In this document: positions 1-51,437 of the stretch, piece by piece
Position numbering within the stretch: position 1 is the stretch's first letter
Layout of the letters: each line of letters begins with the position of its first letter
Origin: a virus
IMG/VR virus record: IMGVR_UViG_3300018017_000002
Location: 1 to 51,437 of that record
Direction: 5' to 3' (one strand)
Length of the DNA: 51,437 nucleotides
The notes under the pieces: generated by a model
Told to the model about the DNA's origin: nothing
What the model saw: only the letters and a program-made list of their open reading frames with translations
Databases searched by the model: none
Made by a program: the position numbers and the translations under genes

Positions 1-123
1 ATTCTCGCATACAAATCTTTCCTGAATAGATTCTTATCAACCATTTCTCTTATATTGCGATTAGTTGCACACACAAACCTACATGAAATCTCTTTTTCAT
101 CTGCTGCACCGACAGGACGAATG
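1..123. repeat. terminal overlap identical to 51315..51437 (circular closure of the assembly)
   Basis: Direct comparison of the first 123 nt with the last 123 nt shows identity; an ORF reads through the join. Confidence 0.95.
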
Positions 124-680
124 TATCTTTTGCCATCAATAGGTTGTAATACATTAAGCAACTTAGCTTGTGTTGACAATGGCAAGTCGCCAATCTCATC
201 AAGAAACATTACTCCATCTTGGGCAGATAGTATTAGTCCTTTCTTACTGCTAGTTGCACCAGTAAATGCACCAGCAGTATGGCCAAACAGTTCTGACTCC
301 ACTAACTCTGCTGGCATAGCCGCGCAATTAATACGAGCAAATGTTCCTTGTCTATCACCTATCATTGCTCTAGCTATTAGCTCTTTACCAGTTCCAGTTT
401 CACCAGTAATAAGAACTTCATCATCAACTTTAGCTAGCTTCATAGCATCAGCTTTCATGGCTAGGGTATCTTCATCTTCGGTTATAAACTTCTTCAACCA
501 CAAAGCTGCTCCTGTAACCATATCTACTAACTGTCCATTCTCAATTCTAAACTTTAACTCAGGAGTAATATCTAGTAACTGTTGTACAGCTTCTACTTGT
601 CCAACAGCTAACAGAGAACGCAGAGTAGATTCTGTTGGAGCTATTCTATCAGGTGTGTTAGGTTTTTGTATTGATATCAT
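1..680 (-). CDS. sigma54-dependent transcriptional activator (bEBP, AAA+ core), 5' two-thirds; continues through the circular junction into 51314..51083 (303 aa when joined)
   Basis: Own reverse translation from ATG at 680: MISIQKPNTPDR...DDEVLITGETGTGKELIARA (Walker A)...ELFGHTAGAFTGATSS (GAFTGA loop)...DGVMFLDEIGDLPL (Walker B)...CATNRNIREMV. The + strand track ORF 55..714 is its shadow. Confidence 0.9.
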   Translation of the reverse strand, partial: MISIQKPNTPDRIAPTESTLRSLLAVGQVEAVQQLLDITPELKFRIENGQLVDMVTGAALWLKKFITEDEDTLAMKADAMKLAKVDDEVLITGETGTGKELIARAMIGDRQGTFARINCAAMPAELVESELFGHTAGAFTGATSSKKGLILSAQDGVMFLDEIGDLPLSTQAKLLNVLQPIDGKRYIRPVGAADEKEISCRFVCATNRNIREMVDKNLFRKDLYAR

Positions 681-838
681 AATCCAACTTTCTCAAAAGC
701 GTCCGCCATCTTAGTTAAGTCATCCTGAACTTCTGTTCCTTGTGTTCCTCTTTCCCTATCGATTTGATTTATCCATTTTACTAGAAGTCTTAACTTCACT
801 GATGGCACTAAATCTTTAGAGTCTAATTTAACTTTCAT
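677..838 (-). CDS. hypothetical small protein (53 aa)
   Basis: ORF below the track cutoff. Its ATG overlaps the stop of 835..1056 (ATGA) and its TGA overlaps the bEBP ATG (ATGA). Confidence 0.35.
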   Translation of the reverse strand: MKVKLDSKDLVPSVKLRLLVKWINQIDRERGTQGTEVQDDLTKMADAFEKVGL

Positions 839-1056
839 ATAATTTTCCTATCTTTCGGTTGTACTTTAATTCCCCATCTATACTGAAATTGCCCAGGTCG
901 TATATTGTATGACTTATTTATTCTACCTGCAAACTCAAAGTTCATACTATCATACAATGACCTAAGAGCTAACGACACTACAGGCGGAACTGTAACAGGT
1001 GCTATAGGCCTAAGCCCCAATGTTAACTGGTTGTTCTGACTCGTTATAGTTTTCAT
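835..1056 (-). CDS. hypothetical protein (73 aa)
   Basis: Track ORF with ATG start, in the same-strand gene chain; no motif recognised. Confidence 0.4.
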   Translation of the reverse strand: MKTITSQNNQLTLGLRPIAPVTVPPVVSLALRSLYDSMNFEFAGRINKSYNIRPGQFQYRWGIKVQPKDRKII

Positions 1057-1168
1057 CTTCTTCCATTACAGACAGACCATGTTCTTCAGCATCACGACGA
1101 CGCTGTTCTTTCTCATAGTCCTCAACTAAGAATTGGTATTCTTCACTTGCTAGTTTAAGTCCAATCAT
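1010..1168 (-). CDS. hypothetical acidic small protein (52 aa)
   Basis: MIGLKLASEEYQFLVEDYEKEQRRRDAEEHG...; ATG overlaps the stop of 1165..1437 (ATGA). It overlaps 835..1056 by 47 nt, so one of the two calls may be wrong. Confidence 0.3.
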   Translation of the reverse strand: MIGLKLASEEYQFLVEDYEKEQRRRDAEEHGLSVMEEDENYNESEQPVNIGA

Positions 1169-1437
1169 ACAACCTTATCTCCCTCTCTAAGTTCTTCATG
1201 TTGTTCTTCATCCTCATGCAACTCATGCACAATGGGGACTATATCGTCAGTTGGTACATGAACGAAGGATGGATTGGTTCTGGTAACTTTGATTTCACTT
1301 ATAAGAACCCTATAACATATTTGAAAGGGTTCAAGATAAAGAGCAACAGCATTGCACAACTGTTCATTTTCTAATGGAGCTTTGCCCTGTACTGAATCAG
1401 GAATCTCTACTTGTAGTTCTATTACTTTAGTTGTCAT
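1165..1437 (-). CDS. hypothetical protein (90 aa)
   Basis: Track ORF; ATG overlaps the ligase stop (ATGA). Confidence 0.55.
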   Translation of the reverse strand: MTTKVIELQVEIPDSVQGKAPLENEQLCNAVALYLEPFQICYRVLISEIKVTRTNPSFVHVPTDDIVPIVHELHEDEEQHEELREGDKVV

Positions 1438-2357
1438 ATAATATCTATTTCCTTTCTCGGCCCACAGTCTATTGGACTTCTTGGCTTAATCTTTTGACCA
1501 TGAGGCTTGAATTTAATTACTCTCGTTGTTCCAATATACTTATCTTGATTGAGCCAAATCTCTTTTCGTTTAGCATCTGTTAGACCAACACCAGTGCCAA
1601 CATTAAATTCTTGGCCAGTAACTAATGAGCGAACATGAAATCCGCCCATAGTTCCCTTGCCATATAAGTTAGATTTGCATGATGACCTGTCCATTTTGCC
1701 AACAGCATTATAGTTAGTAGGATTGGCATTTTCCATTTGCTCATAAATATCCAGCACTAATACTTCTTGTCTTACATAGCGAGCTAGTTTAATAAGATAT
1801 TGTTCTTCTATAGTAGAGCGTCCTTGTTTGTACGGCGAGTTAGGTGTACGAAAACATATACCTTCTCCATGTTCCTGTTCAAAAATCTTAAATGTTCTAA
1901 ATAAAGTTTCAGCATCTTGACATGGAAAAGGATATTGGTATTCAGTATCTTTCCAGTCATAGTGACGTATATTAATGATTGCTTGATTGTATCTTGTTTG
2001 ATATGGAAGTTCACCAAACCAGTCCAGTATATGAAACTGTATTAAATCCGACCTCTCATGCTCCTTGGACATAACTATAGATTCTATCTCATCATAATTA
2101 AGCTCAGGATTCCATAATTCCATATCAAATCCTGCTGGCAATTTCATTGCTCTAGCCCTTATGGAATAGTTAGGTATTAGTTTAAGTGTACGGCTATACA
2201 AATCGTTTAACTTAATAGCCCTTATGCCATCCTTCTTTAGTGTGGCTAGTACAGGATACCTTAGCTTCTGCATAGCCGCTAGTATGTTCTCATTAGTATG
2301 CTCTTGGTCAGGTCGCAAGAGGGAGGCAGCTAGCATAGGTTTCTTGAAGTTTAGCAT
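1434..2357 (-). CDS. ATP-dependent DNA ligase (minimal phage type)
   Basis: 307 aa; KxDG adenylation motif in ...LATLKKDGIRAIKL...; size typical of minimal phage ligases. Confidence 0.85.
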   Translation of the reverse strand: MLNFKKPMLAASLLRPDQEHTNENILAAMQKLRYPVLATLKKDGIRAIKLNDLYSRTLKLIPNYSIRARAMKLPAGFDMELWNPELNYDEIESIVMSKEHERSDLIQFHILDWFGELPYQTRYNQAIINIRHYDWKDTEYQYPFPCQDAETLFRTFKIFEQEHGEGICFRTPNSPYKQGRSTIEEQYLIKLARYVRQEVLVLDIYEQMENANPTNYNAVGKMDRSSCKSNLYGKGTMGGFHVRSLVTGQEFNVGTGVGLTDAKRKEIWLNQDKYIGTTRVIKFKPHGQKIKPRSPIDCGPRKEIDII

Positions 2358-2554
2358 ACAGTCTCATATCCATTAAAAGTGCCTTCTTCTATGAGAAGCT
2401 TTACATTTTTTGGCAAATCAACATTACCTTTTAAAATAGATTTTGCTAACTTAGCCACCCTTTTATTTACCAAATCTGGTTTAATAATACTATCCCAAGT
2501 AGAAACTCCATACTCCCTTGGGTCAATACACATCGTAATTGTTATTCTATACAT
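2351..2554 (-). CDS. hypothetical protein (67 aa)
   Basis: Track ORF 2351..2620 trimmed to the ATG at 2554 (MYRITITMCID...), which lies 1 nt after the helicase stop. Confidence 0.5.
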   Translation of the reverse strand: MYRITITMCIDPREYGVSTWDSIIKPDLVNKRVAKLAKSILKGNVDLPKNVKLLIEEGTFNGYETVC

Positions 2555-2555
2555 A

Positions 2556-4817
2556 TTATTCCTCACTTTCTTCTCCACCAAGTTCATGTTGTTCTTCATC
2601 AGTATCAGGTGGTGGCCCATTCTCTACTAATGCTCTTGCTAACTCTTTTGCTTTGTGATAGTTAGTAATAAGGTCTTGCCAATTCTCATGCTGTCTTACA
2701 ACTTTAGATAGACACTTAAGTCTATGTGTAACTACGAAAGCCTGTTCTTCTTCTACTGTTCCACGATAGTATAGGAAGTTTTGTATAGTATCTGATAGAC
2801 TGGTTAGTCTAGGTACACGACCGCAACCCTGGACGAGTTCGATAGGACTCCAAGTTGGGCCAACAGTTGCTTTACGAGGTCTTGTGGGTACATTTGCAAT
2901 ATCCTCAACAACTGCATACCCGTTCTTTTGTCTACGAACTTTGTAGGTAGTTTGTTCATCGGTATGATGCAAGGATAGGCCAACACCCCCCGCTTTGTAC
3001 GTGTAAATACAATACAAACTCTTACCTGATTGGAATCTATCGATTTCATGTTGTCTTTGCTCCTTTGATTGATTGCCTAGTCGTAATTCTTTTGGTAAAT
3101 CTTCAAGAACTCTATCGTCAACCTCATCAAGCATCATATCTTCCATTGTTACCCCTGCTTCTTGAAATGTTTTTAAGTTAGCAGTAACTTTAGCCTTCAA
3201 TTTCTGCTTGGCTGTTAGCTGTGTTTGCCCGCCACCCCATATAAGTGATATATTATTACGGTCAATGCCATACTTATCATGCAGTATCTTAGTAACTGCT
3301 ATGATAGTTTTCTTAAACTTACAAGCTAGTACAGCAGCATAACCTTCTTGAACATCATGATACATTCTAGCCGCAAAAATATAACGCTTACAGTATTCAG
3401 CAGCAGCTAAGAATATACCTAGTTCTACTAGAGCTTGAAATCTAGGATTGTCAGTAATAGATTCTTCTAGCTTGGCTTTCCTTATCAGATACTTCTCCCA
3501 TGCTTCGTCATATTCTTTACGAGTTTCAGGTGAGTCAAAATCTATTATTTCTACACTATTAATAGCATTGAACTGCCATCTTACACCTTTGACTCGTACA
3601 ATATAGTCATCCAAATCTTTCATTAGCCTCTCTACGGCAGCCTCATTATACTCATCAGGTGGTGAGGGTGACGAAATAGCTGCTGCATAAGTGGGCCAAG
3701 TACTCTCAGACAATCTAGTTCCATGTGGAAATCCTAGATGAGATATGTCTTTCTTAGTTGCAATAGCGAAAGCCTTGGCTTCACTTACACGAGTAAAAGG
3801 AGTAGCTGATAAGAATATTTGTGTGGTTGGTGTATCAATAGCTGAATATTTAATAGCTATCTTATGTTGTATAGATGTATCATTCTTCAATGTTTGACAT
3901 TCATCCCAGAATATAACACAAGGATTGATTAGTTTCTTCCACTCATACACTTCTCTTTCTTCCCCATCAACAATAATATTCTTACACATTATCCATAGCT
4001 GTCCAGCCCTAGCTCTTAGCTGTTCAATGTTAATAACTTCTGTGTCAGATGGATGCTTAATTCCGAAAAACTTAGCATTAACTCTCTTAGTCTGCTCAAC
4101 AACTGATGAACGAGTTATAGATAGATAGTTAACATGACCCCATGTTTTATCAGCTTCAAACTTTCTATCTTTAAGTCGTCTATCTATTGCAGCACAAATA
4201 AATGTTTTACCTGTTCCAGTAGATGCAATGATTAGTATAGCTGGTTTCTTATCATCACACACTTTATCCAATGCTTCCTTCGTAGCTTTCTTTTGAAACC
4301 AGAATAGAAAACCTTTCTCTAAAGCAGATGGTGCTAGACCATAGTCATTACTATTATTGAATCCAGATTCGTCTAACGAGCTAACGGCTTGGCTGGTTTG
4401 AAAGTGTGGAACAGCATCTTGTACTTTGTTTTCGGCAATGCTAGGTAATAAGGATTGGGGAGATTCTTGTTTTGTATCGGCAACTGGATTGGCAACTGGT
4501 GTAGGAACAGTACTTTTATTTTCAGTTTCATATTTCCTTTCTTTCAGTTTGTTTTCCAAATCATCGGACAGTTTAGTACACCAGGCTTTTAGTTGTACTA
4601 TGTCTATAGGTTTGTCACACTGTTCTTGTGTAAAGTTAGCCAATATGTAGGCATCATCGTAGCCGGTAACATGGTAACAGTCTCTCCATGTTTTGATATT
4701 ACCAAAGGAGAACTGTGACTTTAGTTTATTAGTTATACCTAGTATAACTTGCCTTTGCTGTCGTTCAGCTTTGGCTATAGCTTTGATTGCTTGTTGTTCT
4801 TTTGTATCGGTTGACAT
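2556..4817 (-). CDS. SNF2/DEAD-like superfamily-2 helicase
   Basis: 753 aa; Walker A ...IIASTGTGKTFI..., DExQ box ...VIFWDECQTL..., C-terminal lobe ...YKAGGVGLSLHH... Confidence 0.8.
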   Translation of the reverse strand: MSTDTKEQQAIKAIAKAERQQRQVILGITNKLKSQFSFGNIKTWRDCYHVTGYDDAYILANFTQEQCDKPIDIVQLKAWCTKLSDDLENKLKERKYETENKSTVPTPVANPVADTKQESPQSLLPSIAENKVQDAVPHFQTSQAVSSLDESGFNNSNDYGLAPSALEKGFLFWFQKKATKEALDKVCDDKKPAILIIASTGTGKTFICAAIDRRLKDRKFEADKTWGHVNYLSITRSSVVEQTKRVNAKFFGIKHPSDTEVINIEQLRARAGQLWIMCKNIIVDGEEREVYEWKKLINPCVIFWDECQTLKNDTSIQHKIAIKYSAIDTPTTQIFLSATPFTRVSEAKAFAIATKKDISHLGFPHGTRLSESTWPTYAAAISSPSPPDEYNEAAVERLMKDLDDYIVRVKGVRWQFNAINSVEIIDFDSPETRKEYDEAWEKYLIRKAKLEESITDNPRFQALVELGIFLAAAEYCKRYIFAARMYHDVQEGYAAVLACKFKKTIIAVTKILHDKYGIDRNNISLIWGGGQTQLTAKQKLKAKVTANLKTFQEAGVTMEDMMLDEVDDRVLEDLPKELRLGNQSKEQRQHEIDRFQSGKSLYCIYTYKAGGVGLSLHHTDEQTTYKVRRQKNGYAVVEDIANVPTRPRKATVGPTWSPIELVQGCGRVPRLTSLSDTIQNFLYYRGTVEEEQAFVVTHRLKCLSKVVRQHENWQDLITNYHKAKELARALVENGPPPDTDEEQHELGGEESEE

Positions 4818-4882
4818 AAATTAGTCAGGCTCAGCGCAAATTATTGCCCATGCAGGTAAAGTAGATAATGTTGGCTGTTGTT

Positions 4883-5335
4883 TCATAATTCCTCCTCTTT
4901 AGTTATAATTTTCTTTAGTCCTAAATAATCCAACACATCTTTATTACCTTTACCAAACACTCTAGCAGCTATTGGCCTAGCTTGTTCTATTGACATTTTG
5001 GTTTCTTTGGCTATTGCTCTAGCTAAGTCATCAATATTCCTATCCTTAATCCACCTAGCTATACGTTCTTTGTGTGCATGTAATTTTTGTCTTGTGTAAG
5101 TATCATTAGAAGCTTTCCATTCAGAGTATCTCCACAAGAGAGGATATTCTAGTGGTTCGCCATCTTTGTCATTGAACTCTACCTTCCATTTAGTAGAGTC
5201 CTTTAGTTTGATAGATAGTATCGTGCCTGTCAAGGGAGTTATTCTGGCACACATTATACCATTAGAATCATCACCTAATATATTCCAGATTAAATCTTGT
5301 AAAGGCAGGCTAGTTAAGTCATCATTAGATTTCAT
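4883..5335 (-). CDS. hypothetical protein (150 aa)
   Basis: Track ORF with ATG start; AT-rich backbone composition. Confidence 0.55.
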   Translation of the reverse strand: MKSNDDLTSLPLQDLIWNILGDDSNGIMCARITPLTGTILSIKLKDSTKWKVEFNDKDGEPLEYPLLWRYSEWKASNDTYTRQKLHAHKERIARWIKDRNIDDLARAIAKETKMSIEQARPIAARVFGKGNKDVLDYLGLKKIITKEEEL

Positions 5336-5374
5336 CTATTACTCTGGCAACTCCTTTCGTTCCTTTGCGTCGGC

Positions 5375-5435
5375 GAGGATTTCTTTTGAAATCCTCATCA
5401 GGCATGGTTAAACCATGCGACGGGCCGAAGCCCGT
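5375..5435 (-). terminator. three consecutive hairpins at the left edge of GC island 1
   Basis: GAGGATTTC-TTTT-GAAATCCTC (5375-5396), GCATGG-TTAAA-CCATGC (5402-5418), ACGGGC-CGAA-GCCCGT (5420-5435). They sit directly after the stop of the Gly-X repeat gene. Confidence 0.5.
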
Positions 5436-5441
5436 TTCGGA

Positions 5442-5747
5442 TTAAGAGCCGTAGCCGTCGCCGGAGCCGTCGCCGTCGCCGTAGCCGTAGCCGTAGCCGT
5501 AGCCGTAGCCGGAGCCGGAGCCGGAGCCGTCGCCGTAGCCGTAGCCGTCGCCGTCGCCGGAGCCGGAGCCGTAGCCGTCGCCGTCGCCGTAGCCGTAGCC
5601 GTAGCCGTGGCCGTAGCCGTAGCCGTAGCCGTTGCCGGAGCCGTAGCCGGAGCCGCGGCCGTAGCCGTAGCCGGAGCCGTGGCCGGAGCCGGAGCCGACA
5701 TGCTGTGAATCCTCAAAGTTCACAGCCGCACTGGATGGTGTTACCAT
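5442..5747 (-). CDS. (Gly-X)n low-complexity protein, Gly/Tyr/Ser/Asp-rich (101 aa)
   Basis: In this frame every repeat codon ends in C (GGC, TAC, TCC, GAC, CAC, AAC, CGC). The ATG at 5747 overlaps the TAA of the upstream gene (ATGGTAA). The other two repeat-spanning frames look like shadows. Confidence 0.6.
   Translation of the reverse strand: MVTPSSAAVNFEDSQHVGSGSGHGSGYGYGRGSGYGSGNGYGYGYGHGYGYGYGDGDGYGSGSGDGDGYGYGDGSGSGSGYGYGYGYGYGDGDGSGDGYGS
5448..5699. repeat. imperfect tandem hexanucleotide repeat (GCCGTA/GCCGGA/GCCGTC)n
   Basis: Read directly; about 40 units with variation confined to two positions per unit. Confidence 0.9.
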
Positions 5748-6190
5748 TTGGATTGATTGACGGTTATGGTGTGGACGACTGTCAACCAGTCGAATTCCAC
5801 CACTCCGTCACATTTGTCCAGCACGGTGGACTTGGTTGCGCCATTGACCAGCTCTGCCAATCCGTTTTTGGTGCCCCATTGACGGATGCATGATGCGTTG
5901 TGCAGTTTGCAGTCGTTGCCGGTGCGCTCAAATCGGCCCACATAAACCCAGCCGCGCTGGAGCACTACTATTTTTATGTCTCCAGTGTGCTCGACGCCTT
6001 TCACTGAGTCCTTGCGGACATATTTGACGCCGTTGATTTCCACCTCATTGATGTCTGTCTTGTCTATCATGTTGTTTTCTTTCTTTTGCTGCCATAAACG
6101 GCAGAATCCGCAGCCATGTTTTGCAAGGCTGCGTTGTTCTGCTGATGGTTTTACATGCAGATTGCGATTTTGTGCAGTCTGGGCGGGCAT
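5741..6190 (-). CDS. hypothetical protein (149 aa; alternative ATG at 6070 gives 109 aa)
   Basis: GC-rich ORF coupled to the Gly-X gene. The internal start MIDKTDINEV... is preceded by a purine-rich stretch. Confidence 0.6.
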   Translation of the reverse strand: MPAQTAQNRNLHVKPSAEQRSLAKHGCGFCRLWQQKKENNMIDKTDINEVEINGVKYVRKDSVKGVEHTGDIKIVVLQRGWVYVGRFERTGNDCKLHNASCIRQWGTKNGLAELVNGATKSTVLDKCDGVVEFDWLTVVHTITVNQSKW

Positions 6191-6284
6191 TCAAAACACT
6201 CAGCGGGAGCGGCGACAATGCGACCAATTTCACGACTTATGGCATCCGTCTCCGGTGTTTTTGATTCATTCATAAATTAAAGAG

Positions 6285-6372
6285 TGAGCGCGGCAGGATT
6301 TGAACCTGCATGACCGCATAAGTCAGGGGCTTCTATGCTCACCCTTGCGTCTTTTCATTCCGCCACGCGCTC
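6285..6372 (-). tRNA. class-II (Leu-like) tRNA-like element with an aberrant anticodon arm and D-loop
   Basis: Acceptor GAGCGCG/CGCGCTC; D-arm TGGCGGAATGAAAAGACGC (Leu-like but lacks GG); T-arm GCAGG-TTCAAAT-CCTGC; long variable arm GAC-TTATGCG-GTC. The anticodon region AGGGT-GAGCATAGAAG-CCCCT gives only 4 bp and an 11-13 nt loop. No CCA is encoded. Confidence 0.5.
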
Positions 6373-6382
6373 ATAAATAAGT

Positions 6383-6501
6383 TGGCCTAAGCAGGACTTG
6401 AACCTGCATGATAAACATGTCTGTTTCTCTCGGCTGTTAACTAGCCTAGCGTCTCTGCCTATCGTTGCCCACTGGGGTCGTACAGTTTTCGCCATTAGAC
6501 C
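6383..6501 (-). tRNA. second tRNA-like element: good class-II 3' half, irregular 5' half (119 nt if the acceptor is GGTCTAA/TTAGGCC)
   Basis: T-arm GCAGG-TTCAAGT-CCTGC, acceptor 3' strand TTAGGCC, variable hairpin AAACA-GACA-TGTTT, anticodon-like hairpin GGCT-AGTTAAC-AGCC. About 30 extra nt lie between the D region and the anticodon arm. Confidence 0.3.
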
Positions 6502-6620
6502 AACCAAAATTACACCACCCGGTCTTACATAAGCTTGCCGAGTTATTCGACCTGCCTTTGTTAATGTTATGTCGTTGACTTTCATGTTGCCCACTAACAC
6601 TGTAAGCTGGCTGGGTGGTG

Positions 6621-6785
6621 TTAAATTAGCTGAGGTTTATTTGTTCTGTTATAAAAGTTTTTACATTTTTTGCACCAACGAAAGCCATGTAACATTGGTT
6701 CAAGCACACAATGAATTGGTCGAGTAACTGTCATATTATGCCTACCACATAAGCAAAGGAATCTACCTGAATAGTTAATGTGCAT
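6621..6785 (-). CDS. hypothetical small Cys-rich protein (54 aa)
   Basis: MHINYSGRFLCLCGRHNMTVTRPIHCVLEPMLHGFRWCKKCKNF...; below the track cutoff, in the AT-rich spacer inside island 1. Confidence 0.3.
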   Translation of the reverse strand: MHINYSGRFLCLCGRHNMTVTRPIHCVLEPMLHGFRWCKKCKNFYNRTNKPQLI

Positions 6786-6853
6786 TACAAATAGCATACT
6801 ACTCCTTCAAAACTCCACATGGTTTCCATGTCAAGCCGTGGTCAAGGGAGTGT

Positions 6854-7747
6854 TCATTTTTCCTCCTTTCCCTCAGCCTTGTGCTTCTTCTTGAGCGCCA
6901 GTTTGACTGCCCGCGTCTCGCACGGCTTCATGGCGTCACGAATCCGCTTGGACAGTGATGGGAACATGTTGACCAGAAACTCCCGGCCACCATCGCAGTC
7001 CTGAACCTTCTTGGCCTCGTTGCCATCGTAGAAGTTCTTGAGGCACTGTGCCAGTATGCGGCTGGCCTTCTCCTGCCCGCCGCTGTTATGGGACTGCTCC
7101 ATGTATTTGACATAGGCCCGAGCCTGTGTGGACATGTTCTCCAATGAGGATATTTGATTGGCGAACGCCCTTGCCTTCTCCTGCTCCCCGTGGTGGAACA
7201 TGGCCAGCGGCCCGACCACATAGCCCTTTCGCCGTGTCTGCCCCACAACACAGTCGATTACAGCCTCGATGTCCTTCCCCCACAGCTCATGGATGAGCAT
7301 GGAATTGGTCGTGGAGAGCCTTCTGGCTCCGCCCGAAGGATAGACCAGCATGGCTATGCAACGGCACGCAGCCGCCGTCAGAACGCCATTCTTGATGCCG
7401 TGAAGCTGCATCTGCTGTCCGGTCTGCCGGAATCGCCCACGGTCAATCGTGTCCATCGAATTCAGCTCGATGCCGTTCTTGTTCTCCTGCACCGGAATGT
7501 CGTATGTGACTAGCGACTCGATTGACTTGCCGCTGAACACGACGGCCCATAGCCGGTGCTGTCCGTCGCAGAGATTGCCGTCGGTGTCGAAGGCTATTCC
7601 CTGATGATTCAACACCCAGCGCCCGTTTCGCATGTCGGCGGCATACGCCTGAACGGTGTTCTCCGACACCTTGCGGTTGCGCGGGTTGTGCTTCTCCAGA
7701 ACGTCAATGGCCCATTCGGGAGTTATTGTCTCAACTTTTACTCGCAT
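6854..7747 (-). CDS. ParB/Srx-fold (ParB-like nuclease domain) protein
   Basis: 297 aa; ...NHQGIAFDTDGNLCDGQHRLWAVV... matches the DGQHR box of ParB N-terminal domains. GC-rich. Confidence 0.7.
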   Translation of the reverse strand: MRVKVETITPEWAIDVLEKHNPRNRKVSENTVQAYAADMRNGRWVLNHQGIAFDTDGNLCDGQHRLWAVVFSGKSIESLVTYDIPVQENKNGIELNSMDTIDRGRFRQTGQQMQLHGIKNGVLTAAACRCIAMLVYPSGGARRLSTTNSMLIHELWGKDIEAVIDCVVGQTRRKGYVVGPLAMFHHGEQEKARAFANQISSLENMSTQARAYVKYMEQSHNSGGQEKASRILAQCLKNFYDGNEAKKVQDCDGGREFLVNMFPSLSKRIRDAMKPCETRAVKLALKKKHKAEGKEEK

Positions 7748-7897
7748 TTGTCAGTCCTTTCTTTTGAATGACGGTCGGGTTTGATGCGATAGCGCCTTTT
7801 TGTTTCATTCTCATTCATAATTATTTTATTTGTTGTTCAATATTTAGAAACTAATTGCCGCCCTCAGTTTATACAAAGAGCGGACTTAGTTACTAAC

Positions 7898-8506
7898 TTA
7901 CTCAGGAGATGTGGTCTCTGTGGCGGCTTCCTTCGAGCGACGCGCTTTGCGCTCTTCAAAGTCAGCCTTCAAGCTATTCAATGTAGCAGTCATAGTGGCC
8001 ATCTTAGCCTTTGCATTGGCAATGGCAACGGCATCCCCGGATTCAAATGCCGCAATAAGAGTGACAGAAGTGAACTCCTTATACTCATTAACAGCAGCTT
8101 GATAGGCCTCATTAAGCTCAGACAGACGCATTGCAGAGGACTTGAGATTCGTCCAGAAGCCCAAGAACTTCTCCAATGAGAAGATACCATTCTTCAACCC
8201 GCCAGCCTTTTCAGACTCTTCGTCGCCAGTAGCATCCTCAACAAAATCTTGGCCATACCGACGGCCAATAGTATTGAGGGCATTTTTGACATTAGTTTTT
8301 CCCCACCATGCCAAGTCAGCCAAAAAGATTGGGTCAGCGGCAGGCAAAGAGTCAGTACCATCAGTTTCAATCTGTGCAGCTTGGTAAGGCTTATCTTTCC
8401 AAGCATCACGTTTGCCTGTACAGATGGTTAGAATCTTTTCAACGCCATTACGCACTACTTTGTGAGCAGTAGCCAGTGGATTGTGTGTATGTTGTGTTTC
8501 ACTCAT
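7898..8506 (-). CDS. hypothetical protein (202 aa)
   Basis: Track ORF with ATG start. Confidence 0.6.
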   Translation of the reverse strand: MSETQHTHNPLATAHKVVRNGVEKILTICTGKRDAWKDKPYQAAQIETDGTDSLPAADPIFLADLAWWGKTNVKNALNTIGRRYGQDFVEDATGDEESEKAGGLKNGIFSLEKFLGFWTNLKSSAMRLSELNEAYQAAVNEYKEFTSVTLIAAFESGDAVAIANAKAKMATMTATLNSLKADFEERKARRSKEAATETTSPE

Positions 8507-8586
8507 ATATGTTATGTTTGTTTTGTTTTTGTTTGTTTCTTGCTAATACTAAATGCAATCAATTGATTTGCACTTAATAAATTGTG

Positions 8587-8790
8587 TTATTCATAAGATT
8601 CTAAGAATTTTCTTTGTTGTTCAATTTCTTGTGGAGTTGAAGGTTGGTATGAACCTAAGTCAAGTGAGCCTCTAGATTTACATTGCTTACACTTTGCCTC
8701 ACAGTAAGCATCTGTTAAGTTAGAAGTATCTTTTGGTTCAGTTCCAACTTGTTCATGACCACATTCTTGACAAGTTCTTATCCAAATCAT
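8587..8790 (-). CDS. zinc-ribbon protein (67 aa; an upstream ATG at 8847 is also possible)
   Basis: CQEC...CKQC pair. The longer start at 8847 lies inside the -12 element of promoter P5, so the internal ATG at 8790 is preferred. Confidence 0.5.
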   Translation of the reverse strand: MIWIRTCQECGHEQVGTEPKDTSNLTDAYCEAKCKQCKSRGSLDLGSYQPSTPQEIEQQRKFLESYE

Positions 8791-8842
8791 ATTGGTTTGT
8801 TGTTCTATTTGTTGTTCTATTGTAATCAGGCAAGGACAGTAT

Positions 8843-8858
8843 AGCATTTATCATGCCA
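8843..8858 (-). promoter_or_regulatory. sigma54-type -24/-12 promoter P5
   Basis: Minus strand reads TGGCAT-GATAA-ATGCT followed by ATA; intergenic, pointing into 8587..8790. Confidence 0.65.
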
Positions 8859-8907
8859 CACAAAGATTAGATACTAAATGGATGTTAGAAAGTATATTAG
8901 TCAATGA

Positions 8908-9300
8908 CTAGAAAAAAATTTTCTCCAAAAGAATAACTCCAACACAAGCAACTGTTCCTTTTGGAGCTAGCATACGAATATTCTTATTACGATTGTGCCA
9001 AAAGGCTTTAATATTTTCGGCATTAATAATATTAAAGTCTTCTGCATCAGCAATGTATCTAATTCTCACAGCAGAGATAAGTTGAGCTTTCCAAACTTCA
9101 TGTAAAGCTTCAAACTGAAAAGCAAATGCATGCTCTTTTGTGGAAAAAGCCAATAGTTTAGTATTAGCTAATTTTGGTAAGGTTAATTCGTTTGGTATGT
9201 AATCAACGGTAAAAGCACGATGTTCTGGATTATCGCTAAGACCAAAATTAGCACTCCTTAGTGTGCCATTGTTATTCATTACTACTTTATATCCAATCAT
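8908..9300 (-). CDS. hypothetical protein (130 aa)
   Basis: Track ORF 8908..9402 trimmed to the ATG at 9300 (MIGYKVVMNNNG...) to remove the overlap with 9314..9523. Confidence 0.55.
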   Translation of the reverse strand: MIGYKVVMNNNGTLRSANFGLSDNPEHRAFTVDYIPNELTLPKLANTKLLAFSTKEHAFAFQFEALHEVWKAQLISAVRIRYIADAEDFNIINAENIKAFWHNRNKNIRMLAPKGTVACVGVILLEKIFF

Positions 9301-9313
9301 ATTGTTGTTCTTT

Positions 9314-9523
9314 CTAGTTATTCTTTCCACGGTGTAAATCACGTTTAGACGGAGCCTTATTACTAACAGCTTGTCCACCTTCTTGTATAACTTTGCCAAC
9401 AAGATAATAAGATGGAATGTTCCTAGTTACCTTTTCAGGTTTGGCTTTCCAAGGATGTTTGACATGGAAAGTGTGTTTAACTGTTCCTATTGCTTTTATT
9501 GCTAGTGTGTTGGGTGATGCCAT
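9314..9523 (-). CDS. hypothetical basic protein (69 aa), directly downstream of the tmRNA
   Basis: Track ORF with ATG start, Lys/His-rich. Confidence 0.45.
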   Translation of the reverse strand: MASPNTLAIKAIGTVKHTFHVKHPWKAKPEKVTRNIPSYYLVGKVIQEGGQAVSNKAPSKRDLHRGKNN

Positions 9524-9550
9524 AGTTTTATTTTGGTTAACTAGTTAAAT

Positions 9551-9844
9551 TGGTGGAGCAGACGGGAATTGAACCCGTGTCCAATAATTATTTCTCACTA
9601 ATGAATTACAAGTTTATACTAACGGGGCGACTGATTTCAGTCACCATCCACCATTGGTCAGTTAAACTGTGACCAAACCAGCATCCACATAGCCGTAATG
9701 TGCAAGCACGGCATCAGCTTGTGCAACAGACATTGCGTAGTCTTGGTTAGCATTTGTTTTGCCTAGAGAGTTTTAAGTGGCCAACTAGACATCCACTACT
9801 TGCATTAGTTTTGATTTAATTACTGTCGAAACCATTACTGCCCC
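9551..9844 (-). ncRNA. ssrA: tmRNA (transfer-messenger RNA), 294 nt
   Basis: Minus strand: 5' GGGGCAGTAATGGTTTCGACAG...3' GGACACGGGTTCAATTCCCGTCTGCTCCACCA. The 7-bp acceptor stem has G3:U70, the T-arm is ACGGG-TTCAATT-CCCGT, CCA is encoded, and there is an internal tag ORF. Confidence 0.9.
9662..9763 (-). other. tmRNA tag reading frame: (A)GKTNANQDYAMSVAQADAVLAHYGYVDAGLVTV, then TAA
   Basis: Resume codon GGC follows a CTCTAG/pseudoknot-like region. The GKTN start resembles known GKTN-type tags. 33 codons, then TAA. Confidence 0.6.
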
Positions 9845-9860
9845 GTTATTAAAATTGTTT

Positions 9861-9922
9861 CCATACTAACATACTGCCTGCACAAAGTGTTTAATCCACT
9901 TGGGGCTAGAGGGTTAGTATGG
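9861..9922 (-). other. 10-bp perfect-stem hairpin in the tmRNA leader
   Basis: CCATACTAAC (9861-9870) pairs with GTTAGTATGG (9913-9922), about 17 nt upstream of the tmRNA 5' end. Confidence 0.5.
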
Positions 9923-10055
9923 AATATGTTTTGATACAGTTACATTGTCTGCATCTTTTACAAATTAGTCCTGCCATCATATACTAGCCTTGTGCATCTT
10001 ATAGTTGCTGATACACTAAGGGCCGACGTATGATTCTACATTGACATATTCTTAT

Positions 10056-10071
10056 AGCAACTTCTATGCCA
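10056..10071 (-). promoter_or_regulatory. sigma54-type -24/-12 promoter P4 (upstream of the tmRNA)
   Basis: Minus strand reads TGGCAT-AGAAG-TTGCT followed by ATA; about 200 nt upstream of the tmRNA 5' end. Confidence 0.7.
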
Positions 10072-10143
10072 TTGTATATCATCACTAATTCAACCAAGAT
10101 TTTAGCTCTTGGATTGGCTTTGAAATTTAGGTTGGTGAGGGTT

Positions 10144-10164
10144 GGAAGCTATGCACTAGAATAA
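10144..10164 (-). terminator. hairpin after 10188..10616
   Basis: CACTAGA-ATAAGAG-TCTAGTG; no U-run follows. Confidence 0.3.
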
Positions 10165-10187
10165 GAGTCTAGTGGATAGCATGTTAG

Positions 10188-10616
10188 TTATAACTTAAAC
10201 ATGGAACGGATTAGGTCACATTGCCACTTTCTTTCAGCAGCAACAGCATCAGCAACAGCAGCAACAGCATAAGCAGCAACAGCATAAGCAGCAACATTAG
10301 CAGCATAAGCAGCAACATTAGCAGCATTAGCAACAGCATAAGCATAAGCATAAGCATAAGCAGCAGCATTAGCAGCATTTCTACTATTAAAGTTGTTAAG
10401 ATGTTTAACATGGTCAGCAAACTGTTTTGCTAAGACAGCAAAAAGCTGTTTATCACAATATTCAACATTAAGTAAAAACCATAGCATCCATGATGTGTTG
10501 TTGCATGTATTCCATGCTTTACGAAATGAACCACAAGATTTAATAAAGGCCATTGCTTCTTTGCAAGGGTTGAATGTCTTGAGTTCTTTGACAGATTGAC
10601 ATTTTATTGTTTGCAT
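10188..10616 (-). CDS. hypothetical protein with a C-terminal Ala/Tyr/Asn/Val repeat region
   Basis: The track start at 10625 is TTG; the first ATG is at 10616 (MQTIKCQ...). Repeat: ...NAANAAAYAYAYAYAVANAANVAAYAANVAAYAVAAYAVAAVADAVAAERKW... Confidence 0.55.
   Translation of the reverse strand: MQTIKCQSVKELKTFNPCKEAMAFIKSCGSFRKAWNTCNNTSWMLWFLLNVEYCDKQLFAVLAKQFADHVKHLNNFNSRNAANAAAYAYAYAYAVANAANVAAYAANVAAYAVAAYAVAAVADAVAAERKWQCDLIRSMFKL
10236..10379. repeat. imperfect tandem tri/hexanucleotide repeat (GCAGCA/ACAGCA/TAAGCA/TTAGCA)n
   Basis: Read directly; it encodes the Ala/Tyr repeats on the minus strand. Confidence 0.85.
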
Positions 10617-10952
10617 AGCTGCCAACCCACACTTATTTACAGTCCAAGAGAGTCTGAAGACTTACCTTCAGTTTGGTCTCTTGACTAGCTTTGCCAGATA
10701 CGTCTTGCGTCTCACAGGCATTGCTTTATGGCCTAACAATCTTTCGATTCTTAGTTAGGTTAGAATCATAAACATACACGGATATGTTCTAAATGGTGCA
10801 ATCTTAATGCAGTTCTTATAGGCGATACCACTGCTTTCAGCTTGTCTTTCTAGCTTTTAAGGCTAGTGCCCGAAGCTATCAGATTGCACCAGTTAAAACA
10901 CATTCTGGACATAGAATCTAAATTGACAGGATAGACATTGTGTTTGATTGGA

Positions 10953-11546
10953 TTACTTGTGACTTGCAAGTGCCGTTTGAAGCAATTCAACAGCGTGCTG
11001 TTGAGCTTTCAGTTCCTCACGACTGAATTTACCAACATTATCCAGCATGAAGTCCATTCGGGCTTGTGCAGCAGACAAGCCGAATGTATCGCACAGTTTG
11101 AACTCATTCGGTTGCGGATTATACACTGATACCATTTTGTCAGTCTTGCTACGCACTAACTTGTCACCCTTGCCAATGCGGGTCATCAAGATGCCATGGC
11201 GAGTAGTCACTTTAGCATCATTGGCGATAGCCGTGTTAGCTATGACAATAGCCTGATTCCGCCAGAATGATTCGACAGCTTCCTTGCACTTGTTGAATAT
11301 GTCATCTGGCAGTTTCGTTGGCTTGTTTTGCTCGTCAAACTTGGCAATGCCAAGTAAAGAGCGAACATCATCAATCACACACAGTAGCAGGCTAACCTTG
11401 CCTTTGGTGCTACTGAATTGTGCGCCATTGTCGGACTTGCGTTTAGCATTGACTTTTACACGTTCGACATAGTCAATGTCAGACGGTGAACTGATAGCTG
11501 CTTTGTTAGACGGTGGCTGTTGTTCCAATGTTTTCGATTCGTTCAT
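10953..11546 (-). CDS. hypothetical protein, first gene of the leftward arm
   Basis: The track start at 11561 is TTG; the first ATG is at 11546 (MNESKTLEQ...). Confidence 0.6.
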   Translation of the reverse strand: MNESKTLEQQPPSNKAAISSPSDIDYVERVKVNAKRKSDNGAQFSSTKGKVSLLLCVIDDVRSLLGIAKFDEQNKPTKLPDDIFNKCKEAVESFWRNQAIVIANTAIANDAKVTTRHGILMTRIGKGDKLVRSKTDKMVSVYNPQPNEFKLCDTFGLSAAQARMDFMLDNVGKFSREELKAQQHAVELLQTALASHK

Positions 11547-11581
11547 TGTTTGTTTGCCCAAAACTTCCTTAGTGGTTCAAT

Positions 11582-11612
11582 AGTGTTAGACTGTCAAAAG
11601 ACAGTGTTAGTC
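11582..11612. promoter_or_regulatory. operator-like repeat/palindrome with an embedded TTGACA (minus strand)
   Basis: AGTGTTAGAC and AGTGTTAGTC are direct repeats 21 bp apart. They flank the palindrome ACTGTC-AAAA-GACAGT. The minus strand reads TTGACA at 11597..11592, but the best -10 (CACTAA) is poor. Confidence 0.3.
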
Positions 11613-11704
11613 TATTTAAGTCATGGGAAATTGGCACAATGCTATCCCGTCAATTTAGACTCTATTCTCTTTTCAGGATTTATTCTGCTATTATTGTTTG
11701 CTCT

Positions 11705-11720
11705 TGGCACACACTATGCT
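11705..11720 (+). promoter_or_regulatory. sigma54-type -24/-12 promoter P1
   Basis: TGGCAC-ACACT-ATGCT in the divergent intergenic region, pointing right toward the AT-rich block. Confidence 0.65.
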
Positions 11721-12057
11721 TTTCACCCATAGACCTACGCTGTTAAATACTACACACCAGCCCGGACTTTCATGTGACTCGTTGACCGTGCTTAACCACC
11801 GCTACCAGTTACTAGTCTAAACGAGCAAGTGATAGCGTAGCAGTGTGCGTGCCAACTTTGTAAGTAGTTGATAATCAAACGTTACTTAAAACACACCTAG
11901 TAAAGTTATATCGTTACCGTGTTTCTTTTTATACACTACCACACTTAAGTCATTGTATATTAGCACTTTACAAACTGTCTATTTTTGCTCACAGCGGTCA
12001 ATTCCTGTGTCTCAAAAAAGTGTCCTGTACTTACATTAGTATCTCTTATTCTCCCCT

Positions 12058-12215
12058 GTATATTATGCCTAGTATAATGTATGGTTATATTAAATGTAAT
12101 GTATAAGATATAAATATATTATATTATATTTATATTATATTTTTTAATATACTTTCTAACATTTTAAATATTTATGTATATTAATGTTATATTATTTCAA
12201 ATAATATATCCTACC
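12058..12215. other. extremely AT-rich low-complexity block (candidate DNA-unwinding element / replication origin)
   Basis: About 160 bp of ATATTATATT-type repeats with almost no G/C, at the divergence point of the two arms. Confidence 0.4.
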
Positions 12216-12467
12216 TTTATACTCTCCAAAGTATATCGGCTAATATAGGTGCTATTCATTAGTGATGCTTATGCACTAATACGTCATAATAGCATCTAAT
12301 CATACCTATGCTAGGTTAGCTAGTCTAATGGTTCAGGATGGCTAGACGAAACCAGAAAGAGAAACACGAAACTGAACTATGACTCTCTCTTGATACGAAC
12401 ATTTTGAAATCCAGCTAAATGATACAGATAGGCTAATATGAAGGGAGAATTAGCTAGTAATATATGA

Positions 12468-12483
12468 TGGCACAGAAAATGCT
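12468..12483 (+). promoter_or_regulatory. sigma54-type -24/-12 promoter P2 (start of the rightward arm)
   Basis: TGGCAC-AGAAA-ATGCT followed by ATA. The predicted start site falls within a few nt of the ATG at 12496. Confidence 0.7.
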
Positions 12484-12495
12484 ATAGATGCATAT

Positions 12496-12699
12496 ATGAG
12501 TAGTAAAGAGTATGCTAAGTTAACTGTTCAGAGAGATACTATAAGTAGGTTACTTAAAGGGCCAACTTTGAAAATACACAGAGTTAGCCTTGAGAAACAG
12601 TTGAGCGAGATAAGAGACAGAATACGTTTAGCACATAGGGAACAATTTTATGGAATTGAAAGACAACCAACAGGTTCAACCTTCGACTATACTGAGTAA
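12496..12699 (+). CDS. hypothetical protein (67 aa)
   Basis: Track ORF with ATG start; first ORF of the rightward arm. Confidence 0.5.
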   Translation: MSSKEYAKLTVQRDTISRLLKGPTLKIHRVSLEKQLSEIRDRIRLAHREQFYGIERQPTGSTFDYTE

Positions 12700-12819
12700 A
12701 GAGTGTGGATTTGCTAGTAGTCTTAGTGGGAAACAGACTATTAAAACTATCAGCATTAGTGAATGGGAAGTCGAAAAGGCCGCCATAATTCCTGTAACTC
12801 AAACTGAACATCCATTGCC

Positions 12820-13062
12820 ATGAAAACTATACGAATGGACAATAAGTCAGAAGCAAAAGAGTATCTGACTAATCCACCAGAGAAAACTCATACTAAAGAA
12901 GAACTAGAACAACTTCATGCTTGTATTCATTATACACACATATTCAAACATGACGAATCAATGGAGAAAATGAATGAGGAAGAGATTGTTGAGAGACAAA
13001 TGCCAGGTTCTACTAGACAGCTAGATAGACTAAAGAAACTTGGTATAGGAAGATTTAAGTAG
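12820..13062 (+). CDS. hypothetical protein (80 aa)
   Basis: Track ORF with ATG start. Confidence 0.5.
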   Translation: MKTIRMDNKSEAKEYLTNPPEKTHTKEELEQLHACIHYTHIFKHDESMEKMNEEEIVERQMPGSTRQLDRLKKLGIGRFK

Positions 13063-13063
13063 T

Positions 13064-13510
13064 ATGTCAGCGGAATTAAATGCAATCAAAACTGCCTATG
13101 AGGAAGAAGGTTTAACGCCTGACTTTATAGCAGAAGATAGAGGTTTAGACTTGGCTGCTGTAAAGGCGGCCCTGATGCAGTCATCTTCTAAATACCGTAA
13201 AGATTGTGGTATAGAAGATGAGAAATCAGACTCTATTAATTTTTCTAAAGATGAACAAGAACGAGTTAAGAATGTCATACTTGACATTGCATTAGGTGCA
13301 GATGACGACCACCTAAGATTCAAAGCAGCCGCATTTATACGTGATGATGCAAAAGGCCGCCGTGATGTTGTACGAAACATGGCTGGCAACAGTTTTAATG
13401 TACTATTTCTTAACCAGCAGTTAGCTAAGGTTGGCAAGATAGCTGATGGACTTAAGCAAGCTGTTTTGGGTAATGGGCATACAGACAGAAAGGCTATTGT
13501 TGATGTCTGA
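13064..13510 (+). CDS. hypothetical protein; candidate small terminase subunit by position only
   Basis: 148 aa, immediately upstream of and overlapping the large terminase start (ATGTCTGA). Confidence 0.4.
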   Translation: MSAELNAIKTAYEEEGLTPDFIAEDRGLDLAAVKAALMQSSSKYRKDCGIEDEKSDSINFSKDEQERVKNVILDIALGADDDHLRFKAAAFIRDDAKGRRDVVRNMAGNSFNVLFLNQQLAKVGKIADGLKQAVLGNGHTDRKAIVDV

Positions 13511-15341
13511 CAACGATTTAGAAATTGAGCAATTACTGCAGAAAGTTAATTCCTCTTCCGAGGAACAGACTACTCACAGAGTTGTTCCTGATGAGAAGTT
13601 AAAGATGGAGCCTTCTACTGCCGTTCCACCTGTTCCTCTATCTAACCCTCTAGCCCCAAGTTCCGAAGTTATTCATACAATAGATACACCTGCTACTTTT
13701 GATGGCTTAGCTATAAAAGACCCTGTTGACTTGCTAGTATTGCTAGACGAGAACATACAGAATGGAACTATTAAGCTTCATCCTTGGCAAATTCAATTTA
13801 TGCTTGACTTTGCTAACCCTAATCACACTAAGGAGCAGCCTTTTCAAGCAGCAGTTCAATCATGTAATAGTTCAGGTAAAGATAAATATGTAATAGCTGC
13901 CTGTGCTGTATGGCTAGCTATGCGGTATCAAGGTGTAGAGATACCAATTACTTCATCTTCTGGTACACAACTTGACAGTCAGACTTGTGCACACATTGAC
14001 CGCCTTTGTAACCGTTCTAATGCTATTTTGGGCCCAATGTGGAAGTTAAACTACCGTTATTATGAGTTCAAGCATATTGGCAGTTTAGGAGAACCTAACC
14101 CATCCACTATTAAGTGTTTTGCAACTGATGAAGCTGGCAAAGCAGAAGGATACCATCCATCTGATGCTGGGAGAAAAATGGCAATATTTACATCAGAAAC
14201 TAAGTCTATACCAGATGATATAACTGATGCACTAGAGAGATGCACTGGATTTACTCATAGAGTGGACGCATCATCACCTGGATTAGCAGCAGGGTACTTT
14301 TATAATACTTGTTCATCTGCTATTCCAAGAGAAGAAATAGATGATATATGCTCTCTTACTTCTGTCCAGACTGTCTTGTATAAGATAACAGCTTACCAGT
14401 GCCCACACATAACTGAATCAGAAATTAATCGTATAGCTTCTAAACTTCCTGGGGGGAAGAATAATCAAGTATTTAAGTCATCAGTCGAAGCCGAATTTGG
14501 TTCTACATCTGAAATGGTAGTTATACCATCCAACTTTGTATGGGGAGCAGTGTCAGACTTACCTAAAAGGAAAGTGCCATTTAATATAACTTGGATTCAA
14601 GAGCCGCATAACACAGCAGGGTTAGACTTATCTGATGGCGGCGCTGAGACTGTATTAGCTATTAGGAATGGTAATAAGCTACTCGGTATTGAGGCATTTA
14701 GACTGGAAGATACCGAAGATACGCTAGACTATCTTACTGAAACTTTATTTCCAAAATGGAATCTCAAGCACAAAGATGCGTTGATATTTGGTGACTATTG
14801 TGGTATGGGTGGCCCAATGCTTAGGGCACTAAAGAGACGTAAATGGTCTAATGTAAGGTTTGTGGATAGCCGTAACAAGGCTTCTGAGCCTAAGACGTAC
14901 GCCAATAGAGGTACAGAATTATTCTTCAATGTAAGACATTTGTTAGCTGGAAAAGAACTTATACTATACTATGATAAGTTGCTTATCGACCAGTTATGCA
15001 CTAGATACTATAAATTGAGAGATGGCGTGATACATCAATTGCTTTCTAAAGTAGAACAGAAGGCTAAGGGATTTCCTTCACCTGACCGTGCTGATGGTGT
15101 TAACCTCTGTTTCTGGAATTATAAATCTACTAGAGTATCAGAAGAAGATGAAGAACCATTTGAGAAAGAGAAAGAAGATGATAAAGATAGGCAAGTAGTA
15201 GTTAATGATTTTGACCAGAAAGTATGGGCAGAAACAGGATGTAAGAAATACAATCCTGAACATGTGGAGGCAGACAAGTCTGATTTACAGGAAGAAATAG
15301 AACAATACAACAAACAAAGAACACAACTAATTGGAGTATAA
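13503..15341 (+). CDS. terminase large subunit (alternative upstream ATG at 13446)
   Basis: 612 aa from the ATG at 13503; P-loop-like ...SCNSSGKDKYVIAA...; acidic nuclease-type segment ...AGLDLSDGGAETVLAI...; lies upstream of the portal-sized gene. Confidence 0.7.
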   Translation: MSDNDLEIEQLLQKVNSSSEEQTTHRVVPDEKLKMEPSTAVPPVPLSNPLAPSSEVIHTIDTPATFDGLAIKDPVDLLVLLDENIQNGTIKLHPWQIQFMLDFANPNHTKEQPFQAAVQSCNSSGKDKYVIAACAVWLAMRYQGVEIPITSSSGTQLDSQTCAHIDRLCNRSNAILGPMWKLNYRYYEFKHIGSLGEPNPSTIKCFATDEAGKAEGYHPSDAGRKMAIFTSETKSIPDDITDALERCTGFTHRVDASSPGLAAGYFYNTCSSAIPREEIDDICSLTSVQTVLYKITAYQCPHITESEINRIASKLPGGKNNQVFKSSVEAEFGSTSEMVVIPSNFVWGAVSDLPKRKVPFNITWIQEPHNTAGLDLSDGGAETVLAIRNGNKLLGIEAFRLEDTEDTLDYLTETLFPKWNLKHKDALIFGDYCGMGGPMLRALKRRKWSNVRFVDSRNKASEPKTYANRGTELFFNVRHLLAGKELILYYDKLLIDQLCTRYYKLRDGVIHQLLSKVEQKAKGFPSPDRADGVNLCFWNYKSTRVSEEDEEPFEKEKEDDKDRQVVVNDFDQKVWAETGCKKYNPEHVEADKSDLQEEIEQYNKQRTQLIGV

Positions 15342-15344
15342 CTT

Positions 15345-15683
15345 ATGCCAGAAACATACGACGTGCAGAAAAGAAGCTTTATTAAGAAACCAGAAACTAA
15401 GTTCTGTATAACTTGTGGTCAACCTTTGCCATCTGATGTTAAACCAATGACTAATGAAATGAACAACTATCTTAATCCTATATCTAACAGAGTAGTCTGT
15501 ATGAATAGTAGTGAGGATATTGTAGAAGTTCAAGGAGTTAAACTGTACAAAGTTACAGGCAATAAAGAAGGTAAGCCAATTTCTAAACACATTCCTGTCG
15601 AACCACAAGCAGAAATTGGAAGTCCAAAAACTGAAAGCAAATCTATGAAGCTTGTTGATGGTAAACTCGTTCCCGCAAACTAA
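15345..15683 (+). CDS. hypothetical protein (112 aa)
   Basis: Track ORF with ATG start. Confidence 0.5.
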   Translation: MPETYDVQKRSFIKKPETKFCITCGQPLPSDVKPMTNEMNNYLNPISNRVVCMNSSEDIVEVQGVKLYKVTGNKEGKPISKHIPVEPQAEIGSPKTESKSMKLVDGKLVPAN

Positions 15684-15705
15684 ACAATCAAACTAAAATT
15701 AAATT

Positions 15706-15930
15706 ATGCCAACTGATAATGATGCTAAGAATGTAACTGACTCACAGAAACAAACTGCTGACCTTGCTAGTGTTAAGCAAGTAGTTCCTCAACATAACGA
15801 TGCTCTTGTTGCACACAATAAAGTTCTTGCTGACGAGCAGGATATTCAAGCTAGGAGAGCCGCTGGTAGCAAGACTGTTAGACAAGATAAGCCTATTGCT
15901 GTTAAGAAAGTTGAGGAAGTTAAGAAGTAA
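15706..15930 (+). CDS. hypothetical protein (74 aa)
   Basis: Track ORF with ATG start. Confidence 0.5.
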   Translation: MPTDNDAKNVTDSQKQTADLASVKQVVPQHNDALVAHNKVLADEQDIQARRAAGSKTVRQDKPIAVKKVEEVKK

Positions 15931-16202
15931 TGTCTAACCCAACTGACCAACCAAACGATGAACCTTCTGGTCGTAATATGACAGATGCTCCAGAGGGAGT
16001 TGTTATTCCAGAGGAGTTTCAACAGGCTGTTCATGGTGTGCTAAAGAAAGCTACTACTAAGCATCATCTTAATCATATCAGGGATAGAGTATATGCCAAG
16101 GAAGATGAGATGAGAAAGGCCGAAGAAGCTAAGAAAAGTAAGGGTAGTAAGAAGGGCGAAGGAGTTAATTTCTCAACTGACACTCCAGGTTCACCTATTT
16201 AA
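15930..16202 (+). CDS. hypothetical protein (90 aa)
   Basis: Track ORF; TAATG overlap with the upstream ORF. Confidence 0.5.
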   Translation: MSNPTDQPNDEPSGRNMTDAPEGVVIPEEFQQAVHGVLKKATTKHHLNHIRDRVYAKEDEMRKAEEAKKSKGSKKGEGVNFSTDTPGSPI

Positions 16203-16214
16203 GGAGACAATCAC

Positions 16215-18137
16215 ATGCCAGACGCCAGTTCAGACAAGTCAATAGACTATATAAATAGTACGGACTATAAAAAGTTGGTTAGTAAGTTGAATAACTTGAA
16301 GGATATTACTTTCGACTTGACTAACAAAACTCTGGCATCTAGGCGACTTCGATATGCAGAAATTGATATTGAAGTTGAAAGAAAAGCTGGGAGGATTGCG
16401 CCGGACGAAATTTACGTACCTCAACACATAATAGACACGAACATTCGCCGTGAGCAATCCTCCTACATTCAATATATAACTCAGTCACCAAGAGCAGTTA
16501 TACTTAAAGATAGAGTTGACCCATCTTTTGACTTGTCTTTGCTTGAAGTTGACTTGACAGAGAAGCTACGTTTTGATGGTTGGCAACTGTCAACCTACGC
16601 TAACATTGATGCATTCCAAGCTAATGGATATGGTATAATGGAAACAGTACAGGACTTAAATAATCCTGGAGATATTGGCAGAGAGCATGTTCAGTATGGC
16701 GATTTTGCATTTATAGCTGATACTCGTGATTTGCAGAAAGCTGAGTTCTTGGGGCGGTCATATTACTTTACTAAGTCTAAGTTACTGGCCCTTACTAGGT
16801 CTGAAAGTGAGAATGATAGATGGGATAAAGAGCAAGTTGATAAGTTACTTAAAATGGAGCCTAATGACGAGCAGGCTCAAATATACTCTGGTACATCTAC
16901 CATAAATAGGTCACTATACAAGATTATTAAAGTAATGTTTAGGGTAAAAGGTGTTGTACATGTAGCATGGTGTGCTCCTGTATTTTGTGATGATTGGTTG
17001 AGAAGTCCTAGAGAATTATATCTAGGTAGAAGAAAACTCAATCAAGAAGCTGCCAAAGCTGCACCAATGATAGCTAAGATTCCACCAATGTTGGAAAAAA
17101 TAGCAATATCATTATTTAAGAAGCGTAATCCATCTTTAACTGATGCACACATACAACAGATAAAGAATGGAGTGCCACCCTCTGATGAAGAATATGAGAC
17201 TCAGTATCCATACTTCATATATCCCTATCTTATCTCAGAAAATGACACAATAGCTAACCTTAAAGGTAGAGTGTTTCTTGACCAAGATACTCAAAATGCT
17301 GCTTCTAGTTTACTGTCTAGCTTATTAACTAAAGCTCGCAGGTCAGCAGGACTATACTTTTCTAAAGATGTTTCTGACCCAAATGATGACTTCTTATTGC
17401 AAAAGAATGTATATTTCAAGCAGGGAGCCTTGCTCAATGGCAAGATTAAAGAATTTAAGTTAGATGCACCTGACGCGCAATTGTTTACTGCATTAACAAC
17501 TCTTGTGTCAGCTAACCAGCAAGAGACCTCACAGGTTAACTTTGCAGAGAATAATAGACAGGCTGATAGTAGAAAGACTGCCACAGCTATTAAGGCAGCC
17601 ACGGCACAACAACAGCAACTAAGCGGGGTTCAGGTTACATTATTTTCTGTTGCAACTAAGAATCAATACACCTACGAGTGTGACATTATCAAGTCAAGAG
17701 TGTTGGCTGGACTCATTAAAGTATCACCCATACTAGCTCAATTGTATGCTCGTTCGTGGACTGTTAAACCATCTGGTGATACAGATGTTATCGAAAAACA
17801 GAAGATGATTGAGACTATGCAACAGGCTTGGCCAGTAGTGCAGAATACTGGTGCTGCTTCTTTATTCTTAACTGACTTGCTAGAGAAAATGTTTCCCGAC
17901 AATTCTGCTAAGTATGTCAAGGCTATACAAGACCAGCAGCAACAGCAGCAAGGACAACAAGCCCAGCAACAACAAGCATTTATGTCTAAAGTTAAACAAC
18001 TAGCTGACCAAGTTGTAAGTCTGTCTAAACATAGAGAAATGTTTTCTGAGACTGGATTAGTAAATGCTTTACCAGCAGTTCAAGCTGCTGCTCAACAAAT
18101 AGAACAAATGCAACAACAAGCAAAAGGACAACAATGA
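16215..18137 (+). CDS. portal protein (by size and position)
   Basis: 640 aa; AAGGAG 8 nt upstream of the ATG; downstream of terminase and upstream of scaffold/capsid; Gln-rich C-terminus. Confidence 0.65.
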   Translation: MPDASSDKSIDYINSTDYKKLVSKLNNLKDITFDLTNKTLASRRLRYAEIDIEVERKAGRIAPDEIYVPQHIIDTNIRREQSSYIQYITQSPRAVILKDRVDPSFDLSLLEVDLTEKLRFDGWQLSTYANIDAFQANGYGIMETVQDLNNPGDIGREHVQYGDFAFIADTRDLQKAEFLGRSYYFTKSKLLALTRSESENDRWDKEQVDKLLKMEPNDEQAQIYSGTSTINRSLYKIIKVMFRVKGVVHVAWCAPVFCDDWLRSPRELYLGRRKLNQEAAKAAPMIAKIPPMLEKIAISLFKKRNPSLTDAHIQQIKNGVPPSDEEYETQYPYFIYPYLISENDTIANLKGRVFLDQDTQNAASSLLSSLLTKARRSAGLYFSKDVSDPNDDFLLQKNVYFKQGALLNGKIKEFKLDAPDAQLFTALTTLVSANQQETSQVNFAENNRQADSRKTATAIKAATAQQQQLSGVQVTLFSVATKNQYTYECDIIKSRVLAGLIKVSPILAQLYARSWTVKPSGDTDVIEKQKMIETMQQAWPVVQNTGAASLFLTDLLEKMFPDNSAKYVKAIQDQQQQQQGQQAQQQQAFMSKVKQLADQVVSLSKHREMFSETGLVNALPAVQAAAQQIEQMQQQAKGQQ

Positions 18138-18376
18138 ATTGTATAGTTATCGAGGGATATCCTGACAGAAAACATATTAAGAAATTTAGACCCTCTAGAT
18201 GGACAAGGTTTGTTAGAGATGGATTTTTTCTATCTAGGTTTGACAGATTTATAAATTGGTATAATCTTCAAAAGAACATTATAGATAGAAAAAGGGAGTA
18301 TAAGATTTTCGTGGCATTAGGGTTAAAGGAGTTTCATCTCCCAGATAGTCTTGGAATAAGAAAGGATTTGCGATGA
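18134..18376 (+). CDS. hypothetical protein (80 aa)
   Basis: Track ORF; ATGA overlap with the portal stop. Confidence 0.45.
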   Translation: MNCIVIEGYPDRKHIKKFRPSRWTRFVRDGFFLSRFDRFINWYNLQKNIIDRKREYKIFVALGLKEFHLPDSLGIRKDLR

Positions 18377-18627
18377 ACATCACACCTGAAAATGCATTAT
18401 CTTATCAACATGCTGAATGGTTAAATCATCCTGTTACAAAACAAATGCTTAGCATACTAGAAAAACAGAAACAGCATATTATTAATTCTGGTTGTTCCTC
18501 TGCTGGTGTACAAGGTATTGACCCTTTTTGGTTTCAGTTACAATTTAGTAATGTAAAAACTATTGATGTTATTAAGAACTGGATTACTAACACAGAACAA
18601 TTTATTCAACAATTAAACAAACAATAA
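18373..18627 (+). CDS. hypothetical protein (84 aa)
   Basis: Track ORF; ATGA overlap. Confidence 0.5.
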   Translation: MNITPENALSYQHAEWLNHPVTKQMLSILEKQKQHIINSGCSSAGVQGIDPFWFQLQFSNVKTIDVIKNWITNTEQFIQQLNKQ

Positions 18628-18633
18628 ACTACT

Positions 18634-19887
18634 ATGGCCAACGAACAACTTAAACCTGCTCCTGATGCTGGTAAAATACCAACACCTGTAATGCCTTCTG
18701 AACCTCCAAAAGAGGTTAAGGAAATGACATTCTCTATCAATCCAGAAGTATTAGGTCAATCTGGTGATTCTACTATTAAGATTGATGGTAAAGATGTTAA
18801 GACTGATGTAGCAGCAATTAAACAAGATGCACCAAAGAAAGATGAACCTGTTCTTAAAGCTCCTAAAGAGGAGATAGCTAAAGTCGAATCCAAAGTTCCG
18901 GCTGACACACCCAAAGATGAAGTTAAGAAGGAAGAACCAAAATCTATTCTTAAGCCACCAACTACAGAGGTTAAGGTTGATACAAGCAAGAAAGAGGAAC
19001 CTAAAGCTACAGACAAGAAACCTGAACTTATTACGCCTGTTAAACCAGATGGGCACGATGCTTTTGATTATTCTTCGTTTAATCCACAAGAACAAATTAA
19101 TCTTAAGAACATGTCTCGTCAGTCTAGGGAGTATACAGCTAACTTAATACGAGAGAACAAACAGTTAGCTGCCCTGAAAGACTCAACATACCTTCAACAC
19201 GAACAAGGATATACTCTTTCACCTGAATATCAAGAGATACAACAGAGAAATTATTTTGCTCAGACAGAGGCCAAATGTTGGGAGAGAGCTTTGCTTAATA
19301 TAAAGGCTGGAAAGAACTTTCAAAATATTGTAGGGTTTGACCAGAAAACAGGTCAACCAATTATGAGTCAAGAACAAGACCCAACTGACCAAGATGAAAT
19401 TCGTATATCTAACAACTTAACTTTGTGTTCTCAGCATATTGGTCAGTACAATAATGCTTTGCAAGTGTATCCTCAACGATTTCGTCAGCAAGTCCAGTCT
19501 GACTTACAAGCTATTGAACAGACACAGAAAGAACGATTTGCTTGGGTAGCCGACCCTAAATTGTTAGAATATTCTATTAATGTAGATGGAGAGGACAAGA
19601 AAGTTAGAGATATTAAAGAAGATTTTAAGAATATTCTTCCTATCTATAGGCGTAATGATATTTTGGCCGATGTAGCTTCTAATTTGTTTGTAGCTATGGT
19701 TATTCAAGGAGCAGAACTTAAAGAGGCCAGAAATGGTCAACAGATAGCTGAAATTAAGAAACAGGAAGCTACAAGAGCTGAGCCTACTTCTGACAATGTA
19801 GATAATGTTGTTAAGAAAACAGAGATTAATGGGAAGACTATACCTTCTATGTTTAGCTTAGAAGGTGCTCCTTTTGAAAGGAGATAG
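18634..19887 (+). CDS. scaffolding-like protein (by position and composition)
   Basis: 417 aa; Lys/Glu/Pro-rich N-terminal half, helical-looking C-terminal half; directly upstream of the capsid gene. Confidence 0.5.
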   Translation: MANEQLKPAPDAGKIPTPVMPSEPPKEVKEMTFSINPEVLGQSGDSTIKIDGKDVKTDVAAIKQDAPKKDEPVLKAPKEEIAKVESKVPADTPKDEVKKEEPKSILKPPTTEVKVDTSKKEEPKATDKKPELITPVKPDGHDAFDYSSFNPQEQINLKNMSRQSREYTANLIRENKQLAALKDSTYLQHEQGYTLSPEYQEIQQRNYFAQTEAKCWERALLNIKAGKNFQNIVGFDQKTGQPIMSQEQDPTDQDEIRISNNLTLCSQHIGQYNNALQVYPQRFRQQVQSDLQAIEQTQKERFAWVADPKLLEYSINVDGEDKKVRDIKEDFKNILPIYRRNDILADVASNLFVAMVIQGAELKEARNGQQIAEIKKQEATRAEPTSDNVDNVVKKTEINGKTIPSMFSLEGAPFERR

Positions 19888-19901
19888 TAGATAATTCTAG
19901 T

Positions 19902-19917
19902 TGGCATGAAAATTGCT
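19902..19917 (+). promoter_or_regulatory. sigma54-type -24/-12 promoter P3 (upstream of the major capsid gene)
   Basis: TGGCAT-GAAAA-TTGCT, a full match to the canonical TGGCAC-N5-TTGCW spacing; 150 nt upstream of the ATG at 20069. Confidence 0.8.
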
Positions 19918-19941
19918 GTATAAGTATTCAGCGAGTAGTTA

Positions 19942-20000
19942 TTAGCCTCTAATAATCCAAAGGGCATTGGAGTTAGCCTCTAATAGTTGTTGAAGGGCAT
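19942..20000 (+). repeat. two imperfect ~31-33 nt direct repeats in the capsid-gene leader
   Basis: TTAGCCTCTAATA at 19942 and 19973, each followed by AGGGCAT (19961, 19994). The first copy sits in the palindrome TTATTAG-CCT-CTAATAA. Confidence 0.7.
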
Positions 20001-20068
20001 CAACTCGGTTGCAAGTTACGTTTAACTTGTCATTGAGTCAGTCAACAATTTAATTGAAAGGTTAACAG

Positions 20069-21403
20069 ATGCCGTCATATTACAGTCAGCCAGGTTCATT
20101 CGCTAATGCAATCATTCAGCCGAATAACTTGTTCGCTCAACTTCCTTTCTACCTTGTTCATAATGAGGTAGAACAATACTGTAACTGGAATGAATTTGAC
20201 CAAATGTATGGGTCAATTCCGTGGCAGGAAAATATGGGTTCTGTCATGGAAGCAGTTACTCCACAGCGTTCACCTGTAGGTCGTTCGTTCTTCTTTCCTA
20301 ATCCTATTACTACAGCCAGTAATAAGGACATCTATCAGGTTACAGAATCAAATGAACAGGCTGTGTTGTACAAACACAAGTATGGTTCATTTGTGTTTAA
20401 CTTCATTCCTTCATTCCAAGTATTTTGGGATAAGTACATTAAGTTTAACTCTGATGATATTGTTAAACAAATTGCTGTAAGCAATAACCAGTTCATCGAA
20501 ACACAGATGTGGCAGAATGCTACTTATGTGTATATTTGTGGTGTTGGTCTTAGCGCTGGTGCTCCTACTGGTGCGATGAACTCGACTCTTAATGCAGCCA
20601 ACTCTAAGTCTGCTGCATGGCTAGTTGCCCTTGCTCAAGGCACAGCAGCTAATCCTGGCCCACTTCAAAATCTTCGTATTCGTGATGCATACCGTGCAGT
20701 AATGAATCTGCAAGATGATTTGGGTGCTCCTTCATTTAATGGTGCTAAGAACATGCCGAAAGACAATGAGGGTCTTAAGGGCCGTTATGCACTGTTCTGT
20801 GGTTCTGAGGATTACTTTAACTTTACCTTTGACCCTGATGTTAATGGTGTTGTTGGTACACAAGGTATGTTAAAGTCTGTTAATCTTGACTTGCTGTTTA
20901 ATGACTTCAAAGGTTCCTTGTTTGGTACATTGACATGCAAGATTAAGAAGTATCCTATTCGTTATAGTACACAGAACATTGTTGATGGTGCTGGTACTGT
21001 TCTTTGGGCGGCTGGATTTCCTATTGACCCTGAAATCTTCGACCCAACTGATAACAAGTGGAAACCTAATCCTTATTACACATCACTTGTGTCTGCTCCA
21101 TACTCTATTGCCTGGCTACTTGGTGATAACTTCTGTAAGACACTCAAGGTTGGCCCTCCACCTAAAGAGTTTGCTACAAAGAATATGTCAGGTGAGAAAT
21201 TCTACTCACTGCGATGGAATGGTGAGGTTCGTTTAACTGACCAGATTCTTATTACTAACTCTGATGGTTCGATTGAACTTAACGACTATGGTGAAAACTT
21301 GCAGCTTAAGTCTCAACTAACTCATGGATTGATTATGACAGAAAGACGTTTTGCGTTTCCAATTATAATTGCACGTTCTCGTCCAGCAATTACTTCTGTC
21401 TAA
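20069..21403 (+). CDS. major capsid protein (by position, size and expression signals)
   Basis: 444 aa; follows the scaffold-like gene; has its own strong promoter-like site and a long leader. Confidence 0.65.
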   Translation: MPSYYSQPGSFANAIIQPNNLFAQLPFYLVHNEVEQYCNWNEFDQMYGSIPWQENMGSVMEAVTPQRSPVGRSFFFPNPITTASNKDIYQVTESNEQAVLYKHKYGSFVFNFIPSFQVFWDKYIKFNSDDIVKQIAVSNNQFIETQMWQNATYVYICGVGLSAGAPTGAMNSTLNAANSKSAAWLVALAQGTAANPGPLQNLRIRDAYRAVMNLQDDLGAPSFNGAKNMPKDNEGLKGRYALFCGSEDYFNFTFDPDVNGVVGTQGMLKSVNLDLLFNDFKGSLFGTLTCKIKKYPIRYSTQNIVDGAGTVLWAAGFPIDPEIFDPTDNKWKPNPYYTSLVSAPYSIAWLLGDNFCKTLKVGPPPKEFATKNMSGEKFYSLRWNGEVRLTDQILITNSDGSIELNDYGENLQLKSQLTHGLIMTERRFAFPIIIARSRPAITSV

Positions 21404-21430
21404 CATATAATAACAATAAATAATACGAAT

Positions 21431-21937
21431 ATGAATAAATATTTCAAACTTGCTGCTATTGGATTGCTGTTGGCTAGTTCTAGTGCAATGGCATCCTTTA
21501 CACAAACTACTACGGTAACTGGTAACGCTATGGTAAATCTATTGACCCTTGTCAATGGTTCTGCCAAAGTTAGTCAAGTTACTATTCAAGCATCCACTGC
21601 AACTAATACAGCAGTTATGCTGTATGATTGCCCTACTAATGCACTAACATATGTTAATCCTGCTTATACAAATAGGACAGCGTATGCTACTAACCTAATT
21701 ACAGGGCCATTGACTAATTATTATGGCGTTGTATTCTATCAAACTAATATGGCATTGGTCGATGTAACTAACAATGTTGTTGCTTCTACTACCAACAGTT
21801 ATAATTCGTTTGGTTTTTCAGCAACTGCTAGTACATCAACAACCTATAGTTCTCTTAACTTGTATTTCGAACATGGATTGTGGGTGACTAATACAACTGC
21901 TGGTACTGCTGTATTTACTATTGTTTACGTTCAATAA
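21431..21937 (+). CDS. signal-peptide protein (168 aa), co-transcribed with the capsid gene
   Basis: N-terminus MNKYFKLAAIGLLLASSSAMA-SF (n-h-c region with AxA); Thr/Asn-rich mature part; followed by a strong terminator. Confidence 0.55.
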   Translation: MNKYFKLAAIGLLLASSSAMASFTQTTTVTGNAMVNLLTLVNGSAKVSQVTIQASTATNTAVMLYDCPTNALTYVNPAYTNRTAYATNLITGPLTNYYGVVFYQTNMALVDVTNNVVASTTNSYNSFGFSATASTSTTYSSLNLYFEHGLWVTNTTAGTAVFTIVYVQ

Positions 21938-21953
21938 TTAATAAAAGAAAGGG

Positions 21954-21988
21954 GGTGAGACTAGTGTAACAGCTAGTCTCACCTTTTC
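21954..21988 (+). terminator. rho-independent terminator
   Basis: GGTGAGACTAG-TGTAACAG-CTAGTCTCACC, an 11-bp perfect stem followed by TTTTC. Confidence 0.85.
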
Positions 21989-21994
21989 AAATTT

Positions 21995-22378
21995 ATGCCA
22001 CTTCGAGTAACAAATGCAGTAGAGAAGAATACATCTTGTGACCCTATAGTGCCAATAGTTGTGGCTGACAGTAAAGCTGTGACTGTATTGCCAGACATTA
22101 GTACATCAAAAGGCGAATGGCTAGGACGTTATATTCAGAATGTAGGAGCTAATGATTGCTATTATGCAATAGGTCATGACTGTGACCAAACTAATTTCAA
22201 TGGTATCTTATCTAAGCCTGCTTCTACTAATTCTGATTCATTTGGTTCTGGACAACAATTTGATGCATCTAACACAGGTCAGAAAATTTCAGTATTTTCT
22301 CGTGGTGGAACAACTATTGCTGTTACATCTATACGTCGAAATGATAATGCTCAAGGACAAGGCAACATACTGAAATAA
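21995..22378 (+). CDS. hypothetical protein (127 aa)
   Basis: Track ORF with ATG start. Confidence 0.55.
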   Translation: MPLRVTNAVEKNTSCDPIVPIVVADSKAVTVLPDISTSKGEWLGRYIQNVGANDCYYAIGHDCDQTNFNGILSKPASTNSDSFGSGQQFDASNTGQKISVFSRGGTTIAVTSIRRNDNAQGQGNILK

Positions 22379-23598
22379 TGAAAAGATTATTTGTAGTCTT
22401 ATTGGTTGGATGTACATTATCTGTATATGGTATTGGTGGATTAGTTAGTCCGACTATAAGTGCTAATGGTGGCGGGATTCCGTCCTCGGTTCAGTTCTCC
22501 GCGCTGGCGACGAATGCGATGAATGGTGTTCCTGGTGGCAATATCGTTACGAACAATCCCTATGCCGGTTTGTTCCTGATGGCGAACGCATTGACCAACC
22601 TGTATTATCCGGGGATTGTGTTCGTTTCCACCAATGGGAATGATACTAATGGTGGTGCTGGTTATTTGACCAATGCCTTTTTGACAGTTACCGGGGCTTG
22701 GACGCACATGGGCAACGGCTACGCCTATCATGTTGGGCCGGGCATGTTTAAGGTTTATACAAACGGAGTTTTCACCCATTGGATACAGGCACCCGCAAAC
22801 ATGGTTCTGGATGGAGAGGGAGCAAACACTGTTCTTTGGGCACCTTATGACCCCAATGCTGCCACCGGAATTGCGGTCACGACGAATCAAACTTTTCAAA
22901 ATCTTACGTGCAGTAATTTGGTGTTCTTCACTCCACTTGCTGCTGCTCTTTCGGGGACGTTAACTTCTGCCACAAACGTAAGCTGGCTGAATCTTTCGAT
23001 TCAAAACTCAAATGTAATTGACACGTGGTATGCCGATGGTGGCGATGCCAGTGGAGGGGGAGACGGATATCATTTTTGCATGGTGTCAAACTGTACAGTT
23101 GTCGGGTACTTTGATTTGGCTATGGGATTCTACAACTCCACCTTTGCATACGATAACATCTTGTTAGCTGCTACAAATAACGCTATAGCATTCGGTGGAA
23201 ACACTGACCCAATTTTCCTCTATGGCGGGAACTTCACTTTTATCGGCGGGACTTATACGCAGCAGCATGCGTCTGGTGGTTCGAGTGGCTACACTTCGAC
23301 GATTCAAGATGACGAAACCGGAATGGATACAAACACATTCATCGGCACAATTCAATGGTACATTCCCGGCACACTGGTAACGAACATGAGCGGAGGGACA
23401 ACTCACAGTGCCGGGGGAGTTTTTCCAGTCAATAGTTTTAGTGGAAATTTTTCTGGCAACGGCTCCGGGCTGACGAACGTCTCGTCGGCGTCTATTTCGG
23501 TTGTGACCAACTCCGCGCCGACGAATGCTGTCACTCCGCTCTTTTGGATTGGAATTACAAACGGCACATCGGTCTATAAAGTGCCGCTCTACCGATGA
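22378..23598 (+). CDS. lipoprotein-signal, beta-helix-like (pectate-lyase-like) protein; candidate tailspike or envelope-acting enzyme
   Basis: MKRLFVVLLVGC (lipobox LVGC); ...VLDGEGANTVLWAPYD...TFQNLTCSNLVF...; C-terminal ...GNFSGNGSGLTNVS... fibre-like motif. Composition switches from AT-rich to GC-rich at about nt 22465 within the ORF. Confidence 0.55.
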   Translation: MKRLFVVLLVGCTLSVYGIGGLVSPTISANGGGIPSSVQFSALATNAMNGVPGGNIVTNNPYAGLFLMANALTNLYYPGIVFVSTNGNDTNGGAGYLTNAFLTVTGAWTHMGNGYAYHVGPGMFKVYTNGVFTHWIQAPANMVLDGEGANTVLWAPYDPNAATGIAVTTNQTFQNLTCSNLVFFTPLAAALSGTLTSATNVSWLNLSIQNSNVIDTWYADGGDASGGGDGYHFCMVSNCTVVGYFDLAMGFYNSTFAYDNILLAATNNAIAFGGNTDPIFLYGGNFTFIGGTYTQQHASGGSSGYTSTIQDDETGMDTNTFIGTIQWYIPGTLVTNMSGGTTHSAGGVFPVNSFSGNFSGNGSGLTNVSSASISVVTNSAPTNAVTPLFWIGITNGTSVYKVPLYR

Positions 23599-24275
23599 AA
23601 GTCTGGCTCCTCATTTTGTTTTTGGTTGCACGTACTGCAACCGCTCAACAGGAGGTTGCAGTCCGGCAGGATACGCTGGCGCACTTCGTTGCAGACACGA
23701 TTTCAAACAACATCACGACGCTCACTCAGACCGTAACGCTGAACGTGACGAACACGGTGACGGTCAACAGCACCAACACCGTTTTGCAGACCAACATCGT
23801 GACGGTGAACCTGACCAACACGACGCTGCTCACCAATGCCGTAACGGTCTATTCGACCAACGCAACAACGACGCTGGCCACAAACTTCTACTCGGTGACG
23901 AACATCACCTACACCACGAACCTGACACTAACGACGAACATTTTCAACGTCACAAACACCGTGCTGCAAACGAACGTCATCAATGGCGGGGTGGCAACAT
24001 CCGGCTGGCCGACGCAGTGGCCGCTGTCGGCCATCACGAACGCAGGGACAGCGGCGGGAACGGCCACAAGTGCGTATGACGCTTCCGGTACTGCCACAAC
24101 AGCCGCGCAGCAGGCAACGAACGGAATCACCTACACGCTGCTCAAAGGCTGGCTTGGGTTCACGCCGGCGACGAACAATCCAAATGCGTGGACAGGAACA
24201 ATAACCAATCTTTACACATCATCACTGTCTAATCATATCCAAGTGTCATCTGGTGTTATCACAAACAAATTATGA
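23595..24275 (+). CDS. signal-peptide protein with Thr/Asn/Val-rich repeats dense in N-x-T
   Basis: MKVWLLILFLVARTATA-QQ; ...NITTLTQTVTLNVTNTVTVNSTNTVLQTNIVTVNLTNTTLLTN...; ATGA overlap with the upstream gene. Confidence 0.55.
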   Translation: MKVWLLILFLVARTATAQQEVAVRQDTLAHFVADTISNNITTLTQTVTLNVTNTVTVNSTNTVLQTNIVTVNLTNTTLLTNAVTVYSTNATTTLATNFYSVTNITYTTNLTLTTNIFNVTNTVLQTNVINGGVATSGWPTQWPLSAITNAGTAAGTATSAYDASGTATTAAQQATNGITYTLLKGWLGFTPATNNPNAWTGTITNLYTSSLSNHIQVSSGVITNKL

Positions 24276-24679
24276 ACCGCCGCGACAAAATAGGTCTGTG
24301 GACTTGTCTCGCGCTGCTCATCGCGTCGGCGATTGTGTTCATGGTCTGCACGGCGAGCGGCCAGACCTTGCCACCGATTCCGCAGGCTACATCCGTCAAC
24401 AAGACGAACCGGACAGTCGTGCATGAGACGAACGGGAGCACGGTCATAACCAGCAACGGTCGCTCGGTCACGAACTGGCCCGCGCCGGTGCCCACGGTGC
24501 AGTCATTTGAAGTGGACGTTACGGTAAAGGGGATTTTCACTGTCACGAACGTTCCGTATCCGTTTTACGTCCGTGTATATTCAAACGATTTGCAATGGTC
24601 AAGCAGCCCGCTGTTTCCGAAAACGAACACGATTAAAATGGGCACGCTGACAACCAGCATGACCTACACGAACGCATGA
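24272..24679 (+). CDS. membrane-anchored/secreted hypothetical protein (135 aa)
   Basis: N-terminal hydrophobic segment LWTCLALLIASAIVFMVC; ATGA overlap. Confidence 0.5.
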   Translation: MNRRDKIGLWTCLALLIASAIVFMVCTASGQTLPPIPQATSVNKTNRTVVHETNGSTVITSNGRSVTNWPAPVPTVQSFEVDVTVKGIFTVTNVPYPFYVRVYSNDLQWSSSPLFPKTNTIKMGTLTTSMTYTNA

Positions 24680-24687
24680 AAGGGTGA

Positions 24688-24924
24688 ATGGACAAGATGG
24701 AAACACTATCTATTACACTAATGGTAGGCGGAGTAGTGCTTGTCGGCACGGCAATAGGAGTGCCAGACCTTGGCTGGATTAGTGCGGCGGCTGTTGCTGT
24801 CATTTGGCTAGACCAAAAGTTCTCCCGAATAGACAAAAAGATAGACCGCTTGCCTTGTGTTCGCGGGAAGCATTGCGGTTTTGGATTGGAAGACCGCGAC
24901 AAAGAAGAATCTTCAACGATATGA
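24688..24924 (+). CDS. holin-like protein (two transmembrane segments, charged C-terminus)
   Basis: LSITLMVGGVVLVGTAIGV and LGWISAAAVAVIWL followed by a Lys/Arg/Asp/Glu-rich tail; immediately upstream of the putative endolysin. Confidence 0.5.
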   Translation: MDKMETLSITLMVGGVVLVGTAIGVPDLGWISAAAVAVIWLDQKFSRIDKKIDRLPCVRGKHCGFGLEDRDKEESSTI

Positions 24925-25385
24925 ACTTCCCCGACGACCTTCTACTCGGCGACGTGCTGCTCTACAACTTGCCGCATGATTTGCCGGATGATGTGATTGA
25001 CGTTTTCACCGACAGCGATGTTGCCCATGCTGAAATTTATTGGGGCAACGGCTTGTCTATTGCTGCCCGCGCTCAGGGCGTTAATGTATATGACTTCCGA
25101 TTGGACGGCCTGATGTATGTGCGCCGCCCTGTTGCCCCGTTTAATCGTTCGCTGGCCGAAGCATGGTTTAACAACGGCATTCGCGGATTGCCCTACGGGT
25201 GGGAAGGACTGCTCACGTTCGCCGGAATTGACCTGCCAAGCAAAGGTCTGATTTGCTCCGTAACTGTTGCGCTGTTGCTTAAGGTCGGTCAATGCCCATG
25301 CTTTGCAGATGATTACCCAATCCACAAAATCTCACCACGGGACTTGAAACTGCCCCGCGAGCTAACCACAATATACACAGCATGA
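24921..25385 (+). CDS. permuted papain-like (NlpC/P60 or YiiX-type) cysteine peptidase; candidate endolysin
   Basis: The ATG at 24921 overlaps the holin stop (ATGA). His-before-Cys order: ...SDVAHAEIYWGNG... then ...GLICSVTVALLL... Confidence 0.45.
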   Translation: MNFPDDLLLGDVLLYNLPHDLPDDVIDVFTDSDVAHAEIYWGNGLSIAARAQGVNVYDFRLDGLMYVRRPVAPFNRSLAEAWFNNGIRGLPYGWEGLLTFAGIDLPSKGLICSVTVALLLKVGQCPCFADDYPIHKISPRDLKLPRELTTIYTA

Positions 25386-25570
25386 AAACACTCATCATCC
25401 TCATCAAACGAAGGCTATGCGGCCTGATTTTCAGCCATAGGCCATTGCATCCTACCGATAGTGGGTGGGTTGTTGGAAGTAAAATGGTTGACCGATTCTG
25501 TAATAGATGTGGTCACATTGTGAGAATGCCAATGGCGGAAGACCCTCGCTATGACAAAACTACCCGCTGA
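25382..25570 (+). CDS. hypothetical protein (62 aa)
   Basis: Track ORF; ATGA overlap; CNRCGH motif. Confidence 0.4.
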   Translation: MKTLIILIKRRLCGLIFSHRPLHPTDSGWVVGSKMVDRFCNRCGHIVRMPMAEDPRYDKTTR

Positions 25571-25600
25571 AACTGAGCGGGTTCAACCCGTAGGAAAATT

Positions 25601-25960
25601 ATGGACACAAACTCAATACCAATCCTGACTCAAATCGGTAACGCAATGCCATCGGCCATTCAACTGCACTGGCCGGCCATCGCCATCCTCATCACTTACA
25701 TTACGCACGTCAACTGGACTACCGTGCAGAATTATTGTGATGCGCGGACTGGCGGCGTAATCCCGTGGCTGTTCCGGCTACTCGTCGGAACGCCAGCAAC
25801 TCAACCCGCCGCGCCTGCGGCACAAATGCGTCCTGTCACCAGTCCCGAAGGCACAGTCAAACCAATTATACAACCTGCTGCGATTGTACCACAACCAGCG
25901 ACGACTGACCCTTTTGGTCATGTGACAAATGACCCTTTGGGGTATCATACAATAACATAA
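25601..25960 (+). CDS. membrane protein with a Pro/Ala/Gln-rich C-terminal part (possible spanin-like component)
   Basis: Hydrophobic segment WPAIAILITYITHV; extended ...TQPAAPAAQMRPVTSPEGTVKPIIQPAAIVPQPATT... Confidence 0.4.
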   Translation: MDTNSIPILTQIGNAMPSAIQLHWPAIAILITYITHVNWTTVQNYCDARTGGVIPWLFRLLVGTPATQPAAPAAQMRPVTSPEGTVKPIIQPAAIVPQPATTDPFGHVTNDPLGYHTIT

Positions 25961-25962
25961 AA

Positions 25963-26127
25963 ATGAAGCGACTTATGACAAAAGAAATGTCCGACAAAAT
26001 TAGGGCACAAAGGCTCGCGATGCCCCGTGTAACTCTTGCCGAAGCACAGGCGCAAGCAAAACGTGTGATGGCTGGAAGAATGCGCCACAACCAACAACCA
26101 AACCAACAACACCAAAAAACACCATGA
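25963..26127 (+). CDS. hypothetical small basic protein (54 aa)
   Basis: Below the track cutoff; MKRLMTKEMSDKIRAQRLAMPRV...; its TGA overlaps the next ATG (ATGA). Confidence 0.35.
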   Translation: MKRLMTKEMSDKIRAQRLAMPRVTLAEAQAQAKRVMAGRMRHNQQPNQQHQKTP

Positions 26128-26696
26128 AAAAACTCACGACCACAATCCTGTTCGCAGCAACCATCGGCCTGCTCGCTCTGGCGGTCAGCGCAAGGGCGCA
26201 AACATCAACCAATCCTCCGGCATTAACCACTGCCCAAGCTCTCACTATTGCCGGAACAAATGCTCTGAATGGCTTGGAGTCTCTAAGTCTCACTCCGGGT
26301 TTTGTCGGTTCGGCATTTGCTGGCAACATTAGCGGCAATTCATTCGCCGGGGTTGCCATAAATACGCTTCCAACAAACAACATCAGTGCCGGCGTGTTCA
26401 TCGCGGACTTTTACAAGCACAACAAATCCGATGTGTTTGAAGGAAATGTGAGTGTGGCCTACAACGCCACAGCCACCTTGCCAATCGTCGGCGAGTTGCC
26501 GTGCGTGATTACCGAAGGGCCAGCCACAGACATCAGCAACGCCAAAACGGTGTATAATGAAAACACGCTGCTCACGGGTAAGACGTGGGTGTTCAACAAA
26601 AACGTCACACTGGCTGTGAACGGGGGTGGGGTCTATCTAACCAAATATCACAACCCCGGCTGGATGGCGACGGCGAATCTGGTTTGGAGATTCTAA
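26124..26696 (+). CDS. small outer-membrane beta-barrel-like protein (Lom/Ail/OmpX-like by architecture)
   Basis: Signal peptide MKKLTTTILFAATIGLLALAVSARA-Q; 190 aa; C-terminal ...TANLVWRF with terminal Phe and alternating hydrophobics (OMP beta-signal). Confidence 0.5.
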   Translation: MKKLTTTILFAATIGLLALAVSARAQTSTNPPALTTAQALTIAGTNALNGLESLSLTPGFVGSAFAGNISGNSFAGVAINTLPTNNISAGVFIADFYKHNKSDVFEGNVSVAYNATATLPIVGELPCVITEGPATDISNAKTVYNENTLLTGKTWVFNKNVTLAVNGGGVYLTKYHNPGWMATANLVWRF

Positions 26697-26708
26697 TAAT
26701 GTGTTCAC

Positions 26709-26737
26709 TGAGAGTTGATATAATACATTAACTCTCA
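26709..26737 (+). terminator. hairpin at the right edge of island 2
   Basis: TGAGAGTT-(13 nt)-AACTCTCA; no clear U-run. Confidence 0.35.
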
Positions 26738-26753
26738 CTAAACAAATTATACT

Positions 26754-27593
26754 ATGAGTTATCCTTTAGTTCCACCACCATTAAATGATACAGGAGCTTG
26801 GCAAATACCAAGAACCTTACAAAGATGGTTAGACATTAATCCTATTACTCACTTAACTAGAACTCAGGCATATATTACCTTGCCAGCATTCAATGTAAAT
26901 GTTAATTGGTTAGGATATTCTGATATAGTTGCGTCATTTAACTATGAAGGGCCAAATAACTTTAGTTTGATTGGTTTTAATATTGAACCTAGTTCTACTC
27001 CTAATTATTTGTTATGTATAATGTGGAAAGATAGTAAAGATAATGTAAATCGCTATAAGTTGTGGTCTGGTGTTGGCGAAATATTATATTTCAATATACC
27101 AGTATATGCAGGACAAAAAATAGGAAAGAATTTTAGACTTGAGATTTGGTCAACTAATAATACACCAGCAATACAAACAAACAATATACAGGTGTACACT
27201 TCTGTTCTTGGCAAGCAGGACTATAGATGGGGAACCGATTTTACACTAGTTGGTAGCGATACTATTTGTACTAATTTTAGTGAACCTTCTAATACAATAG
27301 AGTTGGCAATGGGAAAACAGTATGTCGTACCCTATAGTGGCAATTACTATATAATTATAGCAATACCAGCAGGACTTTATGCGCAGACTTTTGTATACAC
27401 ACAGGGTAATGATACTGGATTGTTTGAAAATGACCACACAACTCCTGTTCCTGCCGGCCCCTTTATAGCTATAGATGCTATATATTTTCTTGAAGGGCCT
27501 CATTTTGTAGCATCAACGTCGTCAGTAAGTATCTCTAATGTATTTGCAGTACCAATAGCATTTCCGCCTAACTCATATCCACAACCAAATTAA
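26754..27593 (+). CDS. virion structural protein, function unknown (279 aa)
   Basis: Track ORF in the tail/fibre block. Confidence 0.55.
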   Translation: MSYPLVPPPLNDTGAWQIPRTLQRWLDINPITHLTRTQAYITLPAFNVNVNWLGYSDIVASFNYEGPNNFSLIGFNIEPSSTPNYLLCIMWKDSKDNVNRYKLWSGVGEILYFNIPVYAGQKIGKNFRLEIWSTNNTPAIQTNNIQVYTSVLGKQDYRWGTDFTLVGSDTICTNFSEPSNTIELAMGKQYVVPYSGNYYIIIAIPAGLYAQTFVYTQGNDTGLFENDHTTPVPAGPFIAIDAIYFLEGPHFVASTSSVSISNVFAVPIAFPPNSYPQPN

Positions 27594-27598
27594 TATAT

Positions 27599-28984
27599 AT
27601 GCCACAACCTTCATCTATAGATTTCATTGCTCCATTCGACCCAACTGGTTATACATCAATAACTGGCGCCCAACTACTTCAATTAGTGTCTGGATTATAT
27701 CCTAATACTGATACTGGACTAACTTTAATTACTGCTGATATAGCTGGAATTCCACAAGTACCTGATGCTTCCACTACAACCAAGTGGGAAAACTATATAT
27801 GGATTAGACAGTCAGCTACCTATGTAACTGCTTATGTATGGAATCCTAATGGAGCCACTGATGCTACATATCTTAATTGGGTAACTATAGCTTCTGCTTC
27901 TATTGGAGCAGGAACTATCCAAGGCTACATGATAGCTCCTAATACTATTCCAGCATCAGCCATAATTAGTATATCAGCTACCCAAATATCTGGTTCTGTT
28001 GTTCCAGCATGGCTAGCACAGCTTAATATATCTGGAACAGCATATTCAACTAATGGATTAATGAATAATAATTCACCTGTATTTGGTGTACTTAATGGTG
28101 CTGGCTCTACAGTTGGAATACCTGTATTCGGTACTCAAGTAATACCTTCTACTGCATACGGATTACAAACTATTGGAGGAAGCACAGTAGCATTAGCTAG
28201 CCCTATTGTTGATAATAGTATTACTACTAGACAGCTACTATCGAATGGCGGCACAGCTACCGCAGCAGCAACTATTGCAGCAGTCGACCCAAAAACTAAT
28301 ATAATTGTACCAACTACATCTATTCCTGGAATACCTAGCAATACTTCTGTTCCACAAGCTTCTGCTATAGGTGATATTCTTGGAATAGGATATAATGCGA
28401 ATGCAGCACAGTTAGGTTTTGTTACTATTAGCAGAGCATTGTTAAATTTAGATGACCCTGCTAGTGTAGCAGGACAAGTTCAGATTCCAATTGTAAAAGC
28501 AGCAGCTACTGCATATTCGTATGCTAATTTTGGCAACTTAACATTGCAAAAAATAAACGCACAATATTCAACAGCTACCGATTGTACAGGTTCAGTCAGC
28601 ATGACTGATAGTGTAGTTGGCATGACCACAAAAGGTACATCACGTTCTAGTGGAGTGGCTGTTACAATCACTCCTTTAGCTGGAACTTCTGGCTCTAAAG
28701 TAATTGTTACTGCTCATGTTCCTGTATATTTGAATATAAGTGGCGGGGGAGCCTTATGGTTAGGCTTATATGATTCTGTTTCTGCTTTATTTATAGCTTT
28801 TGCTAGATTTGGAGGAACAAATATTTCCAATGTTATTACTCTAAAAGGAACAACTGCTGCACTAACAGTGAATACTGCAAGAACATTTACTATTTATATT
28901 GGAACCACATCAGGGACAGCAGCTAATGCACAAACTAACTATTATTCTGAAGGTGCATTTATAACAGCAGAAGAAGTTCTATAA
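27599..28984 (+). CDS. tail-fibre-like protein (461 aa)
   Basis: Ala/Thr/Ser/Gly/Ile-rich with repeated I-x-x-x-I periodicity (...TIQGYMIAPNTIPASAIISISATQISGS...); position in the tail block. Confidence 0.5.
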   Translation: MPQPSSIDFIAPFDPTGYTSITGAQLLQLVSGLYPNTDTGLTLITADIAGIPQVPDASTTTKWENYIWIRQSATYVTAYVWNPNGATDATYLNWVTIASASIGAGTIQGYMIAPNTIPASAIISISATQISGSVVPAWLAQLNISGTAYSTNGLMNNNSPVFGVLNGAGSTVGIPVFGTQVIPSTAYGLQTIGGSTVALASPIVDNSITTRQLLSNGGTATAAATIAAVDPKTNIIVPTTSIPGIPSNTSVPQASAIGDILGIGYNANAAQLGFVTISRALLNLDDPASVAGQVQIPIVKAAATAYSYANFGNLTLQKINAQYSTATDCTGSVSMTDSVVGMTTKGTSRSSGVAVTITPLAGTSGSKVIVTAHVPVYLNISGGGALWLGLYDSVSALFIAFARFGGTNISNVITLKGTTAALTVNTARTFTIYIGTTSGTAANAQTNYYSEGAFITAEEVL

Positions 28985-28985
28985 T

Positions 28986-30800
28986 ATGGCTGAGTACAAA
29001 CAAAATTCATTCTCTGGTGGATTTAATCTTCTACTTGATGATACTAGACTTCCTGTATCATTTAAGTACAAAGAGGGAGATACTCCTTATGATATTACAT
29101 ACAATCAATATCGACTTGGAATTAATACACGCACACGCTTCGATGTATGTTCTTCTATAAATTCATCAACTGTAGATTTATTAGCACCGGCAGGAATAAA
29201 ACAAGCCCTAATAGCTTTTGGTAATTATATTATCTTATTCGTATCTGGCACAGCATGGTATCAGTTAAATGGTACACAAGGATGGATTCAGATAAATGGA
29301 TTCTCGATGGATAAAGTTGCCCCAAGATATTGGACATGTGCAGTTCCACTAACAACAACAAATTATGGCCGCCTTGCAAATCCTGTAAGTGGAACAGTTG
29401 CCCTTCCAAATGCAAATGGTGGAATTAATCAAGTTCAAACTAATATAGTAGCTGGTGAATTTGGAAACACACCAGGACTGTTAGTTCAAGACGGAATTAA
29501 TCAGTCACAGTTTATTTATGTTGATAACAACAATAATGTACAGTGTCGAACAACGCAAACGTATGATGAATGGTCATATCCACTGGACAATACAACATTA
29601 AAGCTAACAGGGCCTGACAATAGAGAGTATGTTCCTGTTGGAACCTTTATGGAATGGTACAATGGAATACTATTTATAGTTGACACCAATTTTGAATATA
29701 TTTATCGTTCAGTGTCTGGCAGGCCATTAGATTTTGTTGTTAATGTTGATATGTATGGACAAAAAGGTGGCGACGCTTCTACAACATCATATTCTGTTGG
29801 TGTATCAGGTATTACTGCTATGAGAGCTATGCCAGGAAATAGTTTATTTGTAGCTGCGGGTGGTGCATCAACATTTTTAATTACACTTAATCAGACACCG
29901 AATGCTCCTACTATATTTGGAGAATACACTTTTAACAGACAAGTATTGTTTAATTCTAATTGTATAACTGAAAGAGGCATTATTGATATATCTGGCTCAC
30001 CTAACTCATCTAATGCCGGTGATACAGTATTTATTGATGCTAATGGTTTGCGTTCATTTAATGCAATTTTATCATTACAGAATGAAGGTCGTAATAGTAT
30101 TTTTTCAGCTACCATTTCTGGATTATTTGCTGGAATAATAAATTCAACTACTATAACTGCATCTACAGGTTCTGGTTGGGCATCTGCTATAATGTTTGAT
30201 AACTATGCAATATTTTCTGTAAACACAGTATTTGGATACGTATTAGTAGTGTATGATACTATTAACAATGTGTATCAAAGTATAGATACACTGCAAGTTG
30301 GTAATCATGCTGTTAAACAATTTGCGGCTATTACTATAACAACATTATCTTTATTTGCAATAACTGATGATGATAGAGTTGTTAAACTTTACTCATCTCC
30401 TACTTTTGATTCTTCTACTATTCGATTAGGCGCAGTTAGTGCACAAGACCCTAAAAAAGAATTGAAAGTTATAAATGTTCGTGCTATATTTTCTAATATA
30501 ACTACTAATAGTACATTTACATGTAAATTGTTTGTAAACAATAGACTAGAACAAACTGTAACAGAAAAGCTAGAATATGTCAATCCTGTTACTCCTTATA
30601 ATGGTGTTCCTATTGGAACTGATATTGATACACAAACTAACAATACATTATTTTCATTTCCAAACTCGTCACAAGGATGGAAAGCTTTTGTAGTATTAAC
30701 ATGGACAGGAAGTGCATCACTTACATCTACGTCAATCACTACTATAGATGAAACTCCAATGCAACCAATTCGTACTCAAGCTGTTATTCAGCAAACATAA
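28986..30800 (+). CDS. virion structural protein (604 aa), possibly a tail tube or nozzle component
   Basis: Size and position only. Confidence 0.5.
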   Translation: MAEYKQNSFSGGFNLLLDDTRLPVSFKYKEGDTPYDITYNQYRLGINTRTRFDVCSSINSSTVDLLAPAGIKQALIAFGNYIILFVSGTAWYQLNGTQGWIQINGFSMDKVAPRYWTCAVPLTTTNYGRLANPVSGTVALPNANGGINQVQTNIVAGEFGNTPGLLVQDGINQSQFIYVDNNNNVQCRTTQTYDEWSYPLDNTTLKLTGPDNREYVPVGTFMEWYNGILFIVDTNFEYIYRSVSGRPLDFVVNVDMYGQKGGDASTTSYSVGVSGITAMRAMPGNSLFVAAGGASTFLITLNQTPNAPTIFGEYTFNRQVLFNSNCITERGIIDISGSPNSSNAGDTVFIDANGLRSFNAILSLQNEGRNSIFSATISGLFAGIINSTTITASTGSGWASAIMFDNYAIFSVNTVFGYVLVVYDTINNVYQSIDTLQVGNHAVKQFAAITITTLSLFAITDDDRVVKLYSSPTFDSSTIRLGAVSAQDPKKELKVINVRAIFSNITTNSTFTCKLFVNNRLEQTVTEKLEYVNPVTPYNGVPIGTDIDTQTNNTLFSFPNSSQGWKAFVVLTWTGSASLTSTSITTIDETPMQPIRTQAVIQQT

Positions 30801-30802
30801 AT

Positions 30803-31774
30803 ATGTTATCTTATGTATTACAACAAATTGGCTATAAAGTAGGACTGAATCCTGCTGACAGTGGCCAGAGAGCAGTTCTATTACGCTTCGCTAATACTGC
30901 TGCTAAAGAGTTATACAGTATCTCTGATATGTCAGGTTGTTTAGAAGAACAGTATTTCAAGATTAATGCTGACCAAACTATATCCTTGCCAGAGTATGTA
31001 GGACAAATAAGAGCAATGAGGGAATCTTGGTCACATATAGCTATTAAGCTATCACAAATGCGACCAAGGTATAATCAGTTTAACTGGACACAAGAATGGC
31101 GGAATTGGAGAATAAAAGGACTACAGACACTACAAACATCCTTGCAAAATCAATCTAAATTAATAGTGTCTGCGACTACTATAGAATCGACACCAGCTAT
31201 TATTAACATTTCAGGGCCGTCAATAGGTTCTACTAATGTGTCCGAAACTATTACACTGTCAAGCACTCCAATTCAAACTTCTAATACATATCTTGATGTG
31301 TCTGCTTTTACTAGAAATACTGTTGGCCAATATGATATTATTCTATCTGATATAGATGGTAATCAAATATCATACATACCTAACAATAAACTTAAAGCAC
31401 AATTTCAGATAATTGATATTTCTACATCACCTTGGTTTCCACCTAATGTTAATCCATTGTTAGGTTGGGTTGAAGTTCTATACAAGAAATCATTACCTTG
31501 GTTTCAAAATGATAATGATGAGTTTCCTGTTCCTGGATATGACGAAGTATGGATTAATAAATGCTTGCAATTATGGTATGAAGAAGCAAAAGATATACAA
31601 ACAGCAACAGCCTATTATCAGAAAGCTATAGCATTGTTAGCACAGATACATGAGGATGCTAATAGAGGAACAGCGGATGAGGTTGCATTTGTAGAAAATC
31701 CTCATGATAGAATAAATCATCGTACAGGATTTGGAAGAGACTGGCAATATGCTTATAGAATTACAGGAAGATAA
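30803..31774 (+). CDS. virion structural protein (323 aa)
   Basis: Position only. Confidence 0.5.
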   Translation: MLSYVLQQIGYKVGLNPADSGQRAVLLRFANTAAKELYSISDMSGCLEEQYFKINADQTISLPEYVGQIRAMRESWSHIAIKLSQMRPRYNQFNWTQEWRNWRIKGLQTLQTSLQNQSKLIVSATTIESTPAIINISGPSIGSTNVSETITLSSTPIQTSNTYLDVSAFTRNTVGQYDIILSDIDGNQISYIPNNKLKAQFQIIDISTSPWFPPNVNPLLGWVEVLYKKSLPWFQNDNDEFPVPGYDEVWINKCLQLWYEEAKDIQTATAYYQKAIALLAQIHEDANRGTADEVAFVENPHDRINHRTGFGRDWQYAYRITGR

Positions 31775-31794
31775 CAAATTTGATACATTAATTT

Positions 31795-32970
31795 ATGGCT
31801 AAATCATCTGCACTAACTGGTTCTCCACTGCCCCTCGATAGTAAACAGGCAAAACTGTGGAATACTTATGCTACATATCTTCCGCAGATAATGAATATAA
31901 CAAATGCACAGGAAACTCCTGCTGCATTAGCTCAATTAGGTGCAACACAAGCTACATTACCTGGATATAATGCACTTAATTTACAACAACTATTACAATA
32001 TGGTTTACCAACAGCACAAGCTGGTCAACAAATTCAGAGTTCAAATGCTTTAGCTGGTTCACAAACACTACTTGACCAACTTCAAGGGCCGGGTGGACAA
32101 GCTGCTATTTATGGTACTGCTCTTAATAATGCTCTTAATCCAGCACAAGCTGCTGCTAATGGTCAAGCTGCTAATCTGGTTAACAGTATTAACCTCAATG
32201 GCTTATCTGGCGGTGAGCAAGCAGCAGTTGAACGCTCACTAAACCAATCTAATTATGCCACTGGAAACCTAGGATTAGATAATGCTACCAATGCTGTATC
32301 AAACGCTATGCAATTTGGTAATGCATTACAAGCTAAACGTGCTGCTTTGGGGTCGGCCCTTGGGACTGCCACAGGGGTTGCTTCTTCTCAGAACCAGCAG
32401 ATAAATCCATTTGCTGCTGCTATTGGCCAGCCTAGTCCAGCTACACAATCTAACTTTGGTACTAATACATTCTCTCCAACTAGTCCAAATTCTCTTGGTT
32501 CTAATACATCTAATATATTTGGATTTGGTTCAGGTTTGCTAGGAAATCAAACGTCAATGCAGAATACTAATACATCTGCTGGCGCGCAACTTGGAGTGGC
32601 TAGTGCAATACCAGCATATATTGGTTCTGTATGTTGCTTTATTATGTTGGAAGCATATCATGGAACTATGCCAACGCATGTTAGAAAAAGTAGAGATAAA
32701 TACTACAAGTATTCAACAGATATGGCTGCTGGATATAGGAGAGTAGCATACTACATAGTGCCATTAATGAAAAAATCAAGTGCCGTTCGCTCTATAGTTT
32801 GGCATCTTATGGTACATCCAATAACTAAACATCTTGGATTCGTACATGGAATAGAAGATTATTCATGGCTTAATAAAAAGATTTGTAGATTTTGGCTCAG
32901 AACGTGGACTATTCTAGGCAGAAACAAGAATGAGTCTGCATATAATAAGGAATTTACTTATGCCTTTTGA
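31795..32970 (+). CDS. Ala/Gln/Asn/Gly-rich protein with a distinct Cys-Cys-containing C-terminal domain (391 aa)
   Basis: Low-complexity N-terminal 270 aa, then ...GSVCCFIMLEAYHGTMPTHVRKSRDKYYKY... Confidence 0.55.
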   Translation: MAKSSALTGSPLPLDSKQAKLWNTYATYLPQIMNITNAQETPAALAQLGATQATLPGYNALNLQQLLQYGLPTAQAGQQIQSSNALAGSQTLLDQLQGPGGQAAIYGTALNNALNPAQAAANGQAANLVNSINLNGLSGGEQAAVERSLNQSNYATGNLGLDNATNAVSNAMQFGNALQAKRAALGSALGTATGVASSQNQQINPFAAAIGQPSPATQSNFGTNTFSPTSPNSLGSNTSNIFGFGSGLLGNQTSMQNTNTSAGAQLGVASAIPAYIGSVCCFIMLEAYHGTMPTHVRKSRDKYYKYSTDMAAGYRRVAYYIVPLMKKSSAVRSIVWHLMVHPITKHLGFVHGIEDYSWLNKKICRFWLRTWTILGRNKNESAYNKEFTYAF

Positions 32971-33292
32971 TTGGAGTAATTTTGGAAATGTATTTATGCC
33001 ACAAGCACAAGATGTGTTAATGAATAGATTAGCGCAATCACCTATTGGTGGAGCGTATAATACAGCAGCACCCATATTCGGAGCACCTTCTTTAATTGGT
33101 CAATCTTCCTCACAATATTCTCAAAATCAACAACCACAACAGCCACAAACTAATCCACAAGATGCTGTTTTGAATCATTGGCAGCAACAAAATCAACAAA
33201 CTGCCTCCGAAGGGCCACCTATACAGCAAGTTAGTACGCCAAAAGGAAAAGGTGACCAAGTAGCAGGTGCTTTAATCGGAGCATTATTATAA
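32960..33292 (+). CDS. Gln/Pro-rich small protein (110 aa)
   Basis: Track ORF 32930..33292 trimmed to the ATG at 32960 (MPFDWSNFGN...). Confidence 0.45.
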   Translation: MPFDWSNFGNVFMPQAQDVLMNRLAQSPIGGAYNTAAPIFGAPSLIGQSSSQYSQNQQPQQPQTNPQDAVLNHWQQQNQQTASEGPPIQQVSTPKGKGDQVAGALIGALL

Positions 33293-33299
33293 TAACATT

Positions 33300-34739
33300 A
33301 TGCCATTAGCACAAGTATTAGGAGATATATTAGGGGATGTAGGCAATGCAGCTTACAATCCACAGCCTAACCCTGCGTATGGAGCAGTTAAAGTTAGTCC
33401 TGATGACTATGTAAAGCATCTTAAAGCAGCAGGTATTAATTTGCCTGACAACTATCAGCCGCCACAATCTAATATGTGGCTATCACCAGATGGTAAGGAC
33501 GTTACTGACCACGTTAATCAAGGGTTATCACCCAATGACCCATTTATAAAACCCGGCTTTTGGACTAAACTAGTGTCCTCTAATGCAAGAGGAATAGCTG
33601 CTGAGAATGCACAAGCAGAGGTTAATCCTGCTATGCAAAACTCTTTTGTCCAGGCTAAAGCATTTGGAGCGACAGGAAATCCAATGATAACTGGTACTCT
33701 TGCTGGTCAATCTGGCATCAATGAGGCACACAGAATGCTAGAACAATCTAAAACTGCTCTTAATCGTTCCCCTATTGTAGAAGCTACTAATGATGCTGAG
33801 GCTTCTAATAGATTAGCGGTTACAACTGGTTCAGACCCATTGGCAATCCGACACCAAATTAATCAACTTCGCACACAACTTGGTCAAGACCCGACAGAAG
33901 CTCAAATACTAGACAATATTAATCAAATTAAATTAGGCACAACTGGACAAGAAAGAACAGATTTACCAACTACAATGGGCACAATAGCTGGTGAAGATGC
34001 ACAAAGAAATTTAGCTGCAAATTATTTTTCTGACCCATTAGCGAGCATACCATATCTTGATAGATATATTCCAGGTAAAGGCATACAAACATCTGGTGGT
34101 AACTTAGCCTTAGGGTATAGGTCTCCTAAGTGGTTAGAAATGCAAACACTCTCCAGGGGTATGCCAACTGGTGGAGCACCAACTCCTACTTCAACCGGTA
34201 ACGCTTTTATCAAAACAAATGTGGGTGGTGATATAATTTCACCTACTATTGGCAATGTCGGACAGCAAGGACAGCAATCTTCAAGCGGGCCGGATTGGTT
34301 AAATAATCCAGATGCCAAGATGGTAATGCTTGACAAGTATCCAGAAATAACTGTTGATAAAAATAGCGGACGAATTTATACCAAGGATGGGCATGATATT
34401 ACAAATGACCCAAGAATAGAACCTATTAAACAAGCGGCTATTCAACAATTCCAAGAGGAAGAACAAAATAGAAAAGATTTAGTACATGATGCTGCTAAAT
34501 CTACTATTGCTACAAAAATGGCAGTTTTGAAGGAACAACAAAAACGATTACAAGTCGCACATAACGCTTCTGGATGGCTACCTGCTGCTGCACAGGCATA
34601 TAAAACTGGTTCTCCAGACAATCCATTAGGTGTTCAAATGATAGGTAAACCTGCAGAATGGGCTGGAATTGCTACAAGTAATTATCATCCTATCAATAAA
34701 CTTAAATCTTGGATAAACAATGATTTAATTGGATACTAA
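33300..34739 (+). CDS. internal-virion/ejection-like protein (479 aa)
   Basis: Position upstream of the giant gene; Gln/Asn/Gly-rich. Confidence 0.5.
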   Translation: MPLAQVLGDILGDVGNAAYNPQPNPAYGAVKVSPDDYVKHLKAAGINLPDNYQPPQSNMWLSPDGKDVTDHVNQGLSPNDPFIKPGFWTKLVSSNARGIAAENAQAEVNPAMQNSFVQAKAFGATGNPMITGTLAGQSGINEAHRMLEQSKTALNRSPIVEATNDAEASNRLAVTTGSDPLAIRHQINQLRTQLGQDPTEAQILDNINQIKLGTTGQERTDLPTTMGTIAGEDAQRNLAANYFSDPLASIPYLDRYIPGKGIQTSGGNLALGYRSPKWLEMQTLSRGMPTGGAPTPTSTGNAFIKTNVGGDIISPTIGNVGQQGQQSSSGPDWLNNPDAKMVMLDKYPEITVDKNSGRIYTKDGHDITNDPRIEPIKQAAIQQFQEEEQNRKDLVHDAAKSTIATKMAVLKEQQKRLQVAHNASGWLPAAAQAYKTGSPDNPLGVQMIGKPAEWAGIATSNYHPINKLKSWINNDLIGY

Positions 34740-34742
34740 TTT

Positions 34743-37700
34743 ATGCCAGTAACTCCACAAGAAGCCGCTGACTTAAAAGCACAGGGTTGGACAGACCAAG
34801 AAATAGCTGGTGCTATTCCTGCTCCTAATCAACAATCTAGTAATGGACAAATATCTGGCCCACAAACTGTAGGTCGTACACTAGTAGCGCATGGTGGTGG
34901 TATATTGGGTGGCGGTCTTGGAGCTATTGGTGGTGGAGCATTAGCTGGAACAATGGTAGAACCAGGATTAGGAACCATTGCTGGTGGCATTATAGGTGCA
35001 TTAGCTGGTGGTTATGCTGGTCAAAAAGGCCAGCAAGCTATTGAATCACCTGAGACATATGAAGCTCAACAGTTGGCTGCACAACAAGCTGCTGAACAAC
35101 ATCCTAATATAGCAGAAGGAACTGACATAACTGCTGGTGCTTTGGCATCTGGTGGTATGTTCTCTCCTACAACTGCTGCAAAAGGTATTGGCGGAATTAT
35201 TGGTAAACTTACTGGAAGGGGAGCAGGAGCTTTAATAGCCGAACAAAAAGGATTAATAGGTCAAGCTGCTAAAGCTATGGCTAGTGGAAGTCAAGAGGAC
35301 ATTAATGCCATTGTCAGTAGATTAGGTACAGTAAGTAAAGCACTTCCTTCTGCGCTTGAACAAAGCAAAGCAGCACAACAAGTCCTACTACAGTCGGCCC
35401 TGAACCCTGCTATATCTACTGGATTGAGTTTAGCACAAGGACAAGGCATGCCATCAGCTAGTGAGTTAGGCAAGCAAGCTCTTGGTGGAGCTATGTTTGC
35501 TAAGTCTTGGATGCCCCATGGTAGGTTAGGTGAGCCAAATCCAGAAGTTAATAATGGCGAGTTAGCTAATGATGGCAGCCAAGAGCCGACGAGCAAACCT
35601 TGGGTATCGCCATTTACTGCTGTAGATGATGCCGGGGATTATAAGATTGGGAATAAACAAATACAAAGTTTGTTTAAGAAGAAAGACTCAGGATTCTTAC
35701 AACCTGTTCCCAAGGATGCAGATGCTATTACTAAAGCATATATCAATACGGCAAATGAGAAGTTAGCTGCATTGCCAGTTGACCAGATGCGAGAGATGTT
35801 ACACCAGAAAGCTATGGGTGAGAAGGCTAATGATATTGCAGGAGTGACAGAACCAGAAGCAGGGTTAAGGAGTGAAGAAGAACCAACAGAAGAAGAAACA
35901 CCTATTACTAGAGCTTTAATGGGGTTAGAACCTAGAGGGGAAATTAATGACAATACTAAGATTCCAACAGAAGATACTAGTGCAACTAAACCAGTATTTA
36001 CTACAGAAGTATTGCAAAAGATAATTGATAAGGGAGCAACTAAACCAGTATCAGTACAGAGAATATTTCCAAAACTTAATCTATCTATTCCAGAAGCAAC
36101 AGAGGCTTTACGTCAGGCTGACCTATTGGCTGAGTTGCATGAGAATAGACCTGAACCAGAAAGTGAGACACAAAATGCCACTGGAATACGAGAAAACACG
36201 GGACAGCCTAGTAAAACAGGGCAAGTCGCTCAAAGCAGCCAAGTCAGAAGCAGCAGCAATATGGTGGAGCAGACACCCAGGAGCGCAGAATCCATTTCAC
36301 AGGAAATCAGCAGCAAGTTACCAAAAAGCCAGGAGTATAAAGGGATAGTTCAGTCAGCTCCACAACATTCAGAGTCGGATTTCATTTCTAATGCTGCATA
36401 CATGATTCAGCATCCAGAAGAAATGGGTCTGTATAAAAATCAACAAGGAGCATTTAATGGGACACAGTTGTTAGGTACTATTAAGAATAAGATTCCATCT
36501 CTTGAATGGGAGATGCTAAAGGCTGCTGGAATAGAAAAGGCTTTTGAGGGGAGAAAGATTTCAGGAGAAGATGCGGCTAGGTGGATACAAGAGAATGAGC
36601 CGAAGGTGAAGGTGAGGAAGTTTGGGGAGGGTGGAATACAGAGAAGTCCTGAACAAGCTGAATACTCACAACTCCATCATAGTTTTTGGGATAGTTTGAA
36701 TGACTCTGATGCACGTGCTTTGAAACAAAAGTTTCTTAAAGGAGAACCTATTGGTAAATATGATGCTCCTTTGTTTGGACACCCGTTAGATGAACAGTTT
36801 ATTAAAACAGCAAATCGTTATAATGAACTAGCTCGAAAGTCTATTGATGAAGGGTGGATACAAAAGGAAAAAGCTGGTCAATCCCACTGGCAATCCATCG
36901 CACCCAAGTCCGAGAAAGACATGCCGGAGTATGCTGAGTTAGGTCTTTTAACTGATGGAAACAAAGACCTTTTCCAACCGCATCGTTTACCTCCCTATTT
37001 TAGTCGTGGACATTTAGAAGTTTTGCCTGATGGAACTCATGTTTGGGAAGTTCATGAGGTTCAGCAAGATGTAATTAAAAAGGTTAGTGATAACGAATAT
37101 AGAATTAGTCCAACAATAGCCGGAAGGGGCAAGACTGATTATTCTGAAATTACTTTTAATTCCTTTAACGAAGCAGCTAAGTTTGTCACAGAAAAAATTG
37201 ACCCTTTGTTTCCTCATTGGGAACGCTTGATGGTTAAAGCAAACATTGACCACGCTAATGAGTTGTTTGATAGACTTGGTGTTCCTAAAGAAAAGCGACG
37301 TGTTGGATTCGACGACGCAGAATCAGCGATGATGACGGAGGGGCATGATAGGCAAGCAATAAGGCTAGGACGTGATATAATATACCCAGGAGAGCCTGAC
37401 TACAAAGTCACCCAAGAACCCGGTATGCGTCTCCACTACGACCGCACTCTCCCAAAGATAGCAGAGGAGTTTACGGGGAGTAAGGGTGAGAAGGTTAGTT
37501 TTGGGGAGCATAAGAATGCAGTGCAAGTAGGTATGCATCTAGTGGATAATCTGAACACTAAAGACGAAGCAATAGCTGACATGAAGGCTACTGGTAGAAA
37601 TGAAAATGAAGTAACCATAAAACAATATGGCCCTAATAACTGGGGATATGAAAGAAATGTAGGACACAGAAAAGACCTAATCTTCCGCAACCCTGATGGC

Positions 37701-40700
37701 ACACCAAAGACGGACGTGACTGCTCGTGTATATGACATATCTAAGATACCAGAACGTCCACCTAAACTATTTGGCAAGAATTATTCTCCTCTCTCCGACT
37801 ACAATCGTTATCAAGAGCTAGATAGACAGCGTATAGCGATGGAGTCTAAGATTACTGACCCTGAGGAATTGATGGCTAATCCAGAACACCAAGCTATTAG
37901 CAAAGAACTAGAAGCTATTAAGAATAAGTATCAAGGTCAAGTTCCACCACAGTTTCCAGAGAATCATGTCTTAATGCCTATTCAATTACAGTCACACATA
38001 CTCAATGGCAAGGCTACTACTGGTAGCATACTACATGGATTAGCTAATACTCCTGACCATCCATTACAAGAGTTAGCTAGTGGACTTCTTAAAGCTTCTG
38101 ATGCTAAGTCTCTACAAGTTAAATGGAATCACGACCCCTCATTAGACTCGTCTCTTGCTGGTGCTAAACGCTCACACTATGACCCAATAACTGATAGAGT
38201 TAATATTGGTACCGGCTCAGCTGGTGATGCTAGAGTTGTTATGGAAGAAGCTGTACATAGTTTAACATCTAAGAAGATACCATTCTTCAAAGGTCAAGGT
38301 GAAGAACACTACAATAGGCTAAATACTTATCTTAAGACTGGTTCTAATGAGCATGTTAAGGATTTGATTAGGTCATATTTTGAGACGGCTAAGGCTCTTG
38401 GGATACATCCAGAATTATTTAAGGATACTGAAATGCCTCTACATCCTAAAGGTGCAGCAGGAAATCCAGATGAAGCTGTTAGTCAAATACATGGTTATGG
38501 AGCTACAACCAAATATGCAATGGGCAACCTTGACGAGTTCATTGCTCAAGCTATTAAAGACCCTGAGTTCCAACGAGTATTAAATGGCATTAAGACAACT
38601 GACAATCGTACAGTTTGGCAAACAATAGTTGATGCTGTGCGAAATTTACTTGGCCTAGATGCTAAAGCTGGTTCTATGTTAGATAGAGTACTCAGAACTT
38701 CTGGTGAGTTAATTAGTCAAGAGAGACCAGAAGGATTGACTAGCATTAAGGATAGAGTTAATGCCCCACCAAAAGAAGGTGAACATGTAACACCAGAACT
38801 CAAACCCTTCTTTGGTCGTGCTGGTAGATTTTTTCAGAATGCTATAGAAAGGGCTAGAACAGTAGCACCAGAAGTGTCTGATGCATACCATAGATTCTAC
38901 AATGCCCGCTCTGAGATATTTGGTAAGGTTTATGGTAATGTAAAGAATGTAATGAATCGAACTGGATTTACTACAGAAGATGGAAAACGATTAATAGAAG
39001 CTCAACGACAAGAAGAATTAACTGGCAAGCCTATAGCTACAACATTCTTTAAGAATAATGCTCAGCGACAAGTTTGGAATGAGTATAAGTTACGATACAA
39101 AGAACAAGGTGAAGAAGCCGTCAAAGACAAGCAGCCAGTGTATGACTACAATCAGCATCAGTTTCGCATTAGACAACTGTCAGATACATCTCACCCTATG
39201 ATGCTTAATCCTAAAATTGGGGAGATACTACGAGCTAACACTGACACAGAGAAAGTCGACCAACTTAAACAGGATTTCCTAGATAATCAGAAAGCTCATG
39301 GTGTCAGTTTGACTGATGCTCAAGAGAACTTAGCAACTGAACTTAAAGCCATGCAAGGTACTGCCTCCAATACTGGTTCAGGAAGTATGGCACATTTTAA
39401 TGCTAATAGACGTGCTCAAGGGATACCTCTCCCACCCTCTTGGCAGAGAGATAACTTCGAACAGAACTTAAGAGCATATGCCTCTCGTAATGCTGGTGAC
39501 AGAGCACACTATAAATACATCGAGTCTAATCCATCTGTTATGGCTCAGTTAGGAGAAACTCATGATGCATGGGGTCGTCCTATTCCGCCAACAAATAAGC
39601 CAGTTGTTGCTGGCAATCAGTTTGTTAAATCATTAATCAATGAATCAAAAGGAGAAGTTGGCCCACAAGGATTCTATACTGAACGTGCTGGTTCATCAAC
39701 TGCAACTGCTCTGTTCATATCTTCTCCTGCTTTGTCTGCTGTTCATGTACCTATATCTAATATATCTGGTATTGTCGGGCTAACTAGAAATCCTATTGAG
39801 ACAGGTAGAACTCTGTTAGCTGGACTAAAAGGCATGTATAGTGGAGTAGCAACTGCTAATAAGAATGGACTGGTTATTCCAATGGCTAGACCAGTATCAG
39901 ACATATGGGATTCTTCTTTAACTACTGCCGAGCACTTTCAAGCTATGTCCTCTTTAGTTCGCAGATTTGGTTCTCTTAATGATATAGTTACAAAAGGTAA
40001 TATTGGATATATGCAGTCGGCCATGGAATTCTTAGTACCTAAAAGGCTCGCTCAAGCTAACCATGGTGAGGGTGTTGGTAGCAAAACATCTCAACAATGG
40101 TTACGTAAGTTAGACCCTGACTTTACTATTGGCAAGCAATACTCACCAGATGAAATACAACAATTAGCATCTAGGGCCGTTGGCTATCTACATGGTACTA
40201 ATGACCCACGTTCAATGCCAGAATGGATGATGCGTGACAGTGAGATTTCAGGCTTCTTTTCTATTGCTCATTGGTCAGTTGCTCAGACAGATAGATTTAT
40301 GCGTGATATATGGACACCAGCAACTAAGGGAGACTTAACTCCACTAGTCGCATCTATGTTTGGTGCGACACTAGGTGGATATATTATCAAAGAATTGAGA
40401 GAACAAATATCTGGCAAGCATTCTCCAATACCCTCTTTGCAAGAGATAGCCGCATCAGATAGGCAGTTCAAAGGTAACGCTGGCCCATTAGCATATAACA
40501 TGATTTCTGCATTACAGTATGCAGGATTTGGCGGAGTGTTTAGTCAAATTGCCAAGTGGCCATTTGATGTTGCATACAAAAATATTCCACAAGCCGCTGC
40601 ATTTCCATTGGATGAAGAAATAACAGATATAGGTGGTACTATATCTAATGTAGCATCTGCTCTGGCAAATGACCCGAACATCAACTATGTTGACTTAGCT

Positions 40701-41210
40701 AAGAATGTAATGGCTCATGTACTTACATCTGACTTTAGGTTAGCTAGAGAAGGGTATAATCAGTTAATTAACAATGGGATGATTACTGGAACTCTTGCTG
40801 AGAAGAAAGTATTATCAGATAAGATGGGTCAACTTAGACGATTTGAACAGGTTGAAGGATTGCCATTCAATGCACAAGATGCTAGTAATGCAAATCCATA
40901 CATGAATATTGAGCAGAAACAATTTAAGATGGAACAGAATCCACAGAAAGCAATGGCTATGTTGCCAGGATTGATTAGTAATATTATACAGAACTATTCT
41001 AATACTCCCGATGTAATGATGAGTAAGTTAAAAGCTCTAAAAGAGAACTCTTATGAAACTTTCCCATCAATGGAAGAAATGCCTCTGTCCTTCTTTAAAT
41101 ATATTGGGTACTTGAATAGAGAAGAAGGGCCAGAGGCAGCGAATAAAGAGTTACAAGACTATATGAAACGGAGGGTTATTAATGAGGCCAAGTCGAGTGT
41201 CATACCTTGA
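34743..41210 (+). CDS. giant virion protein (2155 aa), likely an internal core/ejection protein
   Basis: Uninterrupted 6.5-kb ORF; N-terminal glycine-zipper segment ...GGGILGGGLGAIGGGALAGT...GTIAGGIIGALAGGYAG...; last gene of the structural arm. Confidence 0.7.
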   Translation: MPVTPQEAADLKAQGWTDQEIAGAIPAPNQQSSNGQISGPQTVGRTLVAHGGGILGGGLGAIGGGALAGTMVEPGLGTIAGGIIGALAGGYAGQKGQQAIESPETYEAQQLAAQQAAEQHPNIAEGTDITAGALASGGMFSPTTAAKGIGGIIGKLTGRGAGALIAEQKGLIGQAAKAMASGSQEDINAIVSRLGTVSKALPSALEQSKAAQQVLLQSALNPAISTGLSLAQGQGMPSASELGKQALGGAMFAKSWMPHGRLGEPNPEVNNGELANDGSQEPTSKPWVSPFTAVDDAGDYKIGNKQIQSLFKKKDSGFLQPVPKDADAITKAYINTANEKLAALPVDQMREMLHQKAMGEKANDIAGVTEPEAGLRSEEEPTEEETPITRALMGLEPRGEINDNTKIPTEDTSATKPVFTTEVLQKIIDKGATKPVSVQRIFPKLNLSIPEATEALRQADLLAELHENRPEPESETQNATGIRENTGQPSKTGQVAQSSQVRSSSNMVEQTPRSAESISQEISSKLPKSQEYKGIVQSAPQHSESDFISNAAYMIQHPEEMGLYKNQQGAFNGTQLLGTIKNKIPSLEWEMLKAAGIEKAFEGRKISGEDAARWIQENEPKVKVRKFGEGGIQRSPEQAEYSQLHHSFWDSLNDSDARALKQKFLKGEPIGKYDAPLFGHPLDEQFIKTANRYNELARKSIDEGWIQKEKAGQSHWQSIAPKSEKDMPEYAELGLLTDGNKDLFQPHRLPPYFSRGHLEVLPDGTHVWEVHEVQQDVIKKVSDNEYRISPTIAGRGKTDYSEITFNSFNEAAKFVTEKIDPLFPHWERLMVKANIDHANELFDRLGVPKEKRRVGFDDAESAMMTEGHDRQAIRLGRDIIYPGEPDYKVTQEPGMRLHYDRTLPKIAEEFTGSKGEKVSFGEHKNAVQVGMHLVDNLNTKDEAIADMKATGRNENEVTIKQYGPNNWGYERNVGHRKDLIFRNPDGTPKTDVTARVYDISKIPERPPKLFGKNYSPLSDYNRYQELDRQRIAMESKITDPEELMANPEHQAISKELEAIKNKYQGQVPPQFPENHVLMPIQLQSHILNGKATTGSILHGLANTPDHPLQELASGLLKASDAKSLQVKWNHDPSLDSSLAGAKRSHYDPITDRVNIGTGSAGDARVVMEEAVHSLTSKKIPFFKGQGEEHYNRLNTYLKTGSNEHVKDLIRSYFETAKALGIHPELFKDTEMPLHPKGAAGNPDEAVSQIHGYGATTKYAMGNLDEFIAQAIKDPEFQRVLNGIKTTDNRTVWQTIVDAVRNLLGLDAKAGSMLDRVLRTSGELISQERPEGLTSIKDRVNAPPKEGEHVTPELKPFFGRAGRFFQNAIERARTVAPEVSDAYHRFYNARSEIFGKVYGNVKNVMNRTGFTTEDGKRLIEAQRQEELTGKPIATTFFKNNAQRQVWNEYKLRYKEQGEEAVKDKQPVYDYNQHQFRIRQLSDTSHPMMLNPKIGEILRANTDTEKVDQLKQDFLDNQKAHGVSLTDAQENLATELKAMQGTASNTGSGSMAHFNANRRAQGIPLPPSWQRDNFEQNLRAYASRNAGDRAHYKYIESNPSVMAQLGETHDAWGRPIPPTNKPVVAGNQFVKSLINESKGEVGPQGFYTERAGSSTATALFISSPALSAVHVPISNISGIVGLTRNPIETGRTLLAGLKGMYSGVATANKNGLVIPMARPVSDIWDSSLTTAEHFQAMSSLVRRFGSLNDIVTKGNIGYMQSAMEFLVPKRLAQANHGEGVGSKTSQQWLRKLDPDFTIGKQYSPDEIQQLASRAVGYLHGTNDPRSMPEWMMRDSEISGFFSIAHWSVAQTDRFMRDIWTPATKGDLTPLVASMFGATLGGYIIKELREQISGKHSPIPSLQEIAASDRQFKGNAGPLAYNMISALQYAGFGGVFSQIAKWPFDVAYKNIPQAAAFPLDEEITDIGGTISNVASALANDPNINYVDLAKNVMAHVLTSDFRLAREGYNQLINNGMITGTLAEKKVLSDKMGQLRRFEQVEGLPFNAQDASNANPYMNIEQKQFKMEQNPQKAMAMLPGLISNIIQNYSNTPDVMMSKLKALKENSYETFPSMEEMPLSFFKYIGYLNREEGPEAANKELQDYMKRRVINEAKSSVIP

Positions 41211-41213
41211 AAT

Positions 41214-41387
41214 TTATACATTTTGTCTTTCTTTTTCTTGTGCCATAGTATCTAAAAATATTTTTAAGTGTTCTGGTTCCTTATCATGTGTAACCTTACA
41301 TATAACTTTAAGTCCAACCATTGATAAGGTCTTTACTACTAGATAACTTTTATCATCAGATAAACTAATAATCACATTTTCATTCAT
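41214..41387 (-). CDS. hypothetical small protein (57 aa)
   Basis: Below the track cutoff; MNENVIISLSDDKSYLVVK...; ATG overlaps the MazG stop. Confidence 0.35.
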   Translation of the reverse strand: MNENVIISLSDDKSYLVVKTLSMVGLKVICKVTHDKEPEHLKIFLDTMAQEKERQNV

Positions 41388-41704
41388 ACTTTCCCATCCT
41401 TCTTATTTTTAGTCCAATCTCTTTTCTTGACTTCTTCCCAAGTGTTCGATACTGCCATACTTAAGTCAATATCATTCTGTTCACAATAGTCAGCTAGATA
41501 TATTACAATATCACCTATTGCATCTATCTTAGACATAGTATGCTCAATATCCATACCTCTAATACCTTGCTCTGCTTTCAAATGAGCATGACATAGTTCA
41601 CCAACTTCTTCTGACACACCAAGCAATGGTTGATGTTTCTGTTTATTAGGAAAGTTCTTAGCAGACCATTCTGCTACTTCAATTTGTAATTTTGTTAAGT
41701 TCAT
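41384..41704 (-). CDS. MazG-like nucleoside triphosphate pyrophosphohydrolase
   Basis: 106 aa; ...LLGVSEEVGELCHAHLKAEQG...IGDIVIYLADYC... typical all-alpha MazG motifs. Confidence 0.7.
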   Translation of the reverse strand: MNLTKLQIEVAEWSAKNFPNKQKHQPLLGVSEEVGELCHAHLKAEQGIRGMDIEHTMSKIDAIGDIVIYLADYCEQNDIDLSMAVSNTWEEVKKRDWTKNKKDGKV

Positions 41705-43086
41705 ATTGCTTTGTATATCATGTATGTTTTATGTGTAATTTTATCCTCAGCAGAATCCTCTATTATCTTACCAGTTCCTATCAAATGTCCTAGAACATCC
41801 TCTGCTGATTTCTTACCTTGTGGTAATGATTTCCAGAACTCCATCACTATATCAACCATTGTTGTTGTATGCCTTTCGCCAATATAGTGAAATATCCTGT
41901 CTGTCACTTTAGCTAAAGGATTATCAGTCTCAGACTGCAAAGCTAAATGCATGGTAGGTTCTTCTTTGTCTAATATCTCTATAGCTCGTTTAACTTCATC
42001 TATGCCAATAGTCATATTATTATTCTGAATACCACCATAATCATTCTCAGAAAAGTGTTCAGCCATAGCTACTTTCTTAACCATTATTAGTTTTCTAGTA
42101 TAATAATGTATTAACTTTGGCGAGCTATTAATTCGATTTTTAGGGTTAGAATCAAATTCTATCCACCAATCATCTAAGTATTTAGCAGCTTCAGGAGTAA
42201 ATTTAACCTGACCATATAACTTAGCTAGATTCTTTATATGAGCTAACAACTCTGCTCTATATCTAGCTTGTTCAGGAGTTGGTTCTGGTATATCTGACAC
42301 TGACTTACGATTCTTAGTTGCACAGATAAATAAACATCTAGCAGCAAATCCAGTACCTATTAACTTGTCATTTGATATTTCTTCCATGAAGTCAGGAGTA
42401 GTTCCAGCTAAGAAATTAAGGCATCCTCTACGCACTCTGTCCTCTCCATTATTCTTAGTTTTGTATTCATAGTCTAAAGGGCAGCCATGAAGTCCATTTA
42501 TGTAATGGATTACACTGTCAGCTTTCTTTCTAAAAAGACTACCTAGCTCGTCAAGACAAAAGAACATTGAGCAATGATAGTATATGTCCATCTTAGGTTC
42601 GCCAGAACCATTCATGTATGTAAAGTTAATTCTTCTACCAGCCTTGGACATGCTATCTACTAACGCTTCGTATGTAGTAGCATCAGGTGCATAAGGGAAT
42701 AGAGTAGCATCCACTTTCTCACCACCACGTTTAAGCTTCATAGTAGATGCTTCTGCATCCTCAAGGTTAGCCTGCTCTACTTTCTCTATTACTAATTTCT
42801 CTTGTTCAGAGGATTTATCATGAACGGTATTGAAGTCTTTTTTCTTGTGATATTTTAGGAACTCCATCACGCGAGTTAGCACTAATGATTTGCCAGTCCC
42901 TGGCGGGCCATATAGAATGCCATACATATTGCCAAATAATGGATTAGTACCATTCTTAGGGTCAGCACCAAATGCCACTCTACGTTGTAATGATGCGGCC
43001 ACAATGAATCGCCAGCCCCATTGGACGTATCTATCAGGGCTAGGCAGAGCATCATTGTAGGCCATCCATTTGTCAAAGTTGGTCAT
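41701..43086 (-). CDS. AAA+/P-loop ATPase, candidate replicative helicase or loader
   Basis: 461 aa; Walker A ...GILYGPPGTGKSLVL..., Walker B ...MFFCLDELGSLF...; adjacent to the polymerase. Confidence 0.6.
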   Translation of the reverse strand: MTNFDKWMAYNDALPSPDRYVQWGWRFIVAASLQRRVAFGADPKNGTNPLFGNMYGILYGPPGTGKSLVLTRVMEFLKYHKKKDFNTVHDKSSEQEKLVIEKVEQANLEDAEASTMKLKRGGEKVDATLFPYAPDATTYEALVDSMSKAGRRINFTYMNGSGEPKMDIYYHCSMFFCLDELGSLFRKKADSVIHYINGLHGCPLDYEYKTKNNGEDRVRRGCLNFLAGTTPDFMEEISNDKLIGTGFAARCLFICATKNRKSVSDIPEPTPEQARYRAELLAHIKNLAKLYGQVKFTPEAAKYLDDWWIEFDSNPKNRINSSPKLIHYYTRKLIMVKKVAMAEHFSENDYGGIQNNNMTIGIDEVKRAIEILDKEEPTMHLALQSETDNPLAKVTDRIFHYIGERHTTTMVDIVMEFWKSLPQGKKSAEDVLGHLIGTGKIIEDSAEDKITHKTYMIYKAI

Positions 43087-43235
43087 ACTTTATTAGGAAA
43101 GAAATACTTTCTAGTAGCATGTAACCTCTTTTGTTTTCTAATCCATCCTGATTTCTTTTGATATGACCATCTTAATTCTTTTTTAAGATAGTGTGCTGCT
43201 AAATAAATAGCTAGAAATTCATATTTATCTTTCAT
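43083..43235 (-). CDS. hypothetical small basic protein (50 aa)
   Basis: Below the track cutoff; ATGA overlaps at both ends link it to the polymerase C-part and the ATPase. Confidence 0.35.
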   Translation of the reverse strand: MKDKYEFLAIYLAAHYLKKELRWSYQKKSGWIRKQKRLHATRKYFFPNKV

Positions 43236-44287
43236 ATAGCTAAAGTTTTCAGTCCCATCGGATTATCTTTCTCTTTGAATGGTGCCCAATTAAGGCCCAC
43301 TTGAGTCTCAGATTTCATATTGAATACTACTCCATCAACAGGTGATGTAAACTCCTGTTCAATAAATTCTTTCTGTTTTCTTCCGCACTGCATTGCTTCT
43401 TCTATAGGACATTGAGATACTATGCTGTCATGGCCATTAAGTAACAAGTCCCAATCAAGATGATTAGTCTCTATGTATTCCTGCATTGCACAGTATGCTC
43501 TGTTAGTTATCTCACCTACCGTTGATTGCGGAGTCCATGCATAGAATGATTTATAGTCTTGTTCCGATGGACTATGCTGACTAAGATAATAAGGAGCTCC
43601 AAAGAAGTTATAAAGTATTCTTGTCTTTTCAGCTTGATAACGAACTCGCCTATTACGTTCAGGAATTTCAGGAAATAACGAACGATGTATTACTAGAAAT
43701 CTAGTGGCTTCGTCCATTGGGAGAGATATTTTTCCGCCAGATTTCTCCAAAACATTCATTCTAAATGCTTGTGCTTGTACATCATAGTTAGCACTAAGAT
43801 TAGTTTGTTTGCCAAAATAATAATATCGTTTAGATGATGGCCAGTTGTCAGTCTCTTTTATTAGATGCGACAAATCTTTCCAGTATGGATTAGATTTTAG
43901 TGCTTGTATAGGCGTCTTTAGTACATCTTGTATATCAAATCCTGGTACATCTTTCATTTCTTTTTGCCATACATAAGGAAACAAATGAGCACTAACATAC
44001 ACATGAGAATGTACTCCATGAATGAATAGCTGTCTATATGGGCCAGCTTCACAATCATATCCCATGATAAGAGCTTCGGCTCCGGCTTGGTCAGTCTGAA
44101 CCAAAATCTTACCATCATCAGGTACATATATCTGACGCATTGATTTCTCAATGTTTTGTAAGTTACCACCAAAACCTATCTTCTTCAACTTGCCATTGAT
44201 ATACTGTTTCTTAGGCATAATTTGCCTAGAACGCAGACGAAAAGATTCTGCGCCAGCTACATGCCACATACAGGAATCTCTAATCAT
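43232..44287 (-). CDS. family-A DNA polymerase, C-terminal part (palm/fingers)
   Basis: 351 aa; ...FGGNLQNIEK..., motif A ...VQTDQAGAEALIMGY..., motif B-like ...KRYYYFGKQTNLSANYD..., motif C ...LLNGHDSIVSQ... Confidence 0.8.
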   Translation of the reverse strand: MIRDSCMWHVAGAESFRLRSRQIMPKKQYINGKLKKIGFGGNLQNIEKSMRQIYVPDDGKILVQTDQAGAEALIMGYDCEAGPYRQLFIHGVHSHVYVSAHLFPYVWQKEMKDVPGFDIQDVLKTPIQALKSNPYWKDLSHLIKETDNWPSSKRYYYFGKQTNLSANYDVQAQAFRMNVLEKSGGKISLPMDEATRFLVIHRSLFPEIPERNRRVRYQAEKTRILYNFFGAPYYLSQHSPSEQDYKSFYAWTPQSTVGEITNRAYCAMQEYIETNHLDWDLLLNGHDSIVSQCPIEEAMQCGRKQKEFIEQEFTSPVDGVVFNMKSETQVGLNWAPFKEKDNPMGLKTLAI

Positions 44288-44433
44288 TTTATGTATCTTA
44301 GATACGAGCCTGTAATTACTTTTGAGTTAAAGCTAGATGTAGGAGGCACCCATTCTATACCTAGTTTCTTAAACCATTTCTTTTGTGCTTCAGTTGGTGG
44401 AAGTTGACACACTATTCGTGGTTGTGCTTTCAT
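44284..44433 (-). CDS. small ORF (49 aa) bridging the two polymerase parts
   Basis: MKAQPRIVCQLPPTEAQKKWFKKLGIEWVPPTSSFNSKVITGSYLRYIK. It starts inside the 3' end of the N-part in another frame. Its TGA overlaps the ATG of the C-part (ATGA). Confidence 0.3.
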   Translation of the reverse strand: MKAQPRIVCQLPPTEAQKKWFKKLGIEWVPPTSSFNSKVITGSYLRYIK

Positions 44434-45952
44434 TTGTATTAATCCAAGGAATAAACCTAAGACGACTTGTTTCTTTCCTTGTTTGTCTATAAATATTTAC
44501 TAATGTTAATACAGGATTGTTATACTTGAGTGCTAGTTTGTACAACGACTTCTTACCTAATGATGGCTGTCCAGTATCCTTAGACCGAAACATAACAGGA
44601 TAACCTAACAACTCATGGAAGTAAGTGCAGCATTGTTTAGTCGAACCAGCAAACATGCCAACCTTTCTTGTTCCTCTTATATCTTTCATGCCTTGCTCAC
44701 CAATCAAAATCTCAATCATTCTATTGTACTGTACCATCAATCTATCATTCTCATTACACATAGAATTTATTTTCGCCTCGTCCGTTTTGATGCCTTGTAA
44801 CGTGGAGGTAAGATAAGGACGAATACACCGCATAGCAGCCATAATACTTTCAGATAAACCGGGAATCGTTCTAGCATATGATTCAATAGCGTTGTAAACT
44901 AGATACATAGTGTACACATCTTTACCACAATAGCGTAACCTGTCCATCATTTGTTCATGTGTTCTGTATGCCATTGAGTTCTCATCTTTATGAAATTTCT
45001 CCCATGTCCAGTATGATACACAATGACCAAGAGACTTTTCAATGTCAGGAAAGCATCTATGCATAGCTATCATAGTATCATATGTCTTAACTATTGGTAT
45101 ATGATACTTCCACGCTAAAATAAAGAAATCAAATGTTTGACCATTGTGGGCAACTAAAGTATTGTCTCTAATAGCAATTGCCAAAGCTCGTAAAATACAG
45201 TGTAGATTAGTATAAGCCCACTTATAGTTATAATCAAGAACAGGTACAGAATAAATAGTAGAGCCATCAAAAGAGAAGCTAAAGCATTGCCAATTGCATT
45301 CTTCAATGTCTGTCTCTTTGTCATAAAATAATAGTTTGTTCTTGTTATCTTGTAAACACTCTATCACTTCTTTAGCTGATGGATAGATAATGTATTTTGG
45401 TTTTCCAACCACTGGACTGTAGTCAGCGAGTATCTTCTTACACTTGGATACATCAGCTTTGAGCCAAAAAGCATAGTTAGCCCTCTTGGTTCTGCCATGT
45501 CTCTTAACATCGCCCTCGTCCTCATCTTCATCTGAACCTGATACCTCAGAGTCTGTAGAATAGTCTTTAGCATATGGATTATTTTCTCCTTCATAGTTAC
45601 GAGGGTCAACTGCATCTTGCGGAAGATAGGATGCTATTGCAGGAATACCTTTGTGATACATCAGGGAACCTCTCATTTCATTGAGTGAGTTCCCTAATGT
45701 TTCAGGAAGGAATTTATGCATTGCTGATTCTCCAAGTAGTAATATACACTTGGTATCGGGGAGTAGCGGTGCAGTTTCATCCCTTAATCTCACGTCACAT
45801 TGCATACTATTATATTCAGGGCGTAGACAATGGTTGTCAAAAAGCAATCCTCCATTTGCACTTAGTAACCTTAGAGAATCAAATCTGCTTGGATTACTCA
45901 TGACTACTGTCAATCCTGAATACTTAAACTTTGGTTTGTTTCTTAATAACAT
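44390..45952 (-). CDS. family-A DNA polymerase, N-terminal part (about 200-aa extension, 3'-5' exonuclease, thumb)
   Basis: 520 aa; Exo I ...LFYDKETDIE..., Exo II ...LVAHNGQTFDFFIL..., Exo III ...RYCGKDVYTMYLVY... Confidence 0.8.
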   Translation of the reverse strand: MLLRNKPKFKYSGLTVVMSNPSRFDSLRLLSANGGLLFDNHCLRPEYNSMQCDVRLRDETAPLLPDTKCILLLGESAMHKFLPETLGNSLNEMRGSLMYHKGIPAIASYLPQDAVDPRNYEGENNPYAKDYSTDSEVSGSDEDEDEGDVKRHGRTKRANYAFWLKADVSKCKKILADYSPVVGKPKYIIYPSAKEVIECLQDNKNKLLFYDKETDIEECNWQCFSFSFDGSTIYSVPVLDYNYKWAYTNLHCILRALAIAIRDNTLVAHNGQTFDFFILAWKYHIPIVKTYDTMIAMHRCFPDIEKSLGHCVSYWTWEKFHKDENSMAYRTHEQMMDRLRYCGKDVYTMYLVYNAIESYARTIPGLSESIMAAMRCIRPYLTSTLQGIKTDEAKINSMCNENDRLMVQYNRMIEILIGEQGMKDIRGTRKVGMFAGSTKQCCTYFHELLGYPVMFRSKDTGQPSLGKKSLYKLALKYNNPVLTLVNIYRQTRKETSRLRFIPWINTNESTTTNSVSTSTN

Positions 45953-46124
45953 TTGAATCGTGTGATGCTAGTTCTGCCATTATAGCAATACCAATAGATT
46001 TTATATAATCTATATGACGAGCAATTATCTTTGTCTCTATGTCATTAGCTAATACTGAAATCTTAACTCCATAAGTTCTTATTTCCCCATTAGTTACTAT
46101 ATTATCCTCAATTCCTATTTGCAT
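45924..46124 (-). CDS. hypothetical protein (66 aa)
   Basis: Track ORF with ATG start; overlaps the polymerase start by 29 nt. Confidence 0.4.
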   Translation of the reverse strand: MQIGIEDNIVTNGEIRTYGVKISVLANDIETKIIARHIDYIKSIGIAIMAELASHDSNVIKKQTKV

Positions 46125-46163
46125 AAATTAAATAAAAGCCGATACTATTTATACTCCCTCGGC
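46125..46163 (-). terminator. candidate rho-independent terminator after 46181..46717
   Basis: Minus strand: GCCGA-(16 nt)-TCGGC followed by TTTTATTTAATTT. An alternative CTCCC/GGGAG stem overlaps it. Confidence 0.5.
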
Positions 46164-46180
46164 AAACGGGAGGCGATTAT

Positions 46181-46717
46181 TTAGTAAGGTTTAGAACTAT
46201 CAGTGGGCGCTAGTGCAAAGATTTGAACTATCTTAGGATAGTTAGTCTTGAGTTCTTTCTCAGTGATAGGATGTTTCAATACATCACCCTCTTTAATCCC
46301 CTTAGCCAGCTGTTCTTTGGTTGGAGATTTGCGTTTAGCTTTCTGGTCATTATCTAGTTCAGCATATACAACCTTACCTTTGAATCCCATTGGAGGATTC
46401 TCAGGATTAAAGTTATCTTCATCAACAGGAATTTCGCATGCTTTGTAAAGAGCGAGCAAGCGTTTCTTGTTGTCTGCTGTCTTTTCAATATCAACTTGAC
46501 CATCTACTAATGTTTGTACATTCTGATAATACTTAATAGGTATTCCAGCAATGTTATATTCTTCTCCTGCTACTTCCATTGATTCGGGAGAAACAATTTC
46601 TAATCCAAGAGTAAACATTGGATTTTCCTTGCTAGAAGGAGCAAACTTTTCGTCTACGAATCTAAGAATATAGTTTGATTGATGTTCAAACACTACATCC
46701 ATGTTCCATTTCTTCAT
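46181..46717 (-). CDS. hypothetical protein (178 aa); possible ssDNA-binding protein by position only
   Basis: Lies between the recombination genes and the polymerase; no verifiable motif. Confidence 0.5.
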   Translation of the reverse strand: MKKWNMDVVFEHQSNYILRFVDEKFAPSSKENPMFTLGLEIVSPESMEVAGEEYNIAGIPIKYYQNVQTLVDGQVDIEKTADNKKRLLALYKACEIPVDEDNFNPENPPMGFKGKVVYAELDNDQKAKRKSPTKEQLAKGIKEGDVLKHPITEKELKTNYPKIVQIFALAPTDSSKPY

Positions 46718-46784
46718 TGTTAATTGGCAGTAGGATGCCAGCCTATGTTTTGTTTATCCTCTTAGATGTTATATCCAAGAGAAA

Positions 46785-46955
46785 TTACTTACCAGCAGCC
46801 TTGGTAGGTTGTGGTGGTTTAGCGAACTCTGTTTCAAGTTCATGCAGGTTAGTCAATACTTCAGCAAAGGTAGCATAGAATAATGCTGACTGACCTTTGG
46901 TTGAAGATACGGATACTAACCATCCATTCATTATCTTATTGATTGTTATGTTCAT
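46785..46955 (-). CDS. hypothetical small protein (56 aa)
   Basis: Below the track cutoff; MNITINKIMNGWLVSVSSTKGQ...; ATGA overlap with the upstream stop. Confidence 0.35.
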   Translation of the reverse strand: MNITINKIMNGWLVSVSSTKGQSALFYATFAEVLTNLHELETEFAKPPQPTKAAGK

Positions 46956-47239
46956 ATTTCAATTTTAGGAAAGAGTTCAGTAATGATTTTATTGAATTGT
47001 TCTTTACGTCGTTCGGCCAATGCTAGTTCATCTAGCTTATCAATGATAGTATCATAGTTAAGTTCTTTAACCGAACATGCTTCATTAACTTCTTTCTCCA
47101 ATGTTGCACAACGCTCCTCAAGTTTAGCGACTTCAAGTTCGGCTTTTAATTGTTGTGATTTAGAACGAACAGGTGCAAGAGTTTTATCAACTGCATCCTT
47201 CGTCATTGTTATTAGTTTTTGATATGGTGTTAGTTTCAT
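46952..47239 (-). CDS. hypothetical coiled-coil-like protein (95 aa)
   Basis: Track ORF; heptad-like Lys/Glu/Leu-rich sequence. Confidence 0.5.
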   Translation of the reverse strand: MKLTPYQKLITMTKDAVDKTLAPVRSKSQQLKAELEVAKLEERCATLEKEVNEACSVKELNYDTIIDKLDELALAERRKEQFNKIITELFPKIEI

Positions 47240-47445
47240 ACTTTGTTAGTTAGTAATAATAGTTTCTTGTTTATTATTTTCTCTACTGGTTGTGTAGATT
47301 GTTGTGGCCATCCACCTAATGGTTGCATTGCTGCCATTTCTCCCATCTGTGATTGTTGCATCATTCTATATTGCATTTCTCTTTGTCTTTGTCTTTCTTG
47401 CATTCTATAATATTCTTCTATAGAATTATTTGTGAGTCCATTCAT
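47236..47445 (-). CDS. hypothetical Gln/Met-rich protein (69 aa)
   Basis: Track ORF; ATGA overlap. Confidence 0.45.
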   Translation of the reverse strand: MNGLTNNSIEEYYRMQERQRQREMQYRMMQQSQMGEMAAMQPLGGWPQQSTQPVEKIINKKLLLLTNKV

Positions 47446-47446
47446 A

Positions 47447-48304
47447 TTAAACCTTTCTCATGTACTTACTAAAGGATTCCCAATTGGCAGGGATGAATTT
47501 TGGTTGATTAACTAATGAGCCAGACTTGGCATTAAACAAATCATCACCTATTGTTTGCCAATAGTATATTGCTGGCCCAACAAATGTATCACACATTGCC
47601 TTGAACTCTTTAACATCTTTCATTCCCCATGCGGCCAATGACTCTGGTTTGATACTACTATAATCAGTTGGCTTAGCTGCAACATGCTGTCTGAACCAGT
47701 CTGTGTAGTCTTTGATTATGGTATCACCAGACTTGCCAGACAACACAGGACGTATCTTACCTGTGTACTGTCCCGGCTGTCCAACTGTTGTTGGTTTGTC
47801 AGGTCGCTCTGACTCATGGCAGAGTAACATAACATCACACTTAAGTGACAATAGTATAAATGAAATCTCATTTATATACTTCTCTTTTATCTGCCACTCC
47901 ATAAATTCATTGACTCTACCAGTCTTAGAAATAGCTACTTCCATTTCATTGGCTTTAAACCAAATATGATATGCATTTTCAATATCAGATAGTCCATCAA
48001 GTATTAAAGTTTGTTCACTAGATAATTTTGGTGACTCTTTCTCTAACCATTGTACAAACTTATCTTTAACTTCTTCTCTCTTGCCACCTACTTCTGATTT
48101 GTAGAATGGTACTTCATGAACGTCAGCCCTTCCTTGATGTGCACCTAGACCTCTATTTAGGTTAGCAACTATAGGATGTTGAAATGTAAGGGCCGCCCAT
48201 GTCTTTCCAGTGTTTGGGAAGCCTTGAATACCTAGTCGGATTTGTTGTCTGCCTACTATCTTGTCTAATGAATTGCAGTTAGGTGGAATATAAATGTTAC
48301 TCAT
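47447..48304 (-). CDS. Sak4-like / AAA_24-type P-loop ATPase (recombination-associated)
   Basis: 285 aa; Walker A ...LGIQGFPNTGKTWAALTF... near the N-terminus; next to the PD-(D/E)XK nuclease. Confidence 0.65.
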   Translation of the reverse strand: MSNIYIPPNCNSLDKIVGRQQIRLGIQGFPNTGKTWAALTFQHPIVANLNRGLGAHQGRADVHEVPFYKSEVGGKREEVKDKFVQWLEKESPKLSSEQTLILDGLSDIENAYHIWFKANEMEVAISKTGRVNEFMEWQIKEKYINEISFILLSLKCDVMLLCHESERPDKPTTVGQPGQYTGKIRPVLSGKSGDTIIKDYTDWFRQHVAAKPTDYSSIKPESLAAWGMKDVKEFKAMCDTFVGPAIYYWQTIGDDLFNAKSGSLVNQPKFIPANWESFSKYMRKV

Positions 48305-48318
48305 TGTTGTTCTTTCTA

Positions 48319-48594
48319 TCAGTTACCTGTGTTCTCTAAATACTTATGTCGTTCTATATTGGCATCTGGTATTATACCCTTCTGAATCTTTACTCCACCA
48401 ATCTCTATGTTCAAATGGTTTTGTTCAACAGTTGTTGTAGAAGGGCCAAGAGTTAATAAGGGATATGCTCTGTTAAAAGCCTGTAACAAAGACTTACCAG
48501 ATGTATGTTCTATTACCAGAGCTAGTAAGAACACTCCATCTTTGTCTTTAATATGTATTGAGATTGTTTTTGGTTCGGTCATAAAATGTTTCAT
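48319..48594 (-). CDS. hypothetical protein (91 aa)
   Basis: Track ORF. Confidence 0.5.
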   Translation of the reverse strand: MKHFMTEPKTISIHIKDKDGVFLLALVIEHTSGKSLLQAFNRAYPLLTLGPSTTTVEQNHLNIEIGGVKIQKGIIPDANIERHKYLENTGN

Positions 48595-49640
48595 ATTTCA
48601 TTATATTTTAGAGGATTAAATATACGTTTTTTGAAATCTCTCTCTAATAAAATCTCAGATACATTTTCTTCTGAATTACAAACACACCAAAATTTGCAAC
48701 GTCCCCACTCACCTATACACGACCCGTTAATTAACCCTTCTTGTGGTAAGTAACCAGTCTTAATAGCTTGTGATAGTCTCTTACATTGGTCATCAAGTGT
48801 AAGTCTAAATGCATCAAGCTCAGCATCTCTGTATGTAAACACTGATGACCTACCATACGATGTCTCATTCATAGCAGGCTTGATAAAGATAGCATCTATA
48901 AATGCACCAGTATTAGTCTTACCTATCTGTCCAAGTATAGAGTTAGGTTCAAGGGCCGCCATTAGTTTTAATGCAACAGTATAAATGCGTAGCTGTCTAG
49001 CTCTATCATATTTAGAAAAGTATTCTTTCTTATTCCAAGTTGAGGTTGTTTTGAAATCTCGGATAGCATAACAGCCACCCTTAATCCTGCCTAAACCATC
49101 TATTGTTCCACACAGATAGATTCGTACTGTATCATCTTCGTAATATAGAATACGGAAGGTTACTTCGGATGCGGGTTGTAAGAATGATTTGGCTCCATTA
49201 CAGACTGGACACTCTGATACAGTTAAAATGACTTTATCACCTTCCATTCTAAGACTAGAAGTATCTGCAAAAGTTCCACTCCCCTTACACTTCCAACAAG
49301 GCAAGTTAAGTTCTACTAACTCAAACTCTTGGTCAGGCTTAATATACATTTCCCATGTGTTAAAGGCTACACCTATCATATGGTTCTTGTCCATAAGATG
49401 CGGTGATTTACCTTTGAAGTCAACCTTAGGTGCAGAGAAAGCTAATTCAGCTTCGGCCCTAGCTGTTGGTATGTGCCCTTTAGTCTTGTACATCATGTCC
49501 CAATACTTATGACATGCTACACCATAAGTTAGTTTGCAATCTTGCACTGGTTCTGTATATCCATCTACAACAGTTCTGTGTAAATTAAGAATACATCCAG
49601 ATGCTCCAAGAGCAGTTGAGTCTAAGTTAATATCAATCAT
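48591..49640 (-). CDS. PD-(D/E)XK (RecB/Cas4-like) exonuclease with an inserted CxxCxGxG zinc finger and a C-terminal Cys cluster
   Basis: ...YLCGTIDGLGRIKGGCYAIRDFKTTS... (D...D-x-K), ...RQLRIY... (QxxxY), CWKCKGSG...CPVCNGAK, C-terminal ...CIGEWGRCKFWCVC... Confidence 0.7.
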   Translation of the reverse strand: MIDINLDSTALGASGCILNLHRTVVDGYTEPVQDCKLTYGVACHKYWDMMYKTKGHIPTARAEAELAFSAPKVDFKGKSPHLMDKNHMIGVAFNTWEMYIKPDQEFELVELNLPCWKCKGSGTFADTSSLRMEGDKVILTVSECPVCNGAKSFLQPASEVTFRILYYEDDTVRIYLCGTIDGLGRIKGGCYAIRDFKTTSTWNKKEYFSKYDRARQLRIYTVALKLMAALEPNSILGQIGKTNTGAFIDAIFIKPAMNETSYGRSSVFTYRDAELDAFRLTLDDQCKRLSQAIKTGYLPQEGLINGSCIGEWGRCKFWCVCNSEENVSEILLERDFKKRIFNPLKYNEI

Positions 49641-49876
49641 CTTTTCTTATATGTTAGTAAACTCACATCTACCTCAATCCCAAGATTCTTAGCTAGGGCT
49701 AAGCCTTTAGCTAGGTTAGGATTGGCAGACATAAGTTGTTGCTCTTTGCGTTTAGCTGGTGTTGCCATTTCAGGACGGGTCTCTGGAAAGTATTGAGCGA
49801 AATGAATCCTAAGTTCTTCATCAGACATCTTTTCCAAAGTAGCTGCATCACAAGCTATTAGTTCCTCAATGGTCAT
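49637..49876 (-). CDS. hypothetical protein (79 aa)
   Basis: Track ORF; ATGA overlap. Confidence 0.5.
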   Translation of the reverse strand: MTIEELIACDAATLEKMSDEELRIHFAQYFPETRPEMATPAKRKEQQLMSANPNLAKGLALAKNLGIEVDVSLLTYKKR

Positions 49877-50030
49877 ATAAGGATGCTAAGTCAGCTAGCA
49901 CAAATTGCGGTTCTTTATCTGGAATAAATACTGTTACATTTTTCTTTGTTTTCTTTATTGACTGTATATTATGGCCACCAGAAATTCTATGTGTTGACAT
50001 ACCCACATATCTGAACTTATTCTTCTTCAT
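49866..50030 (-). CDS. hypothetical small basic protein (54 aa)
   Basis: Below the track cutoff; MKKNKFRYVGMSTHRISGGHN...; ATGA overlap with the upstream stop. Confidence 0.3.
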   Translation of the reverse strand: MKKNKFRYVGMSTHRISGGHNIQSIKKTKKNVTVFIPDKEPQFVLADLASLYDH

Positions 50031-50650
50031 GACTTAATAATCTTAACCTCTCTTGTTGATACAGAAAATATAATGTTAGTTAACCCATCTAACTCCATGT
50101 TAAGTTGTTCAACTTGTTCAGGAGTCAATAGCAATCCATCCTTATGAAAAGGCTCGGTGGCTTGTGGGTTGTCTAACCATTCTTCCATGTTACGTTTCCA
50201 TATAGGATTATCTTCTTCTGCTATACAGACTTCTGCTTTAGGTGAGTCGCCTTCTAATACATCATCAAACTTCATTGCTACTCCTACACCATCTATCATA
50301 GAAATAGTAATTTCTTCTCTAAACTTTTTGTATATGCCTTGTTCATCCATATTGTTCTCTACATCCAATAGATAACGAAAGGCTTGATTAACTCGTAAGT
50401 ATAACGAACGAACACTGACATTAGGCCACAAATCTTTTCTATATGTTCGTGGCTGTCTGTCCTTAATCATTTCGTCTATGTCTCTTTTCAACCATTCAGC
50501 ATAACGACGTTTGTAGTATGTAGCATACGATTTACGACTCCAACCATGAGGACGTTTCTTAACAACTAAATTTACAACTTGTTGCATAGTACGACCGTCA
50601 TTGAAAGTTACTGTAACAGGCTTGGATTGTTGTTCTATTGGTTCAGACAT
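50027..50650 (-). CDS. hypothetical protein (207 aa), first gene of the replication module
   Basis: Track ORF with ATG start. Confidence 0.6.
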   Translation of the reverse strand: MSEPIEQQSKPVTVTFNDGRTMQQVVNLVVKKRPHGWSRKSYATYYKRRYAEWLKRDIDEMIKDRQPRTYRKDLWPNVSVRSLYLRVNQAFRYLLDVENNMDEQGIYKKFREEITISMIDGVGVAMKFDDVLEGDSPKAEVCIAEEDNPIWKRNMEEWLDNPQATEPFHKDGLLLTPEQVEQLNMELDGLTNIIFSVSTREVKIIKS

Positions 50651-50707
50651 ACAGATTAAATCAAATGTCCAGTTTTATGTGGTTACTGGACAGGTTTATG
50701 AATAACC

Positions 50708-50723
50708 AGCAAAAGCCTAACCA
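50708..50723 (-). promoter_or_regulatory. weaker sigma54-like site P7
   Basis: Minus strand reads TGGTTA-GGCTT-TTGCT (GG and TTGCT at correct spacing, -24 flank degenerate); about 47 nt upstream of the ATG at 50650. Confidence 0.35.
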
Positions 50724-51042
50724 AATGCCGCCACAATACCTTAAATTGTTTAGGCAAAGGGTGGCTCGTGAAAACCACAACACTGTTAAGTATTACTTTC
50801 AACGCCCGATGCCTTCAAACAGCTAACGTCTAATTCCGTTTACTGTGTATTGTCAGAGTGCCATGTTATAGACATTCACTCATTGTCTATACTATTACTT
50901 ATGTCACAGTTAATCGATGGAGCTTGTGAACAAGGTATCGTCAACCAGTTTAATAATAGCTTCTGTCTTTATTCAGAATGTCAAGCGCATATTTTATGTC
51001 TATCGCCCAGACAAAATTAACATCTAATTGCTCAATACTATA

Positions 51043-51058
51043 AGCATTTTCTATGCCA
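51043..51058 (-). promoter_or_regulatory. sigma54-type -24/-12 promoter P6 (25 nt downstream of the bEBP stop)
   Basis: Minus strand reads TGGCAT-AGAAA-ATGCT followed by TATA; points into the replication module. Confidence 0.7.
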
Positions 51059-51082
51059 AGTCAGATTAGTGTATAACTAATG

Positions 51083-51437
51083 TTAGAAAGTATATCGTAT
51101 CTTTCCTAATACATTATATCTTTTCAATGCTTGTTCAAGTGACCTTACATTCAATGACAAATCAATCTTATCATTCATTATAGCTTCTTCATATTGAGCT
51201 AGAAATTCTTTTGCTTTGACTGGCAACTTAAGTAAATCTCCAAGAGCTATTACTATTGGAACTATATCTCTCTTACGTTCCCTCAATGGTTTAATGTGCA
51301 ATTCAAATGTACTTATTCTCGCATACAAATCTTTCCTGAATAGATTCTTATCAACCATTTCTCTTATATTGCGATTAGTTGCACACACAAACCTACATGA
51401 AATCTCTTTTTCATCTGCTGCACCGACAGGACGAATG
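51083..51437 (-). CDS. sigma54-dependent activator, 3' third (same gene as 1..680; 51315..51437 duplicates 1..123)
   Basis: ...CATNRNIREMVDKNLFRKDLYARISTFELHIKPLRERKRDIVPIV...LNVRSLEQALKRY..., then a stop 14 aa later. No C-terminal HTH. Confidence 0.9.
   Translation of the reverse strand, partial: IRPVGAADEKEISCRFVCATNRNIREMVDKNLFRKDLYARISTFELHIKPLRERKRDIVPIVIALGDLLKLPVKAKEFLAQYEEAIMNDKIDLSLNVRSLEQALKRYNVLGKIRYTF

What the first reader, a model, noticed from the sequence alone, without database searches (positions are those of the whole stretch)
9551..9844. Phage tmRNA with a long tag that does not end in LAA
The tRNA-like domain is convincing: GGGGCAG/CTGCTCC acceptor with G3:U70, GGTTTCGAC at the 5' end, T-arm ACGGG-TTCAATT-CCCGT and an encoded CCA. 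At 294 nt it is short, and the region 3' of the tag appears to hold only one obvious helix (GGTGACTG-AAAT-CAGTCGCC). The best tag frame starts with GGC (GKTN...) and reads GKTNANQDYAMSVAQADAVLAHYGYVDAGLVTV before TAA. An ancestral-looking ...DAVLA is followed by 12 more residues, so the C-terminus is LVTV rather than the protease-recognised LAA-type end. A phage tmRNA could rescue stalled ribosomes while changing the fate of the tagged proteins. No SmpB gene is recognisable in the window.
Basis: partly seen in the sequence, partly recalled or inferred. Interest (0 to 1): 0.75.

Follow-up and report, generated by a model that had tools for sequence, protein, structure and literature searches.

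The report
Phage tmRNA with long conserved tag
A complete 51-kb phage genome carries a real but shortened ribosome-rescue RNA (tmRNA). It belongs to a previously undescribed phage-borne tmRNA family whose unusually long tag holds a strongly conserved 16-residue core, and this phage's copy has lost the usual Ala-Ala degradation end.

Summary
ARAGORN and Rfam RF00023 (112 bits, E=3e-43) both call a 294-nt one-piece tmRNA on the minus strand at 9551-9844. Its tag is ANQDYAMSVAQADAVLAHYGYVDAGLVTV. The window is a complete phage genome with a 123-nt terminal repeat. It has no SmpB and no integrase.

The idea of an ancestral "DAVLA" end with 12 added residues is wrong. I found about 17 distinct homologous tmRNAs in viral and metagenomic contigs (GC 0.34-0.59). 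All carry tags of 29-37 residues with an internal core, A[PM][ST][VL]A[EQ]ADA[IV]LAx[FY]G[YF]. In that core, codon positions 1 and 2 are nearly invariant and position 3 varies freely, so the peptide is translated and under selection.

Thirteen of the 17 tags end in a canonical Ala-Ala (LAA, MAA, VAA or AAA). The window's LVTV differs from its nearest relative (SVAA) at the last two residues by two point changes.

Long phage tags that do not end in LAA already exist (mycobacteriophage Bxz1: ...AAALV). The tmRNA itself is therefore a known kind. The conserved long-tag family appears unreported: it has no match in GenBank phages or in the paper library. The function of the core, and the fate of proteins tagged with LVTV, remain untested.

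The parts
9551..9844 (-). tmRNA gene (294 nt, one-piece, reduced form)
   Evidence: ARAGORN. Rfam RF00023 at 112.4 bits, E=3.4e-43. L045 carries an identical copy and L001 a copy about 98% identical.
9838..9844 (-). Acceptor stem, 5' strand GGGGCAG, including G3 of the G3:U70 alanine identity pair
   Evidence: Sequence. All 7 pairs hold in 5 of 5 sequences, 3 of them with compensatory changes.
9551..9561 (-). Acceptor stem 3' strand CUGCUCC (9555-9561) plus the encoded ACCA end (9551-9554)
9798..9825 (-). Helix 2, 5' strand (tmRNA positions 20-47)
   Evidence: RNAalifold and pair counts show 15 of 22 pairs with changes on both sides.
9582..9613 (-). Helix 2, 3' strand (tmRNA positions 232-263)
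9760..9797 (-). Pseudoknot PK1. Stem 1 is (A)GUGG/CCAC(U). Stem 2 is UGUCUAG/CUAGGCA.
   Evidence: 100% of cells are paired. The A-U pair in stem 2 is C-G in relatives. The extra pair A48:U69 covaries (A-U, C-G, G-C).
9662..9751 (-). Tag reading frame: resume codon GCU at 9751-9749, 29 codons, stop UAA at 9664-9662. It encodes ANQDYAMSVAQADAVLAHYGYVDAGLVTV.
   Evidence: ARAGORN. The same frame is conserved in homologues. Other frames give nothing tag-like.
9689..9736 (-). Conserved 16-codon core of the tag (AMSVAQADAVLAHYGY; family consensus APSVAEADAILAKFGY)
   Evidence: Across 16 tmRNAs, entropy by codon position is 0.35, 0.25 and 1.37. Invariant columns number 10, 11 and 0 of 16. Ser is encoded by both TCN and AGY codons.
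9654..9676 (-). Helix 5: 7-bp stem UUGGUCA/UGACCAA with a 9-nt loop, CAGUUUAAC, that holds the stop codon
   Evidence: 3 of 7 pairs have compensatory changes.
9626..9645 (-). Single 8-bp hairpin GGUGACUG-AAAU-CAGUCGCC, standing where PK2-PK4 lie in standard tmRNAs
   Evidence: MFE fold. Relatives have a hairpin of different sequence at the same place. The Rfam alignment shows the PK2-PK4 region deleted.
9562..9578 (-). T arm ACGGG-UUCAAUU-CCCGU
1..123 (.). Context: direct terminal repeat (identical to 51315-51437), showing that the window is a complete phage genome
   Evidence: 100% identical 123-nt repeat at both ends.

Best explanation
This is a functional phage-encoded one-piece tmRNA, a reduced 294-nt member of a phage-borne tmRNA family that carries a long tag.

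Shown here:
- The RNA has every element needed for trans-translation: an alanine-identity acceptor stem (G3:U70), T arm, encoded CCA, helix 2, PK1, a resume codon 9 nt after PK1, and a stop codon in the loop of helix 5.
- It sits in the early/replication gene block of a complete phage genome that encodes no SmpB.
- Across the family, the tag peptide is under strong purifying selection.

Inferred mechanism:
- During infection the RNA is processed and charged with Ala by the host AlaRS.
- It is delivered to stalled ribosomes by host SmpB and EF-Tu.
- It then appends (A)ANQDYAMSVAQADAVLAHYGYVDAGLVTV to the stalled nascent chains and releases the ribosome.
- By analogy with the SspB-binding part of the E. 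coli tag, the conserved 16-residue core is most likely a recognition element for a host or phage factor of adaptor type.
- In most family members the C-terminal [LMAV]AA supplies the protease (ClpXP-type) determinant.

In this phage lineage two point substitutions changed ...VAA-type to ...VTV. One of them improves a helix-5 base pair. The tag keeps its core and a small hydrophobic C-terminus but lacks the canonical Ala-Ala. Tagged chains are probably degraded more slowly or by a different route. This last step is not tested.
For: Identity: ARAGORN and Rfam at 112 bits.

Structure: 94.2% of cells are paired, against 34-47% in slid controls. 23 pairs carry compensatory changes, and 0 of 500 shuffles reach the observed values.

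Phage context:
- 123-nt DTR
- ligase, helicase, Sak4-like protein, exonuclease, primase and PolA pieces
- a sister contig in IMG/VR
- no integrase or SmpB

Family: homologous tmRNAs in L041, L044, L047-49 and L051-L072.

Translation and selection of the tag: the codon-position entropies are 0.35, 0.25 and 1.37, no third position is invariant, and Ser uses both TCN and AGY codons. Pairwise pS exceeds pN.

The stop codon lies in the helix-5 loop in relatives too.

The gene is kept essentially unchanged in three contigs (L045 identical; L001 about 98%, with an identical tag) while flanking ORFs vary or are partly deleted.
Against: - There are no expression or tagging data.
- No significant promoter was found upstream.
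- The host is unknown, so compatibility with host SmpB and AlaRS is assumed.
- Syntenic relatives of this phage (helicase 47-68% identical) lack the tmRNA and its flanking ORFs. The gene is therefore a recent, dispensable acquisition.
- The window's tag is the most divergent in the family (M for P, Q for E, H for K/R/Q, loss of the Ala-Ala end). This could equally mean relaxed constraint.
- The three contigs that carry this exact tag are near-identical and give no independent evidence of selection on LVTV.
Confidence: 0.7

Rival explanations
1. Recently captured passenger in decay. The tmRNA was acquired horizontally as part of a variable accessory cassette. In this lineage it is drifting, and the loss of the Ala-Ala end and the substitutions in the core are neutral or deleterious rather than functional.
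For: Closest phage relatives lack the cassette. The window's tag is the most divergent of 17. The tmRNA is the shortest in the family and lacks PK2-PK4.
Against: All structural elements are intact, with compensatory changes relative to L044, L041 and L047. The frame is open and stops exactly in the helix-5 loop. The S->L and A->T codon changes in the tail are matched by changes that keep or improve helix-5 pairing. The gene is identical or about 98% identical in three contigs whose neighbouring ORFs differ.
Confidence: 0.12
2. Decoy or inhibitor. The RNA mainly titrates host SmpB or competes with the host tmRNA, as proposed for the TLD-only gene of mycobacteriophage DS6A. Tagging would be irrelevant.
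For: The phage has no SmpB and must use the host's. TLD-only tmRNA-like genes do exist in viral contigs (PMC4131195).
Against: A decoy needs no reading frame. Here PK1, the resume context, the ORF and helix 5 are all kept, and the family's peptide is under strong purifying selection.
Confidence: 0.08
3. Non-degradative tagging. The LVTV end was selected so that rescued chains are marked by the conserved core but escape ClpXP-type proteolysis. This would change the fate of tagged proteins.
For: The C-terminus lacks Ala-Ala. Three of the four shortest family tmRNAs (294-386 nt) end non-canonically: LVTV, LLTA and LVIA. Bxz1 also ends in Val.
Against: The end is still small and hydrophobic. From established work on E. 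coli ssrA variants (tags ending AAV or ASV still destabilise GFP; own knowledge, not tested here), a terminal Val does not abolish degradation. There is no independent lineage with LVTV that could show selection.
Confidence: 0.2
4. Integration-related ssrA copy. The sequence is an attP-type fragment or an imprecise-excision remnant of a host tmRNA gene.
For: tmRNA genes are common integration sites, and fragments occur in prophages (PMC9004378).
Against: The gene is full length and lies inside a DTR-bounded genome. No integrase is detectable. A scan of one genome for each of 185,579 bacterial and archaeal species with its 3' end found no similar bacterial tmRNA. The family is shared by unrelated viral contigs.
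Confidence: 0.03

Closest known systems
Mycobacteriophage Bxz1 / cluster C tmRNA
   Same: A phage-encoded one-piece tmRNA with a long (25-aa), acidic, Ala-rich tag that ends in Val rather than LAA: ATDTDATVTDAEIEAFFAEEAAALV (ARAGORN on AY129337). Phage tmRNAs are listed in PMC4131195.
   Different: There is no detectable sequence similarity. Bxz1's tmRNA is 435 nt and lies in a tRNA array of a 156-kb myovirus. Its tag lacks the A-P-S-V-A-E-A-D-A-I-L-A-K-F-G-Y core; it has only a loose resemblance (TDAEIEAFFAEE), which I treat as a lead and not as homology.
Standard bacterial one-piece tmRNA (Rfam RF00023; E. coli SsrA, tag ANDENYALAA)
   Same: tRNA-like domain with G3:U70, helix 2, PK1, resume codon shortly after PK1, tag starting AN, and stop codon in the helix-5 loop.
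   Different: It is 294 nt against about 360 nt, with PK2-PK4 replaced by one hairpin. The tag is about three times longer with a conserved internal module. There is no C-terminal Ala-Ala. The gene is carried by a phage without SmpB.
Host-like tmRNAs in phages (two-piece tmRNAs of Melnitz and pelagiphages, PMC9004378; huge-phage tmRNAs with SmpB, PMC7162821)
   Same: A virus-encoded ribosome-rescue RNA. About 2.3% of sequenced phages had one (PMC9004378).
   Different: Those tmRNAs resemble the tmRNAs of host lineages. The other viral-contig tmRNAs I retrieved have short canonical tags such as ANDEVYALAA and ANNNELALAA. This family has its own long tag and occurs in contigs with GC from 0.34 to 0.59.
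TLD-only tmRNA-like gene of mycobacteriophage DS6A
   Same: A phage gene derived from the tmRNA tRNA-like domain. Similar 82-nt genes were seen here in viral contigs.
   Different: The window's RNA keeps the whole mRNA-like domain and a selected reading frame.
Mycoplasma-type long tags ending in FA and degraded by Lon (own knowledge)
   Same: A long tag whose C-terminus is not LAA, which implies recognition by something other than the E. coli ClpX rule.
   Different: That is a bacterial, lineage-wide trait. No sequence similarity is evident, and this comparison was not tested here.

Membership tests
tmRNA (Rfam RF00023, standard one-piece) | Covariance-model score above the gathering threshold over the full model | tested here: met
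   112.4 bits against 47, model positions 1-374, E=3.4e-43.
tmRNA (Rfam RF00023, standard one-piece) | tRNA-like domain: 7-bp acceptor stem with G3:U70, T arm, ACCA end, no anticodon arm | tested here: met
   Sequence. Acceptor and T arm are 100% paired, with compensatory changes.
tmRNA (Rfam RF00023, standard one-piece) | Long helix 2 joining the tRNA-like domain to the body, and pseudoknot PK1 just 5' of the resume codon | tested here: met
   Helices 2-6. 15 of 22 H2 pairs have changes on both sides. Both PK1 stems are 100% paired.
tmRNA (Rfam RF00023, standard one-piece) | Tag ORF without a start codon, resuming a few nt after PK1 and ending at a stop codon in the helix-5 loop | tested here: met
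   GCU lies 9 nt after PK1 and UAA lies in the 9-nt loop of a 7-bp helix. The frame shows a protein-coding substitution pattern.
tmRNA (Rfam RF00023, standard one-piece) | Pseudoknots PK2-PK4 between helix 5 and helix 2 (typical, not essential) | tested here: not met
   Only one 8-bp hairpin is present. Larger family members of 400-470 nt keep more structure.
tmRNA (Rfam RF00023, standard one-piece) | Alanylation, SmpB binding and trans-translation activity | not testable with these tools
   No SmpB is encoded in the phage, so host factors would be required.
Canonical ssrA degron (ClpXP-type tag) | C-terminal Ala-Ala-COOH preceded by a hydrophobic residue ([LVMA]AA) | tested here: not met
   The tag ends GLVTV. 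Thirteen of the 17 distinct family tags do end in Ala-Ala (LAA, MAA, VAA or AAA).
Phage long-tag tmRNA family (defined here) | Tag of 29-37 aa with an internal core A[PM][ST][VL]A[EQ]ADA[IV]LAx[FY]G[YF] | tested here: met
   The window has AMSVAQADAVLAHYGY, and all 8 invariant columns are kept. The RNA aligns over PK1, the tag and the TLD with L044, L041 and L047.
Phage long-tag tmRNA family (defined here) | Carried by viral genomes, not by bacterial chromosomes | tested here: inconclusive
   All members found are in IMG/VR or metagenome contigs. Some have a terminase or tRNA arrays next to the gene. The window is a complete phage genome. The protein-database hits are all metagenomic. Bacterial genomes were scanned only with the 3'-end pattern, not with the tag motif.
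ssrA-derived attP fragment of an integrative element | A partial 3' tmRNA segment next to an integrase | tested here: not met
   The gene is full length. No integrase domain was found in any scanned ORF.
TLD-only phage tmRNA-like RNA (DS6A type) | The mRNA-like domain is absent | tested here: not met
   PK1, the tag ORF and helix 5 are present.

The most novel reading that the evidence does not exclude
The conserved 16-residue core turns the tmRNA tag into a phage-specific address label. Phages of many hosts would use trans-translation to attach a functional peptide, recognised by a dedicated host or phage factor, to stalled nascent chains. In this phage lineage the degradation end has been dropped, so the label acts without ClpXP-type proteolysis. 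That would give trans-translation a second, non-degradative output under viral control.
Probability: 0.25. Interest if true: 0.8.

Novelty: new variant of a known kind. Interest (0 to 1): 0.58.

Why it matters
Bacterial tmRNA tags are most often about 10 residues long (PMC11915505) and, from general knowledge, are conserved mainly at their ends. Here a tmRNA lineage spread among unrelated uncultivated phages (GC 0.34-0.59, contigs up to 182 kb) encodes a tag about three times longer. Its internal 16 residues are more conserved than the RNA around them. That points to a specific binding partner or activity for the tag during infection. No such partner or activity has been described for phage tmRNAs, whose role is still conjectural (PMC9004378, PMC7162821).

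The window's copy is a natural variant that keeps the core but has lost the Ala-Ala end. This makes it a ready-made test of which part of the tag matters.

The question is directly testable with reporter fusions, pull-downs with the core peptide, and mass spectrometry.

Tried and rejected
- **GenBank phages.** BLAST of the tmRNA, of a large family member and of a family tag found no match. The helicase, a PolA piece and the 27599-30800 block also found nothing. The phage lineage and its host therefore remain unknown.
- **Bacterial genomes.** A scan with the T-arm/acceptor 3' end gave mostly Armatimonadota tRNA-Ala genes and two unrelated tmRNAs.
- **Strict tag-peptide pattern** (Q, V, Y only): it found only the sister contig. 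The relaxed pattern was needed.
- **Tag peptides against Pfam and PDB**, singly and as a profile: nothing significant. The ILAKFG[FY] matches to VapD and a P450 are short helix-turn coincidences.
- **Conserved neighbour genes** as candidate partners: no gene is shared by all loci, and none is recognisable as SmpB, an adaptor or a protease.
- **Search for the core motif elsewhere** in six-frame translations of the window and all loci: it occurs only in the tmRNA tags.
- **Promoter scan** upstream of the gene: no more sites than in shuffled sequence.
- **Alternative resume frames:** no conventional tag.
- **GKTN start** (Bacillus-like): rejected because GGC is paired in PK1.
- **Literature search for the motif strings:** no paper.

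Full report
**1. Observation**

ARAGORN reports a single tmRNA in the window. It lies at 9551-9844 on the minus strand, with tag ANQDYAMSVAQADAVLAHYGYVDAGLVTV*. The Rfam tmRNA model RF00023 matches the same interval end to end at 112.4 bits (gathering 47, E=3.4e-43).

Read on the minus strand, the RNA shows:
- the acceptor stem GGGGCAG/CUGCUCC with G3:U70
- GGUUUCGAC
- the T arm ACGGG-UUCAAUU-CCCGU
- an encoded ACCA end

The strand was not stated.

**2. Context**

The first and last 123 nt of the window are identical, so the window is a complete genome of about 51.3 kb bounded by a terminal repeat.

- Minus-strand blocks at both ends encode an ATP-dependent ligase, a helicase, a Sak4-like annealing protein, an exonuclease, a primase and two PolA pieces.
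- The plus-strand block at 13-41 kb is almost entirely unrecognisable. It has a weak SU10-adaptor match and a 2155-aa ORF.
- An IMG/VR contig of 52,144 bp is a close sister. Its helicase is 95% identical and its tmRNA about 98% identical with the same tag.
- More distant syntenic relatives (helicase 47-68% identical) cover the equivalent region. They lack the tmRNA and the ORFs that flank it. The gene therefore sits in a variable accessory cassette within the early/replication block.
- No SmpB is present, by tblastn or by Pfam scans of 38 ORFs of 100 aa or more plus 2 shorter ORFs. No integrase is present either.
- Nothing in 50,697 GenBank phage records resembles the tmRNA, the helicase or the polymerase.

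**3. Anatomy**

Four distinct relatives were used: the window/L001 pair, L044, L041 and L047. On their alignment, a structure containing the acceptor stem, helix 2, both stems of PK1, helix 5 and the T arm has these properties:
- 94.2% of cells are paired, against 34-47% when the partners are slid.
- 23 of 52 pairs change on both sides.
- No shuffle out of 500 reaches the observed values.

The resume codon GCU (window 9751-9749) lies 9 nt after PK1.

The stop codon UAA (9664-9662) lies in the 9-nt loop of a 7-bp helix 5. This is the canonical arrangement.

After helix 5 there is only one 8-bp hairpin before the 3' strand of helix 2. PK2-PK4 are missing and the RNA is 294 nt long. The other two frames contain nothing tag-like.

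**4. Relatives and the tag**

Three scans recovered relatives.
- A metagenome scan with the 5' 20-mer found:
  - L044 (306 nt), with tag ANTNPVGELAMSVAQADAVLAKYGYLDAVSVAA.
  - L041 (332 nt), with tag ANTKPVINGEMAMTVAQADAVLAKFGYVEKTAELLTA.
  - L045, identical to the window.
- A PK1 pattern found L047-49 (386 nt), with tag ...MAPSVAEADAILAKFGFTEKGDVALVIA.
- A degenerate pattern for the shared peptide then found 22 more loci in IMG/VR contigs of 6-182 kb with GC 0.34-0.59.
  - Most are confirmed as tmRNAs by ARAGORN or Rfam at 73-137 bits.
  - Example tags are ANSNEMLAPSLAEADAILAKYGYADSELLAA, ANALDMAPSLAEADAILARFGFVEEALAA, GKHQFAPTVAEADAILARFGYAEAGELAAA and ANNAVDMAPSVAEADAILAQFGYQEAAMAA.

The 17 distinct tags share a common layout:
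- an AN-type start
- the core A[PM][ST][VL]A[EQ]ADA[IV]LAx[FY]G[YF]
- a short, mostly acidic linker
- a small hydrophobic end

In the 16 core codons of 16 tmRNAs, mean entropy by codon position is 0.35, 0.25 and 1.37. Ten and eleven of 16 first and second positions are invariant, and no third position is. Ser is encoded by both TCN and AGY codons. That is a protein-coding signature. The frame is translated, and it is the peptide, not the RNA, that is conserved.

The motif occurs nowhere else in the six-frame translations of the window or the loci.

**5.

'DAVLA' is the middle of the family core. It is not a relic C-terminus.
- Thirteen of the 17 tags end in a canonical Ala-Ala (LAA, MAA, VAA or AAA).
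- The four exceptions are the window (LVTV), L041 (LLTA), L047-49 (LVIA) and the Bxz1-unrelated remainder is canonical. Among the four shortest tmRNAs (window, L044, L041, L047; 294-386 nt), only L044 (SVAA) keeps the Ala-Ala end.

Compared with L044 (GAU GCU GUU UCG GUC GCA GCU UAA), the window (GAU GCU GGU UUG GUC ACA GUU UAA) differs in the last two residues by two single-base changes, GCA->ACA and GCU->GUU.
- The UCG->UUG change lies in the helix-5 stem and is matched by a change on the 3' strand.
- The GCA->ACA change also lies in the stem and turns a G-U pair into A-U.
- The tail is therefore under a double constraint, from both the RNA and the peptide.

So the window carries a derived loss of the Ala-Ala end. 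It is not an extension of an old tag.

**6. Mechanism**

Shown:
- an intact tmRNA architecture
- a translated and selected tag frame in the family
- no phage SmpB

Inferred from established knowledge of trans-translation:
- The RNA is charged by host AlaRS through G3:U70.
- It enters stalled ribosomes with host SmpB and EF-Tu.
- Translation resumes at GCU, so 29 encoded residues follow the charged Ala. The ribosome is released at UAA.

By analogy with the bipartite E. coli tag (SspB site plus ClpX site), the core is most likely a binding site and the end a protease determinant. With ...VTV the second function is probably weakened or redirected.

I put 0.7 on 'functional phage tmRNA of this family that tags nascent chains'. 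I put about 0.2-0.25 on the stronger idea that LVTV was selected to change the fate of tagged proteins.

Rival explanations are:
- drift of a recently captured passenger (0.12)
- an SmpB decoy (0.08), which the selected ORF argues against
- an attP-type remnant (0.03), which the full-length gene, the DTR genome and the absence of an integrase argue against

**7. Comparison with what is known**

Phage tmRNAs are well known.
- Ten were listed in 2014, including a TLD-only form in DS6A (PMC4131195).
- 402 of 18,146 phage genomes had one in 2021 (PMC9004378).
- Huge phages carry tmRNA and SmpB (PMC7162821).

A long phage tag that does not end in LAA is also not new. ARAGORN on mycobacteriophage Bxz1 gives ATDTDATVTDAEIEAFFAEEAAALV.

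Other viral-contig tmRNAs retrieved here have short host-like tags such as ANDEVYALAA and ANNNELALAA.

The new element appears to be the family itself: a tmRNA lineage spread over unrelated viral contigs whose long tag has a strongly conserved internal module.
- Neither the RNA nor the peptide matches any GenBank phage record.
- No paper in the library contains the motif strings.
- ORFs overlapping the tag exist only in metagenomic sources of the protein database.
- I could not scan bacterial genomes for the motif, so a bacterial origin or reservoir is not excluded.

**8. Verdict**

The tmRNA is real. The phage context is real. The long tag is real and translated. The non-LAA end is real but derived, and it has precedent.

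The specific interpretation of a read-through past an old end is refuted. The functional speculation is open.

The finding is a new variant of a known kind. Most of its interest lies in the conserved-tag family it led to, for which this LVTV copy is a natural dissection mutant.

Noticed in passing
window 6285-6372 (-); also L003:914-1001: A tRNA-like gene scores 36 bits on Rfam tRNA (gathering 29) but ARAGORN does not call it. It has a 13-nt anticodon loop and a long variable arm. It may be an intron-containing or non-canonical class II tRNA.
   Followed up: partly
window ~5400-7800: A GC-rich island (GC 0.45-0.50 against about 0.38 elsewhere) holds 12/18-nt tandem repeats. These encode a Gly/Tyr/Ser/Asp repeat ORF (5442-5747, minus strand). 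The island also holds a phrog_5931 ParB-like ORF (6854-7747, minus strand) and the tRNA-like gene. It looks like an inserted module.
   Followed up: no
window 10188-10625 (-): This ORF lies 340 nt upstream of the tmRNA. Its C-terminal half is an Ala/Tyr/Val repeat (NAAAYAYAYAYAVANAANVAAYAANVAAYAVAAYAVAAVADAVAA). It is only 75% identical in the sister contig, so its length varies.
   Followed up: no
window 22001-26000: A second GC-rich stretch (0.47-0.52) lies inside the plus-strand block of unrecognisable genes.
   Followed up: no
window 9646-9653 (-); same place in L044, L041, L047, L055: A conserved single-stranded UGGUGGA(G/U)G lies just 5' of the last hairpin. It is complementary to the tmRNA's own 3' end (CUCCACCA) and contains an SD-like GGAGG in the relatives. 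No explanation was found.
   Followed up: no
L028:19-100, L034:1369-1451, L035:10-91, L036:7202-7283, L038:4027-4110: These viral contigs carry genes of about 82 nt that consist only of the tmRNA tRNA-like domain. For L034-L036, Rfam tmRNA scores 59-73 bits and joins the model's two ends. This is the type known from mycobacteriophage DS6A. In L038 the gene lies next to a ROOL RNA.
   Followed up: partly
L052:2599-3011, L070, L072:3320-3723: These family tmRNAs are interrupted right after GGGGUUCGAUUC in the T loop, by an intron or by an insertion at the classical ssrA target site. L072 scores only 38.7 bits. Pistol ribozymes lie 0.4-1.3 kb upstream (L052:2145-2212, L072:4882-4950).
   Followed up: partly
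L005 and L008 (IMG/VR relatives of the window phage): These syntenic relatives have a different 4-7 kb segment where the window has ORFs 8587-11561 plus the tmRNA. This marks a hypervariable accessory slot between the replication and structural modules.
   Followed up: partly
L050:10060-10494 (Bxz1): The Bxz1 tag segment TVTDAEIEAFFAEEAAALV loosely resembles the family's SVAEADAILAKFGYAEEELQLAA. This may reflect distant kinship or convergence among phage tags.
   Followed up: no

What the first reader, a model, noticed from the sequence alone, without database searches (positions are those of the whole stretch)
10056..10071. tmRNA placed under a sigma54-type promoter
TGGCAT-AGAAG-TTGCT (minus strand) lies about 200 nt upstream of the tmRNA 5' end, after the hairpin that follows the preceding gene. 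No ORF lies between them. A stable RNA gene driven by a -24/-12 promoter is unusual. It would make tmRNA production conditional on the phage activator.
Basis: partly seen in the sequence, partly recalled or inferred. Interest (0 to 1): 0.7.

Follow-up and report, generated by a model that had tools for sequence, protein, structure and literature searches.

The report
Phage tmRNA behind a sigma-54 promoter
A 51-kb uncultivated phage carries a complete tmRNA gene about 200 nt downstream of a well-conserved sigma-54-type (-24/-12) promoter, one of five such promoters in a genome that also encodes its own sigma-54 activator, so this ribosome-rescue RNA is probably made only when the phage switches on that activator.

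Summary
TGGCATAGAAGTTGCT lies at 10071..10056 (-), 211 nt upstream of a full-length tmRNA (9551..9844, -). It follows two hairpins, and no conserved ORF lies between it and the tmRNA.

It is not a chance match:
- TGGCAY-N5-WTGCT occurs 6 times against 0.18 expected, and all six copies are in the 11% of the genome that is non-coding.
- A matrix built only from distant relatives ranks this site second of about 100,000 positions.
- The window is a complete circular phage genome encoding a 303-aa AAA+-only sigma-54 activator with GAFTGA.
- Relatives at 40-70% protein identity keep the same motif at syntenic operon heads.

The only diverged phage that also carries this tmRNA (L019) keeps the -24/-12 core. 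The flanks and the overlapping sigma-70-like hexamers have diverged. A leader hairpin shows five compensatory double substitutions, so the leader is probably a transcribed, structured RNA.

Best reading: the tmRNA is the first gene of a sigma-54/activator-dependent cargo operon (leader, tmRNA, two small ORFs) and is processed from a long precursor.

Not shown: any transcript, the host and whether it has rpoN, or exclusive dependence on the activator. A chance-level extended -10 near the tmRNA and read-through from upstream remain possible. This is a new variant of known parts.

The parts
10056..10071 (-). -24/-12 core of the sigma-54-type promoter (TGGCAT-AGAAG-TTGCT), called p10071 in this report
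   Evidence: Second-best hit in the window (19.0 bits) with a matrix built only from distant relatives; the best of 20 shuffled genomes scored 16.5. The core is conserved in L019 (TGGCATGGAAGATGCT) while the flanks diverge.
10049..10055 (-). Conserved ATAAGAA directly downstream of the -12 element
   Evidence: Identical in L019. ATA(A/G/T) follows TGCT in most family promoters.
10087..10123 (-). 37-nt block TCAAAGCCAATCCAAGAGCTAAAATCTTGGTTGAATT containing the inverted repeat CCAAGA/TCTTGG. Function unknown: possible upstream regulatory site or hairpin.
   Evidence: 100% identical in L019 although neighbouring sequence has diverged. Inverted repeat at 10094-10112.
10148..10180 (-). 13-bp hairpin right after the stop codon of ORF 10188..10625, with no U-tract
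   Evidence: The simple terminator scan does not flag it on the minus strand.
9845..10045 (-). Predicted leader of about 200 nt between the inferred start site and the tmRNA 5' end. It is non-coding and structured.
   Evidence: Minimum free energy -53.8 kcal/mol, z=-3.3. 79% identical to L019 over 10144..9903. The small ORFs are not conserved.
9992..10016 (-). Leader hairpin GTGTATC-loop-GATGCAC
   Evidence: All 7 pairs are kept in L019 despite changes on both sides in 5 of them. A sixth pair changes on one side in L007. The G.U pairs form only on the tmRNA strand.
9551..9844 (-). Complete tmRNA gene. Tag ANQDYAMSVAQADAVLAHYGYVDAGLVTV*.
   Evidence: ARAGORN. Rfam RF00023, 112.4 bits, full length, with acceptor stem GGGGCAG/CUGCUCC including G3.U, T-arm and CCA. 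The tag frame is conserved in L019 and L020.
9863..9871 (-). Rival element: extended -10-like TGtTAGTAT, 19-27 nt upstream of the tmRNA 5' end
   Evidence: Read. The pattern TGNTANNAT is not enriched: 56 hits against 53.6 expected. It is not adjacent to the tmRNA in L019.
9314..9523 (-). 69-aa ORF downstream of the tmRNA, probably in the same transcription unit
   Evidence: No Pfam or PHROG hit.
8908..9300 (-). 130-aa ORF (MIGYKVVMNNNG...), the last gene before the next sigma-54-type promoter
   Evidence: Its start region is conserved in L019 (window 9309..9247 = L019 8662..8724, 90%).
1..680 (-). Sigma-54 activator (bEBP) gene, first 680 nt. The gene crosses the junction of the circular contig.
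   Evidence: GAFTGA and ESELFGH. PF00158 at E=1.8e-54. Residues 65-296 align to the NtrC1/FleQ/PspF AAA+ domains and the protein ends at residue 303 with no HTH.
51083..51314 (-). Sigma-54 activator gene, last 232 nt including the stop codon
   Evidence: 1-123 is identical to 51315-51437, so the contig is circular with a true length of 51,314 bp.
51043..51058 (-). Sister promoter TGGCATAGAAAATGCT, 25 nt after the activator stop codon
   Evidence: The same position is kept in L002, L012, L013, L014, L023, L025 and L003-L006.
8843..8858 (-). Sister promoter TGGCATGATAAATGCT, heading the next operon downstream
   Evidence: Syntenic copies lie upstream of the homologue of ORF 7898-8506 in L013, L016 and L012.
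12468..12483 (+). Sister promoter TGGCACAGAAAATGCT at the head of the terminase/structural arm. It is the closest paralogue of p10071.
   Evidence: Extended similarity to p10071.
19902..19917 (+). Sister promoter TGGCATGAAAATTGCT upstream of ORF 20069-21403. That ORF is a putative major capsid gene, judged by position only.
   Evidence: 26.5 bits. A syntenic copy is in L008 at 16161.

Best explanation
p10071 is most likely a working sigma-54-dependent promoter of a phage that directs much of its transcription through host sigma-54 RNA polymerase and its own activator.

Proposed mechanism:
1. The phage makes a 303-aa AAA+-only enhancer-binding protein with GAFTGA and no C-terminal DNA-binding domain (shown).
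2. Host E-sigma54 binds TGGCAT-N5-TTGCT as a closed complex, and the activator's ATPase opens it (inferred from family knowledge).
3. Transcription starts near 10046 and runs through a structured leader of about 200 nt, the tmRNA, and two small ORFs (9314-9523 and 8908-9300) (inferred).
4. The mature tmRNA is cut from this precursor by RNase P at the 5' end and by 3' exonucleases, as for any tmRNA or tRNA embedded in a longer transcript (inferred).

The tmRNA would therefore accumulate together with the other activator-dependent units, which include the terminase and structural arm. At that stage heavy translation could make ribosome rescue useful.

The tmRNA is lineage-specific cargo. It sits in the variable zone where related phages also place sigma-54-type promoters in front of unrelated genes.
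For: 1. Motif statistics. 6 hits against 0.18 expected. 6 of 6 hits are intergenic in a genome that is 11% non-coding. The five strong copies all point the same way as the genes downstream.
2. Independent matrix. A matrix from 15 promoters of distant relatives ranks the window sites 19902, 10071, 8858, 12468 and 51058 as the top five. Site 10071 scores 19.0 bits; the best of 20 shuffles scored 16.5.
3. Synteny. The motif recurs at the same four operon heads in relatives with 40-70% protein identity. Extra copies lie in the variable zone (L013 at 4799, L016 at 3295 and 5982).
4. Activator. PF00158 at E=1.8e-54, with GAFTGA. The 37 homologues aligned, drawn from the 120 best hits (about 280-330 aa, many on contigs of 45-53 kb), share the same domain limits.
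5. The one informative tmRNA relative, L019. The -24/-12 core plus ATAAGAA is conserved, while the 14 nt upstream and 20 nt downstream have diverged. The overlapping sigma-70-like hexamers are lost (TTGCTA/TAGAAT becomes ATGCTA/TAGTGT). L019 has no other sigma-54 site between that promoter and the tmRNA.
6. Leader. Five compensatory double changes in a 7-bp hairpin, with strand-specific G.U pairs, suggest that this strand is transcribed. The leader folds with z=-3.3.
7. No terminator-like site on the minus strand between the motif and the tmRNA.
8. Long leaders are normal here. p19902 lies 151 nt and p51058 lies 392 nt before the first ORF.
9. In L020 a related tmRNA abuts a protein gene, with the stop codon 5 nt before the tmRNA 5' end. 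This tmRNA lineage is therefore routinely embedded in operons.
Against: - There is no RNA evidence of any kind.
- The host is unknown, so the presence of rpoN is assumed. The phage has no RpoN box, though this was tested by a regular-expression search only.
- Only one diverged relative carries the tmRNA. There the promoter is 765 nt away, with two insertions in between.
- An extended -10-like TGtTAGTAT lies at the right distance to give a leader of about 12 nt.
- Six sigma-70-like sites lie upstream on the same strand at 11.95-12.33 kb, and the hairpins before p10071 lack U-tracts. Read-through is therefore possible.
- p10071 lacks the ATATACTTTCTAACAT element that p8858 and p51058 share upstream.
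Confidence: 0.63

Rival explanations
1. A proximal sigma-70-type extended -10 promoter (TGtTAGTAT, 9871..9863) drives the tmRNA with a leader of about 12 nt, as in a cellular ssrA gene. On this reading the sigma-54 promoter makes only the upstream structured RNA, or adds a second, conditional input.
For: The element sits 19-27 nt before the mature 5' end. From my own knowledge, that geometry is like E. coli ssrA. The leader has its own conserved structure and could be a separate RNA.
Against: TGNTANNAT is at chance frequency in the genome: 56 hits against 53.6 expected. That gives roughly a 2% chance of one within 40 nt on the right strand and about 11% within the 211-nt gap. There is no -35 element. 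In L019 the homologous TAGTAT has lost the TG and lies about 310 nt from the tmRNA in front of small ORFs, and the 24 nt next to the L019 tmRNA hold nothing -10-like. The host's sigma-70 consensus is unknown.
Confidence: 0.15
2. The tmRNA is made mainly by read-through from promoters further upstream in the non-coding region 11562-12467. It is therefore expressed whether or not the activator is present.
For: Six sigma-70-like sites lie on the minus strand at 11952-12327. The hairpins between there and p10071 have no U-tracts.
Against: The number of sigma-70-like sites is not above shuffles: 9 against 6.5 +/- 2.8. A conserved, high-scoring sigma-54 promoter placed just before the unit would be unnecessary if read-through were enough. 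The 13-bp hairpin at 10148-10180 and the conserved hairpin block at 10619-10716 could stop transcription in a host that needs no U-tract.
Confidence: 0.1
3. The motif family is real but is read by something other than host sigma-54, such as a phage-specific factor. The resemblance to -24/-12 is then a coincidence.
For: Neither the host nor sigma-54 was identified. The family consensus has extra conserved bases (TGCT-ATA) beyond the textbook consensus.
Against: GG-N10-GC spacing is invariant in 32 instances and the consensus TGGCAYG...TTGCT is textbook sigma-54. The phage and all relatives examined encode a protein whose only recognisable function is contacting sigma-54 through GAFTGA. No sigma-like ORF turned up in the Pfam and PHROG scans, which covered only part of the ORFs.
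Confidence: 0.05
4. The motif at 10056-10071 is a chance match with no function.
For: A single strict match has a prior of about 14% in a window of this size.
Against: 6 hits against 0.18 expected, all intergenic. Ranked second by an independent matrix. Conserved in L019 against diverged flanks. Extended paralogy with the late-operon promoter.
Confidence: 0.02

Closest known systems
Sigma-54-dependent small-RNA genes of bacteria (Vibrio Qrr1-5 with LuxO, E. coli GlmY with GlrR, Pseudomonas CrcZ with CbrB); from my own knowledge
   Same: A non-coding RNA gene sits behind a -24/-12 promoter, so the RNA is made only when an AAA+ enhancer-binding protein is active.
   Different: Those are chromosomal regulatory sRNAs that start at or near the transcription start. 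Their activators have HTH domains and defined upstream sites. Here the RNA is a tmRNA processed from a leader of about 200 nt, and both promoter and activator are viral.
Pseudomonas aeruginosa phage YuA
   Same: A phage whose programme uses host sigma-54. [quoted passage not shown] PMC10914365 reports a sigma-54-like promoter, P015.
   Different: The passages I read mention no phage-encoded activator. There is one sigma-54-like promoter rather than a conserved set at operon heads, and no tmRNA. I found no sequence relationship: the query regions had no near match in the phage collection.
Phage-encoded tmRNAs (mycobacteriophages, PMC1475703; huge phages, PMC7162821; others listed)
   Same: A full-length tmRNA gene carried as cargo in a phage genome.
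   Different: I know of no promoter class assigned to any of them. This one is short (294 nt). Its tag is 29 aa and ends in VTV rather than the usual LAA or VAA. It sits in a 51-kb genome with only one weak tRNA-like Rfam hit, not the large tRNA sets of huge phages.
Enhancer-binding proteins without a DNA-binding domain (Helicobacter pylori FlgR, Chlamydia CtcC); from my own knowledge
   Same: The AAA+ sigma-54 interaction domain has GAFTGA and ends after the lid subdomain with no C-terminal HTH. Such proteins can activate from solution.
   Different: Those proteins have receiver domains and are controlled by phosphorylation. The phage protein has a 64-aa N-terminal module (two helices, a beta-hairpin, a helix) of unknown role.
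Cellular ssrA genes (E. coli type); from my own knowledge
   Same: The same RNA family, and the 5' end must be matured by RNase P.
   Different: Cellular ssrA is typically a single-gene unit with a sigma-70 promoter a few nucleotides upstream. Here the only conserved promoter is a -24/-12 element 211 nt away (765 nt in L019), and the gene is embedded in an operon.

Membership tests
Sigma-54-dependent (-24/-12) promoter | GG and GC doublets exactly 10 nt apart within TGGCAC-N5-TTGCW | tested here: met
   TGGCAT-AGAAG-TTGCT differs from the consensus at one position (C to T). T at that position is the majority in the phage family: 24 of 32 instances.
Sigma-54-dependent (-24/-12) promoter | Lies in non-coding DNA upstream of a transcription unit and points the same way | tested here: met
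   It lies in the intergenic gap 9524-10187 on the same strand as the tmRNA and the downstream ORFs.
Sigma-54-dependent (-24/-12) promoter | More frequent than chance and conserved in relatives | tested here: met
   6 hits against 0.18 expected. Syntenic conservation in relatives. Conserved in L019 against diverged flanks. Second-ranked by the independent matrix.
Sigma-54-dependent (-24/-12) promoter | A cognate enhancer-binding protein with GAFTGA is available | tested here: met
   The phage gene at 680..1 plus 51314..51083 matches PF00158 at E=1.8e-54 and has GAFTGA.
Sigma-54-dependent (-24/-12) promoter | Sigma-54 (RpoN) is present in the cell | not testable with these tools
   The host was not identified. 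No RpoN box was found in the six-frame translation of the phage, by regular expression only.
Sigma-54-dependent (-24/-12) promoter | Transcript starts about 12 nt after the GC, and open-complex formation depends on activator and ATP | not testable with these tools
   This needs 5'-end mapping and in-vitro transcription.
tmRNA (Rfam RF00023) | tRNA-like domain: acceptor stem with G3.U, T-arm and 3' CCA | tested here: met
   GGGGCAG pairs with CUGCUCC-ACCA, and the T-arm is GGACACGGGUUCAAUUCCCGU.
tmRNA (Rfam RF00023) | Score above the curated threshold over the full model | tested here: met
   112.4 bits against a gathering score of 47, covering model positions 1-374.
tmRNA (Rfam RF00023) | Internal tag reading frame with an Ala resume codon and a stop | tested here: met
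   ARAGORN calls a 29-aa tag. The frame is kept through substitutions and an in-frame insertion in L019 and L020.
tmRNA (Rfam RF00023) | Tag ends in a canonical hydrophobic degron (..LAA or ..VAA) | tested here: not met
   The window tag ends in VTV and the L019 tag in VTA. Only the distant L020 tag ends in VAA. Membership of the RNA family is unaffected, but whether tagged proteins are degraded is open.
Bacterial enhancer-binding protein (NtrC/PspF class) | AAA+ sigma-54 interaction domain with Walker A and B, GAFTGA and sensor II | tested here: met
   GETGTGKE, FLDEIG, GAFTGA and NVRSLEQ are present. Residues 65-296 align to 3dzd, FleQ and PspF. The structure model has pLDDT 90.8.
Bacterial enhancer-binding protein (NtrC/PspF class) | C-terminal HTH (Fis-type) DNA-binding domain | tested here: not met
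   The protein ends 7 residues after the lid subdomain. There is no HTH_8 hit, and all 37 homologues end at the same point. It is best filed with the variants that lack a DNA-binding domain.

The most novel reading that the evidence does not exclude
A widespread family of roughly 50-kb environmental phages may run replication, structural and cargo operons through host sigma-54. It would do so with a virus-encoded enhancer-binding protein that lacks a DNA-binding domain and a conserved set of -24/-12 promoters. In one lineage this regulon would have captured a tmRNA with an unusually long, non-canonical tag, making ribosome rescue an activator-timed viral function. That would be the first virus-encoded bEBP regulon and the first sigma-54-controlled tmRNA I am aware of. 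My literature searches found neither.
Probability: 0.5. Interest if true: 0.75.

Novelty: new variant of a known kind. Interest (0 to 1): 0.6.

Why it matters
Known phage strategies mostly redirect or replace sigma-70 holoenzyme, or bring a phage RNA polymerase. Use of sigma-54 is described as rare, with YuA as the cited case (PMC5053324).

Here the promoter, its activator and its conservation across relatives are all readable from sequence. That gives a compact, testable system in which a virus brings the ATPase that unlocks host sigma-54. Sigma-54 promoters are normally silent without an activator. If that holds here, they would give the phage a tight switch.

Placing a tmRNA behind that switch suggests that ribosome rescue, or tagging with a non-standard tag, is wanted at a particular stage of infection. 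It also yields a natural orthogonal pair of promoter and small activator. And it shows that tmRNAs can be matured from long operon transcripts.

Tried and rejected
- Near-identity DNA search of the locus against GenBank phages found nothing. The distant search found only short matches to tRNA-like ends. A terminase search gave only remote Akkermansia phage hits at 25-28% identity.
- The host could not be identified. Exact-pattern scans with the tmRNA 3' end found a Bacillales MAG that shares only the tRNA-like ends, and a Planctomycetia tRNA. NCBI and JGI contigs carrying activator homologues gave no organism names.
- A Bacteroidota-type promoter scan (TTTG-N17-23-TAnnTTTG) gave 3 hits, none intergenic. 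That host idea gained no support.
- A second tmRNA pattern scan of viral contigs gave one chance hit in unrelated high-GC DNA (L022), which I discarded.
- The five closest bEBP or helicase relatives (L002, L008/L012, L013, L016), plus L023 and L025, have no tmRNA.
- Pfam and PHROG scans of the neighbouring ORFs returned nothing useful.
- An Rfam E-value search of 9500-12600 found nothing in the leader.
- I considered the long hairpin just before the tmRNA (about 9924-9860) as a terminator and rejected it. It is AU-rich with a 40-nt interior, its short U-run lies 6 nt away, the scan does not flag it, and it is not conserved as a hairpin in L019.
- I considered whether the frame across the promoter, open in both the window and L019, is a gene, and rejected it. 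The amino acids match only where nucleotide blocks are conserved.
- The two extra TGGCAC motifs at 11705(+) and 11854(-) score low with the family matrix. I do not count them as promoters of this class.
- I did not submit the activator model to a fold search, because the tool cannot search the N-terminal module alone.

Full report
**Observation.** The 16-mer TGGCATAGAAGTTGCT is at 10071..10056 on the minus strand. Its GG and GC doublets are 10 nt apart, the spacing that defines sigma-54 promoters.
- ARAGORN and Rfam (RF00023, 112 bits, full length) place a tmRNA at 9551..9844 on the same strand.
- The motif ends 211 nt before the mature 5' end. A start about 12 nt after the GC would give a leader of about 200 nt.
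- Two inverted repeats lie between the stop of the preceding ORF (10188..10625) and the motif: a 13-bp hairpin at 10148-10180 and CCAAGA/TCTTGG at 10094-10112.
- Only 24-aa and 32-aa ORFs lie in the gap, and neither is conserved as protein in a relative.

**What the window is.** Bases 1-123 equal 51315-51437, so this is a complete circular contig of 51,314 bp.
- It has a plus-strand arm (12.5-41.2 kb) that starts with a large terminase. A minus-strand arm carries a helicase, ligase-like protein, PD-(D/E)XK nuclease, AAA_24 protein, family-A polymerase pieces and a DUF3987 protein.
- It has no near match among GenBank phages.
- The contig IMGVR_UViG_3300037843_000033 is a 99%-identical variant.
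- A six-frame scan found ESELFGH and GAFTGA. The gene crosses the contig junction (680..1 plus 51314..51083) and encodes a 303-aa protein matching PF00158 at E=1.8e-54.

**Is the motif more than chance?**
- The strict consensus gives 2 hits against 0.15 expected. Allowing A or T before GC gives 6 hits against 0.18 expected, and no shuffle of 100 exceeds 3.
- All six hits lie in the 11.2% of the genome that is non-coding.
- Five of them share an extended consensus, TGGCAY-RNWAR-WTGCT-(0-2 nt)-ATA, and point the same way as the genes downstream. They are at 8858(-), 10071(-), 12468(+), 19902(+) and 51058(-).
- As an independent test, I built a 30-column matrix from 15 promoters of distant relatives only. 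I then scanned both strands of the window. Its top five hits were exactly these five sites. Site 10071 came second at 19.0 bits, above the best score (16.5) in 20 shuffled genomes.

**Comparative evidence for the promoter family.** Relatives were recovered through the activator, helicase and terminase. They share 40-73% protein identity with the window.
- The motif recurs at the same places:
  - just after the activator's stop codon (L002, L012, L013, L014/15, L023/24, L025/26, L003-L006);
  - at the head of the terminase arm (L013, L016, L012/L008, L019);
  - upstream of the homologue of ORF 7898-8506 (L013, L016, L012, L025);
  - upstream of the homologue of ORF 20069-21403 (L008).
- Across 32 non-redundant instances TGGCA, the GG-N10-GC spacing and TGC are invariant.
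- Extra copies lie in the variable zone between the terminase-arm promoter and the 8858-type promoter, in front of lineage-specific genes (L013 at 4799; L016 at 3295 and 5982). The window's p10071 and tmRNA sit in that same zone.
- None of those relatives has a tmRNA, so the tmRNA is recently acquired cargo.

**The one informative tmRNA relative.** Exact-pattern scans with the tmRNA 3' end returned three relevant loci: L021 (identical to the window), L019 and L020.
- L019 is an 8.8-kb metagenome contig with 88% terminase identity and a tmRNA 94% identical to the window's.
  - The promoter and most of the leader are homologous at 79% (window 10144..9903 = L019 6535..6776).
  - The alignment shows alternating conserved and diverged stretches. 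A 37-nt block with the CCAAGA/TCTTGG repeat is 100% conserved. The next 14 nt are diverged. TGGCAT-(A/G)GAAG-(T/A)TGCT-ATAAGAA is conserved. The next roughly 20 nt are diverged. Conserved leader blocks follow.
  - The sigma-70-like pair that overlaps the -12 element in the window (TTGCTA-16-TAGAAT) is not kept. In L019 it reads ATGCTA and TAGTGT.
  - L019 lacks the Imm5-like ORF upstream. It has two insertions (6777-7025 and 7077-7371, with small ORFs) between leader and tmRNA, so the promoter is 765 nt from the tmRNA there.
  - The family matrix finds no other sigma-54 site in that interval.
- L020 has a more distant tmRNA with the same conserved tag core. It directly abuts a protein gene and has no promoter of its own. 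This tmRNA lineage is therefore habitually embedded in operons.

**The leader is probably a transcribed, structured RNA.**
- The hairpin at 10016..9992 (GTGTATC-loop-GATGCAC) keeps all seven pairs in L019 although five pairs changed on both sides. A sixth pair changes on one side in L007.
- Its G.U pairs form only on the tmRNA strand.
- The whole leader folds with z=-3.3.
- This suggests that RNA is made from this strand downstream of the motif. With only three sequences it is an indication, not proof.
- No terminator-like site lies on this strand between the motif and the tmRNA.
- Long leaders are usual for this phage's promoters: 151 nt at p19902 and 392 nt at p51058.

**The activator.**
- Residues 65-296 align to the AAA+ domains of NtrC1, FleQ, LuxO and PspF.
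- The protein stops 7 residues later, and all 37 aligned homologues end at the same point. There is no C-terminal HTH.
- An AlphaFold model (pLDDT 90.8) shows a 64-aa N-terminal module of two helices, a beta-hairpin and a helix. Its role is unknown.
- The protein may activate from solution, as DNA-binding-domain-less bEBPs do (my own knowledge). Alternatively the N-terminal module may bind DNA.
- Candidate upstream sites exist but are untested. They are GTATAAC/GTTATAC repeats in relatives, ATATACTTTCTAACAT at p8858 and p51058, and the 37-nt block at p10071.
- p10071 is most similar to the terminase-arm promoters of the window and of L019. That suggests it arose by duplication and is co-regulated with them.

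**Rivals.**
- (a) An extended -10-like TGtTAGTAT lies 19-27 nt before the tmRNA and would give a cellular-style short leader. The pattern occurs at chance frequency (56 hits against 53.6 expected). It has no -35 element. In L019 it has lost the TG and is not next to the tmRNA.
- (b) Read-through from sigma-70-like sites at 11.95-12.33 kb cannot be excluded, because the intervening hairpins lack U-tracts. Those sites are not more numerous than in shuffles.
- (c) Recognition by a factor other than sigma-54 is unlikely, given the invariant -24/-12 geometry and a GAFTGA protein in every relative.
- (d) Pure chance is effectively excluded.

**Comparison with what is known.**
- Phage tmRNAs are common (PMC1475703, PMC7162821).
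- From my own knowledge, sigma-54-dependent non-coding RNAs are well known in bacteria (Qrr, GlmY, CrcZ).
- Use of sigma-54 by a phage is called 'rare' but 'not unprecedented', with YuA as the example (PMC5053324; PMC10914365).
- Five literature searches found no report of a phage-encoded enhancer-binding protein with its own promoter set, or of a sigma-54-controlled tmRNA. The library does not cover all journals.
- I therefore rate this a new variant of known kinds. Each part is familiar; the combination and the viral ownership are new.

**Limits.**
- Nothing here shows a transcript.
- The host and its rpoN are unknown.
- Conservation of the promoter-tmRNA link rests on one diverged relative.
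- Confidence that p10071 is a real sigma-54 promoter is about 0.85.
- Confidence that it is the main source of the tmRNA is about 0.63.

Noticed in passing
window 10619-10716 (minus strand): A non-coding block of about 100 nt is 100% identical in L019 (6337-6434) while its flanks diverge. It holds a long hairpin, GTCAAGAGAccaaaCTGAAGgtaagtCTTCAGacTCTCTTGGAC. It could be a small RNA or a terminator between ORF 10953-11561 and the next gene.
   Followed up: partly
window 9898-9917 (minus strand) and 13642-13661 (plus strand): The exact 20-nt sequence CTAACCCTCTAGCCCCAAGT occurs in the tmRNA leader and, in the same RNA sense, inside the large-terminase gene. The two copies form an inverted DNA repeat 3.7 kb apart. 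The terminase copy is also present in L019. This is unexplained.
   Followed up: partly
window 9662-9751 (tag-coding part of the tmRNA): The tag is unusually long at 29 aa and ends in VTV. The L019 tag ends in VTA and the L020 tag in VAA. A conserved core, MSVAQADAVLA(H/K)YGY, is shared by all three. Tagged proteins may not be ordinary protease substrates.
   Followed up: partly
window 11562-12467: This is a 900-nt stretch with no ORF between the two divergent arms. It holds two convergent TGGCAC-N5-(A/C)TGCT motifs (11705+ and 11854-) around a segment richer in GC. The 11705 copy is conserved in L019 (5263-). Both score low with the promoter matrix. The region may be an origin, a control region or an RNA gene.
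   Followed up: partly
window 10188-10625 (minus strand): This 145-aa ORF has a run of A-A-Y/N-A/V repeats from 9- to 15-nt tandem units and a weak Imm5-like Pfam hit (E=0.0017). It is absent from L019, where about 100 nt replace it, so it looks like inserted cargo.
   Followed up: partly
window 6285-6372 and 6391-6411 (minus strand): Rfam calls an 88-nt tRNA at 36 bits that ARAGORN does not report. A 21-nt repeat of its 3' end lies 98 nt away. These are possibly a degenerate or intron-bearing tRNA pair in a 660-nt non-coding gap.
   Followed up: no
window 5400-5747: Sixteen tandem copies of a 12- to 18-nt unit lie inside overlapping ORFs (weak TrAA12-like hit). They fall within a segment of higher GC, 0.45-0.50 across 4-8 kb.
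   Followed up: no
upstream of promoters: window 8884-8899 and 51085-51100; relatives L012, L013, L016, L002, L014: p8858 and p51058 share ATATACTTTCTAACAT about 26 nt upstream of the -24 element. Relatives have GTATAAC/GTTATAC repeats at a similar distance. These may be upstream activator sites. The tmRNA promoter lacks them.
   Followed up: partly
window 22000-26000: The structural arm contains a 4-kb stretch at 47-52% GC against about 38% elsewhere. It has many overlapping ORFs on both strands and may have been acquired horizontally.
   Followed up: no
L020 (Ga0065707_10179676), 1-1404: This 1.4-kb contig at 48% GC carries a tmRNA about 80% identical to the window's. The tmRNA follows directly after a small CxxC-rich protein gene and is followed by a strong GC hairpin. 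This tmRNA lineage appears to move between unrelated mobile genomes.
   Followed up: partly

What the first reader, a model, noticed from the sequence alone, without database searches (positions are those of the whole stretch)
19902..19917. Canonical -24/-12 promoter upstream of the capsid gene, one of six near-identical sites
TGGCAT-GAAAA-TTGCT sits 150 nt upstream of the capsid ATG. Five more sites share the exact spacing and core: 11705(+) TGGCAC-ACACT-ATGCT, 12468(+) TGGCAC-AGAAA-ATGCT, 10071(-) TGGCAT-AGAAG-TTGCT, 8858(-) TGGCAT-GATAA-ATGCT and 51058(-) TGGCAT-AGAAA-ATGCT. Most are followed by ATA. The pattern TGGCAY-N5-WTGCT has 9 fixed and 2 two-fold positions. That is roughly 1e-6 per position at equal base frequencies, or about 0.1 expected over both strands of this window. 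Six were found, all intergenic and all oriented into the downstream genes. Together with the activator gene, this is strong sequence-level evidence for a sigma54 regulon covering late, replication and RNA genes.
Basis: seen in the sequence. Interest (0 to 1): 0.9.

Follow-up and report, generated by a model that had tools for sequence, protein, structure and literature searches.

The report
Phage promoters for host sigma-54 polymerase
An uncultured ~51-kb phage carries seven sigma-54-type (-24/-12) promoters, one at the head of each apparent transcription unit including the capsid gene, plus its own stripped-down sigma-54 activator ATPase; this layout is conserved across a large family of related viral contigs and I found no published description of it.

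Summary
All six TGGCAY-N5-WTGCT sites exist at the stated coordinates, against 0.18 expected by chance. A seventh site lies at 11839-11854(-).

The window is a circular or terminally redundant phage-like genome. A 303-aa sigma-54 activator (bEBP) gene wraps the junction. It has a GAFTGA loop, no C-terminal DNA-binding domain and a novel 65-aa N-terminal domain.

Comparative evidence is strong:
- All 17 capsid relatives (60-100% identity) keep a -24/-12 site 142-175 nt upstream of the capsid ATG. TGGCA and TGCT are the only invariant upstream columns.
- In 80 viral loci carrying a relative of the bEBP, the motif occurs 170 times at spacer 5 and 5-17 times at any other spacer.
- 84% of sites are intergenic, against 13% of bases. 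167 of 187 point into the next ORF.
- 54 of 80 loci have a site within 150 nt after the bEBP stop codon.
- Positions the search left free match the canonical sigma-54 consensus.

Best reading: host sigma-54 polymerase sits on these promoters and the phage bEBP opens them. Not shown: transcription start sites, rpoN dependence, host identity, and how the bEBP is first expressed.

One sigma-54-like promoter is reported for Pseudomonas phage YuA. I found no report of a phage-encoded bEBP or a genome-wide phage sigma-54 programme.

The parts
19902..19917 (+). Sigma-54-type promoter (TGGCAT-GAAAA-TTGCT) upstream of the major capsid gene. Predicted +1 near 19928.
   Evidence: Highest PWM score, 25.1 bits. 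Conserved in all 17 capsid relatives.
12468..12483 (+). Sigma-54-type promoter at the head of the rightward packaging and head-assembly operon (ORFs from 12496 to 19887).
   Evidence: 21.6 bits. Equivalent rightward sites in relatives L001, L002, L003, L005, L013 and L017.
11705..11720 (+). Sigma-54-type site facing about 750 nt of non-coding, partly very AT-rich DNA. It is the weakest of the seven.
   Evidence: 17.1 bits. No ORF or Rfam family downstream. Placed differently in the close relative L001.
11839..11854 (-). It faces leftward ORFs 10953-11561 and 10188-10625 and is convergent with the 11705(+) site.
   Evidence: 19.2 bits. Leftward sites in the same divergent region in relatives L002, L003, L013 and L017.
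10056..10071 (-). Sigma-54-type promoter about 200 nt upstream of the phage tmRNA gene.
   Evidence: 20.6 bits. tmRNA.
8843..8858 (-). Sigma-54-type promoter at the head of the long leftward operon. That operon holds a zinc-ribbon ORF, a tRNA-like gene, a helicase, a ligase and small ORFs, and ends with the bEBP gene.
   Evidence: 22.0 bits. Same-strand sites 5-10 kb upstream of the bEBP gene in most relatives. Gene content.
51043..51058 (-). Sigma-54-type promoter 25 nt after the bEBP stop codon. It faces the replication module (50650 down to 41384).
   Evidence: 22.6 bits. A same-strand site lies within 150 nt after the bEBP stop in 54 of 80 loci. Module content.
1..680 (-). 5' part of the bEBP (sigma-54 activator) gene, with its ATG at 680-678. 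The gene continues across the circular junction.
   Evidence: Pfam Sigma54_activat E=1.8e-54. AlphaFold pLDDT 92.9. Foldseek best hits are NtrC4, NtrC1, FleQ, FlrC and PspF.
51083..51437 (-). 3' part of the bEBP gene. Positions 51315-51437 duplicate 1-123. The protein ends about 15 residues after the sensor-II motif NVRSLEQ, so there is no HTH domain.
20069..21403 (+). Major capsid protein gene (444 aa).
   Evidence: Foldseek hits against PDB and BFVD are almost exclusively phage major capsid proteins, but the model is of low confidence and TM-scores are low. No Pfam, PHROG or PDB sequence hit.
19956..20004 (+). Two hairpins in the capsid mRNA leader, at 19956-19971 and 19989-20004, each with loop AGGGCA.
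   Evidence: 5 of 5 pairs of the second hairpin show compensatory changes; leader folding z = -3.1.
9551..9844 (-). Phage-encoded tmRNA downstream of the 10071(-) promoter.
   Evidence: ARAGORN. Rfam RF00023, 112 bits.
8882..8897 (-). 16-mer ATATACTTTCTAACAT about 23 nt upstream of the -24 element. Identical copies lie at 51080-51095(-) and 12147-12162(+). It is the local version of a family-wide TATAAC-N3-4-TAACA upstream element.
   Evidence: TATAAC is 13-fold enriched within 70 nt upstream of the sites.

Best explanation
These are sigma-54 (RpoN)-dependent promoters of a lytic-looking, podovirus-like uncultured phage.

Proposed mechanism:
1. Host core RNA polymerase carrying host sigma-54 binds the -24 GG and -12 GC elements and forms closed complexes that cannot open by themselves.
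2. The phage-encoded 303-aa AAA+ activator (bEBP) assembles into a ring and contacts sigma-54 through its GAFTGA loop.
3. ATP hydrolysis by the ring opens the promoters.
4. The activator has no C-terminal DNA-binding domain. It therefore most likely acts from solution, or via its unknown 65-aa N-terminal domain, on every phage -24/-12 site. Truncated PspF, Helicobacter FlgR and Chlamydia CtcC work without enhancer binding.

Seven such promoters head every transcription unit I could delineate: two for structural genes (one dedicated to the capsid gene), two for replication and DNA metabolism, one for a tmRNA, one for leftward small ORFs, and one for a non-coding AT-rich region.

The bEBP gene is the last gene of one sigma-54-headed operon and is followed 25 nt later by the next promoter. 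This implies positive feedback.

Shown here: the motifs, their conservation, spacing, position and orientation, and the bEBP fold and motifs.

Inferred: binding by sigma-54, activation by the phage bEBP, timing, and the source of the first bEBP molecules.
For: - Six exact sites against 0.18 expected. Seven sites at 17 bits or more with a matrix built from relatives only, then a gap down to 11.5 bits.
- All 17 capsid relatives carry TGGCAY-N5-NTGCT 142-175 nt upstream of the capsid ATG. Spacers vary. TGGCA, TGCT and the start codon are the only invariant columns.
- In 80 bEBP-bearing viral loci (1.25 Mb) there are 170 hits at spacer 5 in 77 loci, against 5-17 hits at spacers 1-4 and 6-10.
- 84% of 191 sites are intergenic, against 13% of bases. 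167 are co-directional with the next ORF and 20 are opposite. The median distance to the next ATG is 128 nt.
- 54 of 80 loci have a same-strand site within 150 nt after the bEBP stop, down to 36-40% bEBP identity.
- Free positions reproduce the known consensus YTGGCACGR-N3-TTGCW: Y 0.76, G7 0.64, R8 0.79, T16 0.95. The consensus TGGCAC-N5-7-TTGCT is as quoted in PMC12316311.
- bEBP: Pfam Sigma54_activat E=1.8e-54. PDB sequence hits to NtrC4, FleQ, NtrC1 and PspF at 1e-45 to 1e-34. Model pLDDT 92.9 with Foldseek hits to the same proteins.
- Walker A, Walker B, GAFTGA and NVRSLEQ are conserved across 32 homologues, and all end right after the AAA+ domain.
- All 11 near-complete genomes that carry the capsid also carry the bEBP (contig names).
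- No RpoN domain, other sigma factor or RNA polymerase was detected in the phage ORFs that were scanned.
Against: - There is no experimental evidence: no start-site, expression or rpoN data.
- The host is unknown, so presence of rpoN in the host is assumed. The only genome hit is a 4.6-kb contig binned with a Terracidiphilus MAG.
- If every unit needs the bEBP and the bEBP gene has no separate promoter, the start of the cascade is unexplained. The gene is translationally coupled to two upstream ORFs. Scans for sigma-70-type and Bacteroidota-type promoters showed no clear enrichment.
- The 11705(+) site has no identifiable product downstream.
- The function of the bEBP N-terminal domain is unknown.
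Confidence: 0.8

Rival explanations
1. The motif is the recognition site of a phage-specific factor that only resembles the -24/-12 consensus. Candidates are a phage-encoded sigma factor, a phage RNA polymerase or a dimeric DNA-binding regulator. The bEBP would then serve another purpose.
For: GCAT-N5-ATGC within several sites is partly palindromic. Most phage proteins have no detectable homologues, so an unrecognised factor cannot be excluded. This includes the 2155-aa virion protein.
Against: Conservation is asymmetric (TGG on the left only) and strongly strand-oriented, 167 to 20. Free positions match the sigma-54 consensus specifically. The motif co-occurs with a GAFTGA-bearing bEBP and sits directly after its gene. 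No sigma, RpoN or DxDxD polymerase signature was found.
Confidence: 0.05
2. The sites do bind sigma-54 holoenzyme, but the phage bEBP mainly reprogrammes host sigma-54 regulons as host takeover. The phage sites would be activated by host bEBPs or serve as polymerase-parking or sequestration sites rather than as the main phage promoters.
For: A DNA-binding-domain-less bEBP would not discriminate between phage and host sigma-54 promoters. Non-productive sigma-54 binding sites are common in E. coli (title and abstract of PMC4591121, listed).
Against: Sites head operons and are conserved at the same syntenic positions, after the bEBP gene and before the capsid gene. No enrichment of alternative promoter types was detected for these operons. 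Host bEBPs normally need their own enhancers, which were not seen.
Confidence: 0.1
3. The repeated motif is a chance or compositional artefact, or a footprint of a repeated mobile sequence.
For: None beyond the short length of the motif.
Against: None of 100 shuffles reached 6 hits. Enrichment is specific to spacer 5. Flanks and spacers differ between sites and between relatives, so these are not copies of one repeat.
Confidence: 0.01

Closest known systems
Bacterial sigma-54 promoters with NtrC/PspF-family enhancer-binding proteins (bEBPs)
   Same: The -24 GG and -12 GC elements have the canonical spacing and extended consensus. The activator has the Sigma54_activat AAA+ fold, Walker A and B, the GAFTGA loop and sensor II.
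   Different: Both promoters and activator are encoded by a virus and control the virus's own genes. The activator has no C-terminal HTH and none of the usual N-terminal sensory domains. Instead it has a 65-aa domain with no detectable homologue. No enhancer at -80 to -150 was recognised. Some promoters instead carry TATAAC-N3-4-TAACA at about -20 to -60 from the -24 element.
bEBPs that work without DNA binding: PspF(1-275) in vitro, Helicobacter/Campylobacter FlgR, Chlamydia CtcC (from my own knowledge, not tested here)
   Same: A minimal AAA+ activator lacking the DNA-binding domain, expected to activate from solution.
   Different: Those are cellular proteins controlled by phosphorylation or a partner such as PspA. 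The phage protein has its own N-terminal domain and would be controlled mainly by when it is made.
Pseudomonas phage YuA (M6-like)
   Same: [quoted passage not shown] One sigma-54-like promoter region (P015) is supported by a promoter trap and by ONT-cappable-seq (PMC10914365, citing Ceyssens et al. 2008).
   Different: One sigma-54-like promoter among many other promoter types. tblastn of this bEBP against 50,697 GenBank phage records gave no Pseudomonas phage hit. Here seven sites head every unit I could delineate, and the activator is phage-encoded.
T4 late transcription (gp55, gp33 and the gp45 sliding clamp)
   Same: A phage uses an unconventional, activator-dependent initiation mode, with an enhancer-like activator, to drive structural genes (review PMC2988020, listed).
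   Different: T4 brings its own sigma-70-family fragment proteins and uses the replication clamp. There is no AAA+ remodelling of sigma-54.

Membership tests
Sigma-54 (RpoN)-dependent promoter | Conserved GG and GC doublets exactly 10 bp apart (TGGCAC-N5-TTGCW) | tested here: met
   Six exact sites plus one near-exact site. In 80 related loci there are 170 hits at spacer 5 against 5-17 at other spacers.
Sigma-54 (RpoN)-dependent promoter | Extended consensus at flanking positions (Y before TGG, G/R after TGGCAC, T before TGC, W after it) | tested here: met
   Frequency matrix of 198 non-identical sites: Y 0.76, G7 0.64, R8 0.79, T12 0.46 with A 0.30, T16 0.95.
Sigma-54 (RpoN)-dependent promoter | Located upstream of genes and oriented towards them | tested here: met
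   84% intergenic against 13% of bases. 167 co-directional, 20 opposite. Syntenic conservation.
Sigma-54 (RpoN)-dependent promoter | Transcription starts about 12 nt downstream of the GC doublet | not testable with these tools
   No RNA data available.
Sigma-54 (RpoN)-dependent promoter | Activity requires rpoN and an ATP-hydrolysing bEBP, and the host encodes sigma-54 | not testable with these tools
   Host unknown. No RpoN domain was found in the phage ORFs scanned, so sigma-54 would have to come from the host.
Bacterial enhancer-binding protein (bEBP, AAA+ sigma-54 activator) | Sigma54_activat AAA+ domain above Pfam's curated threshold | tested here: met
   PF00158, 184 bits against a cut-off of 20.2. 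PDB hits at 1e-45. Foldseek E = 2e-22.
Bacterial enhancer-binding protein (bEBP, AAA+ sigma-54 activator) | GAFTGA sigma-54-contacting loop, Walker A and B, sensor II arginine | tested here: met
   GHTAGAFTGA, GETGTGKE, FLDEIG and NVRSLEQ. G137, T140, K99, D161, E162 and R284 are invariant in 32 homologues.
Bacterial enhancer-binding protein (bEBP, AAA+ sigma-54 activator) | C-terminal helix-turn-helix domain that binds upstream enhancer sites | tested here: not met
   The protein ends about 15 residues after sensor II. No HTH_8 domain in it or in the 120 listed homologues. This feature is typical but not universal for the family.
Bacterial enhancer-binding protein (bEBP, AAA+ sigma-54 activator) | N-terminal sensory or regulatory domain (receiver, GAF, PAS, V4R and similar) | tested here: not met
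   Residues 1-65 form two helices, a beta-hairpin and a helix. They have no Pfam or PDB relative.
Bacterial enhancer-binding protein (bEBP, AAA+ sigma-54 activator) | Enhancer (UAS) repeats 80-150 bp upstream of target promoters | tested here: inconclusive
   No common distal repeat was seen. A proximal TATAAC(-N3-4-TAACA) element is 13-fold enriched within 70 nt upstream, but only at 30 of 158 sites.
YuA-type phage use of host sigma-54 | Phage promoter recognised by host sigma-54 without a phage-encoded bEBP | tested here: not met
   This phage encodes its own bEBP. No bEBP hit in Pseudomonas phages. YuA data from PMC10914365.

The most novel reading that the evidence does not exclude
A widespread lineage of uncultured ~50-kb phages runs essentially its whole transcription programme on the host's enhancer-dependent sigma-54 polymerase. 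At least 211 IMG/VR contigs carry a relative of the bEBP. The switch is a self-encoded, minimal bEBP without a DNA-binding domain. That would be the first virus-encoded bEBP and the first virus whose gene expression is globally sigma-54-dependent.
Probability: 0.55. Interest if true: 0.85.

Novelty: new variant of a known kind. Interest (0 to 1): 0.75.

Why it matters
Known phage transcription strategies are host sigma-70, phage-encoded sigma-70-family factors, and phage RNA polymerases. A phage that supplies only a small ATPase and uses the host's sigma-54 holoenzyme would add a further strategy.

Sigma-54 promoters are completely silent without the activator. That would give a viral programme with essentially no leak. 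It would also tie infection success to the presence and level of host RpoN.

The minimal 303-aa activator and its compact promoters could be useful as an orthogonal, tightly off expression switch. The many diverged homologues give a natural series for studying enhancer-independent activation.

It also raises a concrete puzzle. How is the first activator made if its own operon is sigma-54-dependent?

Tried and rejected
- **Known phage relatives.** Megablast of 12 kb and tblastn of the capsid against 50,697 GenBank phage records found nothing. tblastn of the bEBP found only host-type bEBPs on bacterial or contaminant records.
- **Host.** The GTDB scan with the capsid profile gave one 4.6-kb contig in a Terracidiphilus MAG, which is too weak to name a host. 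Shine-Dalgarno use is low, 15 of 46 genes with a loose motif. Bacteroidota-type promoters are not enriched, 3 against 2.1 expected.
- **Early promoters.** The sigma-70 consensus scan was not clearly above shuffles, 38 against 32.6. An 8-mer survey of intergenic regions turned up CAAAAGAAA, which on inspection lies in or next to coding sequence and is not a regulatory motif.
- **RNA product downstream of 11705(+).** No Rfam hit and no convincing ORF.
- **tmRNA in relatives.** None found in 53 loci. The equivalent region of the closest relative is not covered by the loci held.
- **2155-aa protein as a virion RNA polymerase.** No Pfam hit and no DxDxD motif.
- **N-terminal domain of the bEBP.** No PDB or Pfam relative.
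- **Capsid structure.** The model is poor (pLDDT 52.7), so the fold matches are supportive, not decisive.
- **Ceyssens 2008 (YuA).** The paper is not held in the library, so it is cited only through PMC10914365.
- **Literature.** Six searches found no paper on phage-encoded bEBPs.

Full report
**1. The observation**

Shuffles give a mean of 0.18, and none of 100 reached six.

The site at 19902 ends 151 nt before the ATG at 20069. All six lie between ORFs.

Relaxing the -14 position reveals a seventh site, 11839-11854(-) TGGCACGCACACTGCT. A weight matrix built from relatives only, excluding the near-identical genome, scores the seven sites at 17.1-25.1 bits. The capsid site scores highest. The next hits score 11.5 and 11.1 bits, which is background level.

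**2. What the window is**

The first and last 123 bases are identical, so this is a circular or terminally redundant assembly of 51,314 bp. It is close to IMG/VR contig UViG_3300037843_000033, at 85-99.9% identity in blocks with some replaced modules. It has no relative among GenBank phages.

Genes on the plus strand from 12.5 to 41.2 kb include:
- large ORFs in the usual packaging and head order;
- the 444-aa protein after the 19902 site, whose fold matches are almost exclusively phage major capsid proteins, although the model is of low confidence;
- a weak SU10-adaptor match;
- a 2155-aa protein with no recognisable domain.

The minus strand from about 10 kb, around the junction, to 41.4 kb carries:
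- a helicase, a ligase-like ORF and a DUF3987 protein;
- a DNA polymerase split into two ORFs, a Sak4-like annealing protein and an exonuclease-like protein;
- a tmRNA at 9551-9844.

**3. The activator**

A 303-aa ORF runs on the minus strand from 680 across the junction to 51083.
- It matches Pfam Sigma54_activat at 1.8e-54.
- It matches NtrC4, FleQ, NtrC1 and PspF in the PDB at 1e-45 to 1e-34.
- It folds confidently (pLDDT 92.9) onto the same structures.
- Walker A (GETGTGKE), the GAFTGA loop, Walker B (FLDEIG) and sensor II (NVRSLEQ) are present and conserved in 32 homologues.

The protein and all its homologues stop right after the AAA+ domain, so there is no HTH domain. Residues 1-65 form a small helix/hairpin domain with no relative in Pfam or the PDB.

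No RpoN-like domain was detected in the phage ORFs that were scanned, so sigma-54 would have to be the host's.

**4. Comparative tests**

*(a) Capsid promoter.* All 17 IMG/VR relatives of the capsid (60-100% identity) have TGGCAY-N5-NTGCT 142-175 nt upstream of the capsid ATG, with nine different spacers. In the alignment of 13 upstream regions, mean column identity is 50%. The only invariant upstream columns are TGGCA, TGCT and two isolated A positions in the leader.

*(b) Spacing.* A profile of the activator finds 211 viral contigs. In the 80 loci fetched (1.25 Mb), TGGCAY-Nx-NTGCW occurs 170 times at x=5, in 77 loci. It occurs 5-17 times at every other spacer from 1 to 10.

*(c) Position.* 84% of 191 non-redundant sites are intergenic, against 13% of bases. 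167 point at the next ORF and 20 point away. The median distance to the next ATG is 128 nt.

*(d) Synteny.* In 54 of 80 loci a same-strand site lies within 150 nt after the activator's stop codon, and about 16 more lie within 150-700 nt. This includes clades with only 36-40% activator identity. Most loci also have same-strand sites 5-10 kb upstream of the activator, like 8858(-) and 10071(-) here.

*(e) Consensus.* At positions the search left free, the sites show Y before TGG, G then R after TGGCAY, T before TGC and T after it. This is the published sigma-54 consensus (my knowledge of Barrios et al. 1999; TGGCAC-N5-7-TTGCT as quoted in PMC12316311).

*(f) Co-occurrence.* Every near-complete genome with this capsid also has the activator (contig names).

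**5. How it most likely works**

Host sigma-54 holoenzyme occupies the seven sites as closed complexes. The phage ATPase opens them using ATP. Because it lacks a DNA-binding domain, it probably acts from solution on all sites.

The seven sites head every transcription unit I could delineate:

| Site | Downstream unit |
|---|---|
| 12468(+) | packaging and head genes |
| 19902(+) | capsid and tail genes |
| 51058(-) | replication module |
| 8858(-) | DNA-metabolism genes, ending in the activator |
| 10071(-) | tmRNA and two small ORFs |
| 11854(-) | two leftward ORFs |
| 11705(+) | about 750 nt of non-coding, AT-rich DNA (possibly an origin region; speculative) |

The separate promoter directly before the capsid gene, inside an operon that is already transcribed, fits the need for a very abundant product.

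The activator gene overlaps two upstream small ORFs by ATGA and has no promoter of its own that I could recognise. This implies positive feedback and leaves the first round of expression unexplained.

One lead: the promoters flanking the activator's operon carry an extra upstream element. Here it is ATATACTTTCTAACAT, three exact copies. In relatives it is TATAAC-N3-4-TAACA. TATAAC is 13-fold enriched within 70 nt upstream of sites, 38 observed against 2.8 expected, at 30 of 158 sites. It could be a housekeeping-sigma promoter, a site for the activator's N-terminal domain, or an operator. I could not distinguish these.

**6. Rivals**

- A phage-specific factor that mimics the consensus is unlikely. 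Conservation is asymmetric and strand-oriented, the match is to sigma-54 specifically, and the motif is linked to a GAFTGA activator.
- A host-takeover role for the activator is compatible with the main model and does not exclude it.
- Chance is excluded.

**7. Comparison with what is known**

The parts are standard sigma-54/bEBP machinery. The setting is not.

Pseudomonas phage YuA is reported to depend on sigma-70 and sigma-54, with one sigma-54-like promoter (PMC10914365, citing Ceyssens 2008). No Pseudomonas phage matched this activator.

Six full-text searches found no report of a phage-encoded bEBP or of a phage-wide sigma-54 programme. Subscription literature is not covered, so prior description cannot be excluded.

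PHROGs holds a family of 'unknown function' (phrog_7998) that matches the activator at 1e-36. Related proteins therefore exist in catalogued phages or prophages without having been interpreted.

**8. Verdict**

What remains unproven is biochemical and temporal. This is a new variant of a known kind: a virus-borne, minimal, enhancer-independent sigma-54 activation system that appears to control every transcription unit of the genome. Interest 0.75.

Noticed in passing
window 19956-19971 and 19989-20004 (+): The capsid mRNA leader holds two tandem hairpins, each with a 5-bp stem and the loop AGGGCA. Relatives keep the loop and change the stems by compensatory substitutions (5 of 5 pairs for the second hairpin). 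These are the only AGGGCA hairpins in the window. The leader folds better than shuffles (z = -3.1). This is probably a cis-regulatory RNA element with an unknown partner.
   Followed up: partly
window 8882-8897(-), 51080-51095(-), 12147-12162(+); relatives L019, L024-L028, L034, L038-L040, L047: The 16-mer ATATACTTTCTAACAT occurs three times exactly. Two copies sit about 22 nt upstream of sigma-54 sites. The third is in the AT-rich non-coding region with no adjacent site. Relatives have TATAAC-N3-4-TAACA, often in two or three copies, at the corresponding promoters. TATAAC is 13-fold enriched upstream of sites. Its function is unknown.
   Followed up: partly
window 9551-9844 (-): Phage-encoded tmRNA (Rfam 112 bits) with an unusually long predicted tag, ANQDYAMSVAQADAVLAHYGYVDAGLVTV. 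It lies about 200 nt downstream of a sigma-54 site. No tmRNA was detected in 53 related loci.
   Followed up: partly
window 9898-9917 and 13642-13661: A perfect 20-nt inverted repeat on the DNA (I17). As a result, the same 20-mer CTAACCCTCTAGCCCCAAGT is present both in the tmRNA leader transcript and inside the 631-aa ORF presumed to be the terminase. This is far beyond chance for 51 kb and is unexplained.
   Followed up: no
window 11705-11854: The 11705(+) and 11854(-) sites are convergent, with predicted starts about 100 nt apart, so their transcripts would overlap antisense. The whole 11669-12030 segment is replaced by different sequence in the close relative L001. There the rightward site sits directly before the AT-rich region and no leftward site is seen.
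   Followed up: partly
window 10911-10934 and 11642-11665: A 24-nt inverted repeat (92% complementary) flanks ORF 10953-11561(-) (I10). It could be a pair of operators or the ends of a small inserted module.
   Followed up: no
window 12040-12230: An extremely AT-rich stretch of short TATATTATATT-type repeats between the divergent promoters. It is a candidate replication origin into which the 11705(+) promoter would fire. This is speculative.
   Followed up: no
window about 4000-8000 and 22000-26700: Two islands of 45-52% G+C in a 36-40% genome. They largely coincide with segments that do not align to the closest relative. The second island encodes signal-peptide and T/N-repeat proteins and a 190-aa protein ending in ...LVWRF, typical of outer-membrane beta-barrels. 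This suggests swapped host-interaction modules and a diderm host.
   Followed up: no
window 5442-5747 (-) and 10188-10625 (-): Two low-complexity ORFs. One is almost pure Gly-Tyr/Gly-Ser/Gly-Asp repeats, a 101-aa ORF lying within a 12-18-nt periodic DNA repeat at 5400-5723. The other has an Ala-Tyr/Ala-Asn/Ala-Val repeat tail and a weak Imm5-like match.
   Followed up: no
window 43232-45952 (-): The family-A-like DNA polymerase is split into two adjacent ORFs of 520 and 351 aa, separated by about 100 nt.
   Followed up: no
window 6285-6372 (-): Rfam calls a tRNA (36 bits, above the gathering score) that ARAGORN does not report. At 88 nt it may be a long-arm or degenerate tRNA.
   Followed up: no
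whole window: Few genes have a Shine-Dalgarno-like sequence, 15 of 46 even with a loose definition, and upstream regions are A-rich. Most structural proteins have no Pfam or PHROG relative, so the lineage is very poorly charted.
   Followed up: partly

What the first reader, a model, noticed from the sequence alone, without database searches (positions are those of the whole stretch)
22378..26700. 4.2-kb GC-rich cassette fused in frame after about codon 30 of a backbone gene
ORF 22378..23598 starts with AT-rich codons (...GGT GGA TTA GTT AGT CCG ACT ATA AGT GCT AAT GGT). Without interruption it then switches to GC-rich codons (GGC GGG ATT CCG TCC TCG GTT CAG TTC TCC GCG CTG GCG ACG...). The GC-rich block continues through eight further ORFs, mostly with overlapping or near-abutting stops and starts (four ATGA overlaps), to 26696. 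These are a beta-helix protein, an N-x-T-rich secreted protein, a membrane protein, a holin, a peptidase, three small ORFs and an OMP-like protein. The backbone composition then resumes. The module bundles adsorption-type, envelope and lysis functions, as if a complete host-interaction cassette had been swapped in from a phage of a high-GC host while a short N-terminal segment was kept.
Basis: seen in the sequence. Interest (0 to 1): 0.7.

Follow-up and report, generated by a model that had tools for sequence, protein, structure and literature searches.

The report
Swapped phage fibre-and-lysis gene cassette
A 4.2-kb block of higher-GC genes in a low-GC phage genome is real. The same block occurs almost unchanged in several unrelated higher-GC phages, so it is a clean but essentially ordinary example of phages trading the genes that act on the host cell envelope.

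Summary
Window 22475-26696 is 51.3% GC against about 38% for the rest. GC at third codon positions is 0.42-0.72 in the block and 0.16-0.34 in backbone genes. The switch falls in frame after codon 32 of ORF 22378-23598.

It is not an assembly artefact. A second assembly is identical over 21 kb. Two sibling phages (L002, L037) share the backbone and the first 32 codons, then diverge at the same nucleotide into different alleles that are also GC-rich.

The window's allele is 97-100% identical in DNA to contigs from phages with no detectable backbone similarity. These are L019/L020/L021 (49-50% GC) and L025-L028 (52-56% GC, with an integrase). The block is therefore a mosaic drawn from a shared pool, not one unit.

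The exchange breakpoints between the window and L002 lie in or just after signal-peptide-like coding sequence of the first gene (c1) and the last gene (c9).

The gene functions are mostly inferred:
- a fibre- or depolymerase-like first gene
- a holin-like protein
- a probable permuted-papain peptidase
- an outer-membrane-barrel-like last gene

Both structure predictions failed, and the host is unknown. This is module exchange of a known kind. The unusual features are the signal-peptide-like fibre N-termini and the joint transfer of fibre and lysis genes.

The parts
21431..21937 (+). o168: backbone gene downstream of the putative capsid gene. It has a signal-peptide-like N-terminus and is conserved at 34-46% aa identity across the family. 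It forms the left flank of the variable locus.
21995..22378 (+). o127: last conserved backbone gene before the variable locus. Its stop overlaps the start of c1 (TAATG).
22378..22473 (+). c1 codons 1-32, in backbone (AT-rich) composition. They encode a signal-peptide-like segment, MKRLFVVLLVGCTLSVYG, followed by the family-conserved motif IGGLVSPTISANGG. This segment is identical in L002 and near-identical in L037 and L018. It is the retained adaptor.
22474..22497 (+). 24-nt GC-rich junction stretch (GGGATTCCGTCCTCGGTTCAGTTC, encoding GIPSSVQF). It was found only in this genome and its twin assembly, not in the siblings or the donor-type contigs.
22498..23598 (+). c1 body plus a C-terminal module of about 55 aa (GNGSGLTNV...KVPLYR). 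It is 97-98% nt identical to L020, L021, L019 and L025-L028, where it is fused to three other N-terminal regions. Putative fibre, tailspike or receptor-binding part.
23595..24275 (+). c2: 226-aa Thr/Asn/Val-rich protein with a signal-peptide-like N-terminus. About 23500-24300 carries no lineage-specific difference between the window, L020 and L025. c2 is absent from L019 and L021, where the c1 C-terminus also differs.
24272..24679 (+). c3: 135-aa protein with an N-terminal membrane or signal anchor. It is present in all versions of the cassette, including L002's divergent allele (39% aa identity).
24688..24924 (+). c4: 78-aa holin-like protein. It has a hydrophobic N-terminal half and a highly charged C-terminal tail, and its stop overlaps the start of c5.
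24921..25385 (+). c5: 154-aa probable permuted papain-like (YaeF/YiiX, C92 / NlpC-P60-like) peptidase and the endolysin candidate. H36, E38 and C112 are invariant in 7 homologues.
25382..25570 (+). c6: 62-aa small protein with a CxxC motif. Function unknown.
25562..25582 (.). GC-rich hairpin between c6 and c7. It coincides with an internal module boundary: the first matched segment to L025 ends at 25564, and identity to L020 and L019 ends at 25604.
25601..25960 (+). c7: 119-aa protein with a Pro-rich C-terminal half. Only its first ~75 codons (to 25825) match L025-L028, at 98.9%.
25963..26127 (+). c8: 54-aa strongly basic small protein. It is specific to this genome among the loci compared.
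26124..26696 (+). c9: 190-aa protein with a signal-peptide-like N-terminus and a C-terminal ...NLVWRF. It looks like an outer-membrane beta-barrel. From residue 12 it is 100% identical in aa to L002 and 99% to L019, and the breakpoint lies inside the signal peptide. The right edge of the GC-rich block is its stop codon.
26709..26737 (.). AT-rich 8-bp-stem hairpin (TGAGAGTT...AACTCTCA) in the backbone intergenic region just after the block. L002 shares it. L019 has an unrelated GC-rich hairpin at this position.
26754..27593 (+). d279: first conserved backbone gene to the right of the variable locus. Its N-terminal ~176 aa are conserved in the family and its C-terminus is variable, being swapped between the window and L002 at 27279-27546.

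Best explanation
The window is a complete ~51-kb genome of an uncultured, podovirus-like phage of 38% GC. Every relative found carries a hypervariable locus between the head-proximal genes (o168, o127) and the first conserved tail-side gene (d279).

The first gene of that locus always begins with a signal-peptide-like segment, a short conserved Gly-rich motif (GGLVxPTISANGG) and a Gly/Ser linker. It then continues into an unrelated body. Further exported proteins and lysis-type genes follow.

In this genome the locus is filled with a 4.2-kb mosaic taken from a pool of modules that circulates among higher-GC phages. These include a temperate phage that encodes an integrase.

Shown:
- near-identity of the DNA (97-100%) across backbones with no detectable similarity
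- alternative alleles in sibling genomes
- a left breakpoint reproducible to the nucleotide, just after the adaptor (codon 32)
- a right breakpoint inside the signal peptide of c9

Inferred:
- Exchange happens by recombination during co-infection of a shared host, or with a resident prophage.
- The short conserved adaptor and signal-peptide sequences, and the identical flanks in siblings, serve as crossover sites that keep the reading frame and protein targeting intact.
- The block works as a host-envelope interface set: c1 (with c2) binds or degrades a surface glycan, c4 and c5 act as holin and endolysin, and c9 is an outer-membrane protein.
- The block can be exchanged because all its parts must match the host envelope rather than the phage backbone.

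The confidence of 0.8 applies to the origin by module exchange. The individual gene functions are less certain, at about 0.5.
For: Composition:
- The block is 51.3% GC against 38% for the rest, and GC3 is 0.42-0.72 against 0.16-0.34.

Genuineness:
- L001, from an independent assembler, is 100% identical over 21,221 nt spanning both junctions. The genome closes on a 123-bp terminal overlap.

Alternative alleles:
- L002 is 99.9% identical over 20078-22474, then unrelated, then 97.4% identical again from 26102.
- L037 is 91.5% identical up to 22472, then carries a third allele of 53% GC.
- All 12 relatives with both flanks have a variable interval of 2.6-8.4 kb that is 1-12 GC points above its flanks. 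Their first ORFs share the same signal-peptide-plus-motif N-terminus.

Donor pool:
- L020, L021 and L019 (49-50% GC throughout) are 97-98% identical to 22498-25604. L019 is also 96.6% identical to 26102-26694.
- L025-L028 (52-56% GC, Phage_integrase) are 97.3% identical to 22506-25564 and 98.9% to 25558-25825.
- The flanking genes of these contigs show no tblastn similarity to the window family.
- Differences among the three versions are patchy. About 800 nt carry no lineage-specific difference, and the window copy shows no AT-ward drift (23 S>W against 23 W>S changes).

Function:
- Alleles at the c1 position in relatives carry Melibiase_2 plus Laminin_G_3 (L018) and an endosialidase N-terminal extension (L009).
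- The c1 C-terminal module is shared with other long proteins. By my reading of their sequences, these have signal-peptide-like N-termini and fibre-type features.
- c5 has invariant His, Glu and Cys residues and weak hits to C92, YaeF and NlpC/P60.
- Homologues of c5 sit just upstream of d279 in L005, L018 and L035.
Against: - No function was demonstrated. AlphaFold models of c1 (pLDDT 32) and c5 (pLDDT 44) are unusable.
- No Pfam, PHROG, NCBIfam or PADLOC family reaches its threshold for any of the nine proteins.
- A Sec-type signal peptide is unexpected on a protein that has to join virions in the cytoplasm, so c1 and c2 may not be virion proteins.
- L002's allele has no c5-type peptidase, so the cassette may not hold the phage's only lysis enzyme.
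- The 24 nt at 22474-22497 match neither siblings nor donor-type contigs, so the immediate donor was not found.
- The host is unknown, so 'shared host' is an inference.
- L001 may derive from the same reads as the window.
Confidence: 0.8

Rival explanations
1. c1, c2, c3 and c9 are not virion parts. They are exported during infection into the periplasm, outer membrane or cell surface. There they destroy or mask the receptor, which would give superinfection exclusion and keep progeny from sticking to debris, or they help take the envelope apart. The true receptor-binding proteins would be d279 and d461. The origin by module exchange is the same as in the best explanation; only the role differs.
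For: - In the window, signal-peptide-like N-termini occur only on o168, c1, c2, c3 and c9.
- They also occur on the c1 counterparts in the other backbones.
- d279 and d461 have the classic layout of a conserved N-terminus with a variable C-terminus. The d279 C-terminus also differs between the window and L002.
- The exported proteins sit next to the holin-like and peptidase genes.
Against: - The 14-residue motif after the hydrophobic segment is conserved within this phage family but not in the other backbones. That fits docking to a family-specific partner such as the virion.
- Fibre-type sequence features are present, by my reading: the GNGSGLTN motif, collagen-like GPQGPTGP runs in alleles P0032 and L026, and the endosialidase N-terminal extension in L009.
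Confidence: 0.3
2. The block comes from the bacterial host chromosome (non-phage genes or a defective prophage) rather than from other phages.
For: - The composition is closer to that of a presumably higher-GC host.
- One carrier encodes an integrase and so probably resides in a host chromosome as a prophage.
- The contents (outer-membrane-like protein, peptidase, exported proteins) are of types that bacteria also encode.
Against: - The near-identical copies lie in phage-type gene arrays: large structural ORFs, fibre-like genes and IMG/VR viral contigs.
- Scans of one genome for each of 185,579 species found no relative of the c5 profile or of the integrase.
- c1 and c9 have almost no homologues in 5.8 billion proteins.
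Confidence: 0.06
3. The GC-rich block is an assembly chimera that joins two different phages.
For: - Sharp composition steps at both ends.
- The same sequence is present in other co-occurring phages, which could mislead an assembler.
Against: - Both junctions are in frame or at a stop codon, and the genes are translationally coupled.
- A second assembly is identical.
- Siblings from other samples have the same architecture and the same left breakpoint with different inserts. L002 also shares the right junction from c9 into d279.
- All family members have a variable, GC-elevated interval at this position.
Confidence: 0.02
4. The composition difference arose in place, for example through amino-acid composition, selection on codon use of late genes, or GC-biased repair at a recombination hotspot, without recent import.
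For: The variable interval is 1-12 GC points above its flanks in every relative examined. This could reflect a property of the locus.
Against: - The shift is strongest at third codon positions.
- The block is 97-100% identical in DNA to phages with no detectable backbone similarity whose whole contigs have that composition.
- GC-biased conversion could still contribute to the family-wide trend. That was not tested.
Confidence: 0.04

Closest known systems
Modular exchange of tail-fibre and tailspike receptor-binding domains behind a conserved N-terminal anchor. From my own knowledge: P22, Sf6 and HK620 tailspikes; K1F, K1-5 and SP6 adaptors; and the tail-fibre genes shared among P2, Mu, P1 and lambda described by Haggard-Ljungquist et al. 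1992.
   Same: - The N-terminus is conserved within the phage family and the bodies are unrelated.
- The breakpoint is reproducible at a linker.
- The same body is fused to four different N-terminal regions in different phages.
- Alleles carry glycosidase and lectin domains.
   Different: - The retained anchor is only 32 codons, and its first ~18 residues look like a Sec signal peptide.
- The exchanged unit extends beyond the fibre gene into exported proteins, lysis-type genes and an outer-membrane-like gene.
- Virion association was not shown.
Phage genome mosaicism and 'morons', that is, compositionally deviant inserts (Hendrix, Juhala and colleagues; my own knowledge)
   Same: - A segment of deviant GC content with sharp boundaries is shared between otherwise unrelated phages.
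- A second GC-rich island at 5400-8510 looks more like classic morons.
   Different: This is not an added, independently transcribed gene between two backbone genes. It replaces a resident homologous locus, is fused in frame to a backbone gene and is translationally coupled to its neighbours.
Holin-endolysin lysis cassettes of phages of Gram-negative bacteria
   Same: - c4 is a small membrane protein with a charged C-terminal tail, and its stop overlaps the start of a putative peptidoglycan peptidase.
- Relatives carry other enzyme types in the same slot: DUF1353 and Peptidase_C1.
   Different: - No recognisable spanin pair is present.
- The enzyme is only weakly assignable.
- L002's allele lacks it.
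Phage-encoded outer-membrane and lipoprotein genes next to fibre or lysis genes: lambda Lom and Bor, T5 Llp, phi80 Cor (my own knowledge)
   Same: c9 has a signal-peptide-like N-terminus, alternating beta-strand-like segments and a C-terminal aromatic residue. It lies at the end of the fibre and lysis block.
   Different: c9 has no sequence match to Ail/Lom or to any other Pfam family. Its role is unknown.

Membership tests
Phage receptor-binding fibre or tailspike with swappable distal domain | N-terminal anchor conserved among related phages, with unrelated distal bodies | tested here: met
   - The first 32 codons are identical in L002 and near-identical in L037 and L018.
- The motif is present in most family relatives.
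- The bodies are unrelated.
Phage receptor-binding fibre or tailspike with swappable distal domain | Distal part is a glycan-binding or glycan-degrading domain, or a beta-helix | tested here: inconclusive
   - Alleles in L018 (Melibiase_2 plus Laminin_G_3) and L009 (endosialidase N-terminal extension) meet this feature.
- c1 itself has no family or PDB hit, and its model has pLDDT 32.
Phage receptor-binding fibre or tailspike with swappable distal domain | The protein is part of the virion and mediates adsorption | not testable with these tools
   This needs virion proteomics, cryo-EM or genetics. The signal-peptide-like N-terminus argues for caution.
Moron | Deviant base composition relative to the surrounding genome | tested here: met
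   The block is 51.3% GC against 38%, and GC3 is 0.42-0.72 against 0.16-0.34.
Moron | An extra, autonomous transcription unit inserted between two backbone genes | tested here: not met
   - The block is fused in frame to a backbone gene.
- It has five ATGA overlaps.
- It replaces a locus present in all relatives.
- Promoter-like and terminator-like matches are not above shuffled expectation.
Holin (c4) | Small protein with one or more transmembrane segments and a charged C-terminal tail, encoded next to the endolysin | tested here: inconclusive
   - c4 is 78 aa.
- It has a hydrophobic segment at residues 7-25 and a shorter one at about 28-41.
- It has a Lys/Arg/Asp/Glu-rich tail.
- Its stop overlaps the c5 start.
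- No holin family matches.
Peptidase C92 / YaeF-YiiX permuted papain-like (NlpC/P60 superfamily) (c5) | Profile match at or above the curated threshold | tested here: not met
   - NCBIfam YaeF: E 0.011, 14.9 bits against a cutoff of 279.
- Pfam Peptidase_C92, for the L005 homologue only: E 0.004, 17.6 bits against a cutoff of 27.
- PDB 6biq (NlpC/P60): E 0.36.
Peptidase C92 / YaeF-YiiX permuted papain-like (NlpC/P60 superfamily) (c5) | Conserved catalytic His upstream of the catalytic Cys (permuted order) | tested here: met
   H36 (in the motif DVAHAEIY) and C112 (in GLICS) are invariant in 7 homologues that go down to 51% identity. Their catalytic role is inferred.
Ail/Lom/OmpX-type small outer-membrane beta-barrel (c9) | Sequence membership in the family | tested here: not met
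   No Pfam, NCBIfam or PDB match of significance.
Ail/Lom/OmpX-type small outer-membrane beta-barrel (c9) | Signal peptide, about eight amphipathic strands and a C-terminal aromatic beta-signal | tested here: inconclusive
   - The N-terminus MKKLTTTILFAATIGLLALAVSARAQ is signal-peptide-like.
- The C-terminus is ...ATANLVWRF.
- The strand count comes from reading the sequence only. No structure model was made.
Spanin pair | An outer-membrane lipoprotein with a lipobox plus an inner-membrane partner, encoded next to the endolysin | tested here: not met
   c6, c7 and c8 have no lipobox (sequences). Several relatives do carry LxGC lipoprotein-like genes in this interval.

The most novel reading that the evidence does not exclude
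The block could be a self-contained 'envelope-interface' supermodule. It would comprise Sec-exported fibre or depolymerase proteins, holin and endolysin, and an outer-membrane barrel, moving together at 97-100% identity between unrelated virulent and temperate phages of one uncultured host, with signal-peptide coding sequences acting as the portable recombination joints. On this reading the signal peptides are functional. These fibre-like proteins would then be deployed through the periplasm or cell surface, as exported receptor-destroying enzymes or as parts that arm virions outside the cytoplasm. That mode has not been described for tailed phages.
Probability: 0.15. Interest if true: 0.75.

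Novelty: new variant of a known kind. Interest (0 to 1): 0.5.

Why it matters
This is an unusually clean natural example of how a virulent phage, whose own composition (38% GC) is far from that of the other phages carrying these genes, obtains host-matched envelope genes from that higher-GC pool.

The breakpoints are resolved to the nucleotide, and there are three alleles at one joint. The same DNA is found in at least three backbone types spanning 38-58% GC.

The finding links otherwise unconnected uncultured phages to a probable common host. It also marks the 32-codon adaptor as a natural splice point for engineering host range in this family.

The consistent signal-peptide-like N-termini on fibre-like proteins are unexplained. 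If functional, they would change how these proteins are thought to be deployed.

Tried and rejected
- **Family searches.** Pfam, PHROGs, NCBIfam and PADLOC scans of all nine cassette proteins gave nothing at threshold.
- **Structure prediction.** AlphaFold2 of c1 (8-row alignment) and c5 (7-row alignment) gave pLDDT 32 and 44. No fold search was run, because the matches would be meaningless.
- **PDB sequence searches.**
  - c1 gave nothing.
  - c9 gave only noise-level hits, including tail tubular protein A at E ~0.1, which I do not accept.
  - c5 gave NlpC/P60 at E 0.36.
- **Remote homologues of c1.** An exhaustive phmmer search against 1.84 billion representatives found no remote relative of the c1 body. 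Only the N-terminal and C-terminal modules recur.
- **Host identification.** Scans of genome contigs with the c5 profile and with the L026 integrase found nothing.
- **Cultured phages.** GenBank phages have no match to the window DNA, the putative capsid or portal proteins, c5 or the tmRNA.
- **Sample metadata.** Searching the literature for the sample accessions found nothing.
- **Immediate donor.** The search for the donor of the 24-nt junction stretch failed.
- **Other alleles.** L002's allele and c2 have no further copies in IMG/VR.
- **Amelioration test.** The window copy shows no AT-ward drift. This gives no dating and no independent evidence of direction beyond composition.
- **N-glycosylation idea.** I rejected this for c2, because its sequon count equals the expectation from composition.

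Full report
**1. The observation**

The window is 51,437 nt. Its first 123 nt recur at its end, so it is a complete genome of about 51.3 kb. The backbone is AT-rich: 75 windows of 500 bp outside the GC-rich parts average 0.379 GC (sd 0.032, max 0.458). Windows inside 22475-26500 are 0.47-0.57. Over 22475-26696 the GC content is 51.3%, against 37.8-38.7% for the remainder.

The difference lies mainly at synonymous positions. GC3 is 0.42-0.72 for the nine ORFs of the block. It is 0.16-0.34 for backbone genes outside the other GC-rich stretches. Amino-acid composition therefore does not explain it.

AT-rich codons run up to ...GCT AAT GGT GGC at 22473, and GC-rich codons follow in the same frame. 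At the other end, composition drops directly after the TAA at 26694-26696.

Nine + strand ORFs fill the block. There are five ATGA overlaps (c1/c2, c2/c3, c4/c5, c5/c6, c8/c9), not four, plus a TAATG overlap with the upstream gene.

**2. What the genome is**

The minus-strand arms encode these functions:
- a family-A DNA polymerase in two ORFs
- a DUF3987 primase/helicase-type protein
- a ResIII/DEAD helicase
- a PD-(D/E)XK nuclease
- a ligase-like OB domain
- an AAA_24 protein

The plus-strand arm (13-41 kb) holds large ORFs with no family hits. The only exception is a sub-threshold match of ORF 30803-31774 to the SU10 podophage adaptor. This arm ends with a 2,155-aa ORF.

No GenBank phage matches the DNA, the putative capsid protein (20069-21403), the 640-aa portal-sized protein or c5. 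This is an uncultured phage lineage and probably podovirus-like. The capsid and portal labels are my inference from gene size and order.

**3. Not an artefact**

The exact c1 protein is on record from several sources. A Logan assembly of SRR7027868 (L001) is 100% identical over 21,221 nt spanning both junctions. This may come from the same reads, so stronger evidence comes from relatives found in other samples.

**4. A family-wide variable locus with a fixed joint**

Seventeen IMG/VR loci encode relatives of the putative capsid protein at 60-100% aa identity. In all 12 distinct relatives where both flanks are present, a stretch of 2.6-8.4 kb lies between the homologue of o127 (or o168) and the homologue of d279. 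That stretch has no similarity to the window, and its GC is 1-12 points above its own flanks.

The first ORF of that stretch is 235-1,214 aa. It always starts with Lys/Arg, a hydrophobic run and a small-residue end. In the closer relatives the motif G-(G/A)-G-L-V-x-x-T-(I/L)-S-(A/G)-(N/G)-G-G follows, then a Gly/Ser linker.

Two siblings pin the joint to the nucleotide:
- L002 (IMGVR_UViG_3300037843_000033) is 99.9% identical to the window over 20078-22474 and then unrelated. Identity resumes at 26102 (97.4% to 27278), breaks again in the C-terminal part of d279 (27279-27546), and resumes at 98.5%.
- L037 (ENA ERZ27313174) is 91.5% identical over 19987-22472 and then carries a third allele: P0032 (428 aa) followed by a 201-aa protein with a weak precomputed fn3 hit. 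This allele is 53% GC against 38% for its flank.

L002's allele is also GC-rich, at 49.6% against 37.0%. The 'cassette after about codon 30' is thus one of at least three alleles sharing one breakpoint at codon 32.

**5. Where the allele comes from**

c1 has only two homologues among 5.8 billion proteins in the word-indexed search. No remote relative of its body appears among 1.84 billion representatives. The near-identical copies are informative.

| Contigs | GC | Identity to the window | Context |
|---|---|---|---|
| L020 (JGI 3300037993), L021 (ENA ERZ27249707) | ~50% throughout | 97-98% over 22498-25604 (L020); L021 covers a shorter part | L020's upstream genes differ from the window backbone |
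| L019 (IMG/VR, 11.2 kb) | 49% throughout | 98.5% over 22506-23477, 94.2% over 24272-25604, 96.6% over 26102-26694 | followed by 7.8 kb of structural-type genes |
| L025/L026 (20 kb), L027, L028 | 52-56% | 97.3% over 22506-25564, 98.9% over 25558-25825 | L025-L027 have a Phage_integrase gene and a tRNA-Met downstream |
| L022/L023 | 58-59% | c9 at 92% | higher-GC context |

The genes flanking the shared segment in these contigs show no tblastn similarity to the window or any of its relatives. The one exception is a short N-terminal fibre motif shared by L020 and L013.

The shared segment is about 51% GC everywhere. It matches the L019/L020 context (48-49%). It is a high-GC island in the window family and a low-GC island in L026 (58.3% upstream, 55.4% downstream). 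The 50%-GC lineage is therefore the best compositional home.

In a three-way alignment (window, L020, L025) the pairwise identities are 97.4, 97.4 and 98.1%. The lineage-specific differences are clustered in patches, and about 23500-24300 carries none. Window-specific changes are 23 GC-to-AT and 23 AT-to-GC. The transfer is too recent for amelioration, and the versions differ by further patchwise recombination rather than clock-like divergence.

Several carriers come from the same assemblies or the same accession series:
- ERZ27313174 holds both L022 and L037.
- ERZ1426849 holds contigs with both P0006 and P0032.
- L019 (the same contig as Ga0116112_1002419) and L026 (Ga0116127) are from one series.

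This is consistent with co-occurrence.

**6. The block is a mosaic, not one unit**

- **Left edge.** Backbone identity ends at 22473. Then come 24 nt found only here (GGGATTCCGTCCTCGGTTCAGTTC). Donor-type identity begins at 22498 (L020, L021) or 22506 (L019, L025).
- **c1 body.** The same body is fused to four different N-terminal regions:
  - 40 aa in the window
  - 75 aa in L020 and L021
  - about 370 aa in L026, in a 734-aa fibre-like protein with collagen-like and GNGSGLTG repeats
  - the same long form in L019
- **c2.** It is present in the window, L020 and L025-L028 but absent from L019 and L021. There the last ~18 residues of c1 are also different. This suggests that c2 works with the c1 C-terminus, which is an inference.
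- **Internal boundary.** Identity to L020 and L019 ends at 25604, just after a GC-rich hairpin at 25562-25582. L025 has extra DNA at that point.
- **c7, c8 and the start of c9.** L019 and L002 have a 70-aa two-helix membrane protein in place of c7 and c8, and a different start to c9. All three converge inside the c9 signal peptide (ATIGLLALAVSARAQ). L026 carries a 168-aa paralogue with the same signal peptide and the same C-terminal WRF, but an unrelated middle.
- **Right edge.** Identity to L019 stops at the c9 stop codon. Downstream, the window and L002 share an AT-rich hairpin, while L019 has a GC-rich one.

The segment that differs between the window and L002 is therefore bounded on the left just after a signal-peptide-plus-adaptor sequence and on the right inside a signal peptide.

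**7. What the genes probably do**

Nothing reaches a curated threshold in Pfam, PHROGs, NCBIfam or PADLOC. Both AlphaFold runs failed, with pLDDT 32 for c1 and 44 for c5. The remaining evidence is as follows.

- **c1.** Alleles at the same position in relatives carry Melibiase_2 plus Laminin_G_3 (L018) and the N-terminal extension of phage endosialidase (L009). The C-terminal ~55 aa of c1 recur at the end of other long proteins. By my reading of their sequences, these have signal-peptide-like N-termini and beta-helix-type or GDSL-type regions. I read c1 as a fibre, tailspike or depolymerase type protein. The 'beta-helix' label is unverified.
- **c2.** It has a signal-peptide-like N-terminus and is Thr/Asn/Val-rich. 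Its N-x-S/T count equals the expectation from composition (9 against 8.1).
- **c3.** It has an N-terminal membrane anchor and is present in every version, including L002's at 39% identity.
- **c4.** At 78 aa, with a hydrophobic N-terminal half and a charged tail overlapping the c5 start, it is holin-like.
- **c5.** H36, E38 and C112 are invariant among seven homologues. It has weak matches to the YaeF family of permuted papain-like enzymes (E 0.011), to an NlpC/P60 structure (E 0.36) and to phrog_1128 (E 5e-6). Its L005 homologue weakly matches Peptidase_C92 (E 0.004). It is a probable cell-wall peptidase, but not proven.
- **The c5 slot in relatives.** Homologues of c5 lie directly upstream of d279 in L005, L006, L018 and L035, where they have AT-rich composition. 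Other relatives have DUF1353 or Peptidase_C1 proteins in that slot. L002's allele has no c5-type gene.
- **c9.** It has a signal-peptide-like N-terminus, strand-like alternation and a C-terminal ...NLVWRF. It looks like a small outer-membrane barrel but matches no family.

In the whole window, signal-peptide-like N-termini occur only on o168, c1, c2, c3 and c9.

**8. How it most likely works**

Three things are shown: near-identical DNA in backbones with no detectable similarity, alternative alleles in siblings, and fixed in-frame joints.

The rest is inferred. Phages infecting the same host recombine during co-infection or with a resident prophage. One carrier has an integrase, which fits this. 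Within the family, the near-identical flanks (99.9% upstream, 97% downstream) allow ordinary homologous replacement of the allele. Entry of foreign bodies into the family requires a join at the Gly-rich linker behind the 32-codon adaptor. The 24-nt orphan stretch suggests an unsampled intermediate.

All products act at or across the envelope. They must therefore fit the host rather than the phage backbone, which explains why they can travel together.

The main functional rival is that the signal peptides are real and that c1, c2, c3 and c9 are exported rather than built into virions. In that case d279 and d461 would be the true fibres. I give this rival about 0.3.

**9. Comparison with what is known**

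Exchange of receptor-binding domains behind conserved anchors, mosaicism with compositionally deviant segments, lysis cassettes, and outer-membrane or lipoprotein genes beside fibre genes are all established (from my own knowledge; not retrieved here).

This case differs in three ways:
- The retained segment is very short and looks like a signal peptide.
- Fibre-type, exported and lysis-type genes are transferred together.
- The backbones sharing the same DNA span 38% to 56-58% GC.

It is not a moron in the strict sense, because it is fused in frame, translationally coupled and replaces a resident locus.

**10. Verdict**

The mechanism is a known one, so I rate the novelty as a new variant of a known kind and the interest as moderate.

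Three things remain unresolved:
- the host
- the role of the signal-peptide-like N-termini
- every biochemical function

Noticed in passing
window 9551-9844 (- strand): A full-length tmRNA gene. Rfam RF00023 scores 112.4 bits (E 3e-43) over model positions 1-374, and ARAGORN also calls it. It lies in AT-rich backbone. No similar sequence exists in the GenBank phage collection. The tag peptide that ARAGORN reads is unusually long and may be wrong.
   Followed up: partly
window 6285-6372 (- strand): An 88-nt tRNA match in Rfam (36 bits, just above the gathering score) that ARAGORN does not call. It lies inside the second GC-rich island.
   Followed up: no
window 5400-8510 (- strand genes): A second GC-rich island in the early or replication arm, not part of the finding. 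Contents:
- a 76% GC stretch that encodes a Gly-Tyr/Gly-Ser/Gly-Asp dipeptide-repeat ORF (5442-5747)
- a 149-aa ORF (GC3 0.59)
- a 297-aa ORF (6854-7747, GC3 0.74) whose sequence resembles ParB-type nucleases (my reading; Pfam gave no hit)
- a 202-aa ORF

The 297-aa protein has a relative at 75% aa identity on a 54.6% GC viral contig (L029). This phage has therefore imported higher-GC genes more than once.
   Followed up: partly
window 26754-28984; L002 15700-18333: d279 and d461 have N-termini conserved across the family (about 176 and about 130 aa) and variable C-termini. Between the window and L002 the d279 C-terminal part (27279-27546) is replaced. These may be the actual fibres.
   Followed up: partly
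window 22378-22431, 21431-21500, 23595-23650, 26124-26200; L020 3307, L026 6474; P0034, P0036: Fibre-like proteins in all the phage backbones examined, and the small protein after the putative capsid gene, begin with sequences that look like Sec signal peptides. This is unexpected for proteins assembled into virions in the cytoplasm and remains unexplained.
   Followed up: partly
L019 42-1244, L021 1943-3238 versus window 23478-24275: The last ~18 residues of c1 and the presence of c2 vary together. Contigs without c2 have a different c1 C-terminus. This suggests the two proteins interact.
   Followed up: partly
L002 12307-15642: The sibling's allele has no c5-type peptidase. It has a 110-aa and a 70-aa membrane protein instead. 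The enzyme that lyses the host for that phage is not apparent.
   Followed up: no
window 10561-31977 versus L002: The backbone itself is mosaic between the two siblings. Identity is 89.7%, 96.4%, 90.5%, 99.9%, 97.4% and 98.5% in successive blocks. The 99.9% block ends exactly at the cassette joint.
   Followed up: no
window 1-123 and 51315-51437: An exact 123-bp terminal overlap. The contig is a complete circularly assembled genome or has direct terminal repeats.
   Followed up: yes
L025/L026 11962-13754; L027 4888-6680: In the temperate carrier, the cassette is followed by a tyrosine integrase on the opposite strand and a tRNA-Met gene about 700 nt further on. This is a possible attachment-site region and could be used to find the host.
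   Followed up: no
window 30803-31774: A sub-threshold match (E 5e-5, 24.2 bits against a cutoff of 27) to the adaptor protein of podophage SU10. It is the only hint of the virion type.
   Followed up: no
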